IMG/VR virus record: IMGVR_UViG_3300013800_000004
Location: 1-64,000 of that record
Reading direction: 5' to 3' (one strand)
DNA length: 64,000 nucleotides
Source of the DNA: a virus
Taxonomy: Duplodnaviria; Heunggongvirae; Uroviricota; Caudoviricetes
Both the position numbers and the translations under genes were made by a program. Positions within the stretch are counted from its first letter, which is position 1, and the number at the start of each line of letters is the position of its first letter. The notes under the pieces are model-generated. The model saw only the letters and a list, made by a program, of their open reading frames with translations. It did not search any database and was not told where the DNA came from. Of the stretch, positions 1 through 64,000 are shown in pieces.

Positions 1-422
1 GCCAAATCTGGGAAGACGCAGAGCTCGCGGAGTACATCGAGCGCGGCCTGGACTGGTGGAACATGATGCCCCCCAACACGGGAGGCATGTCCCTGGAACA
101 GTTGATCCAACAGAAGCCCGAGTGGCGCACGGCCATCCTCTGGGAGGCGATCACCCACGCCTGCTTCGCCCTCGCCACCAACTGGGTGGCCGATGAGTTC
201 GACTACTCCATCGGAGGAGTGTCCCTCTCCATCGAGAAGAGCTCGAAGTACGAGAGCCTCAAGCAGAACGCTGAGTCTCAGTTCGACAAGGCCGCAGAAG
301 CCAAAGCCCGGACCGTGAAATGGATGCGCGGCCTCCAAATGCCCAAATACGGCATTGGCGTGCGCTCGGCATTTGGACCTGCCGTGGGAAAATCAGTGCT
401 TTCACCGAGGAATTTCCTCTAG
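1..422 (+). CDS. Hypothetical protein, 5'-truncated at the window edge. The frame is open from nt 3 and ends at the stop at 420-422.
   Basis: The frame of ORF 63..422 stays open back to nt 3 (…QIWEDAELAEYIERGLDWW…). Edge-truncated ORFs are missing from the track. Confidence 0.5.
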   Translation, partial: QIWEDAELAEYIERGLDWWNMMPPNTGGMSLEQLIQQKPEWRTAILWEAITHACFALATNWVADEFDYSIGGVSLSIEKSSKYESLKQNAESQFDKAAEAKARTVKWMRGLQMPKYGIGVRSAFGPAVGKSVLSPRNFL

Positions 423-478
423 GGGCCGTTGCATGGATTGTGGTTTGTGCTAGGATGCTCTCTGAAAGGCGAGTGTCC

Positions 479-1957
479 ATGGCAGACTTCAGTTGCCCCT
501 GTGGCCAAGAGTTCCCTACAGAGCGGTCCCTTCGGTCGCACAAGAAGGGTTGTGACCGAGCAGTCAAGTTGACCCCGGGCGGTCGGATCTGTGTGTGTGG
601 GTCACGTATCCAGACCACCGAGGTGGTGGGTCACAGGCTGGTGTGCTCTGGGCCACCCAACCCGGACAGCATCATCCTGACCCATCCCGACCCCCCTGAC
701 GACGCCACCTGTGTCTGTGGGAAGCGGCACGGTAGTTCCAGGCACCGTGACTATTGCCCTCAATGGTGGGTGTACCAGCGGGGGTTGCCGGTGAAGTGTG
801 AGGGGTGTGGGGTTGGGTTCCAAGACACCAACGGAAAACGGGTCCATGCCCAAGCATGTGACCTGTGGCAGGCATGGCGGGCGGAACGGGACCGGGTTGA
901 GAAAACCTACCCTTGTCCATCCTGTGGGGAGCTCATGCGGGGGCCACAGTTGGGGCTCCACGTCAACTCATGCCCCGGCACGTTCACCAAAGCAGACTGG
1001 GAGGCATGGAGGAACCGTGGATGGCGTGAGCAGCGGGAGGTTGAGTTCGGGCATCTCCCGGACGATGCCGAGGGGAGGTTGTTCGTCACCTGTAAGCTCT
1101 GTGGCCAGCGGTTCCTTCAACTGGCCGAGCATCTTGTCACGGCCCATGGGACAACCGCTGCCAAGTACCGAAAGGCTACGGGTGGTGAGACTGTAGCGGC
1201 CGAGATGGATGAGCGTCGCAAGGCCACGCTCATGGAGCGGTACGGGGTAGACCACCAAAGCAAAGTGGACGGGTTCTATGCGCGGGTGCTGGCCACCATC
1301 ATCGAACGTCATGGGCCTGAGTATGCGGCTGAGTTCACCGTGAGAAGGGCAGAAACCAACACACTTCGTCACGGGGATGCTCACCCCATTCGACTGGATT
1401 GGGTGCAAGCCAAGGTACGTGCGTCCAACCAGGAATCGTTCGGAACGGACTACTACTTCACCTCGGATGCGTTCAAGGCATGGTCGATGGCCAAGTACGG
1501 GACCCCCAACCCGATGGGCAACCGTGACTATGTGTTGGAGTTGTTCAAGAAGATCAGCCCGTCACGCCCCGGCCCCAACAAGTTCGAGCAACGGGTGTGG
1601 GATTTGGCCCCGTCTCTCATCTTCACTGGCAACTGGGTGTGGTGGAGGTACCTTCCCAAGTTCAGGTCACCTAAGCACCCTGACAGGATCGGTGGGCACA
1701 AGAACCCCGACTTCTTGGTCCCCGGCCCGGACCCCGAGCACCCGTACCGGGGCGTCACCAAGGTGGTTGAAGCCTTCGGTGACTACCATCACGGGAAACG
1801 CCGTACAGGACGGTCGCCCTCCGTGAATGCACAGGAGCTCATCGACGCCTACGCAGACATCGGCATCCAGTGCTTGATTCTGTGGGAGTCCGAGGTGAGA
1901 ACCGACCCTGAGGGTGTGCGGGCGCGGCTGGTGGAGTTCTGCGGACCTACTTGGTAG
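479..1957 (+). CDS. Free-standing nuclease with a tandem CxCG…H…C zinc-finger array (about 6 units) and a C-terminal PD-(D/E)xK Vsr/DUF559-like domain; putative homing endonuclease.
   Basis: ATG at 479 with AAAGG 11 nt upstream. Repeated C-x1-2-C-G-x8-10-H-x3-5-C units run from MADFSCPCGQ…. A MucR/Ros-like finger LAEHLVTAHGTTAAKYR is present. The C-terminus HKNPDFLVP…VVEAFGDYHHG…DAYADIGIQCLILWESEV matches the DUF559/Vsr pattern. It is a paralog of 32206..33468. Confidence 0.6.
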   Translation: MADFSCPCGQEFPTERSLRSHKKGCDRAVKLTPGGRICVCGSRIQTTEVVGHRLVCSGPPNPDSIILTHPDPPDDATCVCGKRHGSSRHRDYCPQWWVYQRGLPVKCEGCGVGFQDTNGKRVHAQACDLWQAWRAERDRVEKTYPCPSCGELMRGPQLGLHVNSCPGTFTKADWEAWRNRGWREQREVEFGHLPDDAEGRLFVTCKLCGQRFLQLAEHLVTAHGTTAAKYRKATGGETVAAEMDERRKATLMERYGVDHQSKVDGFYARVLATIIERHGPEYAAEFTVRRAETNTLRHGDAHPIRLDWVQAKVRASNQESFGTDYYFTSDAFKAWSMAKYGTPNPMGNRDYVLELFKKISPSRPGPNKFEQRVWDLAPSLIFTGNWVWWRYLPKFRSPKHPDRIGGHKNPDFLVPGPDPEHPYRGVTKVVEAFGDYHHGKRRTGRSPSVNAQELIDAYADIGIQCLILWESEVRTDPEGVRARLVEFCGPTW

Positions 1958-2417
1958 GTGTCGGGTCTTCGGACACGTACTCCGGGAGGGGGCCCGTCCC
2001 CCACATCATGTACGTGAGACCCTTGTGCTGTTGGATCTCCAGTGTGAACGGGCGGCAGATGTTTTCGCACCCGAACTCGATCCGCAGAGTGTCCCTCCGA
2101 CCGGGGCTACCCTTGTCTCCGAGACGGGAGACGGATACCGAGTCGGGTGCGGCGGCCACGGTCAGAGTGCCGGGACCATCTTCACGATCCCTCTGATAGA
2201 CCCGAACTTTCCCCTGGTGGAGGTTGTTGCCTCCGCAGACGGGGCACAGGAGCACCCCGCCGTCGACCAACACGTTGGGGTTGACCTCCTGGCTCGGCCA
2301 TTTTGCGCGGCACTCTGCGATGTAGTCGTCGTAGGACTGTGAGGGAGGTGGTTGACCGTCATCCTCCTCCGCGAATCCAAACACGATGATGGGGCTCTTG
2401 GGCGTGCTGTCAGCCAT
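1947..2417 (-). CDS. Hypothetical Cys-containing protein (157 aa), shortened from ORF 1947..2588.
   Basis: Start MADSTPKSPIIV… at 2417, preceded by AAAGGA and a GGGCGTAAGGG motif. The upstream extension is R/G/S-rich junk. Contains CPVCGG. Confidence 0.5.
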   Translation of the reverse strand: MADSTPKSPIIVFGFAEEDDGQPPPSQSYDDYIAECRAKWPSQEVNPNVLVDGGVLLCPVCGGNNLHQGKVRVYQRDREDGPGTLTVAAAPDSVSVSRLGDKGSPGRRDTLRIEFGCENICRPFTLEIQQHKGLTYMMWGTGPLPEYVSEDPTPTK

Positions 2418-2434
2418 GTGGTGATCCTTTCCCG

Positions 2435-2450
2435 TACCCTTACGCCCGCC
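2435..2450 (-). promoter_or_regulatory. Class-1 variant GGCGGGCGTAAGGGTAC, 21 nt upstream of the ATG of 1947..2417 (with AAAGGA SD)
   Basis: Motif recurrence, leadered form. Confidence 0.35.
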
Positions 2451-2487
2451 TGTCGGGCATAGGGACTCTCGCCGGTACCATCCTCGG

Positions 2488-2781
2488 ATGCAGGACACCA
2501 TCATTCGCCACCTCGACCACTGGCCTCCGCTCCCTGATGAGGTGGCCGATGCGTTTGAATTTCTGGAGGCGAACGGCCTCTCCGTCACCTTGCTCCGCTT
2601 CCGCCCCGGGGACCTTCACAAGGAGCTTGAGGAGTACGCAGATGACGGCCTCCTTTGGGGGGCGGCCTTTACCCCTCCAGAAGAGGGCGCCCCTCCCCAG
2701 CACTTCACGGTTGTCGGCAGCGGGGACAAGACCCGTTGCGTAGTGCTCCACGGGCCGGAGGCGGGACCCCGGGTGTCCTAG
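2488..2781 (+). CDS. Hypothetical protein (97 aa)
   Basis: ATG ORF with plausible composition, divergent from 1947..2417. Confidence 0.45.
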   Translation: MQDTIIRHLDHWPPLPDEVADAFEFLEANGLSVTLLRFRPGDLHKELEEYADDGLLWGAAFTPPEEGAPPQHFTVVGSGDKTRCVVLHGPEAGPRVS

Positions 2782-3038
2782 CGTGTGGGGTGGGGGTTGT
2801 ACACGTACATCCAGTCCATGCCGTACGAGCCGTAGTCGGCCCCAGCAGACCACCCCAAAGCCTTCAGGGCTTCGTACTCGCCCGTGCTGTTGTCGGTGAG
2901 CCACGACACCGAGTGGGTGGCACCCCCGTTCCACAGGTCCTTGCCCGCCCCGACAGCCTCCAGGAAGTCTGCCAGGGACTCGACGCGAGCACTGGTGCCC
3001 GGCTGAACTTGTGCGAGAAACCTGTCACGGGTGGTCAT
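2778..3038 (-). CDS. Hypothetical protein (86 aa), shortened from ORF 2778..3155.
   Basis: Internal Met MTTRDRFLAQ… lies 8 nt downstream of the next gene's stop at 3046. The longer N-terminus overlaps gene 3046..3528. Confidence 0.4.
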   Translation of the reverse strand: MTTRDRFLAQVQPGTSARVESLADFLEAVGAGKDLWNGGATHSVSWLTDNSTGEYEALKALGWSAGADYGSYGMDWMYVYNPHPTR

Positions 3039-3045
3039 GTTCGTC

Positions 3046-3528
3046 CTACGTTCTGGCCAAGCGGCTAGCCGTGATGTGTCCCCACTTGGCCACGCCGAGT
3101 GAGTCCTTGTTGCTGACGGGGAACTCCTGGGGGAACCGGGTGAATGTGACTCCAATCTCCCCCTCGAACTCTTCCAGAGTCAGGACATCGTCCCACCAGA
3201 TTTGACGGTGCGGCACGACCTTTTCGAGTTCTTCCGGGGTCATGAAGATCTTGAATCCTCCGTCCTTGGTGGTGAACCACACGTTGCAGGTTTGGCCGGG
3301 GAAGACGGCGTCGGCCTCGTGGCACCCCAGGGAGTAGATGGCCACATTCCCACCCTGGTCCAGGATGGCGTTCACCCGGTTTCGGATGGTCTCGTACTTT
3401 GAGGCGCAAGTGCCACACACCCCATGACGTTCCGCCTGTTTTCCGAGACTGTGGTGGGGGAGGGTGACGGTTCGGAATCCTGATCTGTCACTCCTTTGTC
3501 CGCAGCCCTTGCAGGTTCTCTTCACCAT
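3046..3528 (-). CDS. Hypothetical CxxC protein (160 aa)
   Basis: Start MVKRTCKGCGQ… at 3528, directly preceded by GGGGTAATACACAC (class-1 motif). ATGgTGA overlap with the upstream gene's stop. Confidence 0.5.
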   Translation of the reverse strand: MVKRTCKGCGQRSDRSGFRTVTLPHHSLGKQAERHGVCGTCASKYETIRNRVNAILDQGGNVAIYSLGCHEADAVFPGQTCNVWFTTKDGGFKIFMTPEELEKVVPHRQIWWDDVLTLEEFEGEIGVTFTRFPQEFPVSNKDSLGVAKWGHITASRLART

Positions 3529-4034
3529 GTGTGTATTACCCCTATGGGTGGCACCCAGGTACCCAACCACCAATCGGGCTGGTTCCGTTTCCACTTGCCC
3601 AGTCGCACCCCCCGCTTGGTTTGGTAGTACCTCTGGTACGCCATCACCGGGTCGGGGCCTTGGTGTTCCACGGGCATGGCTTGTGCGAACGGGGTCAACC
3701 CACTGTGTGGAAGGTTCGGGACGTTCTCCGCGAGGTCACGGAGGATGGCACTGGTGGCGTGGACCCTCATGTACCGTGCGGCGTACTCCCGGCACAGTTC
3801 CCGGCCCAGTGCTGCAAGCCACAGGTAGTTCTCTCGGGATGCTCTTGCCCACACCGCGCACGGGTGGTTGACGTGTGTGGGGCGGTAGGGGGCGGTCCCT
3901 CCTGTGAGGTGGTGGGCGGTGCAGAGTAGCTGTGCGGACTCCACCACCATCTTCACGACGTGGGCGTCACAGTGCCACTTTGCGGATTGGGAGGGGTTGG
4001 AGTGTAGGACGAAGATGTTCACCCCTATGGCGTC
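3522..4034 (-). CDS. Conserved phage hypothetical protein, Cys/His-rich. The start is uncertain (GTG near 4034 or a further-upstream start in the same open frame).
   Basis: Protein-like segment …NIFVLHSNPSQSAKWHCDAHVVKMVVESAQLLCTAHH…YQRYYQTKRG…. The upstream part of ORF 3522..4418 in this frame is low-complexity R/G/P junk. Confidence 0.45.
   Translation of the reverse strand, partial: DAIGVNIFVLHSNPSQSAKWHCDAHVVKMVVESAQLLCTAHHLTGGTAPYRPTHVNHPCAVWARASRENYLWLAALGRELCREYAARYMRVHATSAILRDLAENVPNLPHSGLTPFAQAMPVEHQGPDPVMAYQRYYQTKRGVRLGKWKRNQPDWWLGTWVPPIGVIHTW
3529..3542 (-). promoter_or_regulatory. Class-1 variant GGGGTAATACACAC abutting the ATG of 3046..3528
   Basis: Motif recurrence. Confidence 0.35.
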
Positions 4035-4418
4035 GTCGGGCGCGTGATGTAGAGGTTCCAGACCGCCTCGTCTGTCCAGAACTCCTGCACCTTCCCCCGC
4101 CCTCCGGGACCGGTGCCCGACGGGTGACGGACCTTGGCCGAGTAGCCCAGGGAGAAGAGCTCCTCTTTGGCAGCGAGGAGGACGAGCTCCTCGCCGGAGC
4201 CCATGTCCAGTTCGTAGGACGTGCTCCAGGGGTTCTTCCCCCCCCACCAACTTGAGCATGAAGGCGTCGACCAGGGTCGAGGCTGCGGCCTGCACCCGGG
4301 CCTTTTCGGCCTCGCGGGCGACCCTCTTGGCCTCCTGCGCGGCCATCTCGGTAGCCTTGTGCTCTGCCAACCACTGTGTGGCGGGGATGCGCGGGGCGGG
4401 CTGGTCGGTCGTCGTCAC
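4025..4418 (-). CDS. Hypothetical protein (about 130 aa) that needs a 1-nt frameshift at a G8 run to be read through. Either a sequencing indel or programmed slippage.
   Basis: GTG start at 4418 with GAGGTA 6 nt upstream. Frame A reads MTTTDQPAP…AFMLKLVGG up to the G8 run (minus strand, about 4238-4245). A shifted frame continues protein-like: GKNPWSTSYELDMGSGEELVLLAAKEELFSLGYSAKVRHPSGTGPGGRGKVQEFWTDEAVWNLYITRPTTP* with TAG at about 4025-4027. Confidence 0.4.
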
Positions 4419-4427
4419 GGTCGTACC

Positions 4428-4799
4428 TCAATGCACAGCGGTGTGGAGGAACCATCCCGGCGGGTCCTTCGGACGGCGCTCGGGGGGAAGTGAAGCCACG
4501 AGCTCGGCCAGTGCGGCGTCGTAGGCGGTGGTGTCGGGGAGGCTCGTGAGGCGGATCACCCGCTCCTTGTAGTCGTAGCCGTTGCGGTCCGAGAGGTGGG
4601 GGATCTCCGATCCTTTGACGTAGATGATCACCCCGTCACGGGCGCTCCCCATGGGGGCGGCGAGCTCTACGACACACCCACACGGACCCTCCTCGGGACG
4701 GTCGTTCTCCTCGTCCCAACCCGTCACCGGGAGCCCTGTGGCGACCCCGGTGGGGTCGTAGAACCCGTAGACGAAACGGACCACGGTGTAGGTGCCCAT
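4428..4799 (-). CDS. Hypothetical protein, paralog family A (YDPTG…PPGWFLHT)
   Basis: ATG at 4799, immediately preceded by GGGCGTAATACAACC. Paralog of 7329..7667. Confidence 0.55.
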   Translation of the reverse strand: MGTYTVVRFVYGFYDPTGVATGLPVTGWDEENDRPEEGPCGCVVELAAPMGSARDGVIIYVKGSEIPHLSDRNGYDYKERVIRLTSLPDTTAYDAALAELVASLPPERRPKDPPGWFLHTAVH

Positions 4800-4816
4800 G
4801 GTTGTATTACGCCCAG
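4800..4816 (-). promoter_or_regulatory. Class-1 motif GGGCGTAATACAACC abutting the ATG of 4428..4799
   Basis: Same motif, inverted partner of the 5063 copy in a divergent intergenic region. Confidence 0.4.
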
Positions 4817-5062
4817 GGCGGGTGTCTCACCCCACGTTCACGAACTTGCCTCTGCACCGGATGCAGTCGTAGTGCTCACCCTCGTACAGCCACGGGAGGG
4901 CGTAGACGTTCTCATCCTCCTTGGTGCCATCCAGGCACTTGTAGCAGCACGGCCCCGCGTCGAGGATGAAGCCCTGACGGTCCGTGGGAGGTTGTGGGTC
5001 GGGTGCCGGTGGTGCCTGTGTGTTGTCGCTCATGTGAAGAGTACGCCCGAGGAACTCCCAAC

Positions 5063-5077
5063 GGGCGTAATACACCC
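5063..5077 (+). promoter_or_regulatory. Class-1 motif GGGCGTAATACACCC directly abutting the ATG (leaderless geometry)
   Basis: One of 13 or more copies of GGGCGTAA(N7)ATG or GGGCGTAA(N20-40 with SD)ATG. Confidence 0.4.
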
Positions 5078-5392
5078 ATGACGATGAAGCGTGCAGGAAC
5101 CAAGCTCCCTGTGGTGTGGATCACCAAGCACGCGCTCACCCGTGGGGAGGGCGTGTACCGGGTCGAGAACGCCGTGCGCCAGTACGGCGACACCATCTAC
5201 GTCGAGCACGGCCACCGCGACAGCTTCTTCCGGGGGAACGAGTGGCACGCCACCGAGGAGGCCGCGAAGGCCCGCGTGCGGACGATGGTGGCATCCCGCC
5301 GGAAGGCCATGGCCATCGCGGACAAGAAGCTCCAGTCCATCCTGGACACCCTCGACACGACCGAGTGGCCGGTGAAGATGAGGCCCCGGTGA
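5078..5392 (+). CDS. Hypothetical protein, paralog family B (LPVVWITKHAL…)
   Basis: ATG at about 5078 (or 5084), directly after GGGCGTAATACACCC. ORF 4994..5392 starts from a GTG inside the motif. Paralog of 7713..8063, and the divergent partner of 4428..4799. Confidence 0.55.
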   Translation: MTMKRAGTKLPVVWITKHALTRGEGVYRVENAVRQYGDTIYVEHGHRDSFFRGNEWHATEEAAKARVRTMVASRRKAMAIADKKLQSILDTLDTTEWPVKMRPR

Positions 5393-5787
5393 GACGCACC
5401 ATCGAAGTCGGGGACGAGGTGGTCTACACCCCGGCGTGGCTCCACTCCACGGGGCAGACCCGAGACGACATCGCCCGCTACCGCGGTGTGGTGAAGACCA
5501 TCGAGGTGGTCGGAGAGCAGGTCCTGGCCCGCGTGGGTAGCTGGACCCTGGACGGGATGCTGGTGACGGAGGACGAGTTGGGGACCCCTTGGGAGCCTCT
5601 CGTCAACATCCTGAACATCGCCCGTCCCATGACCGCCCGCGCCATCGACATCCCTCTCTGGGCGGCTGCCATGATGGCTGGTGGGAAGATCGACCATCAC
5701 ACCCGTGAGGCGATCGACCGAGACCGTGCTCGGATGAAGGAGTTGGACGACAAGATCCTCCTGGAGTACCGGACGGAAAGGAAGTAG
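5389..5787 (+). CDS. Hypothetical protein (132 aa)
   Basis: GTG start overlaps the previous stop (GTGA). The N-terminal 90 aa of ORF 5116..5787 is an R/G-rich out-of-frame overlap with 5078..5392. Confidence 0.5.
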   Translation: MRRTIEVGDEVVYTPAWLHSTGQTRDDIARYRGVVKTIEVVGEQVLARVGSWTLDGMLVTEDELGTPWEPLVNILNIARPMTARAIDIPLWAAAMMAGGKIDHHTREAIDRDRARMKELDDKILLEYRTERK

Positions 5788-5792
5788 CCCCA

Positions 5793-6065
5793 ATGCCCCA
5801 CTACCGAGTGACTCGCCCTGAGGGCTACGGCCCCGGCACCCCTGGGTACACCGACCTGGGTGCCCGCCAAGGGTACTACACCGACGCGGACACCCCCAAC
5901 GCCGCACGGACCGTGATCGACACCCGCCTCCGGGCGGACAAGTGGTCGAGCTACCGGCCCGGCGAGCCCCTCGATGTCCAGCCCTGGGGCCGGGGCACGG
6001 GTGAGCCCGATGGCAAGCCCGACATGTCCCCGCTCGGGTACAACAGGGCGCATGGAATCCCCTGA
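5793..6065 (+). CDS. Hypothetical protein (90 aa)
   Basis: ATG with GGAAAGGAAG upstream. Confidence 0.5.
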   Translation: MPHYRVTRPEGYGPGTPGYTDLGARQGYYTDADTPNAARTVIDTRLRADKWSSYRPGEPLDVQPWGRGTGEPDGKPDMSPLGYNRAHGIP

Positions 6066-6312
6066 CCCGGCACCCGCCCCCCTCACCTACTACTGCGACT
6101 CCATGAGGCACCTGATCTGTACTCCTTATTCTGTCCCTCATTTGCACATCATGGCGCGTAGGTTAGGGATTGGCCGTCACTGGTTCCACAACTCCAAGGA
6201 CCACCTCCACTACGACATCCCCAAGCGCCGGATCGCAGAGATCCAGGCCCGGTGTACCGTGGTGAGCCCCAGGGACATCATCAAGATCATCAAGGGCACG
6301 TTCCCGGCGTAG
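6052..6312 (+). CDS. DUF4031-like small protein (…LHIMARRLGIGRHWFHNSKDHLHYDIPKRRIAEI…)
   Basis: Internal ATG of ORF 5974..6312 overlapping the previous stop. The motif resembles the actinophage DUF4031 family, recalled from memory and not searched. Confidence 0.4.
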   Translation: MESPDPAPAPLTYYCDSMRHLICTPYSVPHLHIMARRLGIGRHWFHNSKDHLHYDIPKRRIAEIQARCTVVSPRDIIKIIKGTFPA

Positions 6313-6321
6313 GGTCCGGTC

Positions 6322-6894
6322 ATGAAGATCACCCAGGTGTTCGAGCCCTACAACCACAACGACATCCAGAGCGAGCGCATCGCCCGACGGTTGGGACTCA
6401 CGTTCCACATCACCCTGGACGGTGACACGGTGGAGAACCGGGGGTACCTGAGCAAGGCTCGTGATGCGACCGACCCGGAGTTGGCGATGTGGGCCAAGCT
6501 GGTCCCACCGCAGTGGGTGCCCAAGGGTCGCGGCTACCTGGGAGACCCGGTCCCGGCGGATCGGGCAGAGATGGACGAGATCGAGCACGCTCTTGTGGTG
6601 CCCGGCCCCATCACCATGAACCCCATGGACTACGCGATGCTCCGCAAGCGGGGTCGCGATCACATGGACTTCTGCACGGACGAGAGCCTGTTGCGGCGTG
6701 GGTTCCAGGGGACGTGGAAGAACGAGTCGCCCGTGTGGGTCTCGCGGTCCATCCCCGTGGGCTACTACTGGCGGGGGGTGTACGAGCACCCGAAGCTCCC
6801 CACCCTCGTAGAGGGAGAGACCCTGAACATCCCGGACGTGGACGAGGCCCTTGTTGCCACCATCACGACGGAGCTTCGTCCGTTCCAGGTGTAG
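6322..6894 (+). CDS. Hypothetical protein (190 aa)
   Basis: ATG preceded by GGCGTAGGGTCCGGTC with no SD, so possibly leaderless. Confidence 0.55.
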   Translation: MKITQVFEPYNHNDIQSERIARRLGLTFHITLDGDTVENRGYLSKARDATDPELAMWAKLVPPQWVPKGRGYLGDPVPADRAEMDEIEHALVVPGPITMNPMDYAMLRKRGRDHMDFCTDESLLRRGFQGTWKNESPVWVSRSIPVGYYWRGVYEHPKLPTLVEGETLNIPDVDEALVATITTELRPFQV

Positions 6895-6900
6895 GTGCAG

Positions 6901-7356
6901 CTACTTGGGAACCGTAGCCCACCATGCGTCGATGCGGGGGCGGACTACGGTCATGAAGTGGTCTCCCTCCGCACGTTGAGCGGCCTCCACCTCTCGGCGC
7001 ATCCGGGCGGACTTCTCCGGGTCGGGCTCGACCTCGTACCCGTAGGTCCCCCCGAACAGTCGCACGGGATTCTCCGTGGGGCTGGCCAGCGCCCAGTGTC
7101 GGAGGGACTGGTACAGATCCTCCCTCCAAGGTCCACCGAGCTTCGAGAGGGTCTCGGAGATGCCGTCGTACACCGCAGTGTCGAAGCAGAGCTCACGGAC
7201 ATCCCCGCCTGTGAGGGCGCCGCTGTTCCACCCAGCACGGATGGCTGCGAGCCTCTGGTCGAGGGTGGCCCCGGGTGCCGCCACACCAAGGAGCATGGTC
7301 CACAGGTAGCTGCGAGCCGTCGCCACGGTCAGCCGCAGTCCGTGTGGAGGATCCAC
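6901..7356 (-). CDS. Hypothetical protein (151 aa; alternative start MLLGV at about 7296)
   Basis: Protein-like composition. Convergent with 6322..6894. Confidence 0.45.
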   Translation of the reverse strand: MDPPHGLRLTVATARSYLWTMLLGVAAPGATLDQRLAAIRAGWNSGALTGGDVRELCFDTAVYDGISETLSKLGGPWREDLYQSLRHWALASPTENPVRLFGGTYGYEVEPDPEKSARMRREVEAAQRAEGDHFMTVVRPRIDAWWATVPK

Positions 7357-7667
7357 TTGGGCGGGGTCTTGGGACGACTCGCCTCGGGGACGTACTCCTC
7401 CAGGAAGTCCTTGAGGGTGGCGACGAAGGGCTCCGTCGGGGGGAGGTCATTGATCGTGAACACCGGGTGGTCGAACTCGTAGCCGTCCCGGTCGTTGAGG
7501 AGACGGACCTCGGACGCCGTGGCGAAGATGAGGGAGCCCGAGTCCCCGCCCATGCACTCGACAGCCTCGACAAGGACATCATCGTACTCGTCGTGGGCGA
7601 GACCGAAGGCCTCGCCCGTCGGGTCGTGGTACCCGAACACCCAGCGAACAGTGAGTGAAACGCTCAT
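7329..7667 (-). CDS. Hypothetical protein, paralog family A (MSVSLTVRWVFGYHDPTG…KWILHTDCG)
   Basis: Internal Met of ORF 7329..8084, directly preceded by GGAGGCGTAATACGCAC. The longer N-terminus overlaps gene 7713..8063 and is junk-like. Confidence 0.55.
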   Translation of the reverse strand: MSVSLTVRWVFGYHDPTGEAFGLAHDEYDDVLVEAVECMGGDSGSLIFATASEVRLLNDRDGYEFDHPVFTINDLPPTEPFVATLKDFLEEYVPEASRPKTPPKWILHTDCG

Positions 7668-7683
7668 GTGCGTATTACGCCTC
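7668..7683 (-). promoter_or_regulatory. Class-1 motif GGAGGCGTAATACGCAC abutting the ATG of 7329..7667
   Basis: Motif recurrence. Confidence 0.4.
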
Positions 7684-7697
7684 CTGTGTGTTGTCTT

Positions 7698-7712
7698 GTG
7701 CGTAAATCCTCC
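7698..7712 (+). promoter_or_regulatory. Class-1 variant GTGCGTAAATCCTCC abutting the ATG of 7713..8063
   Basis: GCGTAA plus 7 nt plus ATG. Confidence 0.35.
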
Positions 7713-8063
7713 ATGACCGACACCAAGCCTGCACCCGTGAAGTCCCAACCCCAAGCCGAACCGACCCTCCCCAAGGTCTGGATCACCAAGTACGCCCTCA
7801 CCACGGGCGTGTACACGGCTGAGAACGTCAGGCTTTGCGGGGGCGAAATCTCCCGGACGATTGCGGTCCCCCAAGACACAACGCTTCACCTTGTGTTCTA
7901 TGTGCACAAGCCCCACTGGCACGAGACGGAGGACGAGGCTCGGGCTCAGGTGCAGAAGATGGTCAACGCGGCGCTGAAGTCCCTCAGGAAGAAGCGGGAC
8001 AAGCTCGACGCCGTGATGGCCAGCGTCCAGGGGCCGGTCCCCACGAAGCCCTGGGGCGCCTAG
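7713..8063 (+). CDS. Hypothetical protein, paralog family B (LPKVWITKYAL…)
   Basis: ATG preceded by GTGCGTAAATCCTCC. ORF 7668 starts from a GTG inside the neighbouring motif. Confidence 0.55.
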   Translation: MTDTKPAPVKSQPQAEPTLPKVWITKYALTTGVYTAENVRLCGGEISRTIAVPQDTTLHLVFYVHKPHWHETEDEARAQVQKMVNAALKSLRKKRDKLDAVMASVQGPVPTKPWGA

Positions 8064-8140
8064 TAGATCCTGTGGGCTTCGCACAGAGGCCCCACGGACC
8101 CCGCAGGCCCACCCTAACCCCTCTATGGGTTGGGGTGGGT

Positions 8141-8992
8141 ATGTCCCTGTCTTGCTCTCGGGTTGCTGCCCGCCATCTCATCCGTGTCGCCGCACGGGAT
8201 GCTTGCCGCGTCACCTTTCGCACCCGTACAGCATCCGTGGACCTCACGGAGCGTGTTCTCGTCGCGGCTGCGGAGGGTGCGTTGATTCCCGATGACGGGA
8301 GTCCCATGCGGACCGCGGGGCTGATGGCACTGCCCCGTAAGCTGGCAGAGTTCGCCAAGGCCGTGAAGCGGTACCCGAACCTGTGGGAGAAGGTCAAGGA
8401 GTTCGTCGGGGTCGATAGCCTCGCGGACATTCCCGGTCGGGTGAAGGAACTGGCGAAAGAGGGCTACGCAGCCCTCAAGAAGGTGTTGGCCAGTGCTTTC
8501 GATGCGTGGCCCCTGAAGCTGTACACTCTGCCAGAGAGTGCTGTCTTCTCGGTCAACAAGCTCCTTGAGAAGCTCATGGCGAGGTTCCCGCAGTTCGGCA
8601 AATGGCTGGAGACCAGCGTGAAGCCCCGCGTGGACCAGTTCGACAAGTGGTTGTCCGAGCACCTCCCGGTGATCAGGAAGGTGTTGATGACGGCCATCTA
8701 CGTCTGGATCTGGTTGAACGTGGTGGAGTTCGAGTGGGACATGAAGGGGCTCCTGGGAGCCGCCACAGGTCAGTTGACTCTCTCGTCCCTTCTGGCGAGT
8801 CTGCCAGGGTCCGCCCTCGGAGCCATGATGAACGGGTTGGGGCTGGGCACATTCACCCTCCTCCCTGCCGCCACGGCGGCGAGGGTGCTATTCTTGATGT
8901 CCAAGCGGTACCTGACCTGGACTGGTAGGGGGTTCACTGTCGAGTGGGAGAAGCTCTCCAGTGATTTCGGGGTAGCCCCTGGGGTGCCCTAA
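8141..8992 (+). CDS. Putative membrane protein (283 aa) with C-terminal hydrophobic segments.
   Basis: ATG at 8141; the upstream part of ORF 7835..8992 is R/G/P junk. TM-like stretches VIRKVLMTAIYVWIWLNVV and LASLPGSALGAMMNGLGLGTFTLLPAA. Confidence 0.5.
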   Translation: MSLSCSRVAARHLIRVAARDACRVTFRTRTASVDLTERVLVAAAEGALIPDDGSPMRTAGLMALPRKLAEFAKAVKRYPNLWEKVKEFVGVDSLADIPGRVKELAKEGYAALKKVLASAFDAWPLKLYTLPESAVFSVNKLLEKLMARFPQFGKWLETSVKPRVDQFDKWLSEHLPVIRKVLMTAIYVWIWLNVVEFEWDMKGLLGAATGQLTLSSLLASLPGSALGAMMNGLGLGTFTLLPAATAARVLFLMSKRYLTWTGRGFTVEWEKLSSDFGVAPGVP

Positions 8993-9016
8993 TCTATCTA
9001 TGGGGTGCCGCCAGTT

Positions 9017-9616
9017 ATGGCATCCATGAGATTTTCGGGCCTTGCCCTCAAGATGGCGTCGACCCGTGTGGCTGACCGCTACCTACGACGGGAGCGCACG
9101 GCTCGCATGCTTTTGTCGTTCGGCGTGCGGGACTTTGAGAAGCTGAACCGTGCGGGCAACCAGTTTGCCGTGGTGTCGGCCTACCGCTCAGAACTTGGCA
9201 AGCACGCCAACAAGGAGCGCAACGGAGCCCTGGTGGGCGACATTCAGCGGATGGGGTACCGGAGGTTCGTCCCGCAGAAGTCGTCGTGGACAGACGCCTC
9301 TGGGACACACCCTGAGGCATCACTCCTGGTCCCCGGGATGTCTTTTGACGATGCCGTGCATCTGATGAAGAAGTACAACCAGGACGCCATCGTGTACAAG
9401 GACCCGTCAGGGACCATCGGGATCTACTCCAAGGATCACACCGCGGTGATGGCTTTCGACGAGGGCAAGGACATCGCAGTGGATGTGTCCCAAGACGAGG
9501 ACTTGTACTCCCGGGGGAGGTCATTCTCGATGGGGCTTCGCTTGGTAGACGACCAAACATTCCGGTGGTCGGGGAAGCCCCTCACACTAGGGGATCTGAT
9601 CGGCCAGATGGCCTGA
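9017..9616 (+). CDS. Hypothetical protein (199 aa)
   Basis: ATG at 9017 (MASMRF…). Upstream CTATGGGGTGCCGCCAGTT. Confidence 0.5.
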   Translation: MASMRFSGLALKMASTRVADRYLRRERTARMLLSFGVRDFEKLNRAGNQFAVVSAYRSELGKHANKERNGALVGDIQRMGYRRFVPQKSSWTDASGTHPEASLLVPGMSFDDAVHLMKKYNQDAIVYKDPSGTIGIYSKDHTAVMAFDEGKDIAVDVSQDEDLYSRGRSFSMGLRLVDDQTFRWSGKPLTLGDLIGQMA

Positions 9617-9620
9617 CCGG

Positions 9621-9851
9621 TCAGTTGGGCGAGCCCTGGCCTTCGGAGGGCTCGCCCGTGACGGGCTTCGCCAGCATTGCCCCAAGAGTGGCAACCCGAA
9701 GCTCCTCGGGGTTGTTGGCTGCGACGGTGGGCCCCTTGGCCTTGAACTGCACCGACAGGTTACGGGACTGAAGGACCGCGCCCCACTTGCCCAACGGGTT
9801 GTTGGTCACGTCCACAGCCACCTTCTTGCACTTTCCACCGCCCTTGCTCAT
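9621..9851 (-). CDS. Small basic hypothetical protein (76 aa, MSKGGGKCKK…)
   Basis: ATG with AGGAGAGAGGA SD and GGTGTAATACAG motif about 20 nt upstream. Confidence 0.45.
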   Translation of the reverse strand: MSKGGGKCKKVAVDVTNNPLGKWGAVLQSRNLSVQFKAKGPTVAANNPEELRVATLGAMLAKPVTGEPSEGQGSPN

Positions 9852-9871
9852 GATGAATCCTCTCTCCTGAT

Positions 9872-9883
9872 CTGTATTACACC
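9872..9883 (-). promoter_or_regulatory. Class-1 variant GGTGTAATACAG, 20 nt upstream of the ATG of 9621..9851 (with SD)
   Basis: Motif recurrence. Confidence 0.35.
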
Positions 9884-10035
9884 AACGGTAGGGCCCCGTC
9901 AACTTCCAAATCCTCGTCACCCTCATCTACGGGCCGAAGGGGTTGGGGGGAGAGCGGGAATGGCGGAAGCTGTTCACGACTACAAGCACCCGAGATGCTC
10001 TCGCGGCTCAACTGACTCAGGGGCAATTTCCAACG

Positions 10036-10088
10036 CCAAGTACGATTTCGGTTGCGCACCCCAACCCGAGTGAGTAAGCTCTCCCTCG
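10036..10088 (+). repeat. Imperfect direct repeat R1 (about 52 nt), 5' flank of the tRNA cluster
   Basis: CCAAGTACGATTTCGGTTGCGCACCCCAACCCGAGTGAGTAAGCTCTCCC. It shares an exact 13-mer and about 65% identity with R2. Confidence 0.35.
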
Positions 10089-10186
10089 CCGTCATGAACC
10101 GCTCGCACCAACATCGACATCAGTATTGATCGCCGGGGGTCTCCACGGAGACCTTCCGGCTGGTCCTGAGTCTGTGTAAGAGTGCC

Positions 10187-10272
10187 GGAGCGTTGTGGGC
10201 GAGTGGGAAGCCCGCTGGCTGTAAACCAGAAGACCCAACAGGTCGGAGAAGGTTCGATTCCTTCACGCTTCA
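10187..10272 (+). tRNA. tRNA-Tyr (anticodon GTA), class II with a long variable arm
   Basis: Acceptor GGAGCGT/ACGCTTC, T-arm GAAGG-TTCGATT-CCTTC, and a canonical anticodon loop CTGTAAA (identical to E. coli Tyr). The D-arm parse is imperfect (one extra nt). Confidence 0.55.
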
Positions 10273-10280
10273 CTGTTTCC

Positions 10281-10366
10281 GCATCGGTGGCCGAATGGCA
10301 AGGCGGCGGGCCGTACACCCGCACCCCTGTAGTGGGGGGACGGTGGTTCGATTCCATCACGATGCA
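10281..10366 (+). tRNA. Class II tRNA-like gene, anticodon apparently GTA, with an atypical loop CCGTACA (C33, C37); possibly a degenerate Tyr copy.
   Basis: Acceptor GCATCGG/ACGATGC (7-66 G·A), D-arm TGGCCGAATGGCAAGGC, anticodon stem GCGGG/CCCGC, long variable stem CCCC…GGGG, T-arm GGTGG-TTCGATT-CCATC. Confidence 0.4.
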
Positions 10367-10379
10367 CTGTTTCATTCAC

Positions 10380-10452
10380 GTTGGGGTTAGCACAGTGGTT
10401 AGTGCGCCGGGCCGTGGCCCCGGATACGCGAGTTCGATCCTCGTACCTCAAC
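10380..10452 (+). tRNA. tRNA-His (anticodon GTG) with encoded G-1 and discriminator C73
   Basis: G-1 then TTGGGGT/ACCTCAA acceptor, D-stem GCAC/GTGC, anticodon stem CCGGG/CCCGG, loop CCGTGGC (C33 unusual), T-arm GCGAG-TTCGATC-CTCGT. Confidence 0.55.
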
Positions 10453-10495
10453 CCCAAGCACCCCGACCCTGAAGAGGGTCGATGAAATCCACCAC

Positions 10496-10547
10496 CAAGT
10501 ACGATTTTCAGATTGGTGGTCCCCAAGGTGCGTAAGAGCCCCCGCTG
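10496..10547 (+). repeat. Imperfect direct repeat R2, 3' flank of the tRNA cluster; it contains a GTGCGTAAG class-1-like core
   Basis: CCAAGTACGATTTTCAGATTGGTGGTCCCCAAGGTGCGTAAGAGCCCCC. Confidence 0.35.
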
Positions 10548-10617
10548 GCACGGTGAGCCGCCCGACCAATCGTAGACGGGAGGCCCCGACCACCACCTGT
10601 AAAAGGAGACTGTCATC

Positions 10618-11355
10618 ATGAGCCTCAAGTTGCACCAGTTGCTTGCCGTCGAGAAGACCATCAAGGCGGACGCCGCCAAGGCCCTCACGGACCTGTACCA
10701 CCGTATCGACAAGGGGAGCCTCCTCTCGGGCATCGCCCGCAGCTACCGCCCCCTCACGGACGACGGGGAGCGCCTCCCCCCGGAGAGCACCCTCCTCCAG
10801 CTTCGCGTGGAGCAGGAGATTCCCCCGGTGCTGGCGACCCTCGTCACCCTCTACGACACGATGCTCCGTAAGGAGCACGCCAACCTCCGGGCGAAGGCCG
10901 ACGTGGTCATCGACGGCACGGTGATCCTCTCCGACGTGCCCGTCTGCGCCCTCCTCTTCCTGGAGAAGCAGACCACGGACCTCAAGGCTTTCATCCAGCG
11001 GCTCCCGACGCTGGACCCGAGCGAGACGTGGGCCCACGACCCCGCCCAGAACTGCTGGGCGACGGCGCCCAACGAGACGGCTCGCACCAAGAAGGTGCCC
11101 GTGGTGCTCACCAGGGCCCAGGCCACGGACAAGCACCCGGCCCAGACGGAGCTCGTCCACGAGGACCGGGTGGTGGGCTACTGGTCCACGACCAAGTTCA
11201 GCGGGGCCATCTCGGCTGAGCGCAAGGCGACCCTCATCGCCCGCATCGGCAAGCTCTCCGCGGCCATCAAGGTCGCCCGCGAGGGCGCCAACGCGGTCCC
11301 CGTCGGGGAGCAGAAGATGGGCGAGGTCATCCTGAACTACCTGTTCGGGGCCTGA
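10618..11355 (+). CDS. Hypothetical protein (245 aa)
   Basis: ATG with AAAAGGAGA SD. Protein-like composition; the antisense ORF 10399..11415 is an R/G/D-rich artefact. Confidence 0.6.
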   Translation: MSLKLHQLLAVEKTIKADAAKALTDLYHRIDKGSLLSGIARSYRPLTDDGERLPPESTLLQLRVEQEIPPVLATLVTLYDTMLRKEHANLRAKADVVIDGTVILSDVPVCALLFLEKQTTDLKAFIQRLPTLDPSETWAHDPAQNCWATAPNETARTKKVPVVLTRAQATDKHPAQTELVHEDRVVGYWSTTKFSGAISAERKATLIARIGKLSAAIKVAREGANAVPVGEQKMGEVILNYLFGA

Positions 11356-11369
11356 ACAACGATTTTCCT

Positions 11370-11393
11370 CCCGTGAGGTGATCACCTCACGGG
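11370..11393. terminator. Perfect 24-bp palindrome CCCGTGAGGTGATCACCTCACGGG downstream of 10618..11355; a terminator hairpin or a dimeric-regulator operator
   Basis: 12 bp plus 12 bp exact palindrome with no U-tract. Confidence 0.35.
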
Positions 11394-11879
11394 TAGGGTC
11401 CAGATGTGACAGCACTGGTGTCTGTGTAAAACCAAGGACGGAAAGCCTAAATTTGCAGGTTCGACTCCTGCCCCTCCCAATCTACGGGAGGGTAGCCGAA
11501 TGTTCGGGTAGCCGAATGGCAGAGGCAAAGTCTCTCCGATCCCATCAGCATCAACACCTCAGATTATCACACAAAGCAACAAGGAGAACCCAAGCCTCAC
11601 ATCAACTGCCATCCCCCGATACTTTGCGAATGCTGGTGCAACTCCAGCCCGCCACTCCAAGCGCATGACCCCGTGAGCGTGAATTTGGAGTGGTGGTGGT
11701 CTAATCGTAAGGCGCGCAGACCTAAGACTGAGGGGGTGGATTCAAATGCCGGTGAGGCAAGGTATAGCTCCGAGACATCAGGTCTTACCAACCTGAACTA
11801 CGAATAGAGGCCCTGGCTTAGGATACAAGCTGGGGCTTCGCCTATTTGGGGGCGGTGAAACCCAGGCATCTGAGCTTGG
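11394..11879 (+). ncRNA. About 490-nt non-coding region with locally lower GC (about 48-55%). It contains a tRNA-like 3' element (T-arm GCAGG-TTCGACT-CCTGC plus a CCCTCCC-A acceptor strand at about 11455-11479) but no complete cloverleaf that I could fold; candidate structured RNA of unknown type.
   Basis: No ORF of 60 aa or more with protein-like composition. Contains a GGTTCGA T-loop consensus and a duplicated GGGTAGCCGAATG. Confidence 0.3.
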
Positions 11880-11906
11880 GTGTTTTGTCTATGCCCTCCG
11901 TGGGGC

Positions 11907-12962
11907 ATGGCACTCTCTGCGTCTCGGGTTGCTTCCAGGTACCTGCTTTCTCGGGAGTGGGGAGACCTTGATAGGCTTTTCGCGTCCTACAACAAGGCCC
12001 TGGCTGAGTTGGGTCTGAACGTCGCGCAAGAGAAATCGAGGGCCCGACCCAACTCCCTCATCCTCAAGCACTACTTCGCCCCGGTGGTGAGCACGGGGAG
12101 GGTACTCGCCGCATGGGCGGTCGAGACCAGGACCATTCCCGATGGGAAAGCCAAGGCCCTGGAGTTGGCGGCGCGGTTGATGGGGCTGGTTCGTATCCCC
12201 TCGGACATCATCCGGTGGTACGAGACCAATCTCCCCAAGCTGGAGTTCCTGCGAGAGACAATCCGTTGGAAGGAGCGTTCGGCTGAACCTTCTGGGGGTC
12301 TGGGGCTCACCACAGTGGGGCCGTTCAAGGTCCACAACACCATCGGGGCCAAAGAGAAGCAACTCAAAGAGATTCAGACCCTGGTGAAAGCTGCCGTGAA
12401 GGCGATCACCCCGGTGATGGACTTCAAGAAGGTTCTCTACGGTGACGTGTTCGTGGTGGGCCAGCTTCGACAGTCCCGCACGGTTGCGTGGTACTCCGTC
12501 CAAGAGGATCAAGTGTACCTCAGGAACCTCGCCAAGAAAGGCATTGACGATCTCGCGAGCCTCATCCATGAACTGGGGCATCGGTACTGGTTCAAGTTCG
12601 CCAGTGCGGGCATGAAGAGGAACATCTCCGGCTTGTTCTACAATCTCGCGTCGGATGTCCGGCGGGTGCCCGTCCCCGTTCTCAAGGCTGGGGACATCCT
12701 CCCGTTGAACCTCAAGGGGGAGCTCGCCCCACGGGTCATTACCAAGGTGACTCCGCTGTACTACGAGCTCGGGGATGGGGTCATGGTCAAGGTCCATGAC
12801 GTGGAAGGCATCCTCAAGCGCAAGGCTGTGGTGGGGAAGCTGTTCCCCTCTGCGTACTCCATGAAGAACGATGAAGAGTTCTTCGCAGAGTGTTTCTCGT
12901 TCTACGTTCTCGGGAAGCTGCCTGCGGGGCTGGTCCCTGAGTTTGAGAAGGCCCTCAAGTGA
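11907..12962 (+). CDS. ImmA/IrrE-like (M78) zinc metallopeptidase-domain protein (352 aa; alternative GTG start at 11880)
   Basis: HEXXH as SLIHELGHRYW plus a downstream NDEEFFAECFSFYVL (E-x-x-A-E third-ligand pattern of ImmA/IrrE). Confidence 0.55.
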   Translation: MALSASRVASRYLLSREWGDLDRLFASYNKALAELGLNVAQEKSRARPNSLILKHYFAPVVSTGRVLAAWAVETRTIPDGKAKALELAARLMGLVRIPSDIIRWYETNLPKLEFLRETIRWKERSAEPSGGLGLTTVGPFKVHNTIGAKEKQLKEIQTLVKAAVKAITPVMDFKKVLYGDVFVVGQLRQSRTVAWYSVQEDQVYLRNLAKKGIDDLASLIHELGHRYWFKFASAGMKRNISGLFYNLASDVRRVPVPVLKAGDILPLNLKGELAPRVITKVTPLYYELGDGVMVKVHDVEGILKRKAVVGKLFPSAYSMKNDEEFFAECFSFYVLGKLPAGLVPEFEKALK

Positions 12963-13813
12963 ACTCCCTTCGCTCTCGCACCATCAGGTTGGCCCACGCC
13001 AATCCAGAACTCCGACCCGTCCTCCTCCCGCTCATCAGGGAGGCGTCACAGCCCAAGGGTGTGATGACGGTTTCGGGCCCGTTCCGCATGTACATCCCAC
13101 CCGGGCTCTCGGGTCTCCAGAGCAGTCTCCAGGACACTCTGGGGACGGTGTGGGCCCTGTACAAGAATGCAGGCCTCTCCCTGGGGTCAGGCCCCATCGC
13201 TGTGGCCCTTGGTGGGAGGGTGGAGTCGCTCTACGACGTGTCCGGGAACTACGTGCTCATGACCACACATCACATCAGGAACCCCAAGAGCACGGTGTTG
13301 ATCCACGAGATGGCCCACTGGTATCACTACAACAAAGTCCCAGGCGGGGTGTCCAATCCCAAGGTGAAGGCCAAGTACCAGTGGGCACTGGCGTCCCTCG
13401 CACCGAGGAAGTCTGGTGTGGTGAAGGGCATGACCTACGAGAAGATCGGGTGGGACAACCCCTACACCAAAGACATCCCATACACCCGGATCTACAAGTT
13501 GGTGTCTGTCACGAAGACTAAGTCCACGGTTGAGCTCCAAAACCCCTCGGAGTTCGACAAGAAGCATCGCATGAACGCCCTCCGCGAGGTGCTCCCGACT
13601 TCCTACTTGGAGCAGTTGCTCAACCCTGGCGGATTGGTGACAGACGCTCATGGTGTGTCACACCTTGAGGGCGGGATTTCCCCCTGGGTGCCTACTGAGT
13701 ACGCCAAGACCAACGAGCGGGAGTGGTTCGCAGAGCTTGTGACCCCCCATGTTCTTCACCCCACGAGCACCGACCCTGAAGTGAGAGCTTGGCTGGACAG
13801 TCTCGCCCCGTGA
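12959..13813 (+). CDS. ImmA/IrrE-like zinc metallopeptidase-domain protein carrying a conserved N-terminal leader MNSLRSRTIRLAHANPELRPVLLPLIREAS
   Basis: GTG start overlapping the previous stop (GTGA). VLIHEMAHWYHY plus NEREWFAELVTPHVL. The N-terminal 30 aa are shared with 24549..25274. Confidence 0.55.
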   Translation: MNSLRSRTIRLAHANPELRPVLLPLIREASQPKGVMTVSGPFRMYIPPGLSGLQSSLQDTLGTVWALYKNAGLSLGSGPIAVALGGRVESLYDVSGNYVLMTTHHIRNPKSTVLIHEMAHWYHYNKVPGGVSNPKVKAKYQWALASLAPRKSGVVKGMTYEKIGWDNPYTKDIPYTRIYKLVSVTKTKSTVELQNPSEFDKKHRMNALREVLPTSYLEQLLNPGGLVTDAHGVSHLEGGISPWVPTEYAKTNEREWFAELVTPHVLHPTSTDPEVRAWLDSLAP

Positions 13814-13917
13814 CTTTGAGCGCCGGGCGACTCCTGTATCATTGGGAAGGGCGCCCGGCACGATCCGGGCGTAACTCCATTCTCACCGCCTCGCCTTCTC
13901 ACCAAGGACATGATCCC

Positions 13918-14631
13918 ATGGTAGACATCAATCGCACCCACATCACCGCCGTTCTCGACCGCTCGGGCTCCATGCGGAACCTTGCCTCGGACACCATCGG
14001 GGGCTTCAACAAGTTCCTCGAAGACCAGAAGGCCGCTCCGGGCGAGGCCACCCTCACCCTGGTCCTGTTCGACGGCGCATACGAGGTGCCGTACAACGCC
14101 GCGAACATCAAGGACATCCCCGAGTTGACCGAGAAGGTCTACTTCGCGCGTGGCATGACGGCGCTCTACGACGCCCTCGGCAAGGCCATCATCGACACGG
14201 GCAAGTCCCTCGCGGCGATCCCCGAGGACGAGCGCCCCGGAACGGTGATCGTCCTGGTGATGACCGACGGTGAGGAGAACGCATCCACCGAGTTCGGGGG
14301 TGAGGAGGGTCGCCAGCGGGTCCAGGCGATGGTCAAGACCCAGACCGACGTGTACAAGTGGTCGTTCGTGTTCATGGGCGCGAACATCGACGCGAAGGCA
14401 GTGGGGGCATCCCTCGGCGTCTCGCTGGATTCCTCGCTCAACTACGCGGCCAGCAAGGTCGGCACCCGTGCCGCCTACGAGGTGATGAGCGCGGGGACCA
14501 AGGGTATCCGCGAGCACGCCCGGACCCGCGGTGCGAAGGGCTCCGTCAAGTTCGTGGAGAACCCCGACGCCGTCATCGGTGGTTCGGACCCCAAGAGCAC
14601 GGACATCTCGGCCACTCCCTCGACCAAGTAG
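13918..14631 (+). CDS. vWA domain protein (238 aa)
   Basis: Internal ATG of ORF 13789 with AAGGA SD. MIDAS-like motif VLDRSGSM…TALYDALG…VIVLVMTDGEEN. Confidence 0.65.
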   Translation: MVDINRTHITAVLDRSGSMRNLASDTIGGFNKFLEDQKAAPGEATLTLVLFDGAYEVPYNAANIKDIPELTEKVYFARGMTALYDALGKAIIDTGKSLAAIPEDERPGTVIVLVMTDGEENASTEFGGEEGRQRVQAMVKTQTDVYKWSFVFMGANIDAKAVGASLGVSLDSSLNYAASKVGTRAAYEVMSAGTKGIREHARTRGAKGSVKFVENPDAVIGGSDPKSTDISATPSTK

Positions 14632-14635
14632 CCAG

Positions 14636-14866
14636 TCAGACCCCTGCCAGCATCTCCAGGTGCGGCTCGCAGAGCACCGTCCCTTTGACAAACACCCGCC
14701 CTGACAGCGGTGTCATGTCCACCCCCCTCGCTGTGTAACGGATCACCTCGCCGGGCTTGCCACAGACCACGCACAGGTCTGTGGCAGCGATGATCCGTGC
14801 CGCGATCCGTGCCGCCATGCCTTTCATGTCCATGACATGCTCCGCGGAGGATAGGACAACCATCAA
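14636..14866 (-). CDS. Small zinc-ribbon-like protein (76 aa). Weakly supported.
   Basis: CVVCGKPGEV…C…H motif. Convergent and tightly packed between the vWA gene and 14885. Confidence 0.3.
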   Translation of the reverse strand: MMVVLSSAEHVMDMKGMAARIAARIIAATDLCVVCGKPGEVIRYTARGVDMTPLSGRVFVKGTVLCEPHLEMLAGV

Positions 14867-14884
14867 GCACTGGTAGGGTCAGGC

Positions 14885-15352
14885 ATGAAGTCGTTCCACG
14901 AAGTTCTGGCCCCGTTGCTGGTGGGGTTTACCGTCACCAAGGTGGAGGAGGGCCAGGGGCGTGAGGGCGACCCGGCGAAGATCACTTGTGTCAAGGGAGA
15001 TGTCACCCGCACGTTCGAGGTGTGGGGTGGCGTCTATGGTCCGTGGGTCTCTCACCTCCAGGAGTCTACGGGCGCCCGCCCTGCGACATGGTTGAGCGTG
15101 GGCCAGATGTTTGACGACATCATCGACTACGTCTCGGACCAGGACTCCCAGGTCACCATCATCTCTGTGGATGACGCGATGACCCGTCGTCTGGGGTTTC
15201 GGTGTGTGGAGACGGGTGTGGAGTGGTGGGTGGGGCTTCTCGCGGTGAAGGGATCCAAGTTCACCAAGAAGTTCTCCACGGTGGAGGGTCGCAACGCCCT
15301 CGCGGTGTGCCTGACCGACTGCGGTGTGGGTCTGGACAGCAACCTCGGGTGA
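14885..15352 (+). CDS. Hypothetical protein (155 aa)
   Basis: ATG preceded by GGTAGGGTCAGGC (TAGGGT -10-like, leaderless geometry). Confidence 0.5.
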   Translation: MKSFHEVLAPLLVGFTVTKVEEGQGREGDPAKITCVKGDVTRTFEVWGGVYGPWVSHLQESTGARPATWLSVGQMFDDIIDYVSDQDSQVTIISVDDAMTRRLGFRCVETGVEWWVGLLAVKGSKFTKKFSTVEGRNALAVCLTDCGVGLDSNLG

Positions 15353-15408
15353 TCGTCCTATCTTGGGGCGTAGAGGAGACATGGCACCCCGTAAAATGCC
15401 GCGAACAT

Positions 15409-15424
15409 GGGGCGTAACACCACC
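15409..15424 (+). promoter_or_regulatory. Class-1 variant GGGGCGTAACACCACC (upstream copy of a tandem pair before the large vWA gene)
   Basis: Motif recurrence. No ATG at +7; AAGGAG follows. Confidence 0.3.
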
Positions 15425-15498
15425 GGCACCAAGGAGTTCATCGAGTTCTTGGAACTGGTTCGTGGTGGGTTGAACTCCAAGGGCTGATCCGTGCCTCC

Positions 15499-15514
15499 TT
15501 GGGCGTAATAAAAG
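15499..15514 (+). promoter_or_regulatory. Class-1 motif TTGGGCGTAATAAAAG, 18 nt upstream of the ATG at 15532 (with AGGAG SD)
   Basis: Motif recurrence. Confidence 0.4.
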
Positions 15515-15531
15515 CAGGAGAAGTCACACCA

Positions 15532-18000
15532 ATGACCCAGATCACCAAGTTTCCCATTCGCAATTTCAAGGGCGTACCCACCAAGTTTTTCCGCTGTGAG
15601 CGGGAGGACCAGACCACCCAAACGGTGGTGGAGGGGCGCAAGCCCAGCCATCATATTTTGTGCGTGGACAGGAGCGGAAGTATGTACGGCACCATCGGGG
15701 ACGTGAAGAGCACCATCGAGAAGCTCCTCACCCTCACCGAGTTCCGCGACCCGTCCCTCCGCATCTCGCTCATCACCTACTCCAGCCAGGGCGACGTGAA
15801 GCTCCACTTCAAGGGCGTCACCGTGGCCGACGTGATGGCGACCGACTCCCCGCAGCTTCGCGAGATCCGCTCGATCCGCGCCACGTCGATGACGTGCATC
15901 TCGCAGGGATTGGCGCTGGCCGAGTCGCTGATCGACGACGCCGACGTGACGTGCATCACGCTGCACACCGACGGGTACGCCAACGACCGCAGCCCGATGG
16001 CGGAGTCCACGGCCATCAAGGCCACGGTCGAGAAGCTCAAGAAGCACCCCGGTGTGTTTGTGAACTGCATCGGCTACGGCGACTGGTGCGACTACAACCT
16101 CCTGAGCTCCATCTCCAACGCCCTCTCGGGCGTGTGCATCCAGGCCCGCGGCATCGCTCAGGTGTACGAGGCCGTGTACAACACCACGAAGCTCCTCGCG
16201 GGCTCTGTGGCCCCGGCCCTGGAGATCCCCCGCGGCAAGGCCAGCTACGCCTTGTTCGTCTCCACCAGCGCCCGCAAGGTGCTCGGGAGCTCGGACAACC
16301 TTCTCGTTCAGGGCCTCGCGGCGACGGACGACAAGACCGCGTACCGCCTGTACGAGATCACGGAGGCCGAGTACACGGCGCTCCATGCCCCGGTGAACGG
16401 TGAGGACGCCCCGACCGAGCCGGTGCTGGCCTACGCTCGCACCCAGATCGCTGAGGGCCGCCTGAACGCGGCCAAGTACGCCCTCGTCCAGACGCGCTGC
16501 CACGACCTCATCGGCGGGCACGCCAAGGCGCTTGTGGCCTCGGACATCGCGGCCTTCGCGGCGGCGACCGAGGAGTACCTGTTCGACCGCAAGGTGTTCA
16601 CGCCCACGACCAACTACGGCCTCGGCACCACGGGTCCGTCGGTCCTGGAGGTGCTCACGTACCTCAACGCGCACACCGAGAACCTCTCGGTGAACCTCCC
16701 GGCCCTCGCCTCGGGCTACCGTCGCCGGGGTGTCAAGCGCATCCCCGGCACCCGCCTCGCGGACGGATCGGTCGAGGAGCCCACGGTCTTCTCCAAGAGC
16801 CGCGAGGGCGACGGCTGGGTCAAGGTCAACGGCTTCGAGCTCAACCGCAACACCGCGACGGCCAACATGCTGCTCTCGCAGCCCCTCGACCTGTTCGCCA
16901 AGGGGTCTACCACCCGCATCGCCAGCGTCGCGGGCGTGTCCCTCGACAACCTCCGCAGCTTCAACAACTACACCATCGTGGGCGACGGGTCGCTCAACGT
17001 CGCCAGCCTCACCCTCCGCACGGCGGACCAGAAGGTGATCGACGGCCTCCGTGCGATGGGCCTCAACGTCTCGCAGCCCAACGTGCGCGCCGACGCCAAG
17101 GCTGGTGAGCCCTTCAACATCATCCTCTCGGGCCTCCCGCTGGTGGACTACGACCTGAACGTCGGCGGCGTGGACATCACCACGGTCCAGAACCTCACGC
17201 GCCTCACGGTGCTGAGCAAGATCCTCAACGGCATGGTGAAGGGTGACGCCTCGGGGTTCACCACCGAACAGGTGGCCGAGCTCAAGGCCCACTACCTCAC
17301 CCCGGCGCTGAACTTCAGCCCGCCGACGACCACCAGCTACGCCAAGCTGGAGGATGCCCTCGCCACGGGCGAAGTGGACACGAAGCTCTCGTTCAAGGTC
17401 AACGTCGGCACCGCGGCCATCACGGGGGCGGACAAGCTCCGGTCGGGCAACGAGTACCTCCAGCGCCGGTTCACCCTCTCCCTTCTCGGCAAGGACGTGG
17501 AGAAGCCCACGCTCGACATGATCACCCTCCCCGACACCGTGTGGGGCGTGAAGAAGCTCACTGCCCGCACCACCCTCGACGCGGTGGACGAGGTCTCCTA
17601 CCCCATCTACGAGGGCATCCTGGGCCTCGGGACGGGCACGGAGCTCAAGGCGCTCCTGACGCTGGTTGGGTGCGTGGACCCGGACCTCTGGATCGCGAGC
17701 CTCAAGGGCGAGAACGCCAAGGCGAGTGTCAAGGACGCCATTCGGTTCGTGGACCTCGCCATCGAGCGCGCCTACAACGTGATCCGCCCGCTGGCCTTCT
17801 ACGTCGGTGCGACCGGGCTGGTCCCTGACACCCTCGCGGCCAAGGCGTACAACGCCGAGGACTTCGCGGCGGCCTACCCTGAGGCGAAGCTCTCCAAGGC
17901 CGAGAAGGAGGAGGGGTCGTTCTTCGTCCTCCCCGACGGCACGGTCCTCAGCGTGTTTGTGAAGGCGGAGCTCTTCAGCACCGCCTCCACCATCGCTTGA
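15532..18000 (+). CDS. Large vWA domain protein (822 aa)
   Basis: ATG with AGGAG SD, downstream of GGGCGTAATAAAAG. N-terminal VDRSGSMYG…ITYSSQG…ITLHTDGYAND is a vWA/MIDAS domain. The antisense ORF 15358..18054 is an artefact. Confidence 0.7.
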   Translation: MTQITKFPIRNFKGVPTKFFRCEREDQTTQTVVEGRKPSHHILCVDRSGSMYGTIGDVKSTIEKLLTLTEFRDPSLRISLITYSSQGDVKLHFKGVTVADVMATDSPQLREIRSIRATSMTCISQGLALAESLIDDADVTCITLHTDGYANDRSPMAESTAIKATVEKLKKHPGVFVNCIGYGDWCDYNLLSSISNALSGVCIQARGIAQVYEAVYNTTKLLAGSVAPALEIPRGKASYALFVSTSARKVLGSSDNLLVQGLAATDDKTAYRLYEITEAEYTALHAPVNGEDAPTEPVLAYARTQIAEGRLNAAKYALVQTRCHDLIGGHAKALVASDIAAFAAATEEYLFDRKVFTPTTNYGLGTTGPSVLEVLTYLNAHTENLSVNLPALASGYRRRGVKRIPGTRLADGSVEEPTVFSKSREGDGWVKVNGFELNRNTATANMLLSQPLDLFAKGSTTRIASVAGVSLDNLRSFNNYTIVGDGSLNVASLTLRTADQKVIDGLRAMGLNVSQPNVRADAKAGEPFNIILSGLPLVDYDLNVGGVDITTVQNLTRLTVLSKILNGMVKGDASGFTTEQVAELKAHYLTPALNFSPPTTTSYAKLEDALATGEVDTKLSFKVNVGTAAITGADKLRSGNEYLQRRFTLSLLGKDVEKPTLDMITLPDTVWGVKKLTARTTLDAVDEVSYPIYEGILGLGTGTELKALLTLVGCVDPDLWIASLKGENAKASVKDAIRFVDLAIERAYNVIRPLAFYVGATGLVPDTLAAKAYNAEDFAAAYPEAKLSKAEKEEGSFFVLPDGTVLSVFVKAELFSTASTIA

Positions 18001-18014
18001 CCCACACACCCCTC

Positions 18015-18056
18015 GCCGGGCCGGTCGGAGTTGTCCGACCGGCCCGGTCCTCATTT
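18015..18056 (+). terminator. Rho-independent-like terminator after the large vWA gene
   Basis: GCCGGGCCGGTCGGA-gttg-TCCGACCGGCCCGG (14-bp stem) followed by TCCTCATTTGG. Confidence 0.5.
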
Positions 18057-18092
18057 GGGGTTCCTGGTCTATCGTTCTCGCAGGGGGAGATC

Positions 18093-18353
18093 ATGAAGAA
18101 GCTCACAACCCCCTTGGAAGACCACAGAATCCCCGAGAACTTTGTGGTCCGGGAGCACGTTCTTGAACTCCTGGCCCCTGAAATCCGAGCCCTCAAGTGT
18201 CGATGGCTCGCTCGCCATGCGGGGGACCACCCCTCATGTGACTGGTTCTCATGGGAGAGGTCATATCCCGCAGCGGTGCTCGCCGCGAGGGTCCACGGAG
18301 CCACTTGTCCGTTCATGGCAAAGATGAAACGGTCTCGGTCTCGGTCTCGGTGA
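18093..18353 (+). CDS. Hypothetical protein (86 aa) ending KMKRSRSRSR
   Basis: ATG with GGGGGAG SD. The C-terminus is encoded by a (GGTCTC)3 repeat. Confidence 0.5.
   Translation: MKKLTTPLEDHRIPENFVVREHVLELLAPEIRALKCRWLARHAGDHPSCDWFSWERSYPAAVLAARVHGATCPFMAKMKRSRSRSR
18333..18352 (+). repeat. (GGTCTC)3 hexanucleotide tandem repeat encoding the RSRSRS C-terminus
   Basis: Direct reading: cggtctcggtctcggtctcggtg. Confidence 0.6.
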
Positions 18354-18384
18354 TGGGGCTATGGCCTAAGGCCGAAGGAGGACT

Positions 18385-18690
18385 ATGGCAACACCCGACC
18401 CTTTGATGCACTGGTTGGATTTGGGGATGAAGCTGCTTTCCCTGTTGATCCTTCCACTTCTTGGTCTCGGTGTGTCCATGTACACCGAGGCATCCGTTAC
18501 TCGTGAGAGGGTCGCACAGATCCAGCAGGAGACACAGCGGAACCGGACCCAACTGGCTTCTGTGGACACTCGCATCAACCAGATTTCTCTGACCGTGCAG
18601 GAAACCAACGGGCATATCCGCGAGCTCCGCACAGTTCTGGACATCATCCGCGGTCAGATTTCCGACCGCCCCTCAGGGTCCCGCCAATGA
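18385..18690 (+). CDS. Membrane-anchored coiled-coil protein (101 aa)
   Basis: AAGGAGGA SD. N-terminal TM LLSLLILPLLGLGV followed by a Q/E/R-rich helix. Confidence 0.5.
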   Translation: MATPDPLMHWLDLGMKLLSLLILPLLGLGVSMYTEASVTRERVAQIQQETQRNRTQLASVDTRINQISLTVQETNGHIRELRTVLDIIRGQISDRPSGSRQ

Positions 18691-19061
18691 CTCACCCTCT
18701 CCTCCGGCCCATCGAACTCGTCGTGGGCTTTGTGGTTTTGCTGTCCGTCGCTTCGGTGCCTGTTCCCAGGAGAGCGAACGTGACACCGCTTTCACCGCTG
18801 CCAGAGGGGTACACAGCAAGGGTCGAGAACCTTCAACAGCAGACGCAGACTCAAGCACAGGAAGTCACCTCCCTCATGGAGGAGACACGTCGGCTGTCCG
18901 AGGCCCTTCGTGTGCAGCAACAAAACGAGGCGGCCCGACCACGTCGCACGACCCGCAGTCCGGGTATTGTGACCCCACATGAACCCACCCGGACGAACCC
19001 CGCCCTTTCGGCAGGTGTTCGGAGACCGGCAAGCCCACCTGTAGGTGGGTCGGGTCTGTAG
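18687..19061 (+). CDS. Membrane-anchored coiled-coil protein (124 aa), architecturally similar to 18385..18690
   Basis: ATGA start/stop overlap. TM LVVGFVVLLSVASV followed by a coiled-coil. Confidence 0.5.
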   Translation: MTHPLLRPIELVVGFVVLLSVASVPVPRRANVTPLSPLPEGYTARVENLQQQTQTQAQEVTSLMEETRRLSEALRVQQQNEAARPRRTTRSPGIVTPHEPTRTNPALSAGVRRPASPPVGGSGL

Positions 19062-19071
19062 GAGAGAGACC

Positions 19072-19365
19072 ATGGAAGCACCCGTCGGTGAAGTGAAGAA
19101 GTTGACTGAGGAAGAGGCCAAGCAGGTCCACGGCCTGCATCGTCAGGCGCAGGACATCGTCCACGCCATCGGTCAGGCAGAGGTCCACAAGGCCAAGCTC
19201 CTGTCCCAACTGGCGGATGTGGAGAAGAAGGCGCATGAGACCATCGACGCCTTCGGAGCTCGACTGGGCATTCCCCAGGGTGCTGCGTGGCATCTCACCT
19301 CGGACGGCACGGTGGTGATGATCGACCCCAAGACCGGCAGGCCCCTCCCCCCCTCCGACCAGTAG
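19072..19365 (+). CDS. Hypothetical helical protein (97 aa)
   Basis: Internal ATG of ORF 19045 with GGAGAGAG SD. Confidence 0.45.
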   Translation: MEAPVGEVKKLTEEEAKQVHGLHRQAQDIVHAIGQAEVHKAKLLSQLADVEKKAHETIDAFGARLGIPQGAAWHLTSDGTVVMIDPKTGRPLPPSDQ

Positions 19366-19394
19366 CTCGCCTATCCCACACCCTCGGGTGTGAG

Positions 19395-19595
19395 ATGCCG
19401 CACCTCCTACCATCGTCAGCATCGTCTTCGGGGGAAAGCCAAGGTCGAGGCCCACCGAGCGCAGTCTATTTCTTGGACGACACGGACATCGACGCCTTCT
19501 TTGACCTACTGGACGACTCCCTCGGTCTGCCCTTGGAAGTTCGCGCGGTGTCCGACGCTATCGTCCGAGTGATGGGGAGTGATGAAGAACGATAA
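19395..19595 (+). CDS. Small acidic hypothetical protein (66 aa)
   Basis: Internal ATG of ORF 19287..19595. The C-terminus overlaps the next gene's start. Confidence 0.35.
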   Translation: MPHLLPSSASSSGESQGRGPPSAVYFLDDTDIDAFFDLLDDSLGLPLEVRAVSDAIVRVMGSDEER

Positions 19596-20013
19596 ACCAA
19601 CCCTGGAGGCGTTCGGGAAGAAGTGGGTCAAGTATATCAAGGAGGAGGCTAAGAAGGACGCCCTGAAGAGCACCTTCATTCCCCGCACCAAGGAGTTCTA
19701 CAACAGCTTCTCCTACGCGGTTGAGGCCAACGGGATGGTGGTGATCTACTCCACTTGGGAGTGGCTGGAGATCATTACTGAGGGCACCCGAGGGAAGTAC
19801 AAAATGGCATGGCTCACCCAGGAGAGGGGGGTGGACGTAGTGCCGTTGGTGCAGAAGGACGGTACAGTTGCCCTGAGACGCACGCCGCTGACCATTGGCA
19901 AGGCGTGGGTCCACCCCAAGATCGCGAAGCACACGTTCATCAACCGTGCGTATGAACGGGCCCTGGGGGAGATCCTTGGTGAGGTAGTAGAGAAGGCCCT
20001 GGACACCAAATGA
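19579..20013 (+). CDS. Hypothetical protein (144 aa)
   Basis: ATG ORF with balanced composition and an overlapping start. Confidence 0.5.
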   Translation: MMKNDKPTLEAFGKKWVKYIKEEAKKDALKSTFIPRTKEFYNSFSYAVEANGMVVIYSTWEWLEIITEGTRGKYKMAWLTQERGVDVVPLVQKDGTVALRRTPLTIGKAWVHPKIAKHTFINRAYERALGEILGEVVEKALDTK

Positions 20014-20669
20014 CGCTAACCGCCAACGGTGAGGTGACCATCATCTGCCTCACGGATACTGTTCACCTTCACGACATTGGGGTGCACCTCACCCGGGGCC
20101 ATCGGGTGAACGTCCCCATGACACAGGCTATGAGGTCTCGGGACCTCTCCGCGGCCAAGCAGGACGGGACGGTGGCCATTCAGACCATTCGGTCGGCAGC
20201 GACCGTGCGGGCCCAGGAGTTCACCTCCTCGGACACCACCCACTCTCGCGCCCCTCGGCACAGCCCCGCCCCAGGGGGCCCCGATGCCCTTGCAGTGGCC
20301 ATCGAGCGCCTCACACAGGAGGTCCAGGGGATGCGTGTGGACATCACCCGTCTCCAGCAACAGCGTCCTGTAGCGCCCCCTGTAGCGCCCCCTGTTGTGG
20401 TGGACATCCTGGCAGAGCTCAAGGAATACGTTCGGACCCTGCCACAGGTTGGCCGCACCGAGTCGGCCCTCGAATCAATGAGGCCAACCCAACAGGTCCA
20501 GGGATTCCCCCCGGCGGTGGTGGCAGTCGAGGAGATGTTCATCCCCTCGAATCTCACAGGTGGGGCCACGGCATCAGACCTCAAGGTGGCGTCGGAGACG
20601 TCCACCAGTCCCCAACTCACGGGCACAGCGGAAGCTCTCAAGGCTGCACGGAAGAAGCGTGGGCGGTAA
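20010..20669 (+). CDS. Hypothetical protein (219 aa) with a PVAPPVAPPVVV repeat
   Basis: ATGA overlap with the upstream gene. Contains an internal 12-nt tandem repeat. Confidence 0.5.
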   Translation: MTLTANGEVTIICLTDTVHLHDIGVHLTRGHRVNVPMTQAMRSRDLSAAKQDGTVAIQTIRSAATVRAQEFTSSDTTHSRAPRHSPAPGGPDALAVAIERLTQEVQGMRVDITRLQQQRPVAPPVAPPVVVDILAELKEYVRTLPQVGRTESALESMRPTQQVQGFPPAVVAVEEMFIPSNLTGGATASDLKVASETSTSPQLTGTAEALKAARKKRGR

Positions 20670-20802
20670 CAAGGTGCCCCGGACCCGACCCCTGACCACA
20701 AGCCACCCGGCTGTGTATGGTAAGGGGTTCCGACCGAAGCCCAGTGTGGGTGCAACCGACTGTGTGCAGACGGACAATCAAGGAAGCAATGGGAGTTCAG
20801 TG

Positions 20803-21810
20803 ATGGCAGAGAAAATCAAGCAGGAACAACTCGGGGTGGGGTTGGACGTGGGCACGGGCAACGTGGTCTCGGCCCGCAAGACGGGCACTGGGGTCGAGAC
20901 TCGCCGGGTGCGTGACGCCTTCCTGGAGCTCCCCCTGGACGCCAAGAAGATGCTCAAGCTGGCCAACGTCTCCTACGTGGAGCGGACAGACGAGCTCCTC
21001 ATCCTCGGGGATGCAGCGATGGACACGGCCAATATCTTCGGCCGGGAGGCGCGACGGCCATTGTCTGCGGGGTTGGTGAGCTCCTCGGACATCGACGCCA
21101 TGGAGATCCTCGCGCTCCTCATCAAGAACGTCCTTGGAGACCCCCAGACTCCTGGGGAGCACTGTTACTTCTCGGTGCCTGCGTCCCCCGTGGACCGTCC
21201 GGGCCAGGACGTGATCTACCACCGCGGGGTGCTGGAGAAGATCGTTCGGGAGTGCGGGTACACCCCGACAGCGGGCAACGAGGCGATGGCCATCATCTAC
21301 GCCGAGACCGCCAAGGAGAACTTCTCGGGCATCGGTCTGAGCTTCGGGGCGGGGATGACCAACGTGGCGCTTGCACAGGGGACCATCGAGGGTCTGTCCT
21401 TCTCGGTGAGCCGTGGGGGTGACTGGATCGACAACGGCGCGGCCAAGTCCATCGGGAGCACGGCGTCCCGCATGTGCGCCATCAAGGAGAAGGGCGTGGA
21501 CCTGAACGCCCCGGTGGGTCGGGACCAGGAGGCCATCACCTTCTACTACCGCAACCTCATCGAGTACGCGATTGACCAGATCGCCATGCAGTTCATGGCG
21601 ATCCAGGGGAAGTTCTCCCTCCCCCGTCCGATCCCGATCATCGTGTCGGGAGGTACGTCCAAGGCGGGCGGGTTCCTCGACCTGTTCAAGGCGGTGTTCG
21701 AGAAGAAGCGCAAGAAGTTCCCCATCGAGGTGAGTGAGATCCGCGCCGCCACGGACCCCCTCAACGCCGTCGCCAACGGCCTGCTCATCCAAGCGATGCA
21801 GGAGGAGTGA
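20803..21810 (+). CDS. Actin-fold ATPase (ParM/MreB/Alp-like), 335 aa
   Basis: Internal ATG of ORF 20560 with GGGAG SD. Phosphate-1 GLDVGTGNVV, phosphate-2 GLSFGAGMTNVAL, adenosine IPIIVSGGTSKAGGFLDLF. The antisense ORF 20797..22116 is an artefact. Confidence 0.65.
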   Translation: MAEKIKQEQLGVGLDVGTGNVVSARKTGTGVETRRVRDAFLELPLDAKKMLKLANVSYVERTDELLILGDAAMDTANIFGREARRPLSAGLVSSSDIDAMEILALLIKNVLGDPQTPGEHCYFSVPASPVDRPGQDVIYHRGVLEKIVRECGYTPTAGNEAMAIIYAETAKENFSGIGLSFGAGMTNVALAQGTIEGLSFSVSRGGDWIDNGAAKSIGSTASRMCAIKEKGVDLNAPVGRDQEAITFYYRNLIEYAIDQIAMQFMAIQGKFSLPRPIPIIVSGGTSKAGGFLDLFKAVFEKKRKKFPIEVSEIRAATDPLNAVANGLLIQAMQEE

Positions 21811-21813
21811 CCG

Positions 21814-22194
21814 ATGACGGCGAAAGTCAAGGCCGACCTGAAAGACAGGCAGGAGATCCGTTTTGGGTCCGTCCCGGAGGCCACTGAGGCCGACGTGGAT
21901 GAGTGGGAGCTTGGGGCCCCCACCACGGAGGATGACAACACCCCCAGTGTCATCCTCGCGAACATGTTGGACACCCCCACCCCCAAGAAGGAACTCCGAG
22001 ACATCTCCGGTCGGGAGCGTGCCCCGACGGTGGTGGACCGACCTCGTCCGGGTGGCGGCACGCTCATCGGTGTGGGGTGTGAAGTATCCAAGGCCAGCCC
22101 CCCCAAGAAGCCCCATGGAAAGTCTGCGAAGATTCTGGTGACAGATGCAGAAGATGGGACTGTGATTCCCCAGTCGTGGAAGGACTACCTGTGA
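21814..22194 (+). CDS. Hypothetical protein (126 aa) immediately downstream of the actin-like gene; possible adaptor partner
   Basis: ATG 4 nt after the stop of 20803..21810. Acidic N-terminus, basic C-terminus. Confidence 0.45.
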   Translation: MTAKVKADLKDRQEIRFGSVPEATEADVDEWELGAPTTEDDNTPSVILANMLDTPTPKKELRDISGRERAPTVVDRPRPGGGTLIGVGCEVSKASPPKKPHGKSAKILVTDAEDGTVIPQSWKDYL

Positions 22195-22580
22195 GCTCAG
22201 ATTTCAAGCCTGAAAACATCAAGAAGATCGCACGAGACAAGGCGATGCAGTGGTACCGGCGCATCGAGGACCGCGTCGCACCCGTGGTGGTGTTCAGCGG
22301 TCTCATCGTCGAGAGCACCGCCAAGTGGGCCTCCCAGAAGCGGAACCAGCACACGACCTATTTCCAGGTCAAGCGGTTCCTGGAGAGCCCGTGCCGGAAC
22401 CTCGCTGGGTTCCTCCGTGCCCGCGAGGTCGAGGCCCTGTCGACCCTCTGGGGACTCTCGTGGGTGAGTCCCGGCTACTCGAACCCCCGAAAGGTCTACC
22501 CGGTCATCTGGGTAGGCAGGACAGCCCCGGACACCGTTGGAGACTCTCTGACGCCCCGCAAAGACTCCCCGACGGAGTGA
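22176..22580 (+). CDS. Hypothetical protein (about 130 aa; GTG at 22176 or 22191)
   Basis: GTG-start ORF overlapping the previous stop. Confidence 0.45.
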   Translation: MEGLPVSSDFKPENIKKIARDKAMQWYRRIEDRVAPVVVFSGLIVESTAKWASQKRNQHTTYFQVKRFLESPCRNLAGFLRAREVEALSTLWGLSWVSPGYSNPRKVYPVIWVGRTAPDTVGDSLTPRKDSPTE

Positions 22581-22638
22581 CAGGGCGGCACCGTCCCTAT
22601 CTCTCCTTTCGCCCCTGATCCATGAAGGACGGTGTGCC

Positions 22639-23757
22639 TTGTACTTCTACCTCACATCTGCCGTCAAAAATCGACTCATCCATGAGCTCCGTGGATACTG
22701 GGCGTCACACCCCAAGTACCAGGATCTCATCGACAACGTGCAGGGGAAGTACAGTTTCTCCCAACGGCCCCAGTACGGCATCATCCTCAAGACTGGGAGT
22801 GCCAATCGGGTGCAGTTGTCCGCGGACAACTTCGTGGGGACGGTGCAGAGCTTCGTCACCCTCGCCAAGATCCCGGGCTATCAGGGCACGTCGGTGGAGT
22901 GGGTGCGTGAGGACTCACTGGCCATCCAGGCCAACGGCGGGAGGTTCCCGACAGAGGCCGGGGTGTACTACTGCGAGATGACCGAGGACGACCAGTTCTA
23001 CGTGGACCCCCTCTTGGACGTTCGGGGGGAGGCTCTCACAATGGTCAATCGGGCGGAGGGGGTGCTCCAGCAGGTCCCCTACCCGGACAGTCTCCGTCTT
23101 GTGGAGCTTCCTGGTGGGGGCCTTGTCTCTCCGGCGAGCTACACCATCGGTGAGGATGGGGTGACGGTGTACTTTCGGGAGGCACTGCCCACTGGAGTAT
23201 CCGTGGTGGCGTACTACCGCTACACCGGGACCAGCACTGGCCCATGGGAAGCTAAGCCCTACACGGGCTACAACAAGGCCATTCCGGGGTGTGTGCTAGC
23301 CTTTGGTCGCCGGGCACAAAAGGGCGACCGCTTCGCGGTGGTGGTCACACCTACCCGTGAGGATGCCTACCTGGAGTACGGCGGCCGGTGGGACTTGAGC
23401 ATCGACATCGACGTGGTGGCGCGCGATGTGAACTCACAGATGGAGATCGCGGACCAGACAGCGATGTTCCTCTGGGCCACTCTCCGTGGCAACCTTGTGG
23501 ACCAAGGACTGGACATCACCGAGGTGAGCATGGGTGGGGAGAGCGAGGAGGTGTACGACGAGAACGGCGACGACTACTTCTACAACTCCACCATCTCCAT
23601 GACCGTCCAGACCGATTGGTTCGCCTTCGTGCCCATCCTCCCGAGAATCCTGACCGTCTCGGAGACAGTGACAGGCCTCCCCCAGGGTCTCACCCTTGCG
23701 GCCTACCGTGACCCGTTCTTCGGGGCCAAGTTCGCCAGCTACGAGACTGTGAGCTAA
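22639..23757 (+). CDS. Hypothetical protein (372 aa), possibly structural
   Basis: TTG start with AAGGACGG SD 8 nt upstream. β-rich composition. Confidence 0.5.
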   Translation: MYFYLTSAVKNRLIHELRGYWASHPKYQDLIDNVQGKYSFSQRPQYGIILKTGSANRVQLSADNFVGTVQSFVTLAKIPGYQGTSVEWVREDSLAIQANGGRFPTEAGVYYCEMTEDDQFYVDPLLDVRGEALTMVNRAEGVLQQVPYPDSLRLVELPGGGLVSPASYTIGEDGVTVYFREALPTGVSVVAYYRYTGTSTGPWEAKPYTGYNKAIPGCVLAFGRRAQKGDRFAVVVTPTREDAYLEYGGRWDLSIDIDVVARDVNSQMEIADQTAMFLWATLRGNLVDQGLDITEVSMGGESEEVYDENGDDYFYNSTISMTVQTDWFAFVPILPRILTVSETVTGLPQGLTLAAYRDPFFGAKFASYETVS

Positions 23758-23758
23758 C

Positions 23759-24196
23759 ATGCCCACGTACCGATTCCAGTGTGAGAAGTGCGGTCTGAAC
23801 TTCACCGCCCAACGGGCTGTGGACACCACCTCCACCAAGTGTGACTGTGGAGAGGTGGCCCCTCGGGTACTCCCCCATGGCGTGAACGTCACCGTGTCAG
23901 GCGGGAACGTGGACACCCGCACGGAGTCCGTCGGGATCTCGGCCATCGACTACGGGTTTGACCGTGCTGTGGGGGAGTCCGCCAAGAAGAACTGGAATGG
24001 CATCCGAAGTCGCCAGCGAGACAAGCTCGATGTGGTTCGGGCGAACGGGGTGACGGGGTGGGATCTGACCAGGAGACCGGACGGCACCTACGGGGTGATG
24101 AGCCCCGAACAGCGTGCTGCCAGTGAGCGGTCCCGTGCGTTCCACTTCAAGATGGTGGATCACGGACGGGCGATCACCGGGAAGAAGCCGGGCTAG
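23759..24196 (+). CDS. FmdB-type zinc-ribbon protein (145 aa)
   Basis: MPTYRFQCEKCGLNF…KCDCG, the CxxC…CxxC FmdB regulatory zinc-ribbon signature. Confidence 0.5.
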   Translation: MPTYRFQCEKCGLNFTAQRAVDTTSTKCDCGEVAPRVLPHGVNVTVSGGNVDTRTESVGISAIDYGFDRAVGESAKKNWNGIRSRQRDKLDVVRANGVTGWDLTRRPDGTYGVMSPEQRAASERSRAFHFKMVDHGRAITGKKPG

Positions 24197-24510
24197 TCCC
24201 AGCGGTTGGACTCGGGGCTGTTGTCCGGGTCGGGGTAGCCCCGGCTCGTCCCGAACTGCTCCCGCCACTTGTCCTGCGACTCCATGAGGATGGAGTAGTT
24301 GTAGCCGTGGCCGGGGCGCTCCTCGACGGAGACGAACCACTCGGGCTTCCCGGCGCTGATGCCCACCTCCACCTTGGAGATCTTGCAGAGACCTCCCTGG
24401 AAGTCGTCCGCGCCGTGGGACATGTACAGAGACGTGCCCACGTACACCTCATCCCCGACCTTGGGGCGGGGGGTGGTGGGGAGCTTGGTGTCTGGGTCGG
24501 TGGGGGCCAT
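24193..24510 (-). CDS. Hypothetical protein (106 aa)
   Basis: Internal Met MAPTDPDTKLP… of ORF 24193..24666, directly preceded by GGGCGTAACCCAAGC. Confidence 0.5.
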   Translation of the reverse strand: MAPTDPDTKLPTTPRPKVGDEVYVGTSLYMSHGADDFQGGLCKISKVEVGISAGKPEWFVSVEERPGHGYNYSILMESQDKWREQFGTSRGYPDPDNSPESNRWD

Positions 24511-24528
24511 GCTTGGGTTACGCCCAGG
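24511..24528 (-). promoter_or_regulatory. Class-1 variant CCTGGGCGTAACCCAAGC abutting the ATG of 24193..24510
   Basis: GGGCGTAA plus 7 nt plus ATG. Confidence 0.4.
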
Positions 24529-24548
24529 CATGTGTATGTAGGTGGGGT

Positions 24549-24549
24549 T
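24549..24549 (-). other. This 1-nt entry is a placeholder, not a feature; ignore it (see CDS 24549..25274).
   Basis: Not a feature. Confidence 0.
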
Positions 24550-25274
24550 CAGCGGTCGCTCTTGCGAACAGCGCCTCGGGAGGGGCCTGCGGCTACCCAG
24601 GCCACCCACTTGGCGAGAAGCTCCGGGGTCACCTTGGAGATGAGCTCGGCCTTGAACATCTTCCACTTCTCGTCGTACATGACAAACTCGTTCAAGAGCA
24701 CGTCACGGGTGCCCACGGAGATGGCCCGTGTCGGGGCGCTATCGAGGCCCCTCGCCGCGAAGAAATCACCGGCCTTGCCAGAACGCTTCCCCATCGGGGC
24801 GAGGCCCATGCTCTGGATCTGTGCGATGAGCTTCTCGCGGGTGTCGGAGACCCTCTCTGCCGGACCCTTTCGGGCCGTCCCCGACACCGCCGGGGGGTTC
24901 TTCAGCAGGTCTTTGATAACGTCCATGTGACGCATCACGTCGTCGATGCCGTTGGCACGAGCGAGGTCGGGTGCCCTCTCCAGCAGGGCTTCCAGGAACG
25001 CCTTGGCGTCCATGAGGGTGGGGTTCTTGGTGGTGACTGCTTGACCCGTGGGGGTGAACGTCACCGCGTACCCAGACCCCGTGAGGTTCTTGTAGATCGA
25101 CCACGGCCCACTGACCAGGGCGCTGACGGTCTTGGTCTCCCCTCCGTACAGCTTGAGGTCGATGTTCTGCTTCACCAGGGAAAGGCTGGCGGTCCTGAGT
25201 AGAGGAAGGAGATGGGGGCGGAGATCCGGGTTGGCGTGTGCCAGACGAATGAGGCGTGACCGGAGGGGGTTCAT
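24549..25274 (-). CDS. Hypothetical protein (241 aa) with a conserved N-terminal leader MNPLRSRLIRLAHANPDLRPHLLPLLRTAS
   Basis: Internal ATG of ORF 24549..25325 (that ORF starts from a GTG inside the upstream motif). Upstream CTATGGGCCCGCGAAGTTC. The leader is shared with 12959..13813. Confidence 0.55.
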   Translation of the reverse strand: MNPLRSRLIRLAHANPDLRPHLLPLLRTASLSLVKQNIDLKLYGGETKTVSALVSGPWSIYKNLTGSGYAVTFTPTGQAVTTKNPTLMDAKAFLEALLERAPDLARANGIDDVMRHMDVIKDLLKNPPAVSGTARKGPAERVSDTREKLIAQIQSMGLAPMGKRSGKAGDFFAARGLDSAPTRAISVGTRDVLLNEFVMYDEKWKMFKAELISKVTPELLAKWVAWVAAGPSRGAVRKSDR

Positions 25275-25312
25275 GAACTTCGCGGGCCCATAGACGAAAT
25301 ACCACCCCCGCC

Positions 25313-25326
25313 GGGCGTAATACACC
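25313..25326 (+). promoter_or_regulatory. Class-1 motif GGGCGTAATACACC, about 36 nt upstream of the SPFH gene ATG (with AAGGAG SD)
   Basis: Motif recurrence. Confidence 0.4.
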
Positions 25327-25361
25327 TACGGCGGTGAGTCCGCCAAGGAGTTCGACCAACG

Positions 25362-26270
25362 ATGTCCCGTTTCAGTACCAAGTTCCTGTTCCTCATGGGA
25401 GTCCTCGCCAGCACCATCGCCTGCACCACGGTGGAGCCCGGTCAGGTCGGGATCGAGATCCGCTTCGGCCAGATCCAGGGGGGCGTCCTTCCTCCGGGCA
25501 TGTACGGCACGGTTATCTCCGGGGTGAAGACCCTGTCCACCCAGACCCAGACCTACACCATGGCGGGCGCGGGCACCGAAGGAGCCGGTGATGGCAGCGT
25601 GAACGTGCTGGCTCGCGATCAGCTTCCCGTGAAGCTCGACGTGTCGGTCATGTTCCACCTCAATGGTGATCGGGCCATCTCCGTCTTCCGTTCCTTCGGG
25701 GAGCGGTACGATAACAACATCGTCCACCCCCTCGTCCGCACGGCGGTCCGCGACGCTGCCAGCGAGTTCACCGCCGTGGACCTCATCGACCGCCGTGCGG
25801 AGCTTCAGGCTCGCATGACCACCCTGGTCCGGGGCACGCTGGCTTCAACCCTCCAGGGCCGTCGGGTGAACGCGGATGCTGTGGTCGTGGACAACATCCT
25901 CATCCGCAACATTGATCTTCCCCAGAGTATCGACGAGGCCATCGCCAACGTCCAGCGCCAGCGGCAGATGACGGCGGCGAGCACCCAGGCGAACCTCACG
26001 GCCCAGCAGGAAGCCGCGCGTGCCCTCACTGTCGCCAACGGCGAAGCCGCCGCCCTCATCGCCCGTACCCGCGCCGACGCCGAGATGCTCACGATCCGTA
26101 CGACGGCCCAGGCGAACGCCAACCGTGCCTTGTCGGCCTCCCTCACCCCGGAGTTCCTTCAGTACGAGCGCATCCAGGCCACCCGTGCGGTCCTGGGGTC
26201 GAACGGCACCCGGACGGTGTTTCTCCCGGCGGGGATGTCCCCCAACATGCTGATGAGCGCCCCCCAGTGA
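25362..26270 (+). CDS. SPFH/band-7 (prohibitin/HflK-C-like) domain lipoprotein (302 aa)
   Basis: AAGGAG SD downstream of GGGCGTAATACACC. Lipoprotein signal MSRFSTKFLFLMGVLASTIAC. SPFH core EPGQVGIEIRFGQI…LPVKLDVSVMFHL… with a C-terminal coiled-coil. Confidence 0.6.
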   Translation: MSRFSTKFLFLMGVLASTIACTTVEPGQVGIEIRFGQIQGGVLPPGMYGTVISGVKTLSTQTQTYTMAGAGTEGAGDGSVNVLARDQLPVKLDVSVMFHLNGDRAISVFRSFGERYDNNIVHPLVRTAVRDAASEFTAVDLIDRRAELQARMTTLVRGTLASTLQGRRVNADAVVVDNILIRNIDLPQSIDEAIANVQRQRQMTAASTQANLTAQQEAARALTVANGEAAALIARTRADAEMLTIRTTAQANANRALSASLTPEFLQYERIQATRAVLGSNGTRTVFLPAGMSPNMLMSAPQ

Positions 26271-26659
26271 CGCCGACGCAGAAGATCAAGTGGTTGGTGC
26301 TCAGCGCCCTCGCGGGCTACGCCAAGACCGCCCCCCCTCCGTACCCGTGCGCGAACGTGGACGAGCTCTACGCCGCCGTGGAGCGGGATGGCAACCTCTG
26401 CGACGAGCTTCGGGACGCGATCTCCTTGGTGAGAAACTCGGGCGAGGAGACCGGGCTCGGCGTGGCCTACCGCCATAGCTACGATTCCCGCGCGGTCGCC
26501 AAGCAACTGCCCGACGGGTCTTGGGTCGGGTGGTCGTACTGGCACGGCGGTGGCAAGCATGGAGATCCCAGCTCGATCCCCTGGATGGGGGACGCCTACG
26601 ACGTGACCTCTCACGAGGAGACCCGGGTGGTGCGGGTCTTCAACAAGACCCCCCAGTGA
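26267..26659 (+). CDS. Hypothetical protein (130 aa)
   Basis: GTG start overlapping the SPFH gene stop. Followed by a strong 20-bp hairpin terminator. Confidence 0.5.
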   Translation: MTPTQKIKWLVLSALAGYAKTAPPPYPCANVDELYAAVERDGNLCDELRDAISLVRNSGEETGLGVAYRHSYDSRAVAKQLPDGSWVGWSYWHGGGKHGDPSSIPWMGDAYDVTSHEETRVVRVFNKTPQ

Positions 26660-26669
26660 TCTGAGCGCA

Positions 26670-26733
26670 CCAAACACGAAGGCCCCTGACCCCTGAAGGT
26701 CAGGGGCCTTCGTGTTTGGGCTCAGGCGTTTTC
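26670..26733 (+). terminator. Strong hairpin terminator after 26267..26659
   Basis: CCAAACACGAAGGCCCCTGACC-cctgaa-GGTCAGGGGCCTTCGTGTTTGG (22-bp perfect stem) followed by …GCGTTTTCC. Confidence 0.6.
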
Positions 26734-26852
26734 CCGCGGTTCCATACCTATACAGTGACCCTGTTGTGACGCCCCGCCTCTTGTGAGCTTTTCACACCAA
26801 GGAACACCCCTTGGTGTTCCCGTGAGCTACGGGGTATCACACGGAGTCCCTC

Positions 26853-29800
26853 ATGCCCAGAGACATCACAGGTGGATACGCGCCCCCCGGCGTGTACACG
26901 CAGACCTTCTTCGGTGCACCTCCAACGGTGCCCGGGGTTCCCCCCCTGGTCCCCCTTTACATCGGGACGGGGTCGGAGATCCTGGTCCAGACCAACCTCC
27001 CGGTGGTCCGTGGGAGTTCGTCGTCCGTCGATCAGCAGATCGTCAACGAGGACGAGACGGGGCGCGCGGTGACCAACATCGCCCCCTCGGGTCTTGTCAC
27101 CCTGGGGGCCTTTGACGGCACCTTCAACCGTTTCCAGGTCAGGAACTTCCCCCTGGTCAACGGGGACGGGTCGGGGACGACCGCGGTGGACACCTCGGCG
27201 GTGTCTGTCACCCTCAACGGCGACCCTGTGGTGGTCCTTGGGATTGACGGTGCCAAGGGCATCGTTGAAATCTCGGAGTACCCGACGGCGACAGATGTCG
27301 TGCTGGTCACCTACTACTTCGACCGCACGGACACCCTGGTGACGGACACTGTGTCCGCACAGGTGACGCCAACGGCTGCGATCCTCAACGGCCGCACCGG
27401 TCAGAACTTCACCTTCACGTCGGGCACCAACCAGTTCATGCTCTCGGTGGACGGCCTCCCCGAGGTGACAGTCACCCTCCCCATCTCGACGGTGACGGGC
27501 GCGGTGGTGGTTGCGACCATCAACGGGACGGCGGGCATCGGGTCGCTGGTGGCAAGCACCTTTGTGGACAACCTCGGTCAGACCTGTGTGCGCCTCACGG
27601 CAGACAAGTCCATCGTGGTCGGTGCGGGCTCCGCCAACGATGTGATCGGGTTCGTGGCCAACGATGCCACCTCGCGGAACGCCACGTTCGTGGTGTTCAA
27701 CCACCCCATCGTGAACGGCAGCGGCGGTGGTGTTACCACCACCAACCCGCTGGACGTGCGGGTGCTGGTGGACTCCGTCCAGGTGACCCCGACGGCGGTC
27801 AACGGTCGTACAGGATCGGTCACTCTCCCGTTTGCGCCCAAGCGCGGGAGCGTGGTGACGATCCAGTACTACTTCAACTCCTGGCAGGACACGTTCGACT
27901 ACCTTGCCAACACGGGCGTCACGGCGATCACCCGGGCGGGCATCACGGCGACATCGAACGGGGCGGGCCTGTTCATCCAGGGTGCGGACTACATCCTCAA
28001 GAACGACACCATCGTGTGGGGCACCTCGGTGCTCGTGAACACGGGGCTGCACACGGAGGGTTCGACTGCCTTCGGTAGCACCCAGGTGACGGCGAGCTTG
28101 GTGGACAACCAAGCGTTCATGGCGGAGTGTTCCCGGGTGCTCACCACCTCGGGCACGATCACCACGGAGTCCAAGACTCAGTTCCAGCTTCCGTTCCAGC
28201 CCACAACGGGCAACGGTCGGAACTCCCCCTTGGGCACGACCAACTACCTCACTGTGTCCAACGGCCGCATGGACCTCCCGACGGACCAGCCCGACCTTGT
28301 GGTGGCCTACTGGGGATTCGGCGTCCAGGATGCCTACCAGCGCGGCCCCGTCACGGTGACCAAGGTGGACAGCGCCACCAGCACGATCACCCTGGCTGGG
28401 GATGTGCCCGTGGGCGCGACGGTGTACGCGACCTTCTACTACAACACCCTGACGGACCAAGCGTTCATCGGGTCGTCCCGTGGGTACACCCTCACCTGTG
28501 CGGCATCAGGCACCTCGGGTGCGGGTACGTACACGATCACGGACGGGTTGAACCTCCCGGTCTATGGCGTGACCTTCCTGGGCAAGGGAGCAGCCCTGAA
28601 CACCATCGAGGTGATGTTCCCGAGTGGTTCGGAGTTCGTCTCCGATGCCCGGCTGGAGAACGGGGCCCCCACCCTGGAGACGGTGACCGTCCAGTTTGCG
28701 TCCACAGACGAGACTCCGGCCAAGTTCACCGTTCCGGGCGCGAGCCCGTACAACACAGTGTCGGGCCAGTCCTCGAACCTTCGGGTGACCATCGACGCCG
28801 TCGCTGGCACCACGGGCGCGGCGGGTGGCATCAACCTCACGGCCCCCACGGGTTCGAGCCGGGGTGGTGCATTCGCATCCATGCTGGGTGACGAGGCCCC
28901 CTACACGGCGGCTTCCGGTGAGGTCACCTTCCCCATCACGGCGGGGGTGGACGACACCGTCTCGGTCCTCGTGGACGGGGTGTCCATCACGGCAACCGCC
29001 GCAGCGGGTGGGGCTCAGGACCTCACGGCTTTCCGTGATGCCATCAACACCGCGGTGCTGGCCACCGACCCGTACCTCACCGGGGCAGGCAGCTTCCCCA
29101 GTGGTTACACGGTCGTGGCGAGCGAGTACGACCGCCTCAACCTCCACTACACGGGGTCGGTCGGGGGTGCTTCGGGCAACCAAGTTCTCACCTTCACCCC
29201 CGCGGCGTACACGACCGTGGCCCTCTTGGCCACCGAGATCAACACCCAGCTTGCCACCATCAATGGCCTGGGCGGCCTCGGCGCCTCGGTGACCTGTGCC
29301 GCCACGGCAGACAGCAAGCTCCGGTTCACCATGGCCCTCGCCCTGGCGATGAGCACCCTCACCGCGGTGGGCCTCCCGACGGCGGGTGACACGGTCACCC
29401 TCAACGGCAAGGTGTACACGTTCACGTCGCCCCTTGGAGGCGCAGACGGAGACGTCCTCATCGGTCTGTCGGCCAGCGCGTGCCTCGACAACCTCATCGC
29501 TGCGATCACCCTGGGTGCAGGCTCGGGTGTGACATACGCGGCTGCGACCACACTCCACCCGACGATCACCGCGGAGGCCGGTCCTGGCGACACCCTGCGG
29601 GCATACGCCAAGAGCCGGGGCTCGGCGGGCAACCTCCTCACCACGGCGGCATCCATCACTGGCCCCTCGGTGTGGGGATGGACGGGTCTCACCCTCGCGG
29701 GTGGTGACGACGCAGGGTTCCTGGAGTTCATCAACGATGCCACCCCGGCGCGGGACTTCGCGATCATCGCGGGCATCGACGCGGGTGCTGCAACCCTGGG

Positions 29801-32129
29801 TGTCCAGACCAAGCTGGTCAACGGCCCCATCGCCAGCGTGTACACGGTCACGGCGGCATCGGGACGCAAGCCCTACGACCGCCTCGCCCTCCGCAACCGG
29901 GTGTTCCCTGGCAGCGGCAGCGTAGCCCCGTGGAGCGCCCTGTCTCAGATGGGAATCCAGTCCCAGGGTGGCAACGGTGCCGCTCTTGCGGGTCTGCCCT
30001 CGGGCCTCCTCGGTGAGGGTTCCTGGGGTGGTGGGGTCTACTCCCCGACTCTCCTTGGTTCGGTGGGCTGGAGTGGTGGGCAGGCGACCGGCTACGTAGA
30101 CGCACGGGACGGTCAGCCCAACGTGGTGTTCTACGACGGGTCGGGCACCGAGGCAGCCAACAACGTCCTCAAGCTCACCCTGAACGGGTCGCTGGTGACG
30201 GTGGTGTTCTCCGCCACCGACGTGGGCAAGGACACGGCCCTCGGCCCTGCATCTGTGTCCGGGTCGGTCCTTGGGGTCATCAACGCGGCGCTCCCCTCGG
30301 GTGTGGTCGCTGCCCAGGAGGGCGCATCCATCCGGTTCTACGCGACGGGCACCGAGTACTTCTCGGAGTCGGCCCAGTTCATCGTGGGTGACGGCTCGGC
30401 TAACGAGACCCTGGGTCTCACCTCGGGTGACGTGGCAGCAGCCACCCCGATCACGGCCAAGCAACTGGCTTCGACCCTGACGAGCCACATCGCCACGGGG
30501 GACTTCGCGGCGTGGATGTTCCTCCCGTCCACCTCGTCCGCGGGCTACTTCTCGGCCAAGGCTCTCGCCACCACGGTGACCGGAGCCACGGGCGATGAGT
30601 ACCTGTCTCTCCAGAGCAAGACCCTCGGGACTGCGTCGAGCTTCTTGTTCGCCAACGCCACCACCAACGACGCCCTCCGCACGAGGTCGGGTCTGGGTGT
30701 GGTTTCGGGTGATGGTAGCTCGGGGGAGCCCGCACTCAACGGGTTCTTCGTCACCTCGTCGGATCCCACCAGCGGATCGGGCAGCGCGGACACCTCGGTG
30801 TTCAACGCGGGGGTCGGTCAAGACGGGTTCGTGGGTCAGACCTACGTGGACGACGTGACGGGTCTGACCTTCACGGTCCTCCCCCGTGCGGGCGGGCTGT
30901 CGTACCCCACGGGTGCAACGTCCACCCTGTCGTTCCGGGTGTCCACCAACTTCGTGACGGATGCCAACATCCCCACGCTGGCCATCCCCGGTCTGGAGCT
31001 CGTGGTGGCCAACACCGTGGGTGTCCCGGTGGGGGACACGGCCCTGGTGGAGACCTTCAAGCGCGGAGGGTCGGAGCCCAACATCGGGGAGGTGTACTAC
31101 GTCTCGTACAACTACCTGAAGACGGACTTCTCCCCCAAGCTGTTCTCCCGTCTCTCGGACGTGGTGAACGAGTATGGGCCGGTGTCCCCGGACAATCCCC
31201 TGTCCCTCGCCGCGTACTTCGCGTTCCTCAACGGTTCGTCGGTCATCGGGTGCCAGCAGGTGCCCAAGACCCCGGGCCTGTCCACGGCGTCCGAAGCCGC
31301 ATACACGGCAGCCATCGACCTGTCCTCGGGGCCGTCGCTCCCTGGCTTTGTGTCCCCCGCAGTCCTGGTGGTCCTCACCCCGGCCACGGAGAACCTCGCC
31401 AAGTACATGACGATCCACTGCGACGTGCAGAGCTCGATTCGCTACAAGGCGGAGCGCACGGCGATCTTCGGGTTCGGTTCGGGCACCCGCACCGATCAAG
31501 CCCTCGCCATCGCGGCAGTGGCGGGAGACACCAGGGTCCGGTTCGTGTACCCTGACATCGCATCCGTGTCCCTCACCGACGTACTGGGCGTCACCCGGAC
31601 CTACTTGGTGGACGGTCGGTACCCGGCGGCAGCAGTCGCCGCGGCCACCACGGCGTCCACCATCGACCCGGCCACCCCGTGGGAGTCGCGTCAGATCGTC
31701 GGGTTCACGGCCCTCAACCGCCGCCTCGACGCGGTCACGGCCAACCAACTGGCAGTGGGCGGTATCACGGTGCTGGAGAACCGGCCCCCGTTCATCCGCA
31801 TCCGCCACGGCGTCACCTCGGACGTGACCAACATCCTCACCAAGACCCCGACCGTGATCCAGATCGCGGACGAGATCCAGAAGAGGGTGCGGGCAGTCTG
31901 CTCCCCGTTCATCGGGGCCAAGTTCCTCCCGCAGATTCTCGGCCAGATCGAAGGCCGCCTGTCGGAGATGTTCAAGCAGGCCGTCGCAGAACAGATCATC
32001 ACCACGTTCACCGGCATCACCGTGAACGTGGACCCGACGGACCCGACGGCGGTCATCGTGGAGGCGTACTACCAGCCCGTCTGGCCGCTCCTCTACGTGC
32101 AGATTTCGCTCCGCGTCAGCGCACAGTAG
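26853..32129 (+). CDS. Giant (1758 aa) T/G/S/V-rich structural protein, possibly a tail sheath with large insertions
   Basis: ATG with GGAG upstream. N-terminal …GGYAPPGVYTQTFF resembles the sheath PGVY motif. C-terminus …ITVNVDPTDPTAVIVEAYYQPVWPLLYVQISLRV. It lies directly upstream of the tube, chaperone and tape-measure genes. The antisense ORFs 26748..28460 and 28506..32318 are artefacts. Confidence 0.6.
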   Translation: MPRDITGGYAPPGVYTQTFFGAPPTVPGVPPLVPLYIGTGSEILVQTNLPVVRGSSSSVDQQIVNEDETGRAVTNIAPSGLVTLGAFDGTFNRFQVRNFPLVNGDGSGTTAVDTSAVSVTLNGDPVVVLGIDGAKGIVEISEYPTATDVVLVTYYFDRTDTLVTDTVSAQVTPTAAILNGRTGQNFTFTSGTNQFMLSVDGLPEVTVTLPISTVTGAVVVATINGTAGIGSLVASTFVDNLGQTCVRLTADKSIVVGAGSANDVIGFVANDATSRNATFVVFNHPIVNGSGGGVTTTNPLDVRVLVDSVQVTPTAVNGRTGSVTLPFAPKRGSVVTIQYYFNSWQDTFDYLANTGVTAITRAGITATSNGAGLFIQGADYILKNDTIVWGTSVLVNTGLHTEGSTAFGSTQVTASLVDNQAFMAECSRVLTTSGTITTESKTQFQLPFQPTTGNGRNSPLGTTNYLTVSNGRMDLPTDQPDLVVAYWGFGVQDAYQRGPVTVTKVDSATSTITLAGDVPVGATVYATFYYNTLTDQAFIGSSRGYTLTCAASGTSGAGTYTITDGLNLPVYGVTFLGKGAALNTIEVMFPSGSEFVSDARLENGAPTLETVTVQFASTDETPAKFTVPGASPYNTVSGQSSNLRVTIDAVAGTTGAAGGINLTAPTGSSRGGAFASMLGDEAPYTAASGEVTFPITAGVDDTVSVLVDGVSITATAAAGGAQDLTAFRDAINTAVLATDPYLTGAGSFPSGYTVVASEYDRLNLHYTGSVGGASGNQVLTFTPAAYTTVALLATEINTQLATINGLGGLGASVTCAATADSKLRFTMALALAMSTLTAVGLPTAGDTVTLNGKVYTFTSPLGGADGDVLIGLSASACLDNLIAAITLGAGSGVTYAAATTLHPTITAEAGPGDTLRAYAKSRGSAGNLLTTAASITGPSVWGWTGLTLAGGDDAGFLEFINDATPARDFAIIAGIDAGAATLGVQTKLVNGPIASVYTVTAASGRKPYDRLALRNRVFPGSGSVAPWSALSQMGIQSQGGNGAALAGLPSGLLGEGSWGGGVYSPTLLGSVGWSGGQATGYVDARDGQPNVVFYDGSGTEAANNVLKLTLNGSLVTVVFSATDVGKDTALGPASVSGSVLGVINAALPSGVVAAQEGASIRFYATGTEYFSESAQFIVGDGSANETLGLTSGDVAAATPITAKQLASTLTSHIATGDFAAWMFLPSTSSAGYFSAKALATTVTGATGDEYLSLQSKTLGTASSFLFANATTNDALRTRSGLGVVSGDGSSGEPALNGFFVTSSDPTSGSGSADTSVFNAGVGQDGFVGQTYVDDVTGLTFTVLPRAGGLSYPTGATSTLSFRVSTNFVTDANIPTLAIPGLELVVANTVGVPVGDTALVETFKRGGSEPNIGEVYYVSYNYLKTDFSPKLFSRLSDVVNEYGPVSPDNPLSLAAYFAFLNGSSVIGCQQVPKTPGLSTASEAAYTAAIDLSSGPSLPGFVSPAVLVVLTPATENLAKYMTIHCDVQSSIRYKAERTAIFGFGSGTRTDQALAIAAVAGDTRVRFVYPDIASVSLTDVLGVTRTYLVDGRYPAAAVAAATTASTIDPATPWESRQIVGFTALNRRLDAVTANQLAVGGITVLENRPPFIRIRHGVTSDVTNILTKTPTVIQIADEIQKRVRAVCSPFIGAKFLPQILGQIEGRLSEMFKQAVAEQIITTFTGITVNVDPTDPTAVIVEAYYQPVWPLLYVQISLRVSAQ

Positions 32130-32205
32130 TGAAATCACTGGGGTTTCTGGTAACCCAGAGCTCCAGTTGACAGGGTGAGTGGGTTCATGGTAAGGTTCTA
32201 CTACC

Positions 32206-33468
32206 ATGAACCCACCCGACCCGCTCACCTGTCCCGTCTGCACCCAATCCTTCAACACCCCCAAAGGGCTCCCAAACCACTTCCGGCATCGTCGGGATGC
32301 AGGGGACGCTCTGCACATCGCCTACGAGACCGCACAGGAGAACGCCCGGTGGGAGCACCTCACGGAGGGTGCCGACTATGTGCGGTGTCTGGAGTGTGGG
32401 CATCGTACGGTCACCCTCGCCCGCCACCTCAAAGGTGAGCACGGCATCACGGCGGACCAGTACCGGGTGAAGCATGGGACGCACACCCCTATTCGCTGCG
32501 ACGCCCTCAAGGCCAAGCGTGGGGCAGCCATCTCGGCGCGACCCATCACCAAGGGTGAGGTGAAACAGGTGTCGTGCCCGACGTGTGGAGGTACATGGGA
32601 GGGGTCAAAGTACCTTGGGGCAGTCCACGACCTTCGATGCCCTGTGTGCCGCGAACGGGAGTGGGAGGGGAAGTCGGAGCCCCAAGACTTCGTGACGTGC
32701 CGGGTGTGTGGCCACCGGGCCGAGAACCTCACGTCCCACATCACCAAGGACCACCCACACCTTCTGGGCACTTACCGCAATGCCTACCCCGGGGCAGAGT
32801 TGGTTGCTCTGTGTAGCCCTGTGAGGGACAAAATGGCGACCCGTGGGGTGCCCCGGTCGTTTGCATTCAAGCTCAGGGTCTCACAGGGGAAACTGGCATC
32901 TGGGTTCCGGCACTCAGCACGCTCCCGTGCGATGATGTCCACGTCTCAGAAGGCAGTGGGGCGTACGGTGCTGTTGAGCATGTCAGTGCTTGGTGGTTTT
33001 CGTCTCATGAACGGGAAAATCTCAGTCGGCAAGGCGATGTCAGGTTTGGGGAGGTGCCGTGAGGTGATCCGCCGAGAGTGCATCCGTCACGGGCTCGCGT
33101 ACCACAACTGCCTCGTGTCCCAGGACAGGTTCTTAGGCATTCTGTCTAGGATTCTCGGGTGTGAACCTCACCGGGAGTGGTCGTCAGACATGTTCGTGAA
33201 CCCGCGGTCAGGCAGGCGGTTCAAGTTCGACGGGTACTGGGAGTCACACAACCTCTTGGTGGAGTTCCAGGGTTACCAGCACAGGGTGTACCCCAACAGG
33301 TTCCACCACACGGAGGAAGACTTCATCGACGCCCAGTGGCGAGATGATGAGAAACGTCGTCAGGTAGCAGTAGGGACCCACCGCTACCTGGAGGTCCACG
33401 ACCATGAGCCCTGGGGGGACGAGACGTACCTCCGTGAACGTCTTCGTGCCCTTGGTCTCCCTGTCTGA
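32206..33468 (+). CDS. Free-standing nuclease with multiple C2H2/C2HC zinc fingers and a C-terminal PD-(D/E)xK Vsr/DUF559-like domain; paralog of 479..1957
   Basis: Fingers LTCPVCTQSFNTPKGLPNHFRH, VRCLECGHRTVTLARHLKGEHG (MucR/Ros-like), VSCPTCGG…, VTCRVCGHRAENLTSHITKDH. C-terminus RFKFDGYWESHNLLVEFQGYQH…DAQWRDDEKRRQVAVGTHRYLEV. Confidence 0.6.
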   Translation: MNPPDPLTCPVCTQSFNTPKGLPNHFRHRRDAGDALHIAYETAQENARWEHLTEGADYVRCLECGHRTVTLARHLKGEHGITADQYRVKHGTHTPIRCDALKAKRGAAISARPITKGEVKQVSCPTCGGTWEGSKYLGAVHDLRCPVCREREWEGKSEPQDFVTCRVCGHRAENLTSHITKDHPHLLGTYRNAYPGAELVALCSPVRDKMATRGVPRSFAFKLRVSQGKLASGFRHSARSRAMMSTSQKAVGRTVLLSMSVLGGFRLMNGKISVGKAMSGLGRCREVIRRECIRHGLAYHNCLVSQDRFLGILSRILGCEPHREWSSDMFVNPRSGRRFKFDGYWESHNLLVEFQGYQHRVYPNRFHHTEEDFIDAQWRDDEKRRQVAVGTHRYLEVHDHEPWGDETYLRERLRALGLPV

Positions 33469-33567
33469 CCCACCCCCGGTTCCCCTCCTATACTCCAGGC
33501 ATGGACAACAGCACCGCGTCCTTGCGGGTGCGGCGGTAGCAACCCTATCGGCCCGGAGAAGTAGACC

Positions 33568-34407
33568 ATGCCCAACCAAGACCGCAGCCCCGCCAACGGT
33601 TCGCAAGGATCCAGCTACTTGTACGACTACGGAACCACTCCGAACACCCGCACCGCGGTGTCTCAGAAGGTCCGTATTCTCGCGCCGGTCTTTGGTGCGA
33701 CGACCCCGGCCCTCTACCAGATGGGTGTGGTGAGCTCGTTCAACCCGACCAGCAGCCGCACGGTGGAAGAGATCCGAGGCATTGGCTACGGCGACATGAT
33801 CGCGGAGCTCGTGCCCAGCATCACCGGGGCGACCACGGCGAGCATCGAGCGTGCACTTCTGTACCTCTCGAACCTCTGCCAAGCCTTGGGCTACGCGGGT
33901 GGTGTGGATGGCCCGGTGCGTTCCCTCGCGCACCACCGCTGGCCGTTCGACATCGAGATGCAGCTGGTGTTCTCGTCCCTCGCGGACATGGACCTGGGTG
34001 TCGCCAACAAGGGCACCAGCGCACCGACAGGTGCGGCGAGCACGGGCTTCGGACAGGGCGTCCGTCCCGTCCGCTACCCGAACCTCGCCACGGGACAGCC
34101 CACCACGGGCCCATACCCAGGCACAGGGACACTGGGTCACAGTGCCATCATCACCATGTACGAGGCTTGCTGGCTGACCTCCTGGGGTGTCTCGGGTTAC
34201 TCCAAGGATTCGGGCCAGATCATGGAGACCGGCGAGTGCATGGTGTCCGACGTTCACGACTTCGCCAGCACCTACGGCGAGTTCCTGCCTGGAGGTAACG
34301 ATCCAAGTGCTGGACAACTCGGATCAATCCGGTACGGTGCTGCTTCGCGCTACAGCACGGGTGACAGCCTCACCTCGGGTGGCTCATCCCCGGGCGTCAC
34401 GATCTGA
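33568..34407 (+). CDS. Putative tail tube protein, assigned from position only (279 aa)
   Basis: ATG with GGAG SD. It lies between the sheath-like gene and the chaperone-like genes. No motif-level support. Confidence 0.45.
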   Translation: MPNQDRSPANGSQGSSYLYDYGTTPNTRTAVSQKVRILAPVFGATTPALYQMGVVSSFNPTSSRTVEEIRGIGYGDMIAELVPSITGATTASIERALLYLSNLCQALGYAGGVDGPVRSLAHHRWPFDIEMQLVFSSLADMDLGVANKGTSAPTGAASTGFGQGVRPVRYPNLATGQPTTGPYPGTGTLGHSAIITMYEACWLTSWGVSGYSKDSGQIMETGECMVSDVHDFASTYGEFLPGGNDPSAGQLGSIRYGAASRYSTGDSLTSGGSSPGVTI

Positions 34408-34416
34408 AATCAAGAC

Positions 34417-34450
34417 GGGCTCATAGGGTGTTGAAGCACCCTACGAGCCC
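34417..34450 (+). terminator. Hairpin after the putative tube gene
   Basis: GGGCTCATAGGGTG-ttgaag-CACCCTACGAGCCC (14-bp stem, 1 mismatch). Confidence 0.4.
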
Positions 34451-34479
34451 TAAGCACTCAACCTGGACAAGAGGTCAAG

Positions 34480-35250
34480 ATGCCTGCCCACCCTACCCCA
34501 CTTGGGGGTCTCTACATCATCCGTCTGTCAGACACCCACTACTATGGTGGGCGATCCACCAACTGCCCTCTCCGGTGGAAAACCCACCTTCGTGACCTGA
34601 GGGCTGGCACCCACGACAACAGCCGGATGCAGGCGGTGTTCAACATCCATGGCCGGTTCGAGCCTACTGTGACTGTTCCTTGGACTGAGGGGCTGGACCT
34701 TCGGGCGGTGGAACAGCAGTGGTTGGACGAGAACTTCCGCAAACCGGGCTGTGTGAATCAGGTCTGTACGTCTGACGGAGGCGGCGGAAAATGGTCCGAC
34801 GAGCAAAAGGTGAAACGCCGTTCTTTTCTGGATTCGCACCCAGATGTGCTGGACAAAGCCCGAGAGGTGTTGAGGAAACACCACGCCCAAGCGGTTGCGG
34901 AGTCCAAGGTGGTCAGGCAACGCCCTGGTGGCTACACCAAGATCATCGAACTGAACCGGGCACGGGCTGGTGTCCCGCAGAAGCCTGAGCATGTAGCCCG
35001 GCGTGCAGAGTCCAACCGCGGACGCAAGAACACCGCTGAGACCGTCCAACGGATGTCTGAGTCGGCCAAGGTCCGCGCCCAAGCACACCCGACGGTTCAC
35101 GGCGTGGGCACCCGGGAGCTCATCTCGTCACAGCAGCGTGGCCGGGTGTGGGTCCACAATGCGACTATCAACCGTCGAGTGTGGCCCCACGAGGCTCAGG
35201 AGCTCATGTCTCAAGGCTGGGAGCCCAACAGGTTGCCCAACCGTGTCTGA
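34480..35250 (+). CDS. GIY-YIG homing endonuclease (256 aa)
   Basis: GLYIIRL…YYGGRSTN…RWKTH…NSRMQAVFNIHG, the canonical GIY-YIG/R/H/N signature. Free-standing between tail genes. Confidence 0.7.
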   Translation: MPAHPTPLGGLYIIRLSDTHYYGGRSTNCPLRWKTHLRDLRAGTHDNSRMQAVFNIHGRFEPTVTVPWTEGLDLRAVEQQWLDENFRKPGCVNQVCTSDGGGGKWSDEQKVKRRSFLDSHPDVLDKAREVLRKHHAQAVAESKVVRQRPGGYTKIIELNRARAGVPQKPEHVARRAESNRGRKNTAETVQRMSESAKVRAQAHPTVHGVGTRELISSQQRGRVWVHNATINRRVWPHEAQELMSQGWEPNRLPNRV

Positions 35251-35332
35251 TCCAAGTTCCCCCCTGAGCGGTACGGTGAGGGCGAGAGGGGGGTGACTTC
35301 TCTCGCCCTCGTCACATTCGGAGATCACCAAC

Positions 35333-36481
35333 TTGGCACTCTCACTCAAAGACCTCCAAGCAGTCATGGCCCCACTCACGGAGATTGGGAAGGGGGAGTC
35401 CACCTTCGACGTGGATGGCCTTACCATCACCATTCGCACGCTCACTCCAGAGGAGGAAATCTCTATCCAGAGGTACGCCCGTGGAGCCCTTACGGAGGGG
35501 GATGCCAACGACCAGATCAACGCCCTGGACTACCTGGATCGGTTCCGGTCGGCGTGTCTGGGGCACGCCATCATGCAGATTGGTGGCTTGGACTTCCGGG
35601 GGGTGGCCACGGTGGAGACGGGCGAGACCCTCCCGTCTGGAGTAACCGTGAAGGTCAAGAAGCACGAAGCCATCATGCAGGTGATTGGGACTTGGTCCCG
35701 ACCCATGGTGGTGGCAGTGTTCAACCGGTTCACCTCTCTCATGGAGCGCATTGAGTCGAACGTCGAGAAGAGCCTGAAGTACGACGACGATCACATCGAG
35801 GCCGAGATTGCCCGGTTGGAGGAGAAGCTCGCAGAGCTCAAGGCCACCAAGGGCAAGCAGGACTCTGGGACTCATGATCCTCGCAAGGACGCCATCGAGG
35901 TGGCCTCAGGTCGCCCCACCAAGCCCAGGGAGGAACCCGCGACGGAGCCTGACACAACTCCGGTGACATGGGAGACCGCCCGGGTGAATCGCACCTCGGA
36001 CGAGTCCCCCCTGTCTGTCGACGTGGCCGAGGGGGTACCCAAGGCCCTCGATGAGGGCGTGTCGGTGGTCCCGGTGGCAGCACAGCCCATGGTGGAGAAC
36101 CCCCCCGCGGAGGCCCCTGCGGCTCCGCAGCGTCGGTCTCCTGTGTTCGGGGAGCGCCCTCCCGTGCGGAACGTCCCCAAGGCGGAAGAGCCCTTTGACC
36201 CTCTGCAAGATGTGGCATCGTCACTGGTGGACACCAGCGACCCTGAGGTGATCGAAGCGGAGAACCGCCGCCTCATGGCGGAGCGCGCCAAGCGAATCCC
36301 TCCCCATCAGTCGGCCCGCGAGGTGGCTCAGTCCATCGAGCAGGCTGGCACCCGTGATGGGCTGCCCGTGTTCAGGATGCCGACGGAGAACCTCAACTCG
36401 GAGACCACACCGCGTGTGGTTCGGCAGCCTCCGCCGGTCACGCGGAGCAACACCAACCCCAACTTTCGCCCCGCCAAGTGA
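35333..36481 (+). CDS. Tail assembly chaperone-like protein (382 aa)
   Basis: Located just upstream of the tape-measure gene. Its N-terminal domain KDLQAVMAPLTEIGKGESTFDVDGLTITIRTL is homologous to the N-terminus of the next gene. Confidence 0.5.
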   Translation: MALSLKDLQAVMAPLTEIGKGESTFDVDGLTITIRTLTPEEEISIQRYARGALTEGDANDQINALDYLDRFRSACLGHAIMQIGGLDFRGVATVETGETLPSGVTVKVKKHEAIMQVIGTWSRPMVVAVFNRFTSLMERIESNVEKSLKYDDDHIEAEIARLEEKLAELKATKGKQDSGTHDPRKDAIEVASGRPTKPREEPATEPDTTPVTWETARVNRTSDESPLSVDVAEGVPKALDEGVSVVPVAAQPMVENPPAEAPAAPQRRSPVFGERPPVRNVPKAEEPFDPLQDVASSLVDTSDPEVIEAENRRLMAERAKRIPPHQSAREVAQSIEQAGTRDGLPVFRMPTENLNSETTPRVVRQPPPVTRSNTNPNFRPAK

Positions 36482-36484
36482 CGT

Positions 36485-37669
36485 GTGGACCGGCCCGACC
36501 GCACAGAGATGTACAAGGATCTCACGGAGCTCATCGCTCCGGGGTTCCTGTCCACGTCCATTGATGTAGACGGGCACCGCTACGGCCTTCGGTCGTTGTC
36601 GCAGAACGACCTTCTGTTTCTCCACAAGTACGTCCGAGACGACGACCCTGCGTGGCGTGTCCATCTTGTAGCGCACAGCGTGTGGATGGCCGACGGTGTG
36701 CCTCTTCTTGAGGAGTCCACCCTCGCACACAGAGTGGTGTACGACCACCTGTGCCGGGCTTCACGGGTGGTGTTTCGCGAGATGCTTGGCACTGTGTACG
36801 GGTTCTTCTCCCGGATGCGAGAGGCCAACAACTACCTGGAGTCGTACTTGTACGAGGATGACTCTCGTAGGGCGTGGCGGGGTGTTGGGAAGGGTGGCTA
36901 CCCCCTCTCTGTGAAGTCCGCTATCCCTGGTGTGGAGAAGTTGGGACTCAACCCGTTGCAATCGGCGTGGGTTTCATGGAACCAGATGGAGGACACCCGG
37001 GACGAGCAAGAGTACATCTGGTCAAACACCAAGGTGTTGGTGTCCCTTCAGTCGCACAAGGGCTACGAGAGCCTGTCCAACAAGGACCGCCAGCGGGCAG
37101 AGACCGAGGACGGGCGTCGGGCGAGCGTTCAGGACAAGGCGTGGCGCAGGTTCTGGTACGGCGAACGCCCCGAGGACAACACCAAGAACGCCCCCTCGGG
37201 CGAGGGTGTGCAGAAGGCCCGGACCACGGACGAGCTCGAAGACGAGATGCGTCGCTGGATTCGTGGTGAGCAAGACTGGCACGACTCGGTCGTGGAAGCC
37301 TACAAGAATCGCATCCGTGAGGAGCAGGACGACCGGGAGCGCCAGAAGGCCGAGATCATGGCTGAACTCCGGGCCCAGCGCGAGGCCGATGAGCAGAACC
37401 TCGGGATGCCCACCCCCAAGCTCCGTCCCATCACCCCTGAGGAGTTGGCCGAGATGCGCGGGTCTCTTGGGCCACGGTCGGGTGCTAAGTTCATCACCGA
37501 GGCAGACCCCGTTTCTCGGACTTTCAACCGCTACTTGAGACCAGCCGTGCAACCTGGAAACCTCAGCGTGGATTCGTCAGGCAACATCGTCGAGCAGCCC
37601 CCTGCCGTAGGGGGGCAGCCCTCCCTCGCGGACCGTGTGGCCAACCGCCGAGTGGTCCTCGAAAGGTAA
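36485..37669 (+). CDS. Tail assembly chaperone-like paralog (394 aa; alternative ATG at about 36509)
   Basis: N-terminus …KDLTELIAPGFLSTSIDVDGHRYGLRSL matches 35333..36481. Acidic, helical C-terminus. Confidence 0.5.
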   Translation: MDRPDRTEMYKDLTELIAPGFLSTSIDVDGHRYGLRSLSQNDLLFLHKYVRDDDPAWRVHLVAHSVWMADGVPLLEESTLAHRVVYDHLCRASRVVFREMLGTVYGFFSRMREANNYLESYLYEDDSRRAWRGVGKGGYPLSVKSAIPGVEKLGLNPLQSAWVSWNQMEDTRDEQEYIWSNTKVLVSLQSHKGYESLSNKDRQRAETEDGRRASVQDKAWRRFWYGERPEDNTKNAPSGEGVQKARTTDELEDEMRRWIRGEQDWHDSVVEAYKNRIREEQDDRERQKAEIMAELRAQREADEQNLGMPTPKLRPITPEELAEMRGSLGPRSGAKFITEADPVSRTFNRYLRPAVQPGNLSVDSSGNIVEQPPAVGGQPSLADRVANRRVVLER

Positions 37670-37678
37670 CGGATCCCC

Positions 37679-40600
37679 GTGACATTCAGAGCCAAAGCGG
37701 ATTTCTCAGACATCCTCAAGCAGGCCGAAGCTGTTGGGAAGCAGTCTGGCGATCTGTTCTCCAAGGCGATGTCCAGTTCCCTTGGTGGCAAGGACTTCTT
37801 CAAGGCCCAGTTTGCCAAGTTTAGCGCCTTCCAGAAGAAGATCGACGAGGACCGTAAGAAGTTCCTTGCGGATCAGGCCTCGATCACCAAGCGTCAGCAC
37901 ATCCTGGAACTCGCCAACTCTGGAAAGCTCCAGGAGCATCGGGAAAAGGCCGAGATTGAGCTTGACAAGCTCCGAACCAAGTTCGCCAGGGCCGTAGAGG
38001 CGCGTGACCAGAAGGAGATCGACAGCCTCAAAGAGCAGCGCAAGGCCCATGAGGACATTCTCGCTGTTGTCAAGGAGTACAGCAGTGACAAAGACAAGTT
38101 CACCAAAGACCTGAAGCAAGCGACCAAGGACTTTGACGACACCGTCGCGTCCCTGAAGGACGCGACGGGCAAAATCAAGCTGTTGTCAGGCGTCGGCGGG
38201 GCCATTGCGTCTGCTCTTGACATCGGGTTCGAGAAGGCTGGTGACAAGCTCACTGACGTTGCAGAGAAGATGGGTGACATCTTCACCAACGGGATTGATG
38301 TCACCGACCTCACCAAGAAGCTGAGTGTTGGCCTCGGTAGGGGTCTCTCTCAAGCAGGGAAATCTATTTCTGCCACAGGGGGCAAGGGCGCGCAGGCTAT
38401 GGGCGCCCTCCTCGGCAGCGTCGGGATGTTGGTCGGAGCTCTGGGTGCCCTCGTCGGGGCATTCATTGGATTTGACAAGAAGGTCAAGGAGTTCAACAAG
38501 GGCGTCATTCAGACTCACGGTGCTCTGTCCCTGATGCGGCTGGGTGCAGGCAACTTGAACGATGGCCTGAACATCCTAAGAAACACAGTCACAAACCTTT
38601 CCAGCAACTTTGGGGTTTCAGAAGACGACGCCAAGACCCTGTTTGATGCCCTGGACAAGGGTGGCATCACCCTCACGAGCATGACACAAGGGACCAGTAC
38701 CGCGAGCGCAGCCTCAGATAGGCTGTCCGCGTCTCTCCGGGATGTCTACTCGGTGGCAAACGTGACAGGCGTTAGCTTGTCCGACTACACGGACAACTTG
38801 ACGAACTACGTCAATGACCTTGCGATGTCCACACAGACGGTGAATGACAGTTTTGCGTCCATTGCAAGCATGGCCAGCCAGAGCGCATTTGGAACCCGAC
38901 GGTTTTACTCGATGGTGGTTCAGGCCACGCAAGGTCAGACATCGTTGAACACCCGGCTGGAGGACACGGGAGACCTTCTACTGCGCATGTCCAAGATCAT
39001 GGGGCAGAAGAAAGCCACAGAGGCTGTGGGAGGGGCCAAGCTGTCCGATAAATCCACTCAGGATTTGACCAAGATGGTCATCCAGTCTCGTGGGGGGATG
39101 CGCCGCGTCATTGAGCAAGAAGCCCGCGCGACATCCGGCAACCTAGCCCGTCAAGCGTATGGCAGGGGTCAAGGTGTCGCGGCAGGGGGCGCAAGATCCG
39201 CCGTGGGTCGAGCTCTGACAGCAGCCCATTTGAGCACTGATATTGCTACTGCATTGGAGCAAGCTGGCATCTCTGGGGATAGCACGGCTCTGATCAATAC
39301 CATCAAAAGGATGAACCCGGAGGCTCAGGCGGACGCGATCACCGCGATGACCAACAGCACCGACCGTGGTGTGCAGGACACAGGTCGGAGGTTGCAGGAG
39401 GTGGTCACAAACATTCGTGGGATGACAGGGGGTATTGGGGCACAGACGGAGGCAATGGCCAATTTTGGCCCCCGCGGGTCGATCATGGCTGTCATGGCAT
39501 CTACCAACGGGGTCTTGGGGAACCTCATGCAGCAGAATGGGGAGATCAGCGAGAGCAACCTGATGGCGTTGGAAAACGTGTCTGGGTACAGCCGTGAGCA
39601 ACTTGCTTCAATGAGATCTCTCCTGAGAAACTCCAACGCAACTTGGCGTACCATGACCCGTATCCAGAGTACAACCAGTAACCAGACGGATGAAGAGGCC
39701 ATTGCCTCCGCTAGGACCAATGGGGCCATTGTCAGAAACGGTAGGATCGTCCAAGCCAGCGTTGATTCCATGGGGCACTTGATTGAGGGTGCTCAACTGA
39801 CATCTGCCCGTGACATGATCGCCAACGAAAACACGGCCCTAGATGCCACGGGGGAGGCCGCTCGTACAGCAATGGACGTGGCACAGGACACGATGGACGC
39901 TACGGTTTCCGTCGCGGACATCCTGGAGAACAAGGTCGCTCGCCTGATGCAGAGTCTGTATGAGGTGATTGAAGGTCCAATCCAGTCCGCCCTGTCATGG
40001 ATTATGGACAAGATGGGTGTCCCGGGTGGTGGGGATGCCCTCCGTCGCACGAGGGAGACAACACGGGCTATTGACGAGCGGATTGCACGTATCACAGACG
40101 CAAAGAAGATGACGGCATCGGGTATTGCAAGGCAGCGGGGCATCCTCTCACGGGCTGATTCAACAGAGGAACAGAAGGTTGCGGCAAGGGTTGAGATCAA
40201 GCGTCTTCAGACAGAAGCTGAAGGTCGCCGTGACAGCGTCCGAATCCAAGCTCTGACTGAAGCCCGTGAGCGTGTGCGTAGCGGAAACACCTACGACACA
40301 AGGGCGGCAGTTCCAGAACACCTCAGAGGACAGGCTGGTGGGGTGGAAGCTCAACTGTCTCCAGAGGTCGCCGTGGCCCGCATCATTCGCCGTGCGACAG
40401 GGACGGCAGCACCCACAGGCGCGACGCCCGCTGCGCCCACGACTCCAGGCACAGCTGCCGCAACCACGACCCCAGCCACGACCCCAGGCACGGCTGCACC
40501 CGCTGCGACGGTCCCGCCGCCTCCGCCGCCCCCGGCCCATGTGGAAGCCGCAACGGCACCCGTGGCGGAACGTCTGGACGACGCACAGACACAGGCACAG

Positions 40601-41128
40601 CAGCAACACGAGCGGACTCGCCGTGAGACACGACAGCGGGACCAGCGTCAGAACGTGTTCAACGAGAAGCTCATCAAGGGGAAAGAGCTCGGTGATGGTC
40701 TGGCCATGTCAAAGCTCCCAGACGCCATCGCGGAGGCGGACGCCAAGATGCGCCTCACGGAGGCCCTGTTCAAGAGCGGCAAGACCGCCGCGGATGTCAC
40801 CCGTATCTTGTCGGGGCAGAACCTCACCGCGGCGGACAGCACCCCTGAAACCGCTGGGCTTATTGGCGCCCGTACGTTCCGTGCCGCTGGGGTCAATGAC
40901 TTCATCTCACAGGACCGTGGTGGACGTACCATCATCACCCCAATCAACCGGGCCGACCAAGTGATGGGGATGAAGCCCGGGGGTCCGGTGGCGAACGCAG
41001 GTTCCCGCGGTGGGGGTGGCAACGTGAACATCTCCATCAACGGCGGTGACGAGCGCCGGGTGTTCGACGTGGTACGTCGGGCCATTCAGCAAGCTGGCAT
41101 CACCCCCAACCGCGTACCAGGGGGCTAA
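37679..41128 (+). CDS. Tape measure protein (1149 aa)
   Basis: GTG start with GAAAGG SD. Long helical Q/A/K/E-rich sequence, an internal P/T/A-rich linker, and a glycine-rich C-terminus. It sits between the chaperone-like genes and the minor tail genes. Confidence 0.7.
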   Translation: MTFRAKADFSDILKQAEAVGKQSGDLFSKAMSSSLGGKDFFKAQFAKFSAFQKKIDEDRKKFLADQASITKRQHILELANSGKLQEHREKAEIELDKLRTKFARAVEARDQKEIDSLKEQRKAHEDILAVVKEYSSDKDKFTKDLKQATKDFDDTVASLKDATGKIKLLSGVGGAIASALDIGFEKAGDKLTDVAEKMGDIFTNGIDVTDLTKKLSVGLGRGLSQAGKSISATGGKGAQAMGALLGSVGMLVGALGALVGAFIGFDKKVKEFNKGVIQTHGALSLMRLGAGNLNDGLNILRNTVTNLSSNFGVSEDDAKTLFDALDKGGITLTSMTQGTSTASAASDRLSASLRDVYSVANVTGVSLSDYTDNLTNYVNDLAMSTQTVNDSFASIASMASQSAFGTRRFYSMVVQATQGQTSLNTRLEDTGDLLLRMSKIMGQKKATEAVGGAKLSDKSTQDLTKMVIQSRGGMRRVIEQEARATSGNLARQAYGRGQGVAAGGARSAVGRALTAAHLSTDIATALEQAGISGDSTALINTIKRMNPEAQADAITAMTNSTDRGVQDTGRRLQEVVTNIRGMTGGIGAQTEAMANFGPRGSIMAVMASTNGVLGNLMQQNGEISESNLMALENVSGYSREQLASMRSLLRNSNATWRTMTRIQSTTSNQTDEEAIASARTNGAIVRNGRIVQASVDSMGHLIEGAQLTSARDMIANENTALDATGEAARTAMDVAQDTMDATVSVADILENKVARLMQSLYEVIEGPIQSALSWIMDKMGVPGGGDALRRTRETTRAIDERIARITDAKKMTASGIARQRGILSRADSTEEQKVAARVEIKRLQTEAEGRRDSVRIQALTEARERVRSGNTYDTRAAVPEHLRGQAGGVEAQLSPEVAVARIIRRATGTAAPTGATPAAPTTPGTAAATTTPATTPGTAAPAATVPPPPPPPAHVEAATAPVAERLDDAQTQAQQQHERTRRETRQRDQRQNVFNEKLIKGKELGDGLAMSKLPDAIAEADAKMRLTEALFKSGKTAADVTRILSGQNLTAADSTPETAGLIGARTFRAAGVNDFISQDRGGRTIITPINRADQVMGMKPGGPVANAGSRGGGGNVNISINGGDERRVFDVVRRAIQQAGITPNRVPGG

Positions 41129-42091
41129 ATGGCTGGCCAGTACATCATCCCGTCAGCGTTCGAGTCACCGTTTGACGAGTTCGACGGCAGCGGCAAGCGT
41201 CCTGTCGTGTTCGACATCATTGGCCCGAACCGGCGGGACTCCCTCTTGCCGCCCGACCTGAAACTGGTGCTGCACGTCAACCCCACCTCCATGGGGTTCA
41301 CCTACGCCAAGACCATCTCCAGGCAACAGACCCTTGCGGGGTGGGTGGAGTACCACTGGGGCAGCAACCCCACGGAGATCACCTTCAACATGGCGACGGG
41401 TGGTTTCGTGCGGTTGTACTCGGGGTTGTCCAACATCACTGGCCCCACCCCGTCCAACGACTTGATCCTCCCGGCGAGCGCCCGAGCCCGAGACGTGAGG
41501 GGCACCCGGCGAGACACCATCGCGTACGACAAGTACCTGGACATGTTGTCGCTGTTCCACAACAACGGGGCCATCTACGACTCCAAGGGTGCCATCGCAT
41601 TCCAGGGTCAAGTCCTCATCTCCTACGATGGGGGTTCATGGTGGGGCTGGTTCACGACCTTCTCCGTGGAGGAGACGGCTGAGAAGCCGTATCAGTTCGC
41701 CCTCACGGCGAACTTCACCGTGGAACGGGAGGTTCATCGGACCAAGAGCGTGTACATCCCGAGGGACATGACACGGGGACCGACGGCCCCCGCCCCCGCA
41801 GAGACACCTCGGCCTATCGGGGATGAAGATGGCACCGACGATATTCCCGATGACATTGCAGGGCCCTCCCCGACCGCAAACACGGCAATCCCGAGGCCGC
41901 CCCGTCGGGGTGGAGGGAGCGGGGGTGGGACAAGGCCCACACGGACCAGCACTGGCGCCACGGTTACCACAGCGCCCCCCGCGCAAGGTCAGCTTGCTCC
42001 GGCACCCGCTCCGGCACCCGCTCCGGCACCTAGTGGGGCTTCCGTTGGCGGTGGGTGGTACGAAGCTCCAGGGCGCGGCCCCTTGAGGTGA
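41129..42091 (+). CDS. Minor tail protein (distal tail/baseplate-like, 320 aa) with a (PA)6 repeat
   Basis: ATG immediately after the tape-measure stop. Confidence 0.55.
   Translation: MAGQYIIPSAFESPFDEFDGSGKRPVVFDIIGPNRRDSLLPPDLKLVLHVNPTSMGFTYAKTISRQQTLAGWVEYHWGSNPTEITFNMATGGFVRLYSGLSNITGPTPSNDLILPASARARDVRGTRRDTIAYDKYLDMLSLFHNNGAIYDSKGAIAFQGQVLISYDGGSWWGWFTTFSVEETAEKPYQFALTANFTVEREVHRTKSVYIPRDMTRGPTAPAPAETPRPIGDEDGTDDIPDDIAGPSPTANTAIPRPPRRGGGSGGGTRPTRTSTGATVTTAPPAQGQLAPAPAPAPAPAPSGASVGGGWYEAPGRGPLR
41996..42031 (+). repeat. (GCTCCGGCACCC)3 tandem repeat encoding (AP)6 inside the minor tail gene
   Basis: Direct reading. Confidence 0.6.
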
Positions 42092-42136
42092 ACACAGGTC
42101 GTGATGCCAGATGGCACTATAGTCTTCAGGTAATGA

Positions 42137-43372
42137 ATGACCAAGCCACTCCAAGCACCGGCTCAGTTTGTCGGGGTCCCTGACCCCCCCAACTTCTTCC
42201 GGTTCATCGACGTACAAGAGGGCATCCCGCTGGACGGGTCGAACTCCGACCTCCGGTCGTATTCGCCCTTCGTCATTCGGGTGCTACTGCCCTCCATCCT
42301 TGGTGGTGACAGCAACGCCCTGTTGCAGACCCAACAGAGCATCAACCGGGCGCCTGCTACGGGCACGGTGCGGAACGACAACCGGGACGCCGTGGCGTAC
42401 TCTGCGGCACAATCTGGTTCCCAGGGCGACCCCTCGGGTGCTGGCTCGTACAAGAACCTGTTGAGCTTGGGCAGTGCCCTCCCAGGCCTGACGGCGGCAT
42501 CACAGGTCACCCTGGACGAAGCCTACAACCAAGCCCTGTTCAACCAAGTATACGGGCCAGCGGTCCGCGCTGCAACGCGCCCGCCCTCGACCACTGGGAA
42601 CAACGTGGTCACCCCAGCATTGTCCAACGACATCTCGGCCCTGTCCCTTGCGGTGCAGTTGAAGCAGCTGAGCAGCATCCCGCCGTTGCTCATGCTCATC
42701 AATCCGGCTTCGATGCAGACGACCTACACCAAGGTCGCACAGCACCAAAGTCGCAATCGCAACGGGTACATCTACGAGGCCTGGGGTGAGGAGATGCCCA
42801 AGATCTCATTCACCTTCAAGATCGGAGCGTACACCGCAGGGCTGGCCAACCCAACACAGAAGGGGTCTGTTGTGTCGGGGGTCCAGCGGGCGAGCCGCAA
42901 CGACAGCGCCGCGTACCAGCAACTCCAGAACATGCTGGCCTTGTACCAAGGAGGCACGTACCTCCAGGACACCATCACGAAGTCCAGGGCGTTCCCGATG
43001 GTGGGGAACTTGGCCATTGAGTACGACCAGATGGTGTACGTCGGGCACATGGAGAGCTTCAACTTCACCGACGACGAGACACACCCCCATGGCGGATTGG
43101 AGATCGCCATTGAGTTCGTCGCGAACAAGGTGTTCGACGTGGCCGAGGCTCCCGGTACCATCCTCCCAATGGAGAACCCCGCTCTACCACAGGACCGCAA
43201 CCGAGGGGCACTCTCTCGCTCGGGCACTGGAAACAGGGTGTCGTTCTTCAGTGTTCCAGGTATCGGCGGAACCAACCCCGCAGCACAAACTGCCAACCGA
43301 GCTTGGCAGAGTGTCGCACAGCCCAGCCCACAGCCCGGACAGACTTCGGGTGTGTTCCTCACCCGAAGGTGA
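42137..43372 (+). CDS. Minor tail protein (411 aa)
   Basis: ATG with AGGTAA upstream. In the structural gene order. Confidence 0.55.
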   Translation: MTKPLQAPAQFVGVPDPPNFFRFIDVQEGIPLDGSNSDLRSYSPFVIRVLLPSILGGDSNALLQTQQSINRAPATGTVRNDNRDAVAYSAAQSGSQGDPSGAGSYKNLLSLGSALPGLTAASQVTLDEAYNQALFNQVYGPAVRAATRPPSTTGNNVVTPALSNDISALSLAVQLKQLSSIPPLLMLINPASMQTTYTKVAQHQSRNRNGYIYEAWGEEMPKISFTFKIGAYTAGLANPTQKGSVVSGVQRASRNDSAAYQQLQNMLALYQGGTYLQDTITKSRAFPMVGNLAIEYDQMVYVGHMESFNFTDDETHPHGGLEIAIEFVANKVFDVAEAPGTILPMENPALPQDRNRGALSRSGTGNRVSFFSVPGIGGTNPAAQTANRAWQSVAQPSPQPGQTSGVFLTRR

Positions 43373-43403
43373 TCGACCATGTCCATCCAGAACAGGCCCT
43401 AGC

Positions 43404-44240
43404 CTATGCGGCTACCAGGGTGCCTTCGGTAGATCGTGCCAGGGCCGCAAGTCGTTCCGCTTTCTTTCGCCGCTTGGTTTCGATGATCTTCTGTCGCTTT
43501 TCGGGTGTGCATGGCCGACCCTTGAGCGCGGCAGCTATCCGGTCACGCTGCTCCACGGTAAAAGTCCGGCCTTTCCCCTTGGATGACAGTTTGTCCCTGG
43601 TTTCCTGACTGACAGGTGGCCTAGAACGGGCCGACATGGACATTTTTTCACGGGATTCTTGGGATGGGTGTTTCCCACACAGCTTCGCTCTGTGTTCCGG
43701 GGACAACTCCCTGCCCATCAGGGCTTTCGATTTTCGAGCTCGTGTTTCATCTGACTCAGGCGGTCGTCTAAGACCAGCGGCAGATATTTTGGCCCTGTGT
43801 TCCGGCGTGTGTTTTCGACCTGTGTGCGAGGCCAGGAGCTTGGCTGCGTGTTCCGGTGACAGGCGTTTCCCTTTGTGGGACGCAGCGATCTTCGCCCGAT
43901 GCTCAGGGGTCAGTTTCATGCCCGGTGTACCACCCAGCCCACCTTCTGTGATGTTGTACCCGTTAGGCGCTCGGGTCACCAGAAAGTTGATCCAGTGAAT
44001 TTCCTTGGCACTCAACTCATCCGCCGACGATGCCGTGTCGATGACCCGCACAGTAAAATTGGTCACGCCGTATTTCCCCATTGAACGGCTCAAAGCCCAT
44101 GGCTCTTTTCCAGCGCAGTTCACATGCTCTGACCACCTGAGCCCCACCCCACGGGTGGTCTGCCCAACGTACTGTTTCCCGTTGATTGTGCATGTGATGA
44201 CGTAGACCTCCCCGTAGGGCTTGGGCTCCGCGGGGGTCAC
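43404..44240 (-). CDS. GIY-YIG homing endonuclease with tandem NUMOD3-like SPEHRAK repeats (278 aa)
   Basis: YGEVYVITCTINGKQYVGQT…RWSEH…NGYNITEGG plus about 7 repeats of (L/H)(S/T)PEHRAK(I/L). On the opposite strand to the surrounding tail genes. Confidence 0.7.
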   Translation of the reverse strand: MTPAEPKPYGEVYVITCTINGKQYVGQTTRGVGLRWSEHVNCAGKEPWALSRSMGKYGVTNFTVRVIDTASSADELSAKEIHWINFLVTRAPNGYNITEGGLGGTPGMKLTPEHRAKIAASHKGKRLSPEHAAKLLASHTGRKHTPEHRAKISAAGLRRPPESDETRARKSKALMGRELSPEHRAKLCGKHPSQESREKMSMSARSRPPVSQETRDKLSSKGKGRTFTVEQRDRIAAALKGRPCTPEKRQKIIETKRRKKAERLAALARSTEGTLVAA

Positions 44241-44392
44241 TTCCCCGCCTCCGTCCGTTGGGTCTTCAGCATCGCGGCGACCACGAGGTCCCGGATGATC
44301 GCAGAGGTTGTGGAGCGTCGTCGGGCGGCTTCCTCACGAACCCAAGCCGAGACATCATCCGGGAGGTAGACCTTGGTGTGTTTGGTTTCCAT
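44237..44392 (-). CDS. Ribbon-helix-helix (Arc/MetJ/CopG-like) DNA-binding protein, about 51 aa (below the ORF-track cutoff)
   Basis: METKHTKVYLPDDVSAWVREEAARRRSTTSAIIRDLVVAAMLKTQRTEAGK*. Its stop overlaps the GTG start of the GIY-YIG gene. Palindromes lie immediately upstream. Confidence 0.45.
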   Translation of the reverse strand: METKHTKVYLPDDVSAWVREEAARRRSTTSAIIRDLVVAAMLKTQRTEAGK

Positions 44393-44398
44393 GTCAGA

Positions 44399-44417
44399 CA
44401 GTACCCATCCGGTACTG
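44399..44417. promoter_or_regulatory. Inverted repeat CAGTACC-catcc-GGTACTG immediately upstream of the RHH gene start; putative operator
   Basis: 7-bp perfect inverted repeat with a 5-nt spacer, 6 nt from the RHH ATG. Half-sites TACC/GGTA. Confidence 0.35.
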
Positions 44418-44420
44418 GGC

Positions 44421-44441
44421 CGGTATCAACAATCTACCGGA
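44421..44441. promoter_or_regulatory. Second inverted repeat CCGGTA-tcaacaatc-TACCGG in the same intergenic region
   Basis: 6-bp perfect inverted repeat sharing the GGTA/TACC half-sites. Confidence 0.3.
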
Positions 44442-44494
44442 TTACCTCCAGCCGCCCTAGACCGCCTATCTCACCAGAGGGGTAAGGTCCATCA

Positions 44495-47400
44495 ATGTCC
44501 ATCCAGAACAGGCCGTATGCGGGTACGTGGCAGGCGAATCGGCGTGTTTGCGTGCAGTGGACGCCCGACTTCCAAGTCTATGTGAATGGGGATACAGGAT
44601 TGCCTGGGTGTCCTACTTGCCACCATAACATCGACCTCCAGGAGTTCATCAACAGCATCTCTGTGGATTTCGGGGTGGAGCCTGGAGCGTCCAACTGCTC
44701 CATCGGGATGTCCATCCCGAGGCACTACGGGGATTCCATCTTCAGGGATGGCAACACCCTCCTTCGTCCGGGGTTGGAGGTCCACGTTTACTTCCGTGGG
44801 TACTTCCCCATGAAGGGGATGTCCACACCCAACTCCAGGCCTGTCGCTGGGATTGATCTCGGGGACATCCCGCAGTACCCCTACTACCCCGTATTCCACG
44901 GCGTGGTCACGTCGGTTACCCACGAGTATTCCTCGGGGTTCTTCACCGCCAACATGACCTGTAACGGGATGCTGCACTTCTGGGAGCACATGAAGCTCTC
45001 AGGGGCGGGCGGTGGTTCACACTTTGGCGCTCGCCCTGCCAACAGTGGTATTCAGACCACCCTCACGGGCCACCCGATGACGGGCAAGACCCCGTACGGG
45101 ATCATCTACTCCTTGTACAGGGACACGGCGGGCGCAGCGGATGGTGTGGGTTTCGCCTTGCAGTCCCGCACGAACCTCAATGCAGTCAACAGCACGACCC
45201 GCGACCCGCTGTACGCTCTGACGCTCCGGTACTGGGAGCAACGGTTCCGTGGGAAGATCTACGGCCTGCGTATGCACGGCGCATCCGGCCAGATGTTCAC
45301 CTCGTCGCAGCAAGCGTACCTCTCCCTGTATGGGCGGAGTTCCACATCGTTCGCAGGGTTCCGCGGCACCGGGAGCGTGAGCCCAAGCGGGGGCTTCCCA
45401 AATGACGACATCTACGCTCAAGACCCAGTGTTTCTCCTGGGCCTCAATGCCAGGACGGCAGACGGTCGGATCTCTCGTCAGGCTGACACTGCACTCTTGG
45501 CCGCCGAGAACGAGGGGAGAAACTCTCACAGCCTTGACGTGTCCGCGCTCCAGGCGTTCCCCACGGACATCGGCTCGTATGGACAGGTGAACCTCTGGGA
45601 GAGCACCTACGAGTCCAAGATGGACATTGCCACGGCGGTGACCAACGTCTGCGGCTACGAGTTCTACCAGGACGCTGACGGGGACTTGGTGTTCAAGCCC
45701 CCGATGTACAACCTGGACACGAGCTCCTCGCGGGTCTATCGCATTGAGCCCGAGGACATCGTCTCGATCAACTTCTCTGAGAATGAGCCCGCAGCCACCT
45801 ACTGTCTCGTGAAGGGCGGGGCGTTTCAGAACATGCGCGGGGTGGTGGACGAGTCCGAGTGGGGGTGCCGGTCCCAGTACATTGACTACAAGTTGGTGGC
45901 TCAGTTTGGTTGGATTGAGACATCGGTCGAGAGCACCTACTACACCAACGCCCGCTCTGCGTTCTACTTTGCGATCAACCACCTGGACCGCATCAATGCG
46001 GGGACAAACGGGGCGACGGTCACGATCCCAATGCGCCCCGAGATCCGTCCTGGATACCCGGTGTACATCCCCCACATCGACTGCTTTTACTACGTCACAC
46101 AGGTTGCCCATGCGTTCAACCTTGGGAGCGAGTGCACGACCACGCTCACCCTCACAGCGCGTCGGCGCAAGTTCTTGGCACCTGGGAGCAATGCGAACAC
46201 CAACGTCGCACTAGACCAGGACTTGTCGGCTATCAACCTTGCGAACACCGATGGGCCTGTTCGCCCCCTTCAGGAGATCGACAACAGCGGGTCACCAAGG
46301 TTGGTGGGATTCCCCAACGTGGTGATGGCCATCGACCCCACGCGCATCAACCCGATGTTCCAATCTCTCGGGTTCCAGGCCGTCGAGAACGAGCTCACCA
46401 GGGAGTCCCGCCGCGGAGGCGATCACACCCAAAGTAGAGCTCGCCAACGGACGTTCGCGATCCAACTCGTTCAGGCTTTGGTCGACATGAGGCGGATCAC
46501 TCCGGTCAACCAGCCCACGACGGGGCCACTGCAACCCCCCTCCAATGGCGGGAACACAGTTACCCTGAACGAGTCCCAGGTGTACACCGTAGCGGGGTTC
46601 CCTGGGGCGGGGGCGAACGGTCTTGGGGTGACGCTCGCGGACATCATCCGTGCCCTCGGGGACTACATCACCACTCGGAGAACCATCAGGGATGCCCTGA
46701 CCCTGTTGAACAGGGAGGAAATCCAGGCACAGAACGAACTCAACCGCCTTCTTGGTCGCAATGCTGCGGCTCAACGGGATGTGAACGGGACAGGGACCAC
46801 CCCGGTCTCGGAGGATGACATCACCAGGGCTAGGGAAACCCTCAGGACTCGGCGGGAGAGGACCGCGGCTCTCCGTGCGAACTTTGACTCAGCCCCCCCG
46901 GATGCAACCCGTGAGCAGTTGGTGAGTCAGTACAACACCATTGCAGCCGCGGTGAATACTGTTCAGGGGGACGGTCGCCAACGAAGCCGTCTGCACATTG
47001 CCGAGACCGGGGGGAGGGATGCTGCCCAGGCCAACAACGTCATCCTCATGTCATACCTCATGGGGCAGTATCGGGTGGGCGGGAGCAACACGGGGGACAC
47101 CCGCACGGACCCCTCTGGGATGATCAACGAGTCGGCCAATCTTCTCCAGATGCTGTCTGACCGCAAGGCGTCCTTGTCCCTCACCACACCGGGGTACTAC
47201 CGATACTACTCGGCGTCCCACCCCAACCCCGACATGCAGGGGTACCTCCCCGTGAATCTCACCGAGAGTGGTGGCAGCGAGTCTACTGCTGCTTCCGCAC
47301 CCGTCAATATCGTGAGGCGTTCCAATAGGGAAATTGACCGGGCTGGAGGATTTCTTCCGATGGCCAACCAAGGGGCCGTGGATAGAGTGAACACCCGGAT

Positions 47401-49690
47401 GTCTCTCTCCCAGGCAGCAGCCTACTTGGTTCAGGCTTGGAACCGGGTTATCCGTGAACCCCCCGCATCCAGAGAGATCATCGAAATCCTCCTGGCGCAA
47501 TGGTCGCACGAGACGGGCAGTGGGAGGAGCATGATGAACAATAACTTTGGGGGGTTGAAGTATGGCGGAGGTGGGTTTGGCACAACCTACAACACGCATG
47601 AAACCAGGAATGGGGTGCGTGTGGCAACAACAGACATGTTTCAGGCATATACAACACCTGAGAGGGGCGCGGCCCACTACGTCCAATTTGTGACAGACCA
47701 CCGCCACGTTGCATCTGTCGTGCAGTATCTCCAGCGTCCTGGAGACGCAATGGCTTTTGCCCGGGAGATGAGTCGGGTGGGTTACTTCACAAGTAGCCCG
47801 GATGTCTATGGCGCGGACTTGCAGGGTCGCCTGAATGGCATCCGTAGGGCCGGGGTGCTGAACAACTTGCCGTCTATTGCAGGCCCCTCGGACCCAGCAT
47901 CCGCCCCTCGGGCACCTCGCACGTCCGAGACAGCAACCACCACCCCAGCGTCGAGCTACAACACCGTGGTGGTCCGCGCTGCGGCCATTGACAGCAACAT
48001 CCCCGAGGAACGTCGTGGGAGCTACGTCAGGATTGATCCGAACCACACCCCTGCCAAGGGGCTGAAGGTTCGGGTGATGGAGCAGCGGGCGCCCATGGTC
48101 ATTCCTACGAACCTCATCTACTCGATGACGTTTGAGGCCCGTGGGCAGGTGCGATCCACGCCAGTGTCTGTCCCCACCCACCATGCAGCCCCCACGGGTG
48201 AGATGGTGTCGTTCATCAACTCCTGTCGGAACCCCCGAGCCAACGACCCCTTCATCCGCTCCCTCTCCAGTGCGTTTGCGGACAGGGTGGGGGATGCAGG
48301 ACTCTCCGCAGGGAGGACCACACCCGAACAGGTTCGGGCACTCATCGCTCTCGCCGTCAATGGGATCGAGAACCTCCGCACCTCTGAGGGTCTCATCCAA
48401 GGGACGCCTGTTGCCGTTGCCACGTCACCGGCAACAGGCGCACCTACGCAGGGAGAAGTTGAGTCGTTCCTGGCACTCACGGGGACATCAACACCAGCGC
48501 CTCGACCGGCGTCAGGGGGGCCTGAAGTGCCATTGGTGACTCCCATCTACAACATCACCAACGGTGTGCCCAACGATTTTGACCCGTCGGGAACCCCGTC
48601 GGTCCGTGGGTCAGAGGTTGCCCGCTCAGTCCTTACTGCAAAAGCCCGCGCTCTCGTGGTGGACGTGACCCAGGCGAACTCCACCAACCTCAATCGTGCT
48701 CTTGCGATCTACAATCGGGCTCGCCCGCGCAACCAGAGGACTTTGAGTGCGGCAGACGCCGCAGAGGCTCAGGAGTACATTGCTCCTTGGATTGAGTCGC
48801 TCACGGCTCTGTTTAGGGGCCAGCCTCCAGGGCAGCGTGGAATCTTCGTCCAAAGGTCAGACGTGCGGATCGTGGAGAGCTCAGACCATGAGGAGTTCTC
48901 TCCTGTGTTCCCGGTGTCCGACGAACGAGGATTTGAGCACTACGGCTCGTTCCAGTACGGGCGAGGGTTGTCCATCGAACCCGGTGGCAACTACGAGCGC
49001 CTCATGGCCAGCGACCCGCTGCGGTATCTCACGGACGCCCAGCGGGAGCGAATCCTCCGCACCCTCAACCAAGGGGGCGATGCAGGCCGCACGGCGGGTA
49101 CGACGGCATTCAACGAGGCCGCCACCGCCTTGGCTAGCTCCCAGGAGCCCGAGGTCCAAAGCTGGATCCAGTACATGGAGAACGAACAGCCCAATGGCGA
49201 CCGGACGACCATGATTGCCAACGGCTTGCGCAACTACCTGATGTCAAACCGGGATGCTGTCACCAAGATCCCGGTGAACAACGCGGCTTACCGCCTCGCG
49301 GACCTCACTCCGATGGGTCAGCCGGACACCTGTGCTTGCAGGGGTGCTGAGTCCGATCTGCTGCTGGCCGCGTACATGGCGGGGTCTTCAGGAATGACTC
49401 AGATCGTTTCCACGGAGGAGGAGGCCCAGGATTGGGTCAGTTCCCAGATGGTCCAGGCATCCGTGGCATGGGCTGATACGCAGTCCAAGATGCGTGGCAT
49501 GGCGATGGAGCAAGGTCGGCGTTCACTCTTGGACTCGGTTCAGGGGTGGGGAACCGTAGTCAACGACTTCCGGTCGGCCAACCGCAGTCAGGGGGCACAG
49601 GGGCAAGCGGCCGGGGACCGGGCTGGGGCTCTGGGTCAGAACGTCGAGACCTTGTTCACGTCTCCGACCATCCCTCCCCGCGGCCAGTAA
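44495..49690 (+). CDS. Giant tail-associated protein (1731 aa) with a FlgJ-like glucosaminidase (peptidoglycan hydrolase) domain
   Basis: …LAQWSHETGSGRSMMNNNFGGLKYGGGGFGTTYNTHETRNG… at about nt 47490-47700 matches the glucosaminidase motif. Downstream of the tape-measure and minor tail genes. The antisense ORFs 45017..46111 and 47051..48400 are artefacts. Confidence 0.7.
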   Translation: MSIQNRPYAGTWQANRRVCVQWTPDFQVYVNGDTGLPGCPTCHHNIDLQEFINSISVDFGVEPGASNCSIGMSIPRHYGDSIFRDGNTLLRPGLEVHVYFRGYFPMKGMSTPNSRPVAGIDLGDIPQYPYYPVFHGVVTSVTHEYSSGFFTANMTCNGMLHFWEHMKLSGAGGGSHFGARPANSGIQTTLTGHPMTGKTPYGIIYSLYRDTAGAADGVGFALQSRTNLNAVNSTTRDPLYALTLRYWEQRFRGKIYGLRMHGASGQMFTSSQQAYLSLYGRSSTSFAGFRGTGSVSPSGGFPNDDIYAQDPVFLLGLNARTADGRISRQADTALLAAENEGRNSHSLDVSALQAFPTDIGSYGQVNLWESTYESKMDIATAVTNVCGYEFYQDADGDLVFKPPMYNLDTSSSRVYRIEPEDIVSINFSENEPAATYCLVKGGAFQNMRGVVDESEWGCRSQYIDYKLVAQFGWIETSVESTYYTNARSAFYFAINHLDRINAGTNGATVTIPMRPEIRPGYPVYIPHIDCFYYVTQVAHAFNLGSECTTTLTLTARRRKFLAPGSNANTNVALDQDLSAINLANTDGPVRPLQEIDNSGSPRLVGFPNVVMAIDPTRINPMFQSLGFQAVENELTRESRRGGDHTQSRARQRTFAIQLVQALVDMRRITPVNQPTTGPLQPPSNGGNTVTLNESQVYTVAGFPGAGANGLGVTLADIIRALGDYITTRRTIRDALTLLNREEIQAQNELNRLLGRNAAAQRDVNGTGTTPVSEDDITRARETLRTRRERTAALRANFDSAPPDATREQLVSQYNTIAAAVNTVQGDGRQRSRLHIAETGGRDAAQANNVILMSYLMGQYRVGGSNTGDTRTDPSGMINESANLLQMLSDRKASLSLTTPGYYRYYSASHPNPDMQGYLPVNLTESGGSESTAASAPVNIVRRSNREIDRAGGFLPMANQGAVDRVNTRMSLSQAAAYLVQAWNRVIREPPASREIIEILLAQWSHETGSGRSMMNNNFGGLKYGGGGFGTTYNTHETRNGVRVATTDMFQAYTTPERGAAHYVQFVTDHRHVASVVQYLQRPGDAMAFAREMSRVGYFTSSPDVYGADLQGRLNGIRRAGVLNNLPSIAGPSDPASAPRAPRTSETATTTPASSYNTVVVRAAAIDSNIPEERRGSYVRIDPNHTPAKGLKVRVMEQRAPMVIPTNLIYSMTFEARGQVRSTPVSVPTHHAAPTGEMVSFINSCRNPRANDPFIRSLSSAFADRVGDAGLSAGRTTPEQVRALIALAVNGIENLRTSEGLIQGTPVAVATSPATGAPTQGEVESFLALTGTSTPAPRPASGGPEVPLVTPIYNITNGVPNDFDPSGTPSVRGSEVARSVLTAKARALVVDVTQANSTNLNRALAIYNRARPRNQRTLSAADAAEAQEYIAPWIESLTALFRGQPPGQRGIFVQRSDVRIVESSDHEEFSPVFPVSDERGFEHYGSFQYGRGLSIEPGGNYERLMASDPLRYLTDAQRERILRTLNQGGDAGRTAGTTAFNEAATALASSQEPEVQSWIQYMENEQPNGDRTTMIANGLRNYLMSNRDAVTKIPVNNAAYRLADLTPMGQPDTCACRGAESDLLLAAYMAGSSGMTQIVSTEEEAQDWVSSQMVQASVAWADTQSKMRGMAMEQGRRSLLDSVQGWGTVVNDFRSANRSQGAQGQAAGDRAGALGQNVETLFTSPTIPPRGQ

Positions 49691-49691
49691 C

Positions 49692-50282
49692 TCAACCCCC
49701 CATGGGACGAGGAAGTACCCATGGGGCGCAGTCCTCGTGGGCGAATCCCACGTTTCCTCCACACCACACCCCTGGTTTACGTGACCCCCCGAACGGGTAG
49801 ATGGGGGTCTCACAGAACGGACACCGCGTGAGTGATATGGACACCTGGACCTCTTCGGGGGACAGTCGCGTGTCCTTGGTGAGGCACAGGTACTTGGCGT
49901 AGGTGGCGGTAATGTACGGGGGGTCGAACAGTGGACTGTTGGGGAAGGGCACCATGCTGTTCGACGTGAGCGGCAACCCTATCCGGGGGTCCACCTCGAA
50001 CAACTGGTATGACAGTTTCCGAGCCATGGTGTGGTAAGTCTGCCAGATCACGGTGTCGGGGTCCTGGTTTGACTCCGTGAGGACCTTCACGGCCATGCGC
50101 TCCTTGATTTTGACCGTGCCCCCGTCCGCTTTGATGACGGAGAGCCCGAACAAGTAGTCCGTGCTGAGGGGCACGGGCAGTGCCACCACATCCACCCTCA
50201 GGGGCAGGATGTCCGCTGGTTCCAGGTCACCCAGCACGACCCCCCGGATGAGGTCTGGGTCGGGGTCACGCGGTAAGGGCAT
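49692..50282 (-). CDS. Hypothetical Cys-rich protein (about 196 aa; start uncertain)
   Basis: MPLPRDPDPD… internal Met of ORF 49692..50414. CPFCETPIYPF…C…HEDC. It overlaps the HNH gene end by about 17 nt. Confidence 0.4.
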   Translation of the reverse strand: MPLPRDPDPDLIRGVVLGDLEPADILPLRVDVVALPVPLSTDYLFGLSVIKADGGTVKIKERMAVKVLTESNQDPDTVIWQTYHTMARKLSYQLFEVDPRIGLPLTSNSMVPFPNSPLFDPPYITATYAKYLCLTKDTRLSPEEVQVSISLTRCPFCETPIYPFGGSRKPGVWCGGNVGFAHEDCAPWVLPRPMGG

Positions 50283-50724
50283 GGGCGATCCAGGTGATGT
50301 CGAGGCCCCAACCGCTCTTGGAGCGTTCTCGCCATGTGTGGAAGGCGCTCTGGAGGTGAGCCTCGACCTGAGCGGGCGTCCAACCGTTGACCTTGCCAAG
50401 GTGCTTCCGGGCACGGGCCTCGTTGCCCATGCGGACCGCCAGACCGAAGTGCTTCACCTCGTGGCAAGGGGGGCAGAGCGCGATAAGGCCCGTGAGGGTC
50501 TGGACGTGGCGGGTGTCGTCGAATGACCAAATCTCGTGTGCCTCGACGGGATGCTTGTGTCCTACACCCCCGCAGATCTCGCACTTGTGTCCCGCCGCCG
50601 CGTAGGTAGCCCTGCGGACCTTGTCCCAGTCCTTCGGGCGAAGCTCGGAACGCAGGTTGAAGCCCCACTGTGGTTGGGGCACAAGCTCCACGGTGAGCTT
50701 GGGGGGTGGCGGCGTAGAGTCCAT
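50266..50724 (-). CDS. HNH endonuclease-like protein (152 aa)
   Basis: CEICGGVGHKHPVEAHEIW…CPPCHEVKH (CxxC…H…H…CxxCH). ATG preceded by GAGCGTAAGGTGCTTAC. Confidence 0.55.
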   Translation of the reverse strand: MDSTPPPPKLTVELVPQPQWGFNLRSELRPKDWDKVRRATYAAAGHKCEICGGVGHKHPVEAHEIWSFDDTRHVQTLTGLIALCPPCHEVKHFGLAVRMGNEARARKHLGKVNGWTPAQVEAHLQSAFHTWRERSKSGWGLDITWIAHALTA

Positions 50725-50741
50725 GTAAGCACCTTACGCTC
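50725..50741 (-). promoter_or_regulatory. Class-1 variant GAGCGTAAGGTGCTTAC abutting the ATG of the HNH gene
   Basis: GCGTAA plus 9 nt plus ATG. Confidence 0.3.
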
Positions 50742-50785
50742 CAGCGCCTAACTGTCCTATCCCCCTGGGAGATAGCGGAGAGCTC

Positions 50786-53700
50786 ATGCCCACGGACCTC
50801 AACATTCTCAAGAAGGCTTTTCAGAACGCCGCCTCGACGTCCGAGGCCACCAAGGCATGGGATGAGCCCTTCACGCGCCGGGAGTCCACCCACGCTGAAC
50901 AAGTGCTCCCCGCCCCCACCCTCCCGTCTGACGTAGGTGGCTGGGTTGCGTCCAGTGGCACTCCCTACGTGACGGTCGAGAGCGTTGGAGGTAGCACCTA
51001 CCTCACCCAACAGGGGGGCGCAGCACCGACTCGGACGTACTACGAGACCCGTCCGGGTCGGTCGGGGTTCAACGATGTGGACTTCGTGCCCTACAACTGG
51101 GGCACAAATCGTTTCGGGAACAAGGGCGGGGCTCTCCTTGGCCACCCCATTTCATGGGAGGTGGTCGGTCCCACGGGGAAGTCTCCGTACACTCACTGGC
51201 AGTGGTCGGTGAACACCGCCACGAACACCCTCACTCTCGAAGCCGGGGTGTTGAGCCAACTCTTCACGACTGTGCCCCCCCACGTTGCCCCGGCAACTAT
51301 CCCTACTGTGGCAGATGCGTATGGGCTGTCTGCCCTGCCCAACGGTGGGCTCTACGTGCTGGTGGAGATTTCCGGGAGCGAGGCCAGCAACCTGTTGCTG
51401 GCCCCTGCCAACGCTCTCACCCCCACGGACCCTCGCACGTCACAGTTCGAGCTATTTCGAGTGGCGGCACTTCCGGTGGGCCAGGATCTTGTGCTGGAGA
51501 GTTCCAAGCCCCTGACGGACTACTTCACCGCAGTGGGGGTCAACGACAAGATCAAGTCGATCACCCTGATTCAACCCAAGGTGACCCGTCTCGCGTCCAT
51601 TCCGCTGTCTCTCAATGGGACTACACAACAGAACCAAGTGTTCGTGTTCCTCCCCCCGGAGCGTGCGGCAAACTCGGAGTACATGCCCCCGTACAACGGC
51701 TCGGGGTTGTGCCCCGACTGGACGGTGAACGGCAACTTCGACATCACTGGGACCATCCCTACAGGCAGCCCCACCGACTACGGGACGCCCAACCTGTTGC
51801 CGGTGCCACAGCCATTGGCCACGAACCTCGCGGGCACGCTCTCTGTGGCCCCGACCTTCGCCAACCAATGGGAGGTCTTGGTCACCTACAGCGGGACGTT
51901 CACGGCGGGTCAGATCGTCCGCGTCCACACGGTCACACAGGACTCCATCACAGCTGACCAAGTGGGGCAGTGTCTCGGGTGGTTCGAGATCCAGAACGTC
52001 GCAGGGGCCGCGCCATCCACCCTCACCCTCGCACGGGTGCCTGAGGTCAACTCCCTCACAGGGGAGGTCTTCTACGGATACGGGCCAGTGGGTGTGGTGG
52101 CGGACAAGATCCGCGTAGACCTGTACGACAACGTGGGGACGATCTTTACGGACCCCGTACTGAACACCTCCAAGGTGGTTGCGGCACGGTTGGACCACCT
52201 CATCGACCCCAAGGTGATTGACACATCGTTTCGGTCGGGGGCGACGTCCAATCCACCAGGGCCCGCGGTGTTCAACACGGTCTCGGGGAGCAATCCAGGG
52301 AACCTCACAGACCTTGGTTTCCGGGTGGTGCTCTTCCCGGCCAAGGATCTCGGGGGCGCCACCATCGGGCCGGACTTTGACAACCCCATCACGGGCAACA
52401 CCGTGGTGCTGAATCCAGCCCTCCCCCCGTCGGGTCAGTTCATCGAGGTGGACTACTCGGCAGGAGTGCTCTACCTGTCTCACCCCCCCGTTCCGGGTGT
52501 GGGGTGTGCGGTTGCTCCCAATGGGATCATCGCAGACCCCACGGCCAATCCAAGGAACGAGGTGGTTCTGTACGCCGCGTGTGTGCCCTACTCTCGGGAA
52601 CCCTCTCAACGGGGCACTGGCGCACAGGTCAGGACCACTCGGGTGGGGGGCGAGTTTGGTACCCACGACGCCGTGGACGTGTACGGCGAGAGGCTGGTCT
52701 GCACCCCAGACCCCAGCACGTACGGACCGCTGAGGACATCGCTTCTTCTCACCCCCCTCAGCGTCCGCCCTCCGCCGTCGGGATGGTTCCAGCTTGGTGA
52801 AGTCACGACGGGCACCAAGCCCCAGTTTGTGAGCCTGAGTGGCCCGAACTACTACGGCTGGTTCGACCGCGCGATTGACTCCTTGTATGGCATCGGGGAG
52901 CTCGCCCCGTACGTGATCACCGAGCAAACCCGTGTGGTGTTTCCCAAGGGCCCGACCCCCAGGAGTGCATCTGACTCGGATGGAGCGCGTGGGGGCTCCA
53001 AGAGAACTCCATTCCTGAACTTCCGAGGCACCCGCACCACGGTGGCACCGGACGGTTCAGTGGTCATCTCCCCCGTCGCCACCCTTGACGACGCCTATCG
53101 GGCGAATGACCCCACGACCCCCGGAATCGGACGGATCATCACGGTGGACGGTGGGGCCATTGAGGCACAGCCCGACGCCACCGCGGGCGGTGACGTCTTC
53201 AACGCAAGTTTTCGGGTCAACACGAAGGGCACGACTCCTGGAAACCAAGTAGGATTTGACTTCCTCGGGGATGACCCCGCGGCGGGCAGTGACTCCTATG
53301 CGGGGTTCATCGACCGTAGGGCGTTCACCCCCGCCACAGCCGCCACCACCCTCACATCGAACTTCTCCTGTGACGTGGCTGCGGGTGTGGTGAGCCTCAA
53401 CCCCCTGGGTGCGGATTGGTTCTGGGAACCCACAGGCTACAAGAAGACTCTGCTCTCGTTCCTCCTGGACCTGATTGAGATCGAGGGTGTGACCTACGTG
53501 GTCGCCGGGTTCTCCGGGGCAACAGGGCACGACATCACCATCCTCAACCTGGACGGGACCGTCCCCACGGTCGCCTACGGGTCGGGTTTGTACACCGGGG
53601 CAACAGCCACGGTGTACAGGGTCAAGTTCTTCACCAGCCGCGGTGACACTGGCACACCAGCCCTGAACTTCAACTCCTGGTTCTCAGGTCAAGCGAGGAG

Positions 53701-55183
53701 TGAGACCCCCCTTGAACAACCCTTCGGGGCTCTGAACCTGTACGCAGGGAGCGCAACCGCGATCTCTCCAGGGGACGGTGGCGGGAGTATCTCGTCGCTG
53801 TCATTCTGGGCACGGTACAACCTCCTTGGGTCGGAGCTCACCGTCTCGACTGCCTACCTCGACACGTTCGGGAGGTTGGTCTCTTCCCTCAACCCTGTGT
53901 ACATGACAGGCGGGGCCCTCACCGACTACGTGCACCGGGGGGACTTCGTTTCCAGGGCTTTCAAGGACTCACTGGCCCCGACACTTCCAACCTTCGGGCA
54001 CATCGTCGAGGACTACACCTACAACGGCTACCGCTACGACTTCCTGTCGCTCATGGCCCTTGTCCCCGGGGGTGCAACCTACGTGGGGACGGCGACGGCC
54101 AACATCGCCACCCAGGGTGAAGTCACGGTGGCACTGGCGTACAGCCTCATCCCGTACGGCGCATCCATCGTCGATGTGGTCTCCGTCAACGGAGACCTGA
54201 CCAAGAACGGGCTGTTCCTGGTGTACTCCACGGATGGTGCGGCCCACATCTACCTCCGTGGGTTGAACGACACCCTCCCTGTCGGGCTCGCCCCGGGGGA
54301 CAGCATCACGTTCCGGCTCTACGCCTACGAGTCTCCAGGTCGGCATTCCACGGGCAAGTACCTGAACTCTGGCGCGTCCCCTGCCACGCAGACCAGCACG
54401 CACACACTCGGCGTTGGGTTGGACGTGGATTCCGTGGGCCTTGTGTTTGCGGGCCCGGATCGTGTGGCTGGGGGGGCAGACCGCCACGCCTACCGTGTGA
54501 CCACAGCGGTCTCGGGAGGTGCCGTGACGCCCTCCAACCAGGAGGTCGCATCCCTGGATGTGGGGGGGTACCACAAGTCCAAGGACTACCTCTACAACTC
54601 CTCAACTTCAATCACAAAGGCCATCAACCCGCTGACGTTCCATGGGTGGAACGCCAGTGGTGTTGCGGTGTGGGCCTTTGCCTCTGCACCCTTGTCTCAA
54701 TGGCAAGCGACGGGGCACCTCCACACCCTGTATGTCCCGTTGGTGTTGCCGCGTTCGAGTGCCCGTCTCAACTCGGGGGGCACTCGAACTCATCGGACGA
54801 GGCTTTCAACGGTCGTCATCATGGGGGAGTTCTTCAACAGCGGCGGCGCCCCTGGGGACCTCGCATACGTTGTCATCCACAAGGTGCAAAACACCCCAGG
54901 GACGCCGCCCACTAGGTCGGACACCCTGCTGTTCTTGGCGCAGCCCCCGGGCCCGTTCGTCTGGGCCACTACCAGCGTCCTCCCCGTGGTGGCAGGCGGA
55001 GACACCTACTACATCAACGTGGCATCTGACGTTGCGGGGGCTGCGGTGTACATCGACGACACCGAAGACTACTCCTACTACGTTGAGATCGTATCCAACA
55101 ACGGCGGCGGAGGTGTTGCTTTCCACGACATCGTGTACGGTGTTCAAATGGTATACGACGACCCCGGCCCCCGCAACTTCTGA
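50786..55183 (+). CDS. Giant structural protein (1465 aa), probably tail fiber or baseplate
   Basis: GGAGAG SD. β-rich T/G/S/V/A composition. The antisense ORF 51452..52927 is an artefact. Confidence 0.65.
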   Translation: MPTDLNILKKAFQNAASTSEATKAWDEPFTRRESTHAEQVLPAPTLPSDVGGWVASSGTPYVTVESVGGSTYLTQQGGAAPTRTYYETRPGRSGFNDVDFVPYNWGTNRFGNKGGALLGHPISWEVVGPTGKSPYTHWQWSVNTATNTLTLEAGVLSQLFTTVPPHVAPATIPTVADAYGLSALPNGGLYVLVEISGSEASNLLLAPANALTPTDPRTSQFELFRVAALPVGQDLVLESSKPLTDYFTAVGVNDKIKSITLIQPKVTRLASIPLSLNGTTQQNQVFVFLPPERAANSEYMPPYNGSGLCPDWTVNGNFDITGTIPTGSPTDYGTPNLLPVPQPLATNLAGTLSVAPTFANQWEVLVTYSGTFTAGQIVRVHTVTQDSITADQVGQCLGWFEIQNVAGAAPSTLTLARVPEVNSLTGEVFYGYGPVGVVADKIRVDLYDNVGTIFTDPVLNTSKVVAARLDHLIDPKVIDTSFRSGATSNPPGPAVFNTVSGSNPGNLTDLGFRVVLFPAKDLGGATIGPDFDNPITGNTVVLNPALPPSGQFIEVDYSAGVLYLSHPPVPGVGCAVAPNGIIADPTANPRNEVVLYAACVPYSREPSQRGTGAQVRTTRVGGEFGTHDAVDVYGERLVCTPDPSTYGPLRTSLLLTPLSVRPPPSGWFQLGEVTTGTKPQFVSLSGPNYYGWFDRAIDSLYGIGELAPYVITEQTRVVFPKGPTPRSASDSDGARGGSKRTPFLNFRGTRTTVAPDGSVVISPVATLDDAYRANDPTTPGIGRIITVDGGAIEAQPDATAGGDVFNASFRVNTKGTTPGNQVGFDFLGDDPAAGSDSYAGFIDRRAFTPATAATTLTSNFSCDVAAGVVSLNPLGADWFWEPTGYKKTLLSFLLDLIEIEGVTYVVAGFSGATGHDITILNLDGTVPTVAYGSGLYTGATATVYRVKFFTSRGDTGTPALNFNSWFSGQARSETPLEQPFGALNLYAGSATAISPGDGGGSISSLSFWARYNLLGSELTVSTAYLDTFGRLVSSLNPVYMTGGALTDYVHRGDFVSRAFKDSLAPTLPTFGHIVEDYTYNGYRYDFLSLMALVPGGATYVGTATANIATQGEVTVALAYSLIPYGASIVDVVSVNGDLTKNGLFLVYSTDGAAHIYLRGLNDTLPVGLAPGDSITFRLYAYESPGRHSTGKYLNSGASPATQTSTHTLGVGLDVDSVGLVFAGPDRVAGGADRHAYRVTTAVSGGAVTPSNQEVASLDVGGYHKSKDYLYNSSTSITKAINPLTFHGWNASGVAVWAFASAPLSQWQATGHLHTLYVPLVLPRSSARLNSGGTRTHRTRLSTVVIMGEFFNSGGAPGDLAYVVIHKVQNTPGTPPTRSDTLLFLAQPPGPFVWATTSVLPVVAGGDTYYINVASDVAGAAVYIDDTEDYSYYVEIVSNNGGGGVAFHDIVYGVQMVYDDPGPRNF

Positions 55184-55191
55184 GGCATCCC

Positions 55192-55659
55192 GTGAATCCC
55201 CTTGACTTCCTGTACTCCTGGCAGTCCCTGTTTCTCGCCGTGGTCATCTCGACCATGACTCAGAGCTTCAAGTGCTTGGTGGAGGGCCTCATTGAGAGGT
55301 ACTCCGGGGGGAGCGGCTCTGCCAAGCGCAAGGCATCCCTCGCCAATACCACCCTCCTCCCACTGTTCCCGCTGCTTCTTGGTGGGCTTATCGGCCGATT
55401 TCTCTCCATCCGTCCCGAGTATCTTGTTCGGTATGTCAATGACAATCACGCCAGCACGGCGGTCTATGCCATGTGGGGCGCGTCCGTCGGGCAGTTCTCC
55501 GACTATCTGTACCAGAGGGCCAAGAGGATCATGGCGTTTGGCCCGGCGGCCTCGGCGCCTACAGAAAACCCTTCCCCCAATCCTGTGCCCGCTGTGGAAG
55601 TTCCCGCTCAAGAGAAGACACCGCACGCTGCGGACTCGACCTCTCCTACCGTAGAGTAA
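55192..55659 (+). CDS. Small membrane protein with two TM segments (holin-like); assignment is speculative
   Basis: GTG start. Hydrophobic stretches LFLAVVISTMTQSF and TTLLPLFPLLLGGLIGRFL. Confidence 0.4.
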   Translation: MNPLDFLYSWQSLFLAVVISTMTQSFKCLVEGLIERYSGGSGSAKRKASLANTTLLPLFPLLLGGLIGRFLSIRPEYLVRYVNDNHASTAVYAMWGASVGQFSDYLYQRAKRIMAFGPAASAPTENPSPNPVPAVEVPAQEKTPHAADSTSPTVE

Positions 55660-55665
55660 CCCCAG

Positions 55666-56454
55666 ATGAGAATTTACGCGGACGTGAATCGACTCCCCGA
55701 CAACCCGGCTGCGGAAGTGGCATCGGTGATCCTTCAGGTGGCCCCGAGCCCTCCCGTGGGGACACGCACGCCCGCCAACGGGAAGTTCGTGGTGGACATC
55801 CCCGACGGGGTGTTCCCGCCATCGGTGAGCACGGCTTCCCGTCTCATCAACCCCATTGGCGACATCGTGGGGAGCATCTACCAGGGGCTGCTGCGGGCGT
55901 TTCCGGGTTACTCGAACGTGATCTACAACCAACTCCTCACGTCCGCAGACATCGACCTTCTGGACTCCTCTGCCACTTTCCCGCACGACCCAGGGCCGCC
56001 GGTACGCACCTGGGCGTCTCGGTTTCAGACGGGCACACCGTTGGGTCCGACCAAGGGTGTGGCTCCGGGGTCTGTGGCTGTCCTGGCTGAGAACCCCTAC
56101 ACCACACCACCGCGCCCAGGCGTGCTCATCACCAAGAACATTGACATCTCAGCCCTCACGGGGGGGCTTGGGGCCAAGAGTTTCGTGGTGTACTGGAAGG
56201 TGTACGAGATGGATGTCACGCACGACGTGATGGACCACAGCACCGGGGCGAACACCCCCACCATCAAGAACTTGGTGGAGGTGGACCAGGACGTGGTGGA
56301 CGTATTCATCTCTGTGAACAACGGCGGGGGGTATACCCCCGTAACCCGTCTATCCCCCACCGTAACGTGTGACCCTGGCACGGATGTTCGACTGGCGTTC
56401 GTGAATCACAACAGCCACAAGGTCTACCTCACCGCTTATGCAGTGATGTTCTGA
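55666..56454 (+). CDS. Hypothetical structural protein (262 aa)
   Basis: ATG ORF between two giant structural genes. Confidence 0.5.
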   Translation: MRIYADVNRLPDNPAAEVASVILQVAPSPPVGTRTPANGKFVVDIPDGVFPPSVSTASRLINPIGDIVGSIYQGLLRAFPGYSNVIYNQLLTSADIDLLDSSATFPHDPGPPVRTWASRFQTGTPLGPTKGVAPGSVAVLAENPYTTPPRPGVLITKNIDISALTGGLGAKSFVVYWKVYEMDVTHDVMDHSTGANTPTIKNLVEVDQDVVDVFISVNNGGGYTPVTRLSPTVTCDPGTDVRLAFVNHNSHKVYLTAYAVMF

Positions 56455-56466
56455 AAGGTCCGCCCC

Positions 56467-59400
56467 ATGCCTGAGTATTTCGGTCCTGGTGTCTCCCGAG
56501 CGTTGTCCGCCCTCGCACAGCAGTTCACCACTGTTGTCTGGCAGGCGGACCGCCCACCGCTGGACAGTGAGCTCAACCTCATGTCTCAAGTGGACACGGA
56601 GAGCCTCGCCCAGATGGTGCGCTCGCAGGTTCACTCGGGGTTCTTCCTCGACCCCACCCGTTGCGACGCGGATTTCCAGACCAACCCGCTGAATGTCAAT
56701 CAGTTCATCCTGGCTCCCCCCGCCGTGGTGGAGTGGGTCACGGAGGTGTCTCCCACCCTTTATGCCGCGGTGAACGGTTGGGTTCTCCCCATCGCGGGGG
56801 CTTTCATGTCCGAGGGTGGAGGTGGAGACGACCCGGCCAACCGGGTACGACTGTTCCCGCCTCCGACGACGGACTCCCGGACGGACTTCGTGTTCCTGGA
56901 GGTGTGGCAGGCCCTGGTGTCTGCCAACCCCTCCGCGGTGAACAAGCCCAGTGCGAGCGAGGTCTACAAGTACGGGAACACTCAGTACGGGGGCACAAAC
57001 CTCACGGACGAGATCGAAGACCCCGCCGTGGGGTTTGAGACTACCAAGAGGGTCCAGCTTCAGTACCGGTTCCGGGTGGTGGGCAGTGGTGACGGCGGTG
57101 GCGTCTCCGTGGACCTCGTCAACTACCCCGACGGCCTCACCGACCCGAACGTCCTGGGTCAGGGCACTTCGGCGGCACCTGTGGGTGGCTTGACGTTCTC
57201 CAACATGCGGAGCGAGCTCAACGACCCGTCCCTGTGGCGCGCGGGCGACGGCAACCCTGCCAACGCCCTTGGGACGGTGGATGGGTTCGTGTACGCCATC
57301 CCGGTATGTGCGGTGTTCCGCCGCAACACCGCCGCCTTCACGGCACTCGCTGCGGGCGGCAACCCCAACCAGAACGGCGGGACGGAGAGGACTCCCAGCA
57401 CTCATGGTCTGGCGGACCCCCAGACGGGCGCGCGGCTGCTCGCACAGGCGAGCTTGTCTGCCGACCTGAATGAGACGCTCACCGGGTACGTGAAGCTCAA
57501 CAACTACTCGACCTCTGGGTTGGACGACCCCAACCTGTTCCCGGTGGGTGTCCTTCGCCGGTACTTGGTGATTGGCGAGGGGCTTGACCAGGAGATTATC
57601 TCCATCAACCCGAACACCGATCCGGGCGGTCTGGGCCTTGACTCTGTGTTTATCGAGGCGGGTGTGGGCCGCGGGCGTGGTGGGACCATGGCCAAGTTCC
57701 ACGTTCGCGCCACCCCCGTCTCGCTGTACAGCGTGCGGGCCGACGGCCTCTACGCCGACCAAGTAGCCCCGACGGACATTCTGGACATGCGCCGGTCCAT
57801 CAACTTCGGGGACTGGGACTACAACCGGCTTCTCCAGAAGGGTGTCGCAGCCCTCGTCCAGAACAACCTCCGCACGGCCTTCAAGCAGGCGGGCACTGGC
57901 GGGGACACTGTGGGGGTGACCACCACGGAGGTGTCGTTCTTCCAGCAACCCACCTCAGGTATCCACCTCAACCATGTGGCTGAGGTGGACGGGACCGATG
58001 GAATCCGCACGGTGTGGAGCGACAGCGCCGCCGTGCAGAGTGACGTCACCGTCGTCCTGGACAACGAAGCCGCCTTGGACGCCAACAACTACACGGCTAC
58101 GACGTTCGATGCGGCCATCGGTTCATCCTGGACGATGGGTGCAGGGTTCACGCCCAACGGGTTCTTGAACTTCACTGGCACCCAGGGGTGGTGCAACGGC
58201 TCCGTCGTGTTCGTGAACATCGGCGGCAAAACTGGCACCGAGGGGGCTCGCAGGGGAATCCTGAACGGGCAGCGTGCGGTTCGCTTCATCGCCCCCTACG
58301 AGGCATGGAAGCCCGGTGACAGCGATCTTGAGTCGCATCACCCCTGGCAGCTTCGGTTTATCGGCGGCAAGAGTGGGAACTCCGACTCGGGTTCAACGCC
58401 TGAGTCGAACGGTTACCGTGCCGGGTTCATGACCACCCCCAACGGGATGGTGGGCAGTCCCCTCGCCCCGGACCCTGAGCACCCTGGGCCGATGTTCCCG
58501 GTGGCAAGCACCAACTTCGAGCGGCCCTTCATCGTGCTGGGTGGAGTTCTCAACCCGGTGCTTCGCTACACCGGGGTGCCCGCCACTCCTGCCAATCTCG
58601 CCCCGGATTCGCTTACGAGGGCCGAGGTGAACATCGCGGGAATCGACTGGGATACCCTGGTGGAGAGCACACTCCCCCTTGGCCGGGATGGAAAGACCCT
58701 GCGTGACTACCTGACCAATGATGGCCAGGACTTCACGGGAATGTCGTCCAAGCTGTACTTGGTGATCTACGGTGACGCCGCCAGCCGAGATAACAACGGG
58801 GCATTCCAGGTCATCGGTGCAGGCACCGCCATGCGGAAGTCGCTGCTTGGTGGCCCGTTCACGCAGAACGTGTCGCTGGTCGCCACGCACTTGGTGGTGC
58901 GGCCACTGTCCAAGGACTACGACGGATTCACGAACACGGGCAACAACGTCACCATTGAGTTCCGTTCCCAGGAAATCAACGCTGAGGATGACAACGGGAG
59001 TGACAACGCCCCCCACGGCCTCGCCGTGGTGTTCACCGACCTTGCGGGGTCAGCTGATCTCCCCTGGGGGCAAGTATCACTCCCGCTGGAGACTTCGGGC
59101 TCGCCCGCGCGGCTCATCCCAGTGGCATCCAAGGCCACCCTGACTATGGACCTGCTGTGGTCCCCGAGCCATGGGGCCAGCCATCGGGTTCCTGATCAGG
59201 TGTTCCGTTTCGGGGTTGAGAACCCCCCGGCGGTGCTCTGCCGCTCTCCGGTGTCTGTCATCGACCCGGTGTTTGTCACGGACACTGCGTACCCCGACGG
59301 GGACGTGGTGTACCCCGCAACCCAGGTCCAACTCTGGAACCGGCTCCCCTCCAATGGACTTGGAGCCCCGTATGCGGACGCATACGGGGGTGTCGTGGTG

Positions 59401-61893
59401 GGCAACACAGAGCAGGACCGAGAGACTGAACTGTTCCTGGACCCTGGTTCCAAGACGGTGGTGTTCCGACCGTTTACCCTGAAGTCGGCCATTCTCAAGC
59501 AGTTCGACGAGACGGCACCCAACCCTGGCCCCACTCTTGTGGGATCATCCGTCTACCCGGTGTTTGTCCCCTTCCCCAAGGACGGGAACAACTTGTTCAC
59601 TGCGGGGCTCACGGGCGGTTACGCGGTGCCCCCGGAGTTCATGCCTCGCTTCGGGCGTCAGGACATCCCGTACCACATCTCCACGGGAGTCTCAGACCCG
59701 CTGTACCCGGGCATCAACCACCTCTTCGCGGACGGGTCCGACGCGACCGGGTCGGTGTTCTACATTGTGGGTGGGGTGGACAACGCGGGACCGGGCAACT
59801 CGGTCAAGTCCATTCTGTTCGACACGACCATCACCTACGGCATGAACGGGTCGGTGACCACCCCCTCGAACGTGGCCTATGGTGCCCGCAAGATGAGCGA
59901 TGACGCGGTGGTGTCGTCCGACCTCGGGGTAGGACTCCGTGGCGTCGAGCTTCCCCCGTATCTCGGGATCGCGCGGCTGTACGGCGTGTACGAGCGCGCG
60001 GACTTCGTCGCCCACACGGATGCGTCCAACGTCGGTGCGTTCCAGAACACCAACCGCACCCAGTCCATTGTGGGGGTGGGGGGCCGTCCGCCGGTCAACC
60101 TCCTTCGCACGGACGCGACCAAGCAGACTCTGTTCATCCGCCAAGGTGGGGCCAACGACTACACGAATCAGAGCGATTCTCACACCTACGTGGTCCCAAG
60201 CGATGCCATCGACATCACCCGGATTCCGGGGTACGGGTGGGGGCAGGAGTTCCAGGACTTCGACTACGTGGTGGAGTGTGTGGTCTTCGGGTTCTCCGAG
60301 GGGTTCATCAACAAGAACAACTACGTGCTCGCTCGGCGGCACAGCGGCAAAGCGACGCTGGTGTCAGATAGCTCGTCCCTGGAGCTCACCGATGTGAGCA
60401 TGATCCTTCCGGCACCGGCACCCACCTCGGTGAGCCCCTACGAGGTGTACAACCGCACGGTGTACCAGGGCGACCCGTACATGACCCGCGGGGGGGCATC
60501 GGCACAGCCTGCGGATTACGCTGCCCGATACGGGCAGATCCCTCAGGTGAACGCAGCCCAACTGAGCACCTCCATCAACCAGACGGGGGTGGCCACCCCG
60601 AACCCCCGCGCCCTTGAGGTGCTGGCAACGATGGACTTCTACACGACTCTTGGGACGGGCAAGATGGGGGGCCCCATGGCTCCAGACACCTTGCTTGACT
60701 GTGGGTTCACGGCTCCAAACGCCACGGGGTCTCGCATCCCGTCGTCGATCTTCGACCTCCCGTGGCGCATTGTGCCCCGTGCGTTCACGGCTGGGCAGAA
60801 CGATGACGTCCCGCACGCTTCGGCGTCCATCCAGATCCTGAGCTACGCCACGGCGTACGCCAACTCCATGACCGTGACGATCCGTGGTGTGGTGCTCACC
60901 CCGGACGGTGGGGCAGTGACCAACGCCGACTACGCAACCATCGTCGCCGCGGAAATCAACGACCCAAACAAGTTCCTCACCCCATACGTCTACGCAACGG
61001 CCAATGGCAACGTGGTCACTCTGGTGGCTCGCGAGCCCGGCGCCGCTGGGAACAACCTCACGGTGTCCCTTGCGTTCACGACCACGTTCACTGGAAACAT
61101 GGCCACCACCGCAAATGTGCGGAGCGGAAACTCCCTCCCCCGCACCATGGTGAACTTCTCGGGTGGGGTGGACGTGCCGGTCAACGGCGGGAACGGTGAC
61201 TCCACCGTGTCCCTCACGGGCATGTCTGAGCGGCTGCCCTTGGGCATCCTGGTGTCGGACTCGGATCTCATCGCGGAGAACATCCTTGGGGACGGGGCCA
61301 CCTCCCTCCGGTCATACCAAGGTGGCCTCCGGTCGGTCTACCAGGACGTCCCCCTTACCAGCAACGGGTTCGAGTACAGCCGGTTCCTGGGGGAGCCCGG
61401 CACCGAGCTCTTGATGACCGACGGGTCAATCCTTCAGTACGTCCCGTACAACCCGCCCACTACTCCAGGCGGCACCAGGGCGTTCCGCCTCTACCGTGGT
61501 GGTGGCGCGACGTTTGTTCTGTCGGGGACCGCGCCCGGCGGCCCTGTCACCTGGGCGGGGGACTCGTTCTCGGCGTCCGTCCAGCCGGTGCTCAAGGGTG
61601 CCGTGCTGGCATGCAAGGCCATCCTGGTTCGGAACTACCACGAGAAGGCTTTCGGCACTGTGCGCTCGCAGGGTGACGAGATTCAGATGGTGGTACTCAC
61701 CCAGGCCCTTTATGGGACGACCACGACCACGGCGGACGGGCTCACCCTCAGGGGGCTCATCTCCCCCACGGGCTACGGAGAGGGCTACGCGGCGGCAGAC
61801 CGCTACCGCATCCCGGGTCTCCCGATGGACCGGGGCCGCACCCGCACCACGCGGGATCCTGCAACCCCCCCCGCCCCGTACTACACGCCGTGA
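56467..61893 (+). CDS. Giant structural protein (1808 aa), probably tail fiber or baseplate
   Basis: ATG ORF with β-rich composition, followed by a complex hairpin. Confidence 0.65.
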   Translation: MPEYFGPGVSRALSALAQQFTTVVWQADRPPLDSELNLMSQVDTESLAQMVRSQVHSGFFLDPTRCDADFQTNPLNVNQFILAPPAVVEWVTEVSPTLYAAVNGWVLPIAGAFMSEGGGGDDPANRVRLFPPPTTDSRTDFVFLEVWQALVSANPSAVNKPSASEVYKYGNTQYGGTNLTDEIEDPAVGFETTKRVQLQYRFRVVGSGDGGGVSVDLVNYPDGLTDPNVLGQGTSAAPVGGLTFSNMRSELNDPSLWRAGDGNPANALGTVDGFVYAIPVCAVFRRNTAAFTALAAGGNPNQNGGTERTPSTHGLADPQTGARLLAQASLSADLNETLTGYVKLNNYSTSGLDDPNLFPVGVLRRYLVIGEGLDQEIISINPNTDPGGLGLDSVFIEAGVGRGRGGTMAKFHVRATPVSLYSVRADGLYADQVAPTDILDMRRSINFGDWDYNRLLQKGVAALVQNNLRTAFKQAGTGGDTVGVTTTEVSFFQQPTSGIHLNHVAEVDGTDGIRTVWSDSAAVQSDVTVVLDNEAALDANNYTATTFDAAIGSSWTMGAGFTPNGFLNFTGTQGWCNGSVVFVNIGGKTGTEGARRGILNGQRAVRFIAPYEAWKPGDSDLESHHPWQLRFIGGKSGNSDSGSTPESNGYRAGFMTTPNGMVGSPLAPDPEHPGPMFPVASTNFERPFIVLGGVLNPVLRYTGVPATPANLAPDSLTRAEVNIAGIDWDTLVESTLPLGRDGKTLRDYLTNDGQDFTGMSSKLYLVIYGDAASRDNNGAFQVIGAGTAMRKSLLGGPFTQNVSLVATHLVVRPLSKDYDGFTNTGNNVTIEFRSQEINAEDDNGSDNAPHGLAVVFTDLAGSADLPWGQVSLPLETSGSPARLIPVASKATLTMDLLWSPSHGASHRVPDQVFRFGVENPPAVLCRSPVSVIDPVFVTDTAYPDGDVVYPATQVQLWNRLPSNGLGAPYADAYGGVVVGNTEQDRETELFLDPGSKTVVFRPFTLKSAILKQFDETAPNPGPTLVGSSVYPVFVPFPKDGNNLFTAGLTGGYAVPPEFMPRFGRQDIPYHISTGVSDPLYPGINHLFADGSDATGSVFYIVGGVDNAGPGNSVKSILFDTTITYGMNGSVTTPSNVAYGARKMSDDAVVSSDLGVGLRGVELPPYLGIARLYGVYERADFVAHTDASNVGAFQNTNRTQSIVGVGGRPPVNLLRTDATKQTLFIRQGGANDYTNQSDSHTYVVPSDAIDITRIPGYGWGQEFQDFDYVVECVVFGFSEGFINKNNYVLARRHSGKATLVSDSSSLELTDVSMILPAPAPTSVSPYEVYNRTVYQGDPYMTRGGASAQPADYAARYGQIPQVNAAQLSTSINQTGVATPNPRALEVLATMDFYTTLGTGKMGGPMAPDTLLDCGFTAPNATGSRIPSSIFDLPWRIVPRAFTAGQNDDVPHASASIQILSYATAYANSMTVTIRGVVLTPDGGAVTNADYATIVAAEINDPNKFLTPYVYATANGNVVTLVAREPGAAGNNLTVSLAFTTTFTGNMATTANVRSGNSLPRTMVNFSGGVDVPVNGGNGDSTVSLTGMSERLPLGILVSDSDLIAENILGDGATSLRSYQGGLRSVYQDVPLTSNGFEYSRFLGEPGTELLMTDGSILQYVPYNPPTTPGGTRAFRLYRGGGATFVLSGTAPGGPVTWAGDSFSASVQPVLKGAVLACKAILVRNYHEKAFGTVRSQGDEIQMVVLTQALYGTTTTTADGLTLRGLISPTGYGEGYAAADRYRIPGLPMDRGRTRTTRDPATPPAPYYTP

Positions 61894-61904
61894 ACCACAG
61901 GGAC

Positions 61905-61967
61905 GACCCAGAGGGCGAGCGCCGGGCTGACCAGGACAAGGCAGTCCTGGGGCTCGCCCTCTGGGTC
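61905..61967 (+). terminator. Complex hairpin after the 1808-aa gene
   Basis: GACCCAGAGGGCGAGC…GCTCGCCCTCTGGGTC 16-bp stem enclosing a nested CCAGGA…TCCTGG stem. Confidence 0.4.
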
Positions 61968-62013
61968 GCAGTTCTGATTGCCTACTGGTTCGGGTGGCTC
62001 TAGCGGTGACATC

Positions 62014-62030
62014 CGGGCGTAACGTCGGAC
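62014..62030 (+). promoter_or_regulatory. Class-1 variant CGGGCGTAACGTCGGAC abutting the ATG of the SNF2 helicase gene
   Basis: GGGCGTAA plus 8 nt plus ATG. Confidence 0.35.
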
Positions 62031-64000
62031 ATGTCAGAATCCGACGACGAGATTGTCGCATCTCTCAGTGAGGGCCCCGCCGACATCAGCCCCACACACG
62101 CGAAACTCCTGAAGATCCGGGAGCGCAAGGATCTCGAAGCCCGCCCCTCTTCGTACATGAGGGAGTCCTTTACGGGGTTCGATGGAGTTGAACGCCCGCT
62201 CAAGCTCAGGTACTACCAAGTTCAGGGAGTGATGCACCTCCTGGCATGTACCCGTTTCCTTCTTGGGGACGACACGGGCTTGGGGAAGTGTGTCAAATTT
62301 GACACACTGGTCCAGACAGGCCGGGGACTGTTCCAACTTGGTGAGCTCGGGCCGTGGCAGACCATGGCCCCGGACACGTTCGCCCCCATGACTACGTCCA
62401 CGGAGGTGTGGACCGGGTGGGAATGGGCCACCGTCAAACGATTCTACTTCGGGGGGGTGAAGCCGACGCGAACGATCACCACGAGACGGGGGTACGAGAT
62501 CACTGGGACGTATGTCCATCCCCTGTGGTCGCGTCGGGTGGATGGGACTGAGGGATTTGTTCAGACGAGTGGCCTCAGGTTGGGAGATTTTCTGTCGTTG
62601 GACAGAAGCCCCTCACTCTTCCCCGAAGAGGAACCGACGCTCCCAGTCTTGGAGCAATGTGACACCCATCAGAACACCATCCACTACACGCTGCCCGCCA
62701 CGCTCTCTCCAAACCTCTCGGCATTCTTGGCCTACGTGGTGGCCGAGGGTAACAGGGCTCGGGGTGCTGTAAGCATCACTCAGGACAAGAACCTCAACCC
62801 CGAGACTCACGATCACATCCGGCAATTGGCCGAAACCCTGTTCGGGTGGGATGGGAACCACAGTTGTGCCAACCGTGATACGCGGATCATCATCTCCAGT
62901 GTGCTCATCAAGTCCTACCTGGAGGGTCTAGGGGTGGCCCCTGTGCTGTCGGCACAGAAGTCCGTGCCTTGGCCCATTTTCCGTGGCACCAGAGAGTCTG
63001 TGGCTGCGTTCCTCCGGGCCTTCTTCGACAGTGAGGGTTCGGTCGGTCAGGGCGTCGTGGAGGTGTCCAGCGCGTCTGAGCAACTGCTTCGGGAGGTGCA
63101 GGTTCTCCTGCTCAGGTTCGGGGTCGTTTGCACCCGCAGCCCGAAGAAGGTCAAGGGCTACGACCAGACCTACTGGCGTCTGGCCCTGTGTGGGGACGAC
63201 CTCAGGGCGTTCAAGGAACACATTGGGTTCCTGACCCCACGTAAGCAGCAAGCCCTGGACGATGCTGCATCCAAGGAGTCCAACACCAACCTGGACGTGG
63301 TACCTCACGCACGGGAGGTGGTGGAGGCTCTTCGGGCGGACATCCTGAAGGCCGTGTCTTTGCGTGGCCCCAACGGGGAACGTAAGGGGTCAGGGCTCAA
63401 GCGATTTGGGGTGTCCTTCGAGAAGACCCTGAACAACATTCGCAACGCAGGCAGGAACCCCACCTACAACTTCCTCGTGAAGTTGGGTGCCATTGCCGAG
63501 TTCGTAGGGGCGGACAAGGGCCCGGCCTACCGGGCTGTGTGTGACCTCGTCCACAACCACTTCTTCTACGACCCCATCGTGTCTATCACGGAGGGGGAAG
63601 AGCCTGTCATGGACATCGAGGTGGACCATCCCCGTCACAGTTTCGTGGCGGGCGGGTTCGTGAACCACAACACGCTCATGACCATTTCGGCGTTGACGTA
63701 CCTCTGGGAGCGCAACCCGGACCAGAAGGTCATTATCCTCACGTCCAAATCCGCAGTGGAGCAGTGGGCAGGGGAGTTCCGCAAGTTCACCAAGGGGATC
63801 ACCACGTTCGTGGCTCGGGGGTCTCCCGCACAGCGCCGGAAGGTCCGCGAGAAGTTCCTCGCCGCCACGGGCCCCTCGGTGTTGGTGATGGGGTACCGGA
63901 CGGCGGTCCAGGACTTTAGCGAGATCCAGGGCGAAGAGGGGTACGTGCTGGTGACCGATGAGGCGGCAGCCTACAAGAACCACCAGACGCAGGTCCACCA
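62031..64000 (+). CDS. SNF2-family helicase/ATPase, 3'-truncated at the window edge, interrupted by an intein in the P-loop. Absent from the ORF track.
   Basis: I translated the frame manually with no stops from 62031 to 64000. N-extein …LRYYQVQGVMHLLACTRFLLGDDTGLGK | intein | TLMTISALTYLWERNPDQKVIILTSKSAVEQWAGEFRKF… reconstitutes SNF2 motif I (GLGKT). ATG preceded by GGGCGTAACGTCGGAC. Confidence 0.6.
   Translation, partial: MSESDDEIVASLSEGPADISPTHAKLLKIRERKDLEARPSSYMRESFTGFDGVERPLKLRYYQVQGVMHLLACTRFLLGDDTGLGKCVKFDTLVQTGRGLFQLGELGPWQTMAPDTFAPMTTSTEVWTGWEWATVKRFYFGGVKPTRTITTRRGYEITGTYVHPLWSRRVDGTEGFVQTSGLRLGDFLSLDRSPSLFPEEEPTLPVLEQCDTHQNTIHYTLPATLSPNLSAFLAYVVAEGNRARGAVSITQDKNLNPETHDHIRQLAETLFGWDGNHSCANRDTRIIISSVLIKSYLEGLGVAPVLSAQKSVPWPIFRGTRESVAAFLRAFFDSEGSVGQGVVEVSSASEQLLREVQVLLLRFGVVCTRSPKKVKGYDQTYWRLALCGDDLRAFKEHIGFLTPRKQQALDDAASKESNTNLDVVPHAREVVEALRADILKAVSLRGPNGERKGSGLKRFGVSFEKTLNNIRNAGRNPTYNFLVKLGAIAEFVGADKGPAYRAVCDLVHNHFFYDPIVSITEGEEPVMDIEVDHPRHSFVAGGFVNHNTLMTISALTYLWERNPDQKVIILTSKSAVEQWAGEFRKFTKGITTFVARGSPAQRRKVREKFLAATGPSVLVMGYRTAVQDFSEIQGEEGYVLVTDEAAAYKNHQTQVH
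62289..63671 (+). mobile_element. Intein (461 aa) with a LAGLIDADG (dodecapeptide) homing-endonuclease domain, inserted between K and T of the helicase Walker A motif
   Basis: Starts CVKFDTLV (block A). TGTYVHPLW (block B). Two LAGLIDADG-like motifs, FLAYVVAEGN and FLRAFFDSEGS. Ends …GGFVNHN followed by Thr (+1). Confidence 0.6.

Follow-up and report, generated by a model that had tools for sequence, protein, structure and literature searches.

Results

Gene content of the locus

We analysed a 64,000-nt stretch of viral DNA (the window) that has a G+C content of 62.7%, carries its genes mostly on the plus strand and includes several giant open reading frames (ORFs). An Rfam scan of the window returned three tRNAs and nothing else. 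The window comes from a huge phage: it is syntenic with the phage record LR745208.1, its relatives lie on contigs of 213–473 kb, it encodes a neck protein of a tailed phage and its proteins match PHROG families. No lysogeny genes were seen within these 64 kb, and no evidence of a phage nucleus.

The features around the gene of main interest are listed in Table 1. Independent gene calls on the near-identical contigs L022–L027 gave the same genes as in the window. A 439-aa ORF on the opposite strand (20797–22116) spans the actin gene and is an artefact of the high G+C content.

Table 1. Genes and other features of the window discussed in the text (strand as +, or. where none applies).
Feature	Position	Strand	Evidence and remarks
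833-aa VWA-domain protein, upstream	15499..18000	+	Pfam VWA, VWA_2; phrog_2426; GC3 0.93
144-aa conserved block protein	19579..20013	+	no family match
219-aa protein directly 5' of the actin gene, here and in most of the clade	20010..20669	+	synteny in L001–L021, L029–L031
133-nt spacer with one two-copy direct repeat	20670..20802	.	lineage-specific; possibly an internal promoter
Volactin-family actin homologue	20803..21810	+	335 aa; core of the finding; PF25216, AF2/Foldseek, dN/dS
126-aa acidic accessory protein	21814..22194	+	starts 3 nt past the actin stop; 6 homologue clusters
129-aa basic accessory protein	22191..22580	+	start overlaps the stop of the 126-aa ORF (GTGA); called in L022–L027
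372-aa virion neck/connector protein	22639..23757	+	AF2 pLDDT 83; Foldseek; constant downstream neighbour of the actin gene
145-aa Zn-ribbon protein, conserved in the block	23759..24196	+	Pfam Zn_ribbon_8 E 2.5e-7, just below cut-off; synteny
SPFH/Band 7 protein	25362..26270	+	Pfam Band_7 E 1e-28; phrog_200
1758-aa giant protein	26853..32129	+	Phage_sheath_1C (tail-sheath C-terminal domain), below threshold

A phage-borne actin of the volactin family

The initial annotation had described the 335-aa protein as a phage-encoded actin-fold ATPase carrying all three motifs of the fold, and this description was borne out. The protein begins with MAEKIKQEQLGVGLDVGTGNVV, and the motifs lie as quoted at residues 13–22 (GLDVGTGNVV), 178–190 (GLSFGAGMTNVAL) and 279–292 (IIVSGGTSKAGGFL). 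In the Pfam scan it matched PF25216 ("Volactin") with an E-value of 6.1e-76 and 256.4 bits against a curated cut-off of 35 bits, a match far beyond chance, and residues 12–331 aligned to profile positions 3–321 of 321, i.e. the full length. At E ≤ 0.1 the same scan returned besides Volactin only two weak matches, to FtsA (E 0.019, below cut-off) and to DUF505; the ParM/StbA, MreB (PF06723, MreB_Mbl), actin and HSP70 families gave no Pfam match. Neither the actin homologue nor its small neighbours matched PHROGs, NCBIfam or PADLOC, and searches of PDB sequences, whether started from the protein alone or from profiles A1 and A2, yielded nothing meaningful.

BLASTP aligned the protein over its full length to a homologue from Haloferax mucosum (38% identity, E 2e-84). 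A genome scan run with alignment A4, which is narrower than the very diverse alignment A3, found Haloferax, Halorubrum and Haloarcula loci at 36–39% identity. By these sequence comparisons the gene product belongs to the volactin family of prokaryotic actins, here carried by a phage. The phage protein is a distinct subfamily of this known family in a new genomic setting.

Predicted fold and nucleotide-binding site

The AF2 model of the actin homologue, built on 38 homologues, has the actin topology, at an only moderate model confidence (pLDDT 76, pTM 0.78). The first motif is held in the hairpin E11–16/E21–27 at the position of the phosphate-1 loop, the second in the hairpin E176–181/E186–192 at the position of the phosphate-2 loop, and the third falls at the adenosine loop position, where strand E277–282 is followed by helix 291–305. 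When compared with solved structures by Foldseek, the model was closest to MamK (TM-score up to 0.68) and MreB/Mbl, followed by FtsA, EutJ, PilM, crenactin, BeeR, actin and DnaK/Hsp70. TM-scores against solved actins were between 0.5 and 0.68, and identity to the MamK and MreB structures was only 14–19%. No solved structure of the volactin family itself was identified by sequence or fold search. The Foldseek comparison suggested in the initial annotation thus placed the filament formers MamK and MreB/Mbl ahead of FtsA, PilM and DnaK. Since MamK and MreB ranked first, the best matches were not the Hsp70 and sugar-kinase ATPases that the annotation had set against its own reading. Its proposed likeness to ParM/Alp/MreB-type proteins held for the fold, with MamK and MreB/Mbl nearest, but not for ParM or Alp, to which there was no match by sequence.

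A search of the viral structures in BFVD found no close relative, and the best matches were Hsp70-like proteins at 10–15% identity. This outcome is favoured by default, because BFVD holds few prokaryotic actins. The Hsp70 signature and substrate-binding domain were both absent from the actin homologue, which has no Pfam HSP70 match and, at 335 aa, no room for a second domain. On plain reading of the sequence, neither terminus has an obvious amphipathic or hydrophobic segment that could bind membranes.

The actin fold together with conserved phosphate-1, catalytic Glu, phosphate-2 and adenosine motifs was recovered by AF2, Foldseek and alignments A1 and A3. Motifs common to the family are GxDxGT, S-F-G-x-G-M-x-N, RGGDWID and SGGTS. 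In nearly the whole family, including the phage protein (S180), Ser replaces the first Asp that the phosphate-2 motif has in actin, MreB and ParM. The alignment columns G17, R37, R85, G90, E160, G182, G184, D207, D210, K228, E229 and G283 are invariant in distant phage and cellular members, which indicates that the nucleotide-binding site is intact.

Homologues, selection and inteins

Sequence searches returned more than 3100 homologues of the actin. The protein is 78% identical to that of LR745208.1 ("uncultured phage", 485 kb), where the gene order is alike, and 33% identical to that of LR756511.1 ("uncultured phage", 595 kb). Other close homologues lie on the 213–473-kb contigs mentioned above and on 19 IMG/VR viral contigs. 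Cellular homologues are widespread in bacteria, among them Planctomycetota (43–46% identity), Omnitrophota and Desulfosarcina. In a neighbour-joining tree the phage clade formed one branch apart from Planctomycetota/Omnitrophota and from Halobacteria, and LR756511.1, in which the volactin gene lies near a primase, formed a long separate branch. L002 is a separate lineage; the related phage protein there has a weak Pfam match to MreB_Mbl over residues 58–128. Because the phage sequences form a branch apart from the Halobacteria clade, they are a paralogous clade and not orthologues of volactin (HVO_2015).

Within the phage clade the actin and the neck protein had dN/dS values of 0.09 and 0.10, respectively. 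The actin gene is under strong purifying selection and is strongly conserved in the clade. A decaying or non-functional gene was also considered and dropped on account of the dN/dS of 0.09 and the invariant motifs.

At least 18 representative homologue clusters carry inteins, at no fewer than four sites in the phosphate-2 and GGDWID loops; the actin of L020 is an intein-bearing example. Inteins characteristically occupy conserved functional sites of their host proteins, and the sites seen here fit a functional importance of the ATP-binding loops.

The actin gene has a fixed place in a virion gene block

The 372-aa protein encoded downstream of the actin gene had no family match by sequence. 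Its predicted structure matched phage necks and connectors in Foldseek: the neck protein of phage 812 (8qkh_G, E 1.6e-8), the E217 neck (8fvh_M), the Bas63 connector (9mt4_F) and the necks of Sf14, Pa193, Pam3 and XM1. By tblastn, this neck gene lies 3' of the actin gene in 21 of 23 phage-clade loci, down to 52% actin identity; the loci without a match were L010 and the short L028, and L002 is a separate lineage. Three distant neck homologues (48–49% identity) on contigs of 230–437 kb all had a Volactin gene directly upstream, and two of these loci carried the Zn-ribbon gene and a 1660–1740-aa protein downstream.

Upstream of the actin gene, the 144-aa protein is 35–66% identical in L001–L010, L020 and L021 and 29–37% identical in L029 and L030. 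We had suspected from its sequence that it is an HK97 gp10-type neck protein; Pfam gave no support for this at E ≤ 1. The 219-aa protein that follows keeps in its C-terminal part a "..FIP[ST].." motif, an acidic stretch and the basic tail ALKxxRKK. Further downstream, the 1758-aa protein matched Phage_sheath_1C only below threshold (E 0.0017, 18.8 bits against a cut-off of 26.9), and an ORF of 1660–1740 aa occupies its position in distant members of the clade.

In public loci, tblastn recovered the order VWA gene, small ORFs, 144-aa gene, ~210-aa gene, actin gene, variable gap, 372-aa neck gene and 145-aa Zn-ribbon gene. The place of the actin gene is fixed within the neck/tail block, in the order ~150-aa protein, ~210-aa protein, actin, neck, Zn-ribbon and giant protein.

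Cellular homologues (≤ 46% identity) lack the phage neighbourhood. The neighbours of the Planctomycetota, Desulfosarcina, Omnitrophota and Halorubrum genes, which include a DUF3419 protein, a ParA-like ATPase, UbiA and an HTH protein, have no gene in common with the phage block and gave no functional lead. Three contigs from metagenome-assembled genomes (MAGs), L029–L031, with 54–71% actin identity, do have the phage neighbourhood, and from the common actin-neck gene order they are evidently phage DNA in wrong bins. The MAG bins holding clade contigs disagree with one another (Thermoplasmata, Legionellales, Methylobacter).

A variable slot downstream of the actin gene

The initial annotation had noted a small charged protein encoded just after the actin gene and had proposed it as a ParR-like adaptor. 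The 126-aa ORF is indeed there and is acidic (pI 5.05, 22 D+E and 18 K+R). Its protein had no Pfam, PHROG, NCBIfam or PADLOC match and is probably disordered and built of short conserved motifs, among them VVDRPRPGGG and IPxxWKDYL. The conserved short motifs and a dN/dS of 0.34 indicate that it is a real gene. The adaptor assignment was rejected on distribution, adjacency and evolutionary rate. Only six homologue clusters were found among 5.8 billion sequences, all in phages whose actin is at least 90% identical, and tblastn found no match in 21 public phage loci (two phage records and 19 from IMG/VR). In two relatives (L111 and the contig carrying P0393) an ORF of 178–199 aa separates the actin gene from the 126-aa homologue. 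The protein also evolves much faster than the actin (dN/dS 0.34 vs 0.09). For the 129-aa protein that follows, homologues were found only in L111–L113 (40–64% identity), and dN/dS was 0.6. Pfam detected no DNA-binding fold in these small downstream ORFs.

Across relatives, between 20 and 1330 bp separate the actin gene from the neck gene. In L001, L005 and L006 this gap is only 20–66 nt long and holds no ORF. Some small ORF fills this slot in many lineages, and in other relatives its content is unrelated small acidic ORFs, a NUDIX protein, or endonucleases of the GIY-YIG or TnsA-like kind, homing endonucleases being among the occupants. The 126-aa and 129-aa ORFs are lineage-specific cargo in a hypervariable insertion slot, and the 126-aa protein is not a conserved partner of the actin.

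The spacer upstream of the actin gene

The non-coding DNA of about 130 nt reported upstream of the actin gene was also found, as a 133-nt spacer after the ORF that ends at 20669. The short CTGTGT(A/G) repeats reported there are present in just two copies (20711 and 20760), above the 0.09 expected in 133 nt from the window-wide density, but they do not form an iteron array and are not conserved in relatives. Both lie inside a 13-nt direct repeat, CACCCGGCTGTGT at 20704–20716 and CAACCGACTGTGT at 20753–20765, with a spacing of 49 nt. The longer form CCGRCTGTGT was not enriched across the window (11 matches vs 16 expected at one mismatch). A scan of 19000–24500 for sigma-70-like promoters and terminators did no better than chance and gave none in the spacer.

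Among the relatives checked, a comparable spacer was seen only in the near-identical L022–L027 and, with a different sequence, in L020. In most relatives (L001–L007, L010, L113) the ~210-aa gene stops 9–15 nt before the actin ATG, which makes the spacer and its repeats lineage-specific. They are missing from L113, whose actin is 92% identical.

Discussion

Proposed role of the phage actin

We propose that the gene encodes a polymerising phage actin that acts late in infection alongside virion assembly, a proposal to which we give an even chance. It agrees with the second role offered in the initial annotation, a phage-encoded cytoskeletal element, which we consider the best reading of the locus at that same even level of confidence. 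The protein would bind ATP and polymerise into dynamic filaments in the infected cell, like volactin, MamK and MreB; homology with volactin and closeness of fold to MamK and MreB suggest the polymerisation. It would be made together with the late structural genes, a timing suggested by gene order alone. The filaments may organise late events by positioning or moving capsids and tails, or may alternatively brace the cell while very large virions are built. As such they would be the actin-based analogue of the PhuZ spindle, which is made of tubulin. More tentatively, a large, globally distributed clade of huge phages might build its own actin cytoskeleton, with volactin-type filaments made alongside neck and tail proteins and used as tracks or scaffolds for assembling or moving very large virions. 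In this wider picture, which we regard as possible and rather doubtful, the short conserved C-terminal tails of the neighbouring small proteins (ALKxxRKK, IPxxWKDYL) could act as filament-binding adaptors.

Comparison with known systems

In living Haloferax volcanii cells, volactin (VolA, HVO_2015) assembles into dynamic filaments, and it affects the switch between rod and disk shape (PMC10869688). The phage actin shares the PF25216 family with it and is 37–39% identical to haloarchaeal homologues. Whereas volactin is encoded on an archaeal chromosome, the phage gene lies in the neck/tail module of a huge phage, a cell-shape role is not implied for it, and many phage members carry inteins. Salactin, another haloarchaeal actin, polymerises with dynamic instability, and MamK and MreB are the actins closest to it (PMC10746226). 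MamK and MreB are likewise the best Foldseek matches of the phage actin, but at the low identity noted above and with no Pfam match to MreB_Mbl.

ParM/ParR/parC of plasmid R1, Alp7A/Alp7R and AlfA/AlfB resemble the locus in placing an actin-fold ATPase on a mobile genome with a small gene directly 3'. Unlike these systems, the phage actin has no ParM-family match, no conserved adaptor and no centromere array, and its neighbours are structural genes. AlpC, encoded with AlpA by prophage CGP3 of Corynebacterium glutamicum, forms actin-like filaments that serve the phage; the prophage is temperate, and AlpC works with an adaptor in the replication and positioning of viral DNA (PMC4446434). The phage actin appears to belong to another family than AlpC, and it is found in a huge phage, in a structural block and with no conserved adaptor. 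The tubulin PhuZ spindle of nucleus-forming jumbo phages, a dynamic filament with roles in organising the infected cell and in capsid handling (PMC7950403, PMC13282480), is the closest functional analogue of the role proposed here. PhuZ has the tubulin fold and its gene lies outside the neck/tail module, whereas the phage gene encodes an actin fold and lies inside it.

Alternative explanations

An assembly chaperone or a virion protein would fit the place of the gene among structural genes just as well. The main rival is a non-polymerising ASKHA ATPase that serves as a chaperone or assembly factor, or as a minor virion component, and aids the large neck, tail or head proteins. The Hsp70 homologue of closteroviruses, which helps virion assembly, offers an analogy. 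Such a role would suit a gene that has the neck gene directly 3' and a giant sheath-like protein, VWA and SPFH proteins nearby, a placement that holds across the clade, and the best BFVD matches are viral Hsp70-like proteins; jumbo phages also carry assembly chaperones, including vWA-linked pairs (PMC7824862). Those BFVD matches, however, are at 10–15% identity in a library with few prokaryotic actins, and among solved structures MamK and MreB outrank DnaK. The protein is also a bare actin core of 335 aa with no substrate-binding domain and no Pfam HSP70 match, and volactin, the one family member studied in vivo, forms filaments (PMC10869688). We therefore judge this ATPase role rather unlikely, and the remodelling and partition roles considered next less likely still. 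In the first of these, the phage actin would copy or compete with a volactin-like cytoskeleton of the host and change cell shape or size to fit very large virions. The effect of volactin on Haloferax cell shape (PMC10869688) speaks for it, and the wide spread of homologues in bacteria (Planctomycetota at 43–46%, Omnitrophota, Desulfosarcina) makes a host counterpart plausible. The phage clade, however, is old and on its own branch with no sign of recent capture from a host, and remodelling does not explain the place of the gene in the neck/tail block. We consider it improbable.

The partition module that the initial annotation had put forward as the other possible role would require a ParMRC-like filament that pushes apart episomal copies of the phage genome, to which it is linked by an adaptor sitting on centromere repeats. 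In its favour, the protein has the fold of polymerising actins, a small acidic ORF does follow the gene directly, the slot holds some small ORF in many lineages, and the two-copy spacer repeat exceeds local chance expectation. Yet there are 6 homologue clusters for the candidate adaptor and more than 3100 homologues for the actin, the two genes are no longer neighbours in L111 and the contig carrying P0393, the 20–66-nt gap of L001, L005 and L006 has no ORF at all, and relatives fill the slot with GIY-YIG or TnsA-like endonucleases or a NUDIX protein. No DNA-binding fold was detected in the small ORFs, and L113 lacks the spacer and repeats although its actin is 92% identical. The protein has no ParM/StbA family match, and the constant neighbours are structural genes. 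The ParMRC model fails on adaptor, centromere and sequence family alike, and with neither a conserved adaptor gene nor a centromere the locus is not a ParMRC-type partition cassette; we give such a role hardly any probability.

Implications of a phage-encoded volactin

To our knowledge, the phage-made cytoskeletons described so far are for the most part the tubulins PhuZ and TubZ and a single prophage actin, AlpC. In the literature on phage cytoskeletons we found only the AlpC and PhuZ work, and the literature on huge and jumbo phages that we searched, including the main comparative papers and a 2026 review, mentions no actin homologue; this was a limited search and not proof of novelty. If the phage actin polymerises, it would show for a second time, and independently, that viruses use filaments of their own to organise the cytoplasm of bacteria. 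Should the wider picture of a clade-wide cytoskeleton be true, phage morphogenesis would have its first actin-based, virus-encoded machinery, standing beside the PhuZ tubulin spindle as an independent parallel. An actin family that has been characterised in one archaeon only is represented, throughout a clade of huge phages, by a strongly conserved gene; the phage members are small and easy to express and could serve structural studies of the volactin family. The repeated invasion of ATP-binding loops by inteins is, as far as we know, unusual for an actin, and it marks the gene as important to the phage.

Inteins and homing endonucleases at the volactin gene

Many phage volactin genes contain inteins (at least 18 of the 150 top representative clusters). 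In these clusters the protein reaches ~470–800 aa, with insertions of ~115–440 aa (P0121, P0126, P0129, P0130, P0146 and P0162, among other representative proteins), and wherever a junction was read out completely it takes the form C...HN followed directly by C/S. At least four insertion sites are used, after S180, G182, N187 and R204, and every one lies within the nucleotide-binding loops. An intein-bearing volactin from one relative, L020, is a single unbroken ORF of 735 aa with an HNH-like motif inside the intein.

Free-standing homing endonucleases concentrate on both sides of the actin gene in relatives, and these hot spots are seen even between phages whose actins are 92–93% identical. 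The enzymes are of GIY-YIG+NUMOD3, TnsA-like and Vsr/DUF559-like types; in one relative, a DNA methyltransferase gene is also among the flanking genes.

C-terminal tails of the neighboring proteins

The 126-aa protein encoded downstream of the actin gene ends in K-I-x-V-x-D...I-P-x-x-W-K-D-Y-L. The same tail occurs on small Zn-ribbon-like proteins, otherwise unrelated to it, in the slot between actin and neck-protein genes of relatives. It looks like a movable short putative binding motif. The ~210-aa protein upstream of actin is poorly conserved, yet its C-terminal design is kept clade-wide (in the window and in L001–L031): '..FIP[ST]x[IL]..' is followed by ~25 residues that are acidic or Ser/Thr-rich, and the basic tail ALKxxRKK comes last. 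The ~53% subclade also has, downstream, a small ORF (MPYYKGVYF...) that is unrelated to this protein but likewise terminates in an acidic stretch and a poly-Lys/Arg tail.

Divergent, fused and duplicated volactins

LR756511.1 (595 kb), from a second huge-phage lineage, carries a Volactin-family gene that is divergent (33% identity, 228 bits) and sits in a different neighborhood, with a DnaG-type primase nearby. This lineage may have acquired volactin independently. Some unannotated database homologues, presumably cellular, join the volactin domain to other modules: P0125 is two actins in tandem, P0138 has a long charged N-terminus of coiled-coil appearance, and the C-terminal sequence of P0158, judged by eye, looks like a Wzz/BY-kinase-type module. 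Omnitrophota MAG loci (L048, L051) hold volactin in two adjoining copies, and a scan of L048 alone found a ParA/MinD-like ATPase upstream of them.

Other genes in the window

Three very long minus-strand ORFs (15358–18054, 20797–22116 and 28506–32318) were rejected as genes; lying antisense to real genes, they are artefacts that the high G+C content produces. Of the five giant ORFs, one shows a sheath C-terminal domain at a sub-threshold score and another a glucosaminidase domain (residues 997–1111); family matches were not found for the remaining three. The tRNA genes lie just upstream of the DUF7873 gene, with a slight overlap reported.

Coordinates of features in the window and in relatives' loci (L numbers)
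Feature	Location	Remarks
tRNA cluster	window 10187–10456	n = 3: Tyr-GTA, Tyr-GTA, His-GTG
DUF7873 gene	window 10618–11355	245 aa; GC3 0.96 (extreme)
VWA protein	window 15499–18000	GC3 0.93
C-terminal design, upstream protein	window 20500–20669	
Tail, 126-aa protein	window 22140–22194	
Giant ORFs	window 26853–32129, 37679–41128, 44495–49690, 50786–55183, 56467–61893	+ strand; 1149–1808 aa
ROS/MucR-type zinc-finger regions	window 320–1957, 32206–33468	two proteins
GIY-YIG endonuclease-like ORF	window 34480–35250	amid structural region
Actin-flank hot spots	L014:6900–7676; L008:4300–5187; L113:5528–6166; L111:690–2391; L112:2111–3001 and 5502–5846	
Zn-ribbon-like slot proteins	L112:4015–4512; L113:4544–5056	share tail of 126-aa protein
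Intein-bearing volactin	L020:7001–9208	
Divergent volactin	L002:8001–9020	LR756511.1

Follow-up and report, generated by a model that had tools for sequence, protein, structure and literature searches.

We found that the open reading frame (ORF) at 32206..33468 of the window, by which we mean the whole 64,000-nucleotide stretch of viral DNA under analysis, probably encodes a homing endonuclease that is free-standing and belongs to the Vsr-like (EDxHD/DUF559-like) branch of the PD-(D/E)xK superfamily. The gene is an optional insert, known also from degenerate copies, at one locus between two conserved structural genes. We infer DNA cleavage, a target site and homing itself for its 420-aa product. 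The novelty lies in the combination of domains, a Vsr-like nuclease with a new DNA-binding array, and not in a new type of system. The features referred to below, with coordinates in the window, are as follows.

479..1957, + strand: second zinc-finger nuclease, with several CCHC fingers, a single Ros-type one and DUF7487 repeats; its Vsr-like nuclease belongs to another sequence family
26853..32129, + strand: upstream sheath-like structural gene, 1758 aa (weak Phage_sheath_1C match)
32167..32196, + strand: promoter-like element, TTGACA (32167-32172), an 18-nt spacer and TAAGGT (32191-32196), read from the sequence
32179..32215, + strand: hairpin with a perfect 14-nt inverted repeat (32179-32192 and 32202-32215), from folding, shuffles and relatives
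32206..33468, + strand: zinc-finger/Vsr-like nuclease ORF, 420 aa, putative free-standing homing endonuclease (ORF, homologues, conserved residues and model)
32230..32289, + strand: finger 1, a C2H2-like knuckle (C9/C12/H25/H28), from sequence reading and a weak zf-C2H2_4 match
32371..32526, + strand: finger 2, a Ros/MucR-type DNA-binding domain (C61/C64/H74/H79 and the following helices), from Pfam and 2jsp
32575..32649, + strand: finger 3, a C4 zinc ribbon (C124/C127/C145/C148), from weak zinc-ribbon Pfam matches
32683..32790, + strand: finger 4, a second Ros/MucR-type finger (C165/C168/H178/H183), all four ligands invariant
32791..33105, + strand: variable basic linker (NUMOD3-like repeats) and helix-turn-helix-like element, aa 196-300, from mosaic DNA identity and model helices
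33106..33468, + strand: Vsr-like nuclease domain, aa 301-420, with D342, E353, G356, H359, D380 and K383 conserved
33469..33567, + strand: downstream spacer with a conserved TTCCCCnCCTATAC element, a small hairpin and the GGAGAAG Shine-Dalgarno sequence of the next gene
33568..34407, + strand: downstream structural gene, 279 aa, provisionally 'tube' (37 related loci)

The ORF runs from its own ATG to its own stop exactly within its bounds. The ORFs on either side are complete and separate from it, and it is associated with neither an intron nor an intein. A search of 31000..36000 for Rfam intron families returned none even at E<=1; the only matches were sub-threshold 'miRNA' ones that reflect the hairpin at the start codon. 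The protein search yielded 104 homologues, with identities from 100% down to about 30%, and intact full-length copies occur in at least six related contigs. The AlphaFold2 model of the protein has a mean pLDDT of 88.6. The GC3 of the ORF is 75%, compared with 79-86% in the flanking genes. At the DNA level the locus had no near-identical match among GenBank phages, and the protein search among phages found weak C-terminal matches only, to genes that are uncharacterised or labelled 'HNH/homing endonuclease'. A six-frame HMM search of the window revealed no third copy of a zinc-finger nuclease.

The zinc-finger array is anchored by Pfam ROS_MUCR (PF05443), which matches aa 56-107 with 49.5 bits (cut-off 25.4; E 5e-13) and is matched by 56 of the 58 family members. 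The structure of the Ros DNA-binding domain, 2jsp, was recovered with an E-value of 0.0024 from the single sequence and 5.7e-9 from the family profile. The four ligand sets listed above were read from the sequence, and most of the ligands are invariant or nearly so in the 58 sequences; in finger 3, no change is seen at C127, C145 or C148, and C124 is kept in at least 90%. The region of finger 1 is matched by zf-C2H2_9 in 20 of the 58 members. Because aa 7-87 align with aa 122-191 at an E-value of 5e-8, the array is an internal duplication, in which fingers 3 and 4 duplicate fingers 1 and 2; the same internal alignment places the second Ros-type copy at aa 160-195.

The array is followed by a linker whose DNA is 49-63% identical to that of the relative L006, while the spacer upstream of the gene is 57% identical and the flanks are about 100% identical. 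Identities calculated segment by segment among close alleles likewise describe a mosaic in the linker, the part of the gene that recombines. A weak NUMOD3 match is present in 5 of the 58 members, and matches to helix-turn-helix families in 6-8 of them; the window protein itself gives neither, and its AlphaFold2 model has helices at 219-294 in this region.

For the C-terminal domain, a fold search with the nuclease model gave Vsr, the catalytic domain of the homing endonuclease I-Bth0305I and DUF559 as best matches, with I-Bth0305I, Vsr and NGO0050 as the top three solved structures, so the domain is predicted to have the Vsr endonuclease fold. Fold comparison alone succeeded here: no significant sequence match was found in Pfam (58 members), NCBIfam or the PDB, and the family profile reached a probability of 0.5% when compared with E. 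coli Vsr by hhalign. D342, G356, H359, D380 and K383 are invariant among the 58 sequences (35-85% identity), and E353 is present in at least 90%. D342, H359, D380 and E353 occur in the order expected for Vsr Asp51, His69, Asp97 and the Phe62 position, an equivalence drawn from motif register; E353 lies three residues ahead of the conserved Gly, as Vsr Phe62 lies before Gly65, and D380 falls on Vsr Asp97 in the non-significant hhalign alignment. No residue could be matched to the N-terminal Glu of the pattern, Vsr Glu25. The canonical D...(D/E)-x-K motif of the second and third core strands is not kept, though D342 and E353 are present and the fold is that of the superfamily. Position 355, the canonical Lys site, is variable (Q in the window protein), and an invariant K383 stands on the following helix instead. 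The model thus points to a Vsr-like (EDxHD/DUF559-like) variant of the PD-(D/E)xK superfamily and not to a canonical member. The original prediction of a gene for zinc fingers and a PD-(D/E)xK-superfamily nuclease is borne out by the ROS_MUCR match and the fold, with the qualification that the nuclease is this variant. The domain is widespread, being shared by 672 cluster representatives; these were obtained by an exhaustive search of representatives, which was needed since the nuclease domain alone returned just three fragments from a word-indexed database.

The original prediction had also described the gene as a paralogue of 479..1957, with the same architecture and a different finger array. 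The arrays do differ in number and type of fingers, with about five CxxC...H...C fingers and one Ros-type finger in 479..1957, and the middle of that protein consists of DUF7487 'RYG..NP' helical repeats, whereas the 420-aa protein has the NUMOD3-like linker and helix-turn-helix. Common to both are an N-terminal zinc-finger array with a Ros/MucR-type finger, a C-terminal Vsr-like nuclease, a '(V)VE-x-x-G-x-x-(x)-H'-like motif and a 'strand + acidic + helix' ending. The shared architecture holds at the level of superfamily and fold only: models of both nucleases find the same top three structures, and the C-terminal family of 479..1957 aligns with E. coli Vsr in such a way that PDF and GxFWH coincide (hhalign E 3.5e-4). 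It does not hold for the nuclease sequences, where hhalign of the two C-terminal families in local and global mode gave probabilities of 2.8% and 1.3% and detected no homology. The original prediction had named a lack of detectable homology between these C-terminal domains as its refutation, and at the sequence level this was the outcome. Only the Ros-type finger regions are homologous (BLASTP E 4e-7 and 9e-7); HMM cross-matches were N-terminal only, and the Ros-type finger of 479..1957 aligns to both Ros-type copies of the 420-aa protein. By these sequence comparisons, the two zinc-finger nucleases of the window are not close or demonstrable paralogues.

The gene was said to lie between sheath-like and tube genes, and its position between two structural genes is as described, with provisional names for both neighbours. 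Phage_sheath_1C matches aa 1667-1749 of the 1758-aa upstream protein with an E-value of 0.0017, below the cut-off; the protein has no sequence match in the PDB and PHROGs did not confirm 'sheath'. The name 'tube' found no support, as the 279-aa protein has no Pfam or PDB match and phrog_985 'virion structural protein' was assigned in just 2 of 15 relatives. The last 25 or so codons of the sheath-like gene (YYQPVWPLLYVQ...) are the most conserved DNA beside the insert, and this 3' end is a candidate homing target region. It encodes the C-terminal motif YYQPV[F]PLLY, which is kept in all 47 loci, with F replaced by W solely in the window's clade; the codon is TGG (W) there and TTC (F) elsewhere, a difference that is the one lead to a cleavage target and is confounded by phylogeny. 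On the other side of the gene, homology with gene-less relatives restarts at about 33532. The downstream spacer also contains a promoter-like CTGACC-18-TATACT at 33465-33494, and one gene further downstream a GIY-YIG homing endonuclease gene (34480..35250) forms another indel. A duplication at the flanks had been suggested as a check; no target-site duplication was found, only short repeats of the chance type. For example, a 10-nt repeat, CCGTGAACGT, at 32020 and 33432 is at chance level, with about 1-2 such pairs expected in 1.9 kb. Homing leaves no target-site duplication.

We collected 31 related loci via the downstream 279-aa gene. The nuclease family is present in 10 of them, a fingers-only form in one (L007), and the remaining 20 have neither. 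L007 has lost the nuclease region and retains an intact 251-aa fingers-only ORF. L042 is a near-exact deletion of the ORF, relative to which the indel spans about 32118..33531, and it retains the hairpin, codons 1-8 (with ATG changed to ACG and TGTCCCGTCTG kept) and the 3' end of the gene. Truly naive empty sites are restricted to the distant relatives L010, L039 and L023. The proposed intergenic insertion is thus confirmed as an optional insert. The expectation that the flanking genes are contiguous in relatives holds for L023, L010, L039 and L042, where they are separated by 16, 130, 138 and 201 bp; it does not describe the slot in general, where the gap ranges from 16 bp to 7.5 kb. The slot after the sheath-like gene is a hypervariable cargo hotspot. 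When relatives are ranked by identity, the gene and its flanking genes give the same order, and therefore its history in this clade looks mostly vertical; no clear recent invasion was caught among the related loci compared. All nine further homologues looked up, some of them about 40% identical, lie 66-90 bp downstream of a sheath-like gene of 1427-1770 aa.

The start of the gene is embedded in a hairpin whose 3' arm includes the ATG and codons 2-4. It folds at -32.1 kcal/mol (z -5.95), none of 200 shuffles folded as well, and it stands out when compared with 20 gene starts in the window. Compensatory changes and G-U wobbles are found in the arms in L007, L055, L056, L057 and L042, and in 16 of 17 homologue loci the gene start has a counterpart of this hairpin built from unrelated sequences. 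The promoter-like element overlaps the hairpin. A generic sigma-70 scan misses it because TAAGGT fits at only three of six positions; the pattern TTGA[CT]-N16-18-TAnnnT occurs upstream of 8 of the 17 homologue genes, compared with 0.4% of random 70-nt windows. Transcription from this element would begin a few bases further on and give an almost leaderless RNA without the 5' arm. A hairpin that hides the start together with an internal promoter has been described for I-TevI/II/III, segB and mobE (PMC2988022), and Vsr-like free-standing endonuclease genes have the same design, with the hairpin kept after loss of the gene (PMC2677866). We infer a regulatory role for the hairpin and its promoter-like site. 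The palindrome was also considered as a recurring operator or as a twin of the homing site; its arm has 10 matches elsewhere in the window (with up to three mismatches) where 6.3 are expected, which does not exceed chance.

These features suggest how the gene could work as a homing endonuclease. The N-terminal two-thirds of the protein may serve as a modular recognition array, made of two 'zinc knuckle/ribbon + Ros/MucR-type finger' units, the basic NUMOD3-like linker and the helix-turn-helix. This array would place the Vsr-like domain, with D342, E353, H359, D380 and K383, to cut a specific site in related phages that lack the gene; the highly conserved 3' end of the sheath-like gene, or the DNA beside it, is the likeliest place for this site. 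During co-infection, the break would be repaired from the gene-carrying genome, so that the gene and nearby sequence are copied into the recipient. Transcripts reading through from the sheath-like gene would fold the hairpin and bury the start codon, keeping expression low and late, while transcripts from the promoter embedded in the hairpin would lack the 5' arm and be translatable.

The same locus can be read in another way, namely that the protein is a domesticated Ros/MucR-type regulator or autorepressor of the tail/late module or of host genes, with a nuclease that is secondary or does not serve homing, and that the gene is kept by the sheath-like gene as useful to the phage. We consider this unlikely. 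ROS_MUCR is a family of transcription regulators and databases call the homologues 'MucR family transcriptional regulator'; I-TevI is known to be both an endonuclease and an autorepressor (PMC2988022); and a perfect palindrome over promoter and start could be an operator. The intact fingers-only ORF of L007, the constant position just after the sheath-like gene even at about 40% identity and the identity ranks that track those of the flanks would fit as well. That the family stays strictly with the sheath-like gene across such deep divergence may mean that the phage benefits from it, a point against homing. However, the gene is dispensable, being absent from 20 of the 31 related loci, and the invariance of its putative catalytic residues throughout the family speaks for selection to retain nuclease activity. 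The G-U wobbles in the arms of L007, L055 and L056 favour an RNA hairpin over a DNA operator, and the palindrome does not recur in the window beyond chance.

It is similarly doubtful that the protein is a restriction-like weapon against the DNA of the host or of co-infecting phages, acting without copying itself and with self-protection by sequence difference or modification. This reading draws on the other contents of the slot. In L027-L030 and P0261/P0287 the same nuclease family, with its motifs intact, is fused to an N6/N4 DNA methyltransferase, C5 and N6/N4 methyltransferases occupy the slot in other relatives, and many viral structural neighbours of the nuclease are annotated 'restriction endonuclease'. 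The nuclease-methyltransferase fusions in the slot look more like restriction than like homing. [quoted passage not shown] Finally, although the region is GC-rich with many overlapping spurious ORFs, it is scarcely credible that the frame is a chance ORF or a decayed pseudogene without function, given the 104 homologues that keep ligands and catalytic residues, the confidently predicted fold (pLDDT 88.6) and the intact copies in related contigs, and we rejected this explanation.

Taking the gene as a homing endonuclease, we can propose, quite tentatively and as an improbable extension, a natural 'zinc-finger nuclease' lineage in which tandem, swappable prokaryotic Ros/MucR-type fingers set a long target. 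It would be specialised on a single site at the end of the sheath-like gene across a very large group of uncultured phages with big genomes (130-450 kb), some members having a fused methyltransferase that protects the carrier. If true, such proteins would stand halfway from homing endonucleases to restriction-modification enzymes of the single-chain type. The Vsr-like family is, to our knowledge, the least studied family of homing endonucleases, with one enzyme characterised. Our results add a sizeable branch that profile libraries miss and whose members are mislabelled in databases as MucR regulators. Tandem Ros/MucR-type fingers are unreported for homing endonucleases and could possibly be used in engineering nucleases for long sites. 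The locus also offers a natural life-cycle series of intact, linker-swapped, nuclease-deleted, ORF-deleted (with hairpin) and naive states, and the control by a hairpin with internal promoter, as in T4, appears to have a parallel in these GC-rich phages, which are unrelated to T4. General concepts are unchanged by the finding.

Among known systems, we know of no characterised member of the DUF559/NGO0050-type proteins or of the zinc-finger and 'restriction endonuclease' proteins of giant viruses and uncultured phages. The 420-aa family differs from the DUF559/NGO0050-type proteins in having no Pfam DUF559 sequence match, and the pairing of Ros/MucR fingers and the sheath-linked locus are specific to it. 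With Ros/MucR (2jsp), the protein shares the CxxC-x9-H-x4-H finger and the following helices. In contrast, Ros/MucR regulators are small, single-finger proteins encoded on alpha-proteobacterial chromosomes, whereas this gene lies in a phage-like element and its product has two Ros-type fingers, each paired with another zinc module and fused to a nuclease.

Like the T4 seg/mob genes (PMC2988022), the gene is optional between conserved genes and has another homing endonuclease gene nearby, and it has a comparable modular DNA-binding part, with zinc fingers and putative NUMOD/HTH elements, and a start-sequestering hairpin with an internal promoter-like site. It differs in its catalytic domain, which is Vsr-like and not GIY-YIG/HNH, and in the C-terminal position of the nuclease, the reverse of the I-TevI order; the promoter-like element looks sigma-70/actinobacterial-like (TTGACA / TAnnnT), unlike a T4 late promoter.

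The likeness to I-Bth0305I and the EDxHD family, including phage Hef, covers several levels. In I-Bth0305I the DNA-binding modules come first and a Vsr-like nuclease forms the C-terminus (Taylor 2011, PMC3239194), the domain order found here. Where Vsr has Phe62, an invariant Glu is reported for Vsr-like homing endonucleases (Dassa et al. 2009, PMC2677866); the Asp / Glu-x2-Gly / His / Asp pattern of the 420-aa protein, with its putative extra Glu at that position, is in line with this. Both are also free-standing phage genes with a 5' start-hiding hairpin that contains a promoter or promoter-like site and outlasts loss of the gene. The EDxHD family is defined by BLASTP E<1e-3 together with shared motifs, and the 420-aa nuclease falls outside this sequence limit. 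It is further set apart by its duplicated zinc-finger array with Ros/MucR-type fingers, which goes beyond NUMOD/HTH motifs, and by the invariant Lys (K383) on the helix after the Asp.

The gene at 32206..33468 probably encodes a free-standing Vsr-like homing endonuclease, whose cleavage activity, target and homing are putative. It lies in the window together with the following features.

Features of the window (the names sheath-like and tube are provisional)
479..1957: second zinc-finger nuclease gene, used for comparison
15499..18000: VWA protein
20560..21810: 416-aa protein matching Pfam Volactin (actin homologue, E 1e-75)
25362..26270: Band_7/SPFH protein
26853..32129: sheath-like gene (1758 aa)
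32179-32192 and 32202-32215: arms of a perfect 14-nt inverted repeat
32206..33468, + strand: gene under study (420-aa ORF, ATG to stop)
33568..34407: downstream 279-aa gene, the tube gene of the original prediction
34417..34450: GC-rich 14-bp hairpin (GGGCTCGTAGGGTG...CACCCTATGAGCCC) directly after the 279-aa gene stop, 30 nt 5' of the GIY-YIG start
34480..35250: GIY-YIG free-standing homing endonuclease gene, one gene 3' of the gene under study (phrog_314, E 1e-12; Pfam GIY-YIG slightly below cut-off)

With the downstream 279-aa protein as query, 37 viral contigs were found and analyzed by tblastn and HMMs, and locus counts were restricted to the 31 related loci (L numbers) showing both flanks. 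The gap between the sheath-like and downstream genes measures 16 bp (L023), 130 bp (L010), 138 bp (L039), 201 bp (L042) and up to 7.5 kb (L027). It holds the nuclease family in 10 of 31 loci, fingers only in one (L007), and neither in 20; the ten comprise full-length genes (L006, L013, L014, L036), nucleases with a short N-terminus (L019, L020), and 739-763-aa fusions with an N6/N4 DNA methyltransferase (L027-L030). DNA homology of the window with L042 stops at 32117 and restarts at 33532, while with L007 it continues to 32855 and restarts at 33532, and the nuclease half has therefore been deleted in L007. Both are decay states: L007 (9232..9987) retains a 251-aa fingers-only ORF, and L042 (9794..10000) shows a nearly exact ORF deletion that kept the hairpin, with a compensatory change removing the ATG. 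L042 was rejected as a naive site because it still has the hairpin 5' of the gene, codons 1-8 (with ACG in place of ATG and TGTCCCGTCTG kept) and the ORF's final bases.

In the closest relative, L006, the flanks are ~100% identical, the upstream spacer 57% and the linker region (32800-33100) 49-63%. The linker is a mosaic among close alleles, with 52-58% identity to the allele P0002 and halves at 87% and 71% to P0003. Nine more homologues (six at ~40% identity, three at 62-74%) all sit 66-90 bp 3' of a 1427-1770-aa sheath-like gene, and the genes 3' of them differ. Because of this presence and absence, the mosaic linker, the states of L007 and L042 and the sheath-linked homologues, we conclude that the family is optional, recombining, decaying in place and bound to one site, which is how a site-specific free-standing homing endonuclease gene behaves. 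Within the window's clade, the identity of the gene to its relatives follows the same rank order as that of the flanking genes, indicating mostly vertical inheritance, with faster evolution than its neighbours. In the sheath-like gene, short patches at 29100..29300 and 30200..30300 are 80-93% identical to L006 and the rest is 100% identical, which suggests small recombination or hypervariable patches.

A domesticated Ros/MucR-type regulator would fit the strict synteny with the sheath-like gene and the fingers-only ORF of L007, but the absence of the nuclease family from 20 of 31 loci and the invariance of the putative catalytic residues make this reading unlikely. It is also improbable, in our judgement, that the protein is a restriction-like exclusion nuclease, a role compatible with homing to which the methyltransferase fusions and neighbours in relatives and the structural neighbours annotated "restriction endonuclease" would point. 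A chance ORF is excluded in this window of 62.7% GC with many spurious overlapping ORFs, and the gene predicted at 32206-33468 is real: its protein has 104 homologues in a metagenome protein collection, the nearest identical (on a 148-kb contig) and the most distant at about 30% identity; in an alignment of 58 sequences the zinc ligands and several acidic, His and Lys residues are invariant or almost so; and the AlphaFold2 model is confident (mean pLDDT 88.6). No close cultured phage was found for the locus or the protein.

In other relatives (L013, L034, L031, L040) the slot has further cargo: L034 has a 708-aa fusion containing a C5 cytosine methyltransferase, L013 a homologue of AAT-like acyltransferases, and several more ORFs are unassigned. 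The sheath-to-tube slot is a general hotspot for accessory genes. In the fusions (L027 2601..4820, L030 7006..9297, P0261, P0287), the nuclease, its motifs intact, is fused with HTH modules, zinc-finger modules and, at the C-terminus, an N6/N4 DNA methyltransferase, possibly combining a homing-endonuclease-like nuclease with a self-protecting methylase. The GIY-YIG indel (about 34341..35246) is missing in L006 (flanks 99-100% identical), L001, L007 and L042, while the same slot carries the gene at 53% aa identity in L008/L009 and at 46% in L013. Where the GIY-YIG gene is inserted, the 279-aa gene has a different 3' end, over its last ~18 codons. The hairpin at 34417..34450 leaves the GIY-YIG start codon uncovered, and may be a terminator or a piece of the GIY-YIG cassette. 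The Volactin gene and the nearby Band_7/SPFH and VWA genes are unusual cargo for a phage-like element with relatives on 130-450 kb contigs.

The N-terminal 195 residues of the 420-aa protein contain four zinc sites.

Zinc sites of the 420-aa protein
Finger 1: C9/C12/H25/H28, C2H2-like knuckle
Finger 2: C61/C64/H74/H79, Ros/MucR-type (Pfam ROS_MUCR E 5e-13, 49.5 bits, cut-off 25.4)
Finger 3: C124/C127/C145/C148, C4 ribbon
Finger 4: C165/C168/H178/H183, second Ros-type finger

The family profile matched the Ros DNA-binding domain 2jsp (E 5.7e-9), and residues 7-87 align to 122-191 (E 5e-8), so the array is a two-finger unit duplicated in tandem. Residues 196-300 are basic and helical and had no Pfam match in the window protein; among 58 family members, Pfam gave weak NUMOD3 matches in five and helix-turn-helix families in 6-8. 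The nuclease domain had no Pfam or PDB sequence match covering it, including in 58 family members searched against Pfam, and the family profile gave no significant alignment with E. coli Vsr. Its conserved residues are D342, E353, G356, H359, D380 and K383 (58-sequence alignment). The label PD-(D/E)xK is correct at the superfamily level, and Vsr-like is the accurate name, since D...(D/E)xK lacks its canonical Lys here, position 355 being variable.

The 479..1957 protein (492 aa, its start at 479 backed by homologue lengths) has ~five CxxC...H...C fingers and a single Ros-type finger, helical modules with a repeated "RYGV..NP" motif (Pfam DUF7487) in its middle, and PDF...VVEAFGDYHH in its C-terminal domain. 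The finger arrays thus differ as predicted, and the two proteins share a broad design and nuclease fold; the "same architecture" does not extend to close paralogy. Sequence similarity is confined to the Ros-type finger region, family HMMs cross-match in N-terminal parts only, and C-terminal homology was not detected by hhalign (2.8% local, 1.3% global), so that, judged by sequence, they are separate families. The 479..1957 family aligns to Vsr with motifs in register (hhalign, E 3.5e-4) and is closer to it in sequence than the 32206..33468 nuclease.

The array of fingers, linker and HTH would recognise a long target close to the sheath-like gene's conserved end. There (window 32050..32129), ~70 nt before the stop, the encoded YYQPVFPLLY is almost invariant across 47 loci and is a candidate lead to the target. 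Its Phe is TTC in 40 loci; Trp (TGG, two base changes) occurs only in the window's clade, which has an intact nuclease gene. L042 and L007, the two closest relatives with a deleted or defective nuclease gene, have TTC, and other clades with the gene keep TTC. The difference may be a target/immunity polymorphism or mere shared ancestry, as phylogeny confounds the two.

The 3' arm of the inverted repeat at the gene start holds the ATG together with codons 2-4. The RNA fold (-32.1 kcal/mol, z -5.95) is much stronger than those of the start regions of 19 other window genes, and the arms covary among relatives, with G-U wobbles (window GTGGGTTCATGGTA, L007/L055 GGGGTTCGTAGT, L056 GTAGGTTGGCTCATAGT, L057 AGGCCGGTCGGGTCAT). 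Distant homologues have unrelated hairpins (-17 to -49 kcal/mol) over the AUG or a GGAGG Shine-Dalgarno, and 16 of 17 homologue loci have a hairpin covering one or the other. A TTGACA-18-TAAGGT element, read from the sequence, overlaps the 5' arm, and TTGA[CT]-N16-18-TAnnnT lies upstream in 8 of 17 homologues versus 0.4% of random windows. Read-through mRNA from the sheath-like gene would be translationally silent, and translation would come only from transcripts initiated inside the hairpin.

Many uncharacterised proteins of phages and giant viruses combine zinc fingers with a Vsr/DUF559-like nuclease, and free-standing Vsr-like homing endonucleases are published (PMC3239194, PMC2677866), as are their regulatory hairpins (PMC2677866). 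New here are the tandem Ros/MucR-type array as the DNA-binding part, a combination with a homing endonuclease not described in titles or abstracts retrieved by full-text literature search; a nuclease sequence family (672 representative clusters) absent from current profile libraries; and a fixed locus linked to the sheath-like gene. By motif-only mapping, the register Asp, Glu-x-x-Gly, His and Asp on the following helix fits the pattern of Vsr-like homing endonucleases, including their Asp/His/Asp set (Taylor et al., PMC3239194), and E353 would be the counterpart of their extra Glu at the Vsr Phe62 position (Dassa et al., PMC2677866). The proposed arrangement of hairpin and internal start is described for I-TevI/II/III, segB and Aeh1 mobE (PMC2988022), as well as for metagenomic Vsr-like free-standing endonuclease genes, where the hairpin stays after gene loss (PMC2677866), as it does in L042.

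Follow-up and report, generated by a model that had tools for sequence, protein, structure and literature searches.

A GIY-YIG/NUMOD3 homing endonuclease gene and a gene for an Arc-like ribbon-helix-helix (RHH) protein probably form a two-gene unit that travels between phage genomes, and the model that we favour, with moderate confidence, joins gene conversion of the unit into its present site, homing by the endonuclease, and repression by the RHH protein. The unit lies in the window, as we call the whole 64,000-nucleotide stretch of phage DNA that was analysed, and its parts are collected in Table 1. Two relatives frame the argument: L015, which bears the cassette, and L002, a phage contig 99% identical to the window that lacks it and carries one copy of a 23-mer found twice in the window. 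Sequence comparison of the three shows that the cassette, together with 56 nt of adjoining DNA, was in all likelihood acquired recently by gene conversion, an L015-like phage being the donor and an L002-like genome the recipient.

Table 1. Coordinates of the cassette, its putative control elements and its surroundings in the window.
Feature	Position	Strand	Remarks
Upstream flanking gene, 411 aa	42137..43372	+	without known family
Left copy of 23-nt direct repeat	43379..43401	+	ancestral start position of the 1731-aa gene
Inserted segment	43402..44494	.	1093 nt, absent from L002
GIY-YIG homing endonuclease gene, 278 aa, free-standing	43404..44240	-	GTG start; GIY-YIG and NUMOD3
RHH (Arc/CopG-like) gene, 51 aa, putative cassette repressor	44237..44392	-	ATG start; Pfam RHH_1
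Shine-Dalgarno sequence GGAGG of the endonuclease gene	44248..44252	-	within the 3' end of the RHH gene, 7 nt before GTG
Putative operator, four (G)TA(C) boxes	44399..44440	-	TA at 44402, 44413, 44424 and 44435
Cassette-borne leader	44441..44494	+	now 5' of the 1731-aa gene; kept in all cassette-bearing relatives
Right copy of 23-nt direct repeat	44495..44517	+	functional start of the 1731-aa gene
Co-converted tract	44495..44550	+	first 56 nt of the 1731-aa gene, donor (L015) type
Downstream flanking gene, 1731 aa	44495..49690	+	glucosaminidase domain at aa 997-1111; weak tail/hub PHROG matches

The cassette occupies the exact junction of the 411-aa and 1731-aa genes, and in cassette-free relatives 3 to 9 nt separate the stop codon of the former from the start of the latter. 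Together with one copy of the repeat, the inserted segment amounts to a gain of 1116 nt relative to L002. Its GC content is 58.3%, compared with 62.7% for the whole window, and GC3 of the endonuclease gene is 0.62, compared with 0.75-0.78 in the flanking genes. The ORF coordinates confirmed that the RHH-endonuclease unit runs antisense to both neighbours, as had been proposed; the endonuclease gene is free-standing and intergenic between two opposite-strand genes, and an Rfam search of positions 42800-45000 returned neither a group I intron nor any other family at E≤1. The original prediction described the neighbours as tail genes, a label weakly supported by the tail/hub PHROG matches and the glucosaminidase domain of the 1731-aa protein and by no other family assignment, PHROG and Pfam having given no match for the neighbouring 320-, 411-, 1149-, 1465- and 1808-aa proteins.

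A 23-nt direct repeat, which the original prediction did not mention, brackets the insert. Its two copies agree at 22 of 23 positions and duplicate the start of the 1731-aa gene; the left copy, identical to the single copy at the empty site of L002, now codes for MSIQNRP followed by a TAG stop (43400-43402). An apparent extension of the repeat beyond 23 nt (TATGCGGcTAC), noticed by eye, was rejected, its local alignment score being matched by 611 of 2000 shuffles. When the 23-mer was used to search for filled and empty sites, IMG/VR yielded only the contig of L002 itself and the JGI metagenomes yielded none. The leader brought by the cassette holds a replacement ribosome-binding site, GAGGGGTAAGG (44477-44487), for the 1731-aa gene.

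The identity of the endonuclease is well supported by profile matches to Pfam GIY-YIG (9e-8) and NUMOD3 (8e-11), to PHROG 314 'homing endonuclease' (1.5e-40) and to TIGR01453 (88.4 bits against a cutoff of 56). The catalytic domain spans aa 9-100, in which the residues invariant among 33 homologues (Y13, Y24, G26, R35, H39, E80 and N96) are all kept. The NUMOD3-like repeats that had been predicted are present between aa 111 and 260 with the pattern x-[ST]-x-E-x-R-x-K, but they number nine rather than about seven. The C-terminus is shorter than that of 304-aa relatives, and the 278-aa protein, with this truncation and its GTG start, might be weakened. Screening against the PADLOC defence-system libraries returned only generic 'homing endonuclease' models for the nuclease and no match for the RHH protein. 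The stop codon of the RHH gene and the GTG of the endonuclease gene share GTGA, so the predicted overlap of the two genes is real, and it recurs in relatives as ATGA.

The 51-aa protein matched Pfam RHH_1 marginally (E=3e-4; 21.1 bits against a gathering score of 20.5), and its relatives matched RHH_1, RHH_5 and FitA-like_RHH. The best sequence match among solved structures was obtained with the family profile, which detected the RHH domain of VapB26 (E=8e-4). Structure prediction, for which three RHH sequences were submitted, gave an AlphaFold monomer model with a pLDDT of 82, consisting of an extended N-terminus and helices at residues 12-25 and 30-50; the top Foldseek matches to the model of the 51-aa protein were the RHH proteins ParD, CdbA and NikR, all at E>1. 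The domain spans aa 6-43, the 8-residue tail being the most variable part, and the base-contacting residues of the strand are likely H5, K7 and Y9. With a pN/pS of about 0.2-0.3 the gene is under purifying selection, and this result, the Pfam and VapB26 matches and the strand-plus-two-helix model together uphold the prediction of an RHH gene. No Shine-Dalgarno sequence precedes its ATG; a leaderless mRNA is a matter of speculation. A scan of positions 43200-44700 for sigma-70-type promoters found nothing, and a TTGATA/TACTGT pair picked out by eye was discarded as a promoter, its elements being 20 nt apart and hence too distant.

In about 25 related contigs the RHH gene always directly precedes a GIY-YIG gene that overlaps its stop, and a second phage clade (L024, L033 and L044) carries the pair at another locus, with a frameshifted endonuclease beside an intact RHH gene in L044. 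At least four divergent endonuclease bodies are joined to one near-identical operator-plus-RHH module, this segment being 90-100% identical in genomes whose bodies are only about 40-50% identical; RHH proteins that are at least 90% identical are paired with bodies 40-96% identical. Sliding identity plots showed conservation from the operators through the RHH gene and ~75 nt into the endonuclease gene, beyond which identity falls to 35-60%; against L016 the pattern was reversed, and L115 is a three-way mosaic. Searching with a closer alignment of RHH sequences recovered only the same clade and one unrelated longer RHH protein (L116). RHH proteins 49-54% identical to the 51-aa protein precede TnpB genes in a phage contig, there too with a 4-nt overlap. 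On these sequence comparisons, the segment made up of operators and RHH gene behaves like an expression platform that can be carried from one endonuclease to the next. One could go further and envisage that this platform, not the endonuclease, is the conserved mobile unit, a self-repressing promoter module that at least four GIY-YIG lineages share through recombination and that TnpB genes have in related form; any nuclease behind it would receive a burst of expression upon entry into a naive genome, followed by shut-off. Given that the platform adjoins an essential virion gene, for which it provides leader and ribosome-binding site, the RHH protein might also gate the 1731-aa gene, and such gating would make the cassette hard to lose. 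We hold this extended reading to be possible, though on the unlikely side.

Syntenic loci were collected via orthologues of the 411-aa gene. Empty sites were found not only in L002 but also in the more distant relatives L001, L004 and L005, and the cassette was present in L003, L006-L022 and L115. Thus the cassette is sporadic among relatives rather than universally conserved in its syntenic position, and its absence from a 99%-identical genome and three distant ones, together with the discrete insertion and co-converted flank described below, bears out the claim that it is mobile. Window positions 40448-43401 and 44495-47274 correspond to one uninterrupted stretch of L002. When all three sequences are aligned, the window follows L002 (100%) as far as 43401, L015 (96-98%) from 43402 to about 44550, and L002 again thereafter, indicating that about 1,150 nt were transplanted, among them the initial 56 nt of the 1731-aa gene. 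Within 44515-44550 there are 15 differences from L002, five of them at consecutive synonymous third positions, and the donor-type sequence directly after the repeat reads CCGTATGCGGGTACGTGG. The 5' end of the 1731-aa gene is the probable homing region. We also considered whether the recoded start of this gene confers specific immunity to the accompanying endonuclease; this idea was rejected and the co-conversion reading alone was kept, because L115 combines the same donor-type sequence with a different endonuclease body.

Ordinary homologous recombination could account for the transfer as well, in which case the endonuclease would be inactive or irrelevant and the RHH protein would mainly control the 1731-aa gene by way of the divergent intergenic region that both share. 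The window and L002 differ in further short mosaic patches (39373-39580, 40306-40448 and 47143-47925) that lie far from, and are unlinked to, any endonuclease gene, so general recombination could have moved the cassette without nuclease action. The GTG start and shortened C-terminus of the endonuclease and the L044 frameshift beside an intact RHH gene fit this explanation, as do the location of the operators 55-96 nt upstream of the 1731-aa ATG, the leader and ribosome-binding site provided by the cassette, and a layout resembling the divergent promoter regions bound by IS605 Arc. However, one end of the transplanted tract coincides with the edge of the cassette and the other lies 56 nt past it, which is expected for break-initiated conversion, and the endonuclease keeps all of its catalytic residues. 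Moreover, the RHH gene was never seen without a neighbouring nuclease gene in the contigs examined, and at least four endonuclease lineages have been swapped at one junction, as homing-endonuclease genes are in T4-like phages. We consider movement by recombination alone to be unlikely.

The two inverted repeats that had been proposed as palindromic operators were found where predicted, between 7 and 48 nt ahead of the RHH start codon; one consists of CAGTACC (44399-44405) and GGTACTG (44411-44417), the other of CCGGTA (44420-44425) and TACCGG (44435-44440). They are not conserved as palindromes, however, since their outer positions differ among relatives, and what is conserved is a set of four GTA/TAC cores at 11-bp spacing. 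Every arm of the two repeats coincides with one (G)TA(C) box, the boxes are spaced by exactly 11 bp, and on the cassette strand they read GGTAG, GATAC, RGTACY and GGTACT. This four-box arrangement occurs once in the 64 kb (0.005 in mononucleotide shuffles, for a pattern that was defined post hoc). An alignment of seven operator variants is variable at 14 of its 48 columns, all of them outside the 19 core positions (P=1.6e-4, also post hoc). The divergent cassettes of L016 and L115 retain two GTAC boxes, 11 bp apart, and RHH genes whose products are 39-47% identical also have GGTAG/GGTAC-type boxes upstream. Members of the RHH superfamily recognise series of direct or inverted repeats whose spacing is usually close to one helical turn, and the four phased boxes appear compatible with binding of this kind.

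The same repeats could instead act as RNA hairpins, with translation initiation limited by the proximal stem, which stands 6 nt ahead of the RHH AUG. The centroid fold does predict both stems, the proximal helix is 100% pairable in all seven variants, and its two variable positions change from A-U to G-U and from C-G to U-G, so that pairing is kept on the cassette strand only; hairpins that sequester the ribosome-binding site limit initiation in this way at homing-endonuclease genes of T4 (PMC2988022). Compensatory double changes are nevertheless absent from the seven variants, shuffles equal the observed measures, and the folding energy is ordinary (z=0.15), 104 of 200 shuffles folding at least equally well. 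The substitutions also yield a direct repeat, GGTACTG-N4-GGTACTG, that serves equally well as a pair of protein boxes; no Shine-Dalgarno sequence is available for sequestering, and an RNA structure offers no rationale for four boxes phased at exactly 11 bp. A role for the repeats as hairpins is, in our judgement, quite unlikely.

In the model of homing combined with RHH repression, the endonuclease would, upon co-infection, cut an allele that lacks the cassette, close to where the 1731-aa gene begins, and the cut would be repaired on the cassette-bearing genome as template. Dimers of the RHH protein would bind the four (G)TA(C) boxes, one helical turn apart and directly 5' of the RHH gene, and the bound protein would repress transcription of the RHH-endonuclease operon, so that synthesis of the nuclease would be short-lived or weak. 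Translational coupling is suggested by the GTGA overlap and by the GGAGG within the RHH gene, which may tie translation of the endonuclease to that of the RHH gene. We infer DNA binding and autorepression from the behaviour of the family and from the conserved phased boxes; overlap of the operator with a promoter is assumed, because the scan contained no sigma-70-type promoter.

According to a different reading of the operon, the two genes are an addiction pair resembling a toxin-antitoxin system, in which the RHH protein neutralises the nuclease by contact and represses the operon, and loss of the pair is harmful. The gene order is that of type II systems (a small RHH gene first, a 4-nt overlap and upstream repeats), the antitoxin VapB26 is the best match of solved structure, ParD antitoxins are among the top, if non-significant, fold matches, and Arc-like RHH genes often adjoin toxin-antitoxin genes (bioRxiv 10.64898/2026.09.24.754181; PMC10690162). 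Against this, the 51-aa protein consists of the DNA-binding domain only and lacks the C-terminal extension that would hold a toxin. Near-identical RHH proteins are paired with bodies 40-50% identical, and homologues with unrelated TnpB nucleases, which argues against a co-evolved protein interface; nor is there a fixed co-evolving pair, L016 and L115 showing the converse pairing. In addition, PADLOC gave nothing for the RHH protein and only 'homing endonuclease' for the nuclease, and close relatives are cleanly without the cassette. Such a pair seems to us distinctly improbable. Highly improbable is the reverse polarity, in which the cassette is ancestral and was lost from L002 by recombination between the 23-nt repeats: although the 22/23-identical copies bracket the insert and their recombination would leave exactly one, as in L002, the L002 type of sequence after the repeat is common to L003, L006 and L012 and to the empty sites of L004 and L005, the window is of L015 type for 33 nt beyond the repeat (14 differences), where a simple deletion would have retained the window type, the entire 43402-44550 interval is L015-like within an otherwise L002-like genome, GC3 in the cassette is atypical, and more distant relatives have empty sites.

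If the model of homing under RHH repression holds, the cassette would be a compact natural test bed for the restraint of selfish nucleases, with a single small repressor, an operator of 42 bp and several endonuclease bodies that can stand in for one another. The trio of recipient-like L002, donor-like L015 and the window as product has been sampled naturally. The model, if true, would extend repression by IS605 Arc proteins to phage homing endonucleases and would offer defined DNA sites for binding and cleavage assays.

The RHH plus GIY-YIG cassette is an instance of a pairing already surveyed and founds no new class: free-standing GIY-YIG genes, co-conversion and Arc-like genes beside homing endonucleases have each been described before. 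Arc-like RHH genes of IS605-family transposons were first noted by Zedaveinyte et al. 2023 (PMC10690162), and Arc proteins have been reported to bind and repress IS605 promoters (Moon et al., bioRxiv 2026, 10.64898/2026.09.24.754181); both papers also record, at survey level, Arc-like genes that adjoin homing endonucleases. The cassette resembles the IS605 Arc loci in having a ~50-aa RHH protein beside a mobile-element nuclease and repeated motifs in the adjacent intergenic region. It differs in its partner, a co-directional phage GIY-YIG gene with a 4-nt overlap, where IS605 partners are tnpA/tnpB and often divergent, and, the Arcs being compared by description, in its probable contact residues (H5/K7/Y9 as opposed to N5/N7/T9) and its four phased boxes as opposed to two motifs.

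It is also incorrect that homing-endonuclease genes go unregulated as a rule, as had been presumed: those of T4 are controlled by I-TevI autorepression, hairpins at the ribosome-binding site and translational coupling (PMC2988022). Like T4 SegA-G, the cassette endonuclease is an intergenic GIY-YIG protein gene between conserved phage genes, with presence/absence polymorphism in close relatives, and the locus shares with the Seg genes and intronless homing the co-conversion of flanks, replacement of the endonuclease and start/stop overlap (Edgell et al., PMC2988022). Unlike the cassette, however, the Seg genes have no dedicated repressor gene and depend for their control on promoters of the phage, on RNA structures and on coupling to host genes. 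Seg enzymes can cleave hundreds of bp away from their genes, whereas the converted tract ends here within 56 nt of the insert, and the cassette differs further in being antisense to its neighbours and in bringing a leader and ribosome-binding site for the downstream gene. I-TevI is reported, in the 2004 account of Edgell, Derbyshire and Belfort, to repress its own expression, its DNA-binding domain recognising an operator close to the promoter in a sequence-specific manner. The control that we propose for the cassette would be similar in that GIY-YIG expression is held down at an operator near its own promoter, but in I-TevI the endonuclease is the repressor, whereas in the cassette a separate RHH protein would take that role.

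The C proteins of restriction-modification systems are small helix-turn-helix regulators whose autoregulation limits or delays the nuclease after entry into a new genome. They too are encoded directly upstream of, and often overlapping, the endonuclease gene, with repeated operators upstream; the cassette RHH protein is not a helix-turn-helix protein and its partner is not a restriction enzyme paired with a methyltransferase, so the analogy is one of function and not of homology. With the RHH antitoxins (VapB, ParD and CopG-like proteins) the 51-aa protein shares an N-terminal RHH domain and an operon layout with repeats, but unlike them it is without a toxin-binding extension, and its partner is a homing endonuclease, belonging to no known toxin family.

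Related phage contigs were fetched by way of their orthologues of the 411-aa gene that lies upstream. Among these contigs, L002 (IMG/VR 3300020576_000809) shares about 99% identity with the window across 14 kb and lacks the RHH-endonuclease cassette; its contiguous sequence aligns with window positions 40448-43401 and 44495-47274. The 23-mer ATGTCCATCCAGAACAGGCCCTA, with which the downstream 1731-aa gene begins (start codon and first seven codons), is present once in L002 and twice in the window (43379-43401 and 44495-44517). In cassette-free genomes the 1731-aa gene starts at the position of the left copy, which in the window encodes just MSIQNRP followed by a stop codon. The cassette is also absent from the more distant L004, L005 and L001 (the 485-kb uncultured phage LR745208), in which the flanking genes are adjacent with a gap of 3-50 nt. 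The donor type is supplied by L015, a cassette-bearing relative whose endonuclease is 96% identical to that of the window. A three-way alignment showed that the window is of L002 type (100%) up to 43401, of L015 type (96-98%) between 43402 and about 44550, and of L002 type again beyond, so that the transplanted tract of about 1,150 nt comprises the cassette and 56 nt at the 5' end of the 1731-aa gene. Between 44515 and 44550, the window and L002 differ at 15 of 36 positions, including five synonymous third positions in succession. L015 also carries the left pseudo-start, in decayed form; therefore, the duplication belongs to the window/L015 cassette variant. The GC content of the cassette is 58.3% (versus 62.7%), and GC3 is 0.62 in the endonuclease gene versus 0.75-0.78 in the flanking genes. 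The opposite polarity, in which L002 lost the cassette through recombination between the 23-nt repeats, is unlikely because the L002 sequence directly past the repeat is of the type common to other lineages and not of the window's donor type. The alignments indicate that gene conversion recently brought the unit into the junction between the 411-aa and 1731-aa genes, and we consider it very probable that the unit is a mobile endonuclease cassette gained in this way.

The window and L002 differ by further mosaic patches. About 640 nt within the 1731-aa gene (window 47274-47925, L002 10022-10652) do not align, whereas the aligned blocks on either side are 98.2-99.6% identical and the two genomes are otherwise 98-99.7% identical; a run of mismatches (47143-47266) comes before. 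The glucosaminidase domain (aa 997-1111) lies in the non-aligning stretch, suggesting a domain swap. The 1149-aa gene has two more patches, a series of some 25 substitutions, mostly with period 3 (39373-39580), and a non-aligning segment of 142 nt versus 205 nt (40306-40448); they show that these phages commonly undergo short-patch recombination.

The features of the cassette are listed in the table below.

Features of the RHH-endonuclease cassette in the window
Feature	Position	Strand	Remarks
RHH ORF, 51 aa	44237-44392	minus	ATG start; Pfam RHH_1 match
GIY-YIG endonuclease ORF, 278 aa	43404-44240	minus	GTG start; family matches
Inverted repeats	44399-44417 and 44420-44440		both perfect in the window

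The 278-aa protein matched Pfam GIY-YIG (9e-8) and NUMOD3 (8e-11), PHROG 314 'homing endonuclease' (1.5e-40) and TIGR01453 (88 bits, cutoff 56). It keeps all invariant columns of a 33-homologue alignment (Y13, Y24, G26, R35, H39, E80 and N96) and carries nine NUMOD3-like repeats (aa 111-260). No Rfam family, group I intron included, was detected in 42800-45000, and the gene is therefore free-standing. Its GTG start and the RHH stop overlap in GTGA, and GGAGG lies within the RHH gene 7 nt upstream of the GTG. A terminator-like hairpin on the minus strand (43290-43309; CTGCCAAGCTCGGTTGGCAG then TTTGTGCT) follows the endonuclease stop at a distance of about 95 nt, is antisense within the 411-aa gene and is also found in L002; three terminator-like sites against 1.6 expected are within chance. 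A second GIY-YIG-like homing-endonuclease gene (34480-35250, plus strand; 256 aa; PHROG 314 1.1e-12; Pfam GIY-YIG 22.2 bits, slightly under the cutoff of 22.6) has its neighbours on the same strand and no RHH gene upstream. Upstream of the structural-like gene block, the 420-aa product of 32206-33468 (plus strand) has a Ros/MucR zinc-finger domain (Pfam 5.3e-13) and weakly matches an HNH PHROG.

The RHH_1 match of the 51-aa ORF (21.1 bits, E=3e-4) is barely over the gathering score of 20.5. The family profile also matched the RHH domain of VapB26 (E=8e-4), and the AlphaFold model (pLDDT 82) has an extended N-terminus followed by two helices; the best Foldseek matches were RHH proteins, none of them significant. 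Close homologues form only two clusters among 5.8 billion proteins, and every contig holding the RHH belongs to the window's phage clade, carries it at the 411-aa/1731-aa junction, and has a GIY-YIG gene overlapping its stop. Pairwise pN/pS is about 0.2-0.3 (window versus L016, a divergent cassette: pS 0.66, pN 0.19), with replacements concentrated in the final eight residues. These comparisons indicate a real gene under purifying selection, a constant partner strictly linked to a nuclease gene.

The original prediction named two perfect inverted repeats as the operators. Both are present, but the perfect palindromes are not preserved among seven cassette variants, in which the outer arm positions vary. 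Invariant instead are four cores, GGTAG, GATAC, GTAC and GGTAC on the cassette strand, with TA steps at 44435, 44424, 44413 and 44402, exactly 11 bp apart. None of the 14 variable columns out of 48 falls within the 19 core positions (P=1.6e-4), and the window contains the four-box phasing a single time versus 0.005 expected, both values having been computed after the pattern was seen. In the divergent cassettes L016 and L115, two GTAC boxes are retained at 11-bp spacing; GGTAG boxes are repeated in the L024 clade. The comparison shows conserved, phased boxes upstream of the RHH gene. Arc, Mnt, MetJ, CopG and omega bind short repeats spaced one turn apart. A search for sigma-70-type promoters found none, so promoter occlusion is an assumption. 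The inverted repeats may alternatively form an RNA hairpin, as pairing is maintained on the cassette strand through G-U; however, covariation does not support this and the folding energy is unremarkable. Where the start of the 1731-aa gene is recoded to the donor type, the change creates GGGTACG, with a GTAC box (44523-44526) that is absent in the L002 allele and is GGGTACT in L016; this box, out of 11-bp phase with the four, may be a coincidence because GTAC occurs 4.5 times per kb.

The junction holds at least four endonuclease bodies with mutual identities of 40-75%: 278 aa (window, L015), 304 aa (L016), 197 aa (L003, L006-L011, L115) and 262 aa (L012-L014, L017-L022). Sliding comparison of the window with the 197- and 262-aa variants gives 90-100% identity from the operators through the RHH gene to ~75 nt into the endonuclease gene, the remainder of which falls to 35-60%. 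The pattern is reversed with L016, where identity is 60-70% in the RHH and 85-90% over the N-terminal half of the endonuclease. L115 (2880-3725; ERZ724522 NODE-1091) is a three-way mosaic in which the 1731-aa gene start and the leader are of L015 type, the RHH is of L016 type (75% identity to that of the window) and the endonuclease is the 197-aa body. Regulatory module and nuclease body therefore reassort, which is more in keeping with an RHH acting on DNA than with one obliged to fit a specific nuclease. Some relatives (L006 5716-6303; also L008, L009 and L011) have an extra 195-aa gene between the endonuclease and 411-aa genes, with a precomputed Pfam DUF8280 assignment and no match in our own scan; the junction is therefore an insertion hotspot.

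Beyond this clade, RHHs 39-47% identical to the window's precede GIY-YIG/NUMOD3 genes at a different locus in a second phage clade (L024, L033, L044). Of 80 diverse IMG/VR loci carrying related endonucleases, L033 and L044 alone have the RHH, and the pairing is therefore a minority arrangement. In L044 (1331-2300), the GIY-YIG gene after an intact RHH gene is broken by a frameshift into two ORFs (1387-1629 and 1572-2300); apparently, the endonuclease is decaying while the RHH is preserved. A viral contig of 161 kb (IMGVR_UViG_3300029288_000082; L030 2992-4328 and L031 2953-4292) has two TnpB genes, each preceded by an RHH gene (47 and 45 aa; 49-54% identity to that of the window) that overlaps the TnpB start by 4 nt, as in the cassette. 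The TnpB proteins (~400 aa) have OrfB_IS605 and Cas12f1-like TNB domains. Upstream are TTGACA-N17-TAnnnT-like promoters, placed such that the RHH mRNA could be leaderless; boxes were looked for upstream of these RHHs, whose strand residues differ, and none were found.

We envisage that the endonuclease would cleave the cassette-free allele near the 1731-aa gene start and that repair would copy the cassette, while RHH dimers would fill the four boxes to repress the RHH-endonuclease operon, endonuclease translation being coupled to that of the RHH. We hold this overall explanation with moderate confidence, and RHH autorepression through the four putative boxes is likewise reasonably probable. 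Besides the hairpin and loss of the cassette, rival readings are a toxin-antitoxin pair, and passive recombination with the RHH controlling the neighbouring gene.

In T4-like phages, free-standing GIY-YIG genes, intronless homing, co-conversion and endonuclease replacement at one locus are textbook features (PMC2988022), and the cassette resembles these genes in being free-standing, in co-conversion and in replacement at one locus. The premise of the original prediction that homing-endonuclease genes are normally unregulated does not hold, given the several modes of regulation described for the T4-like genes (PMC2988022). Arc-like RHH genes beside homing endonucleases were reported in two surveys (PMC10690162; bioRxiv 10.64898/2026.09.24.754181), with no pair dissected; the nearest experimental precedent is the binding and repression of IS605 promoters by Arc RHHs (bioRxiv 10.64898/2026.09.24.754181). 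New here are the sampled recipient-like, donor-like and product genomes, an operator-RHH platform shared by exchangeable nuclease bodies, and a concrete putative four-box operator.
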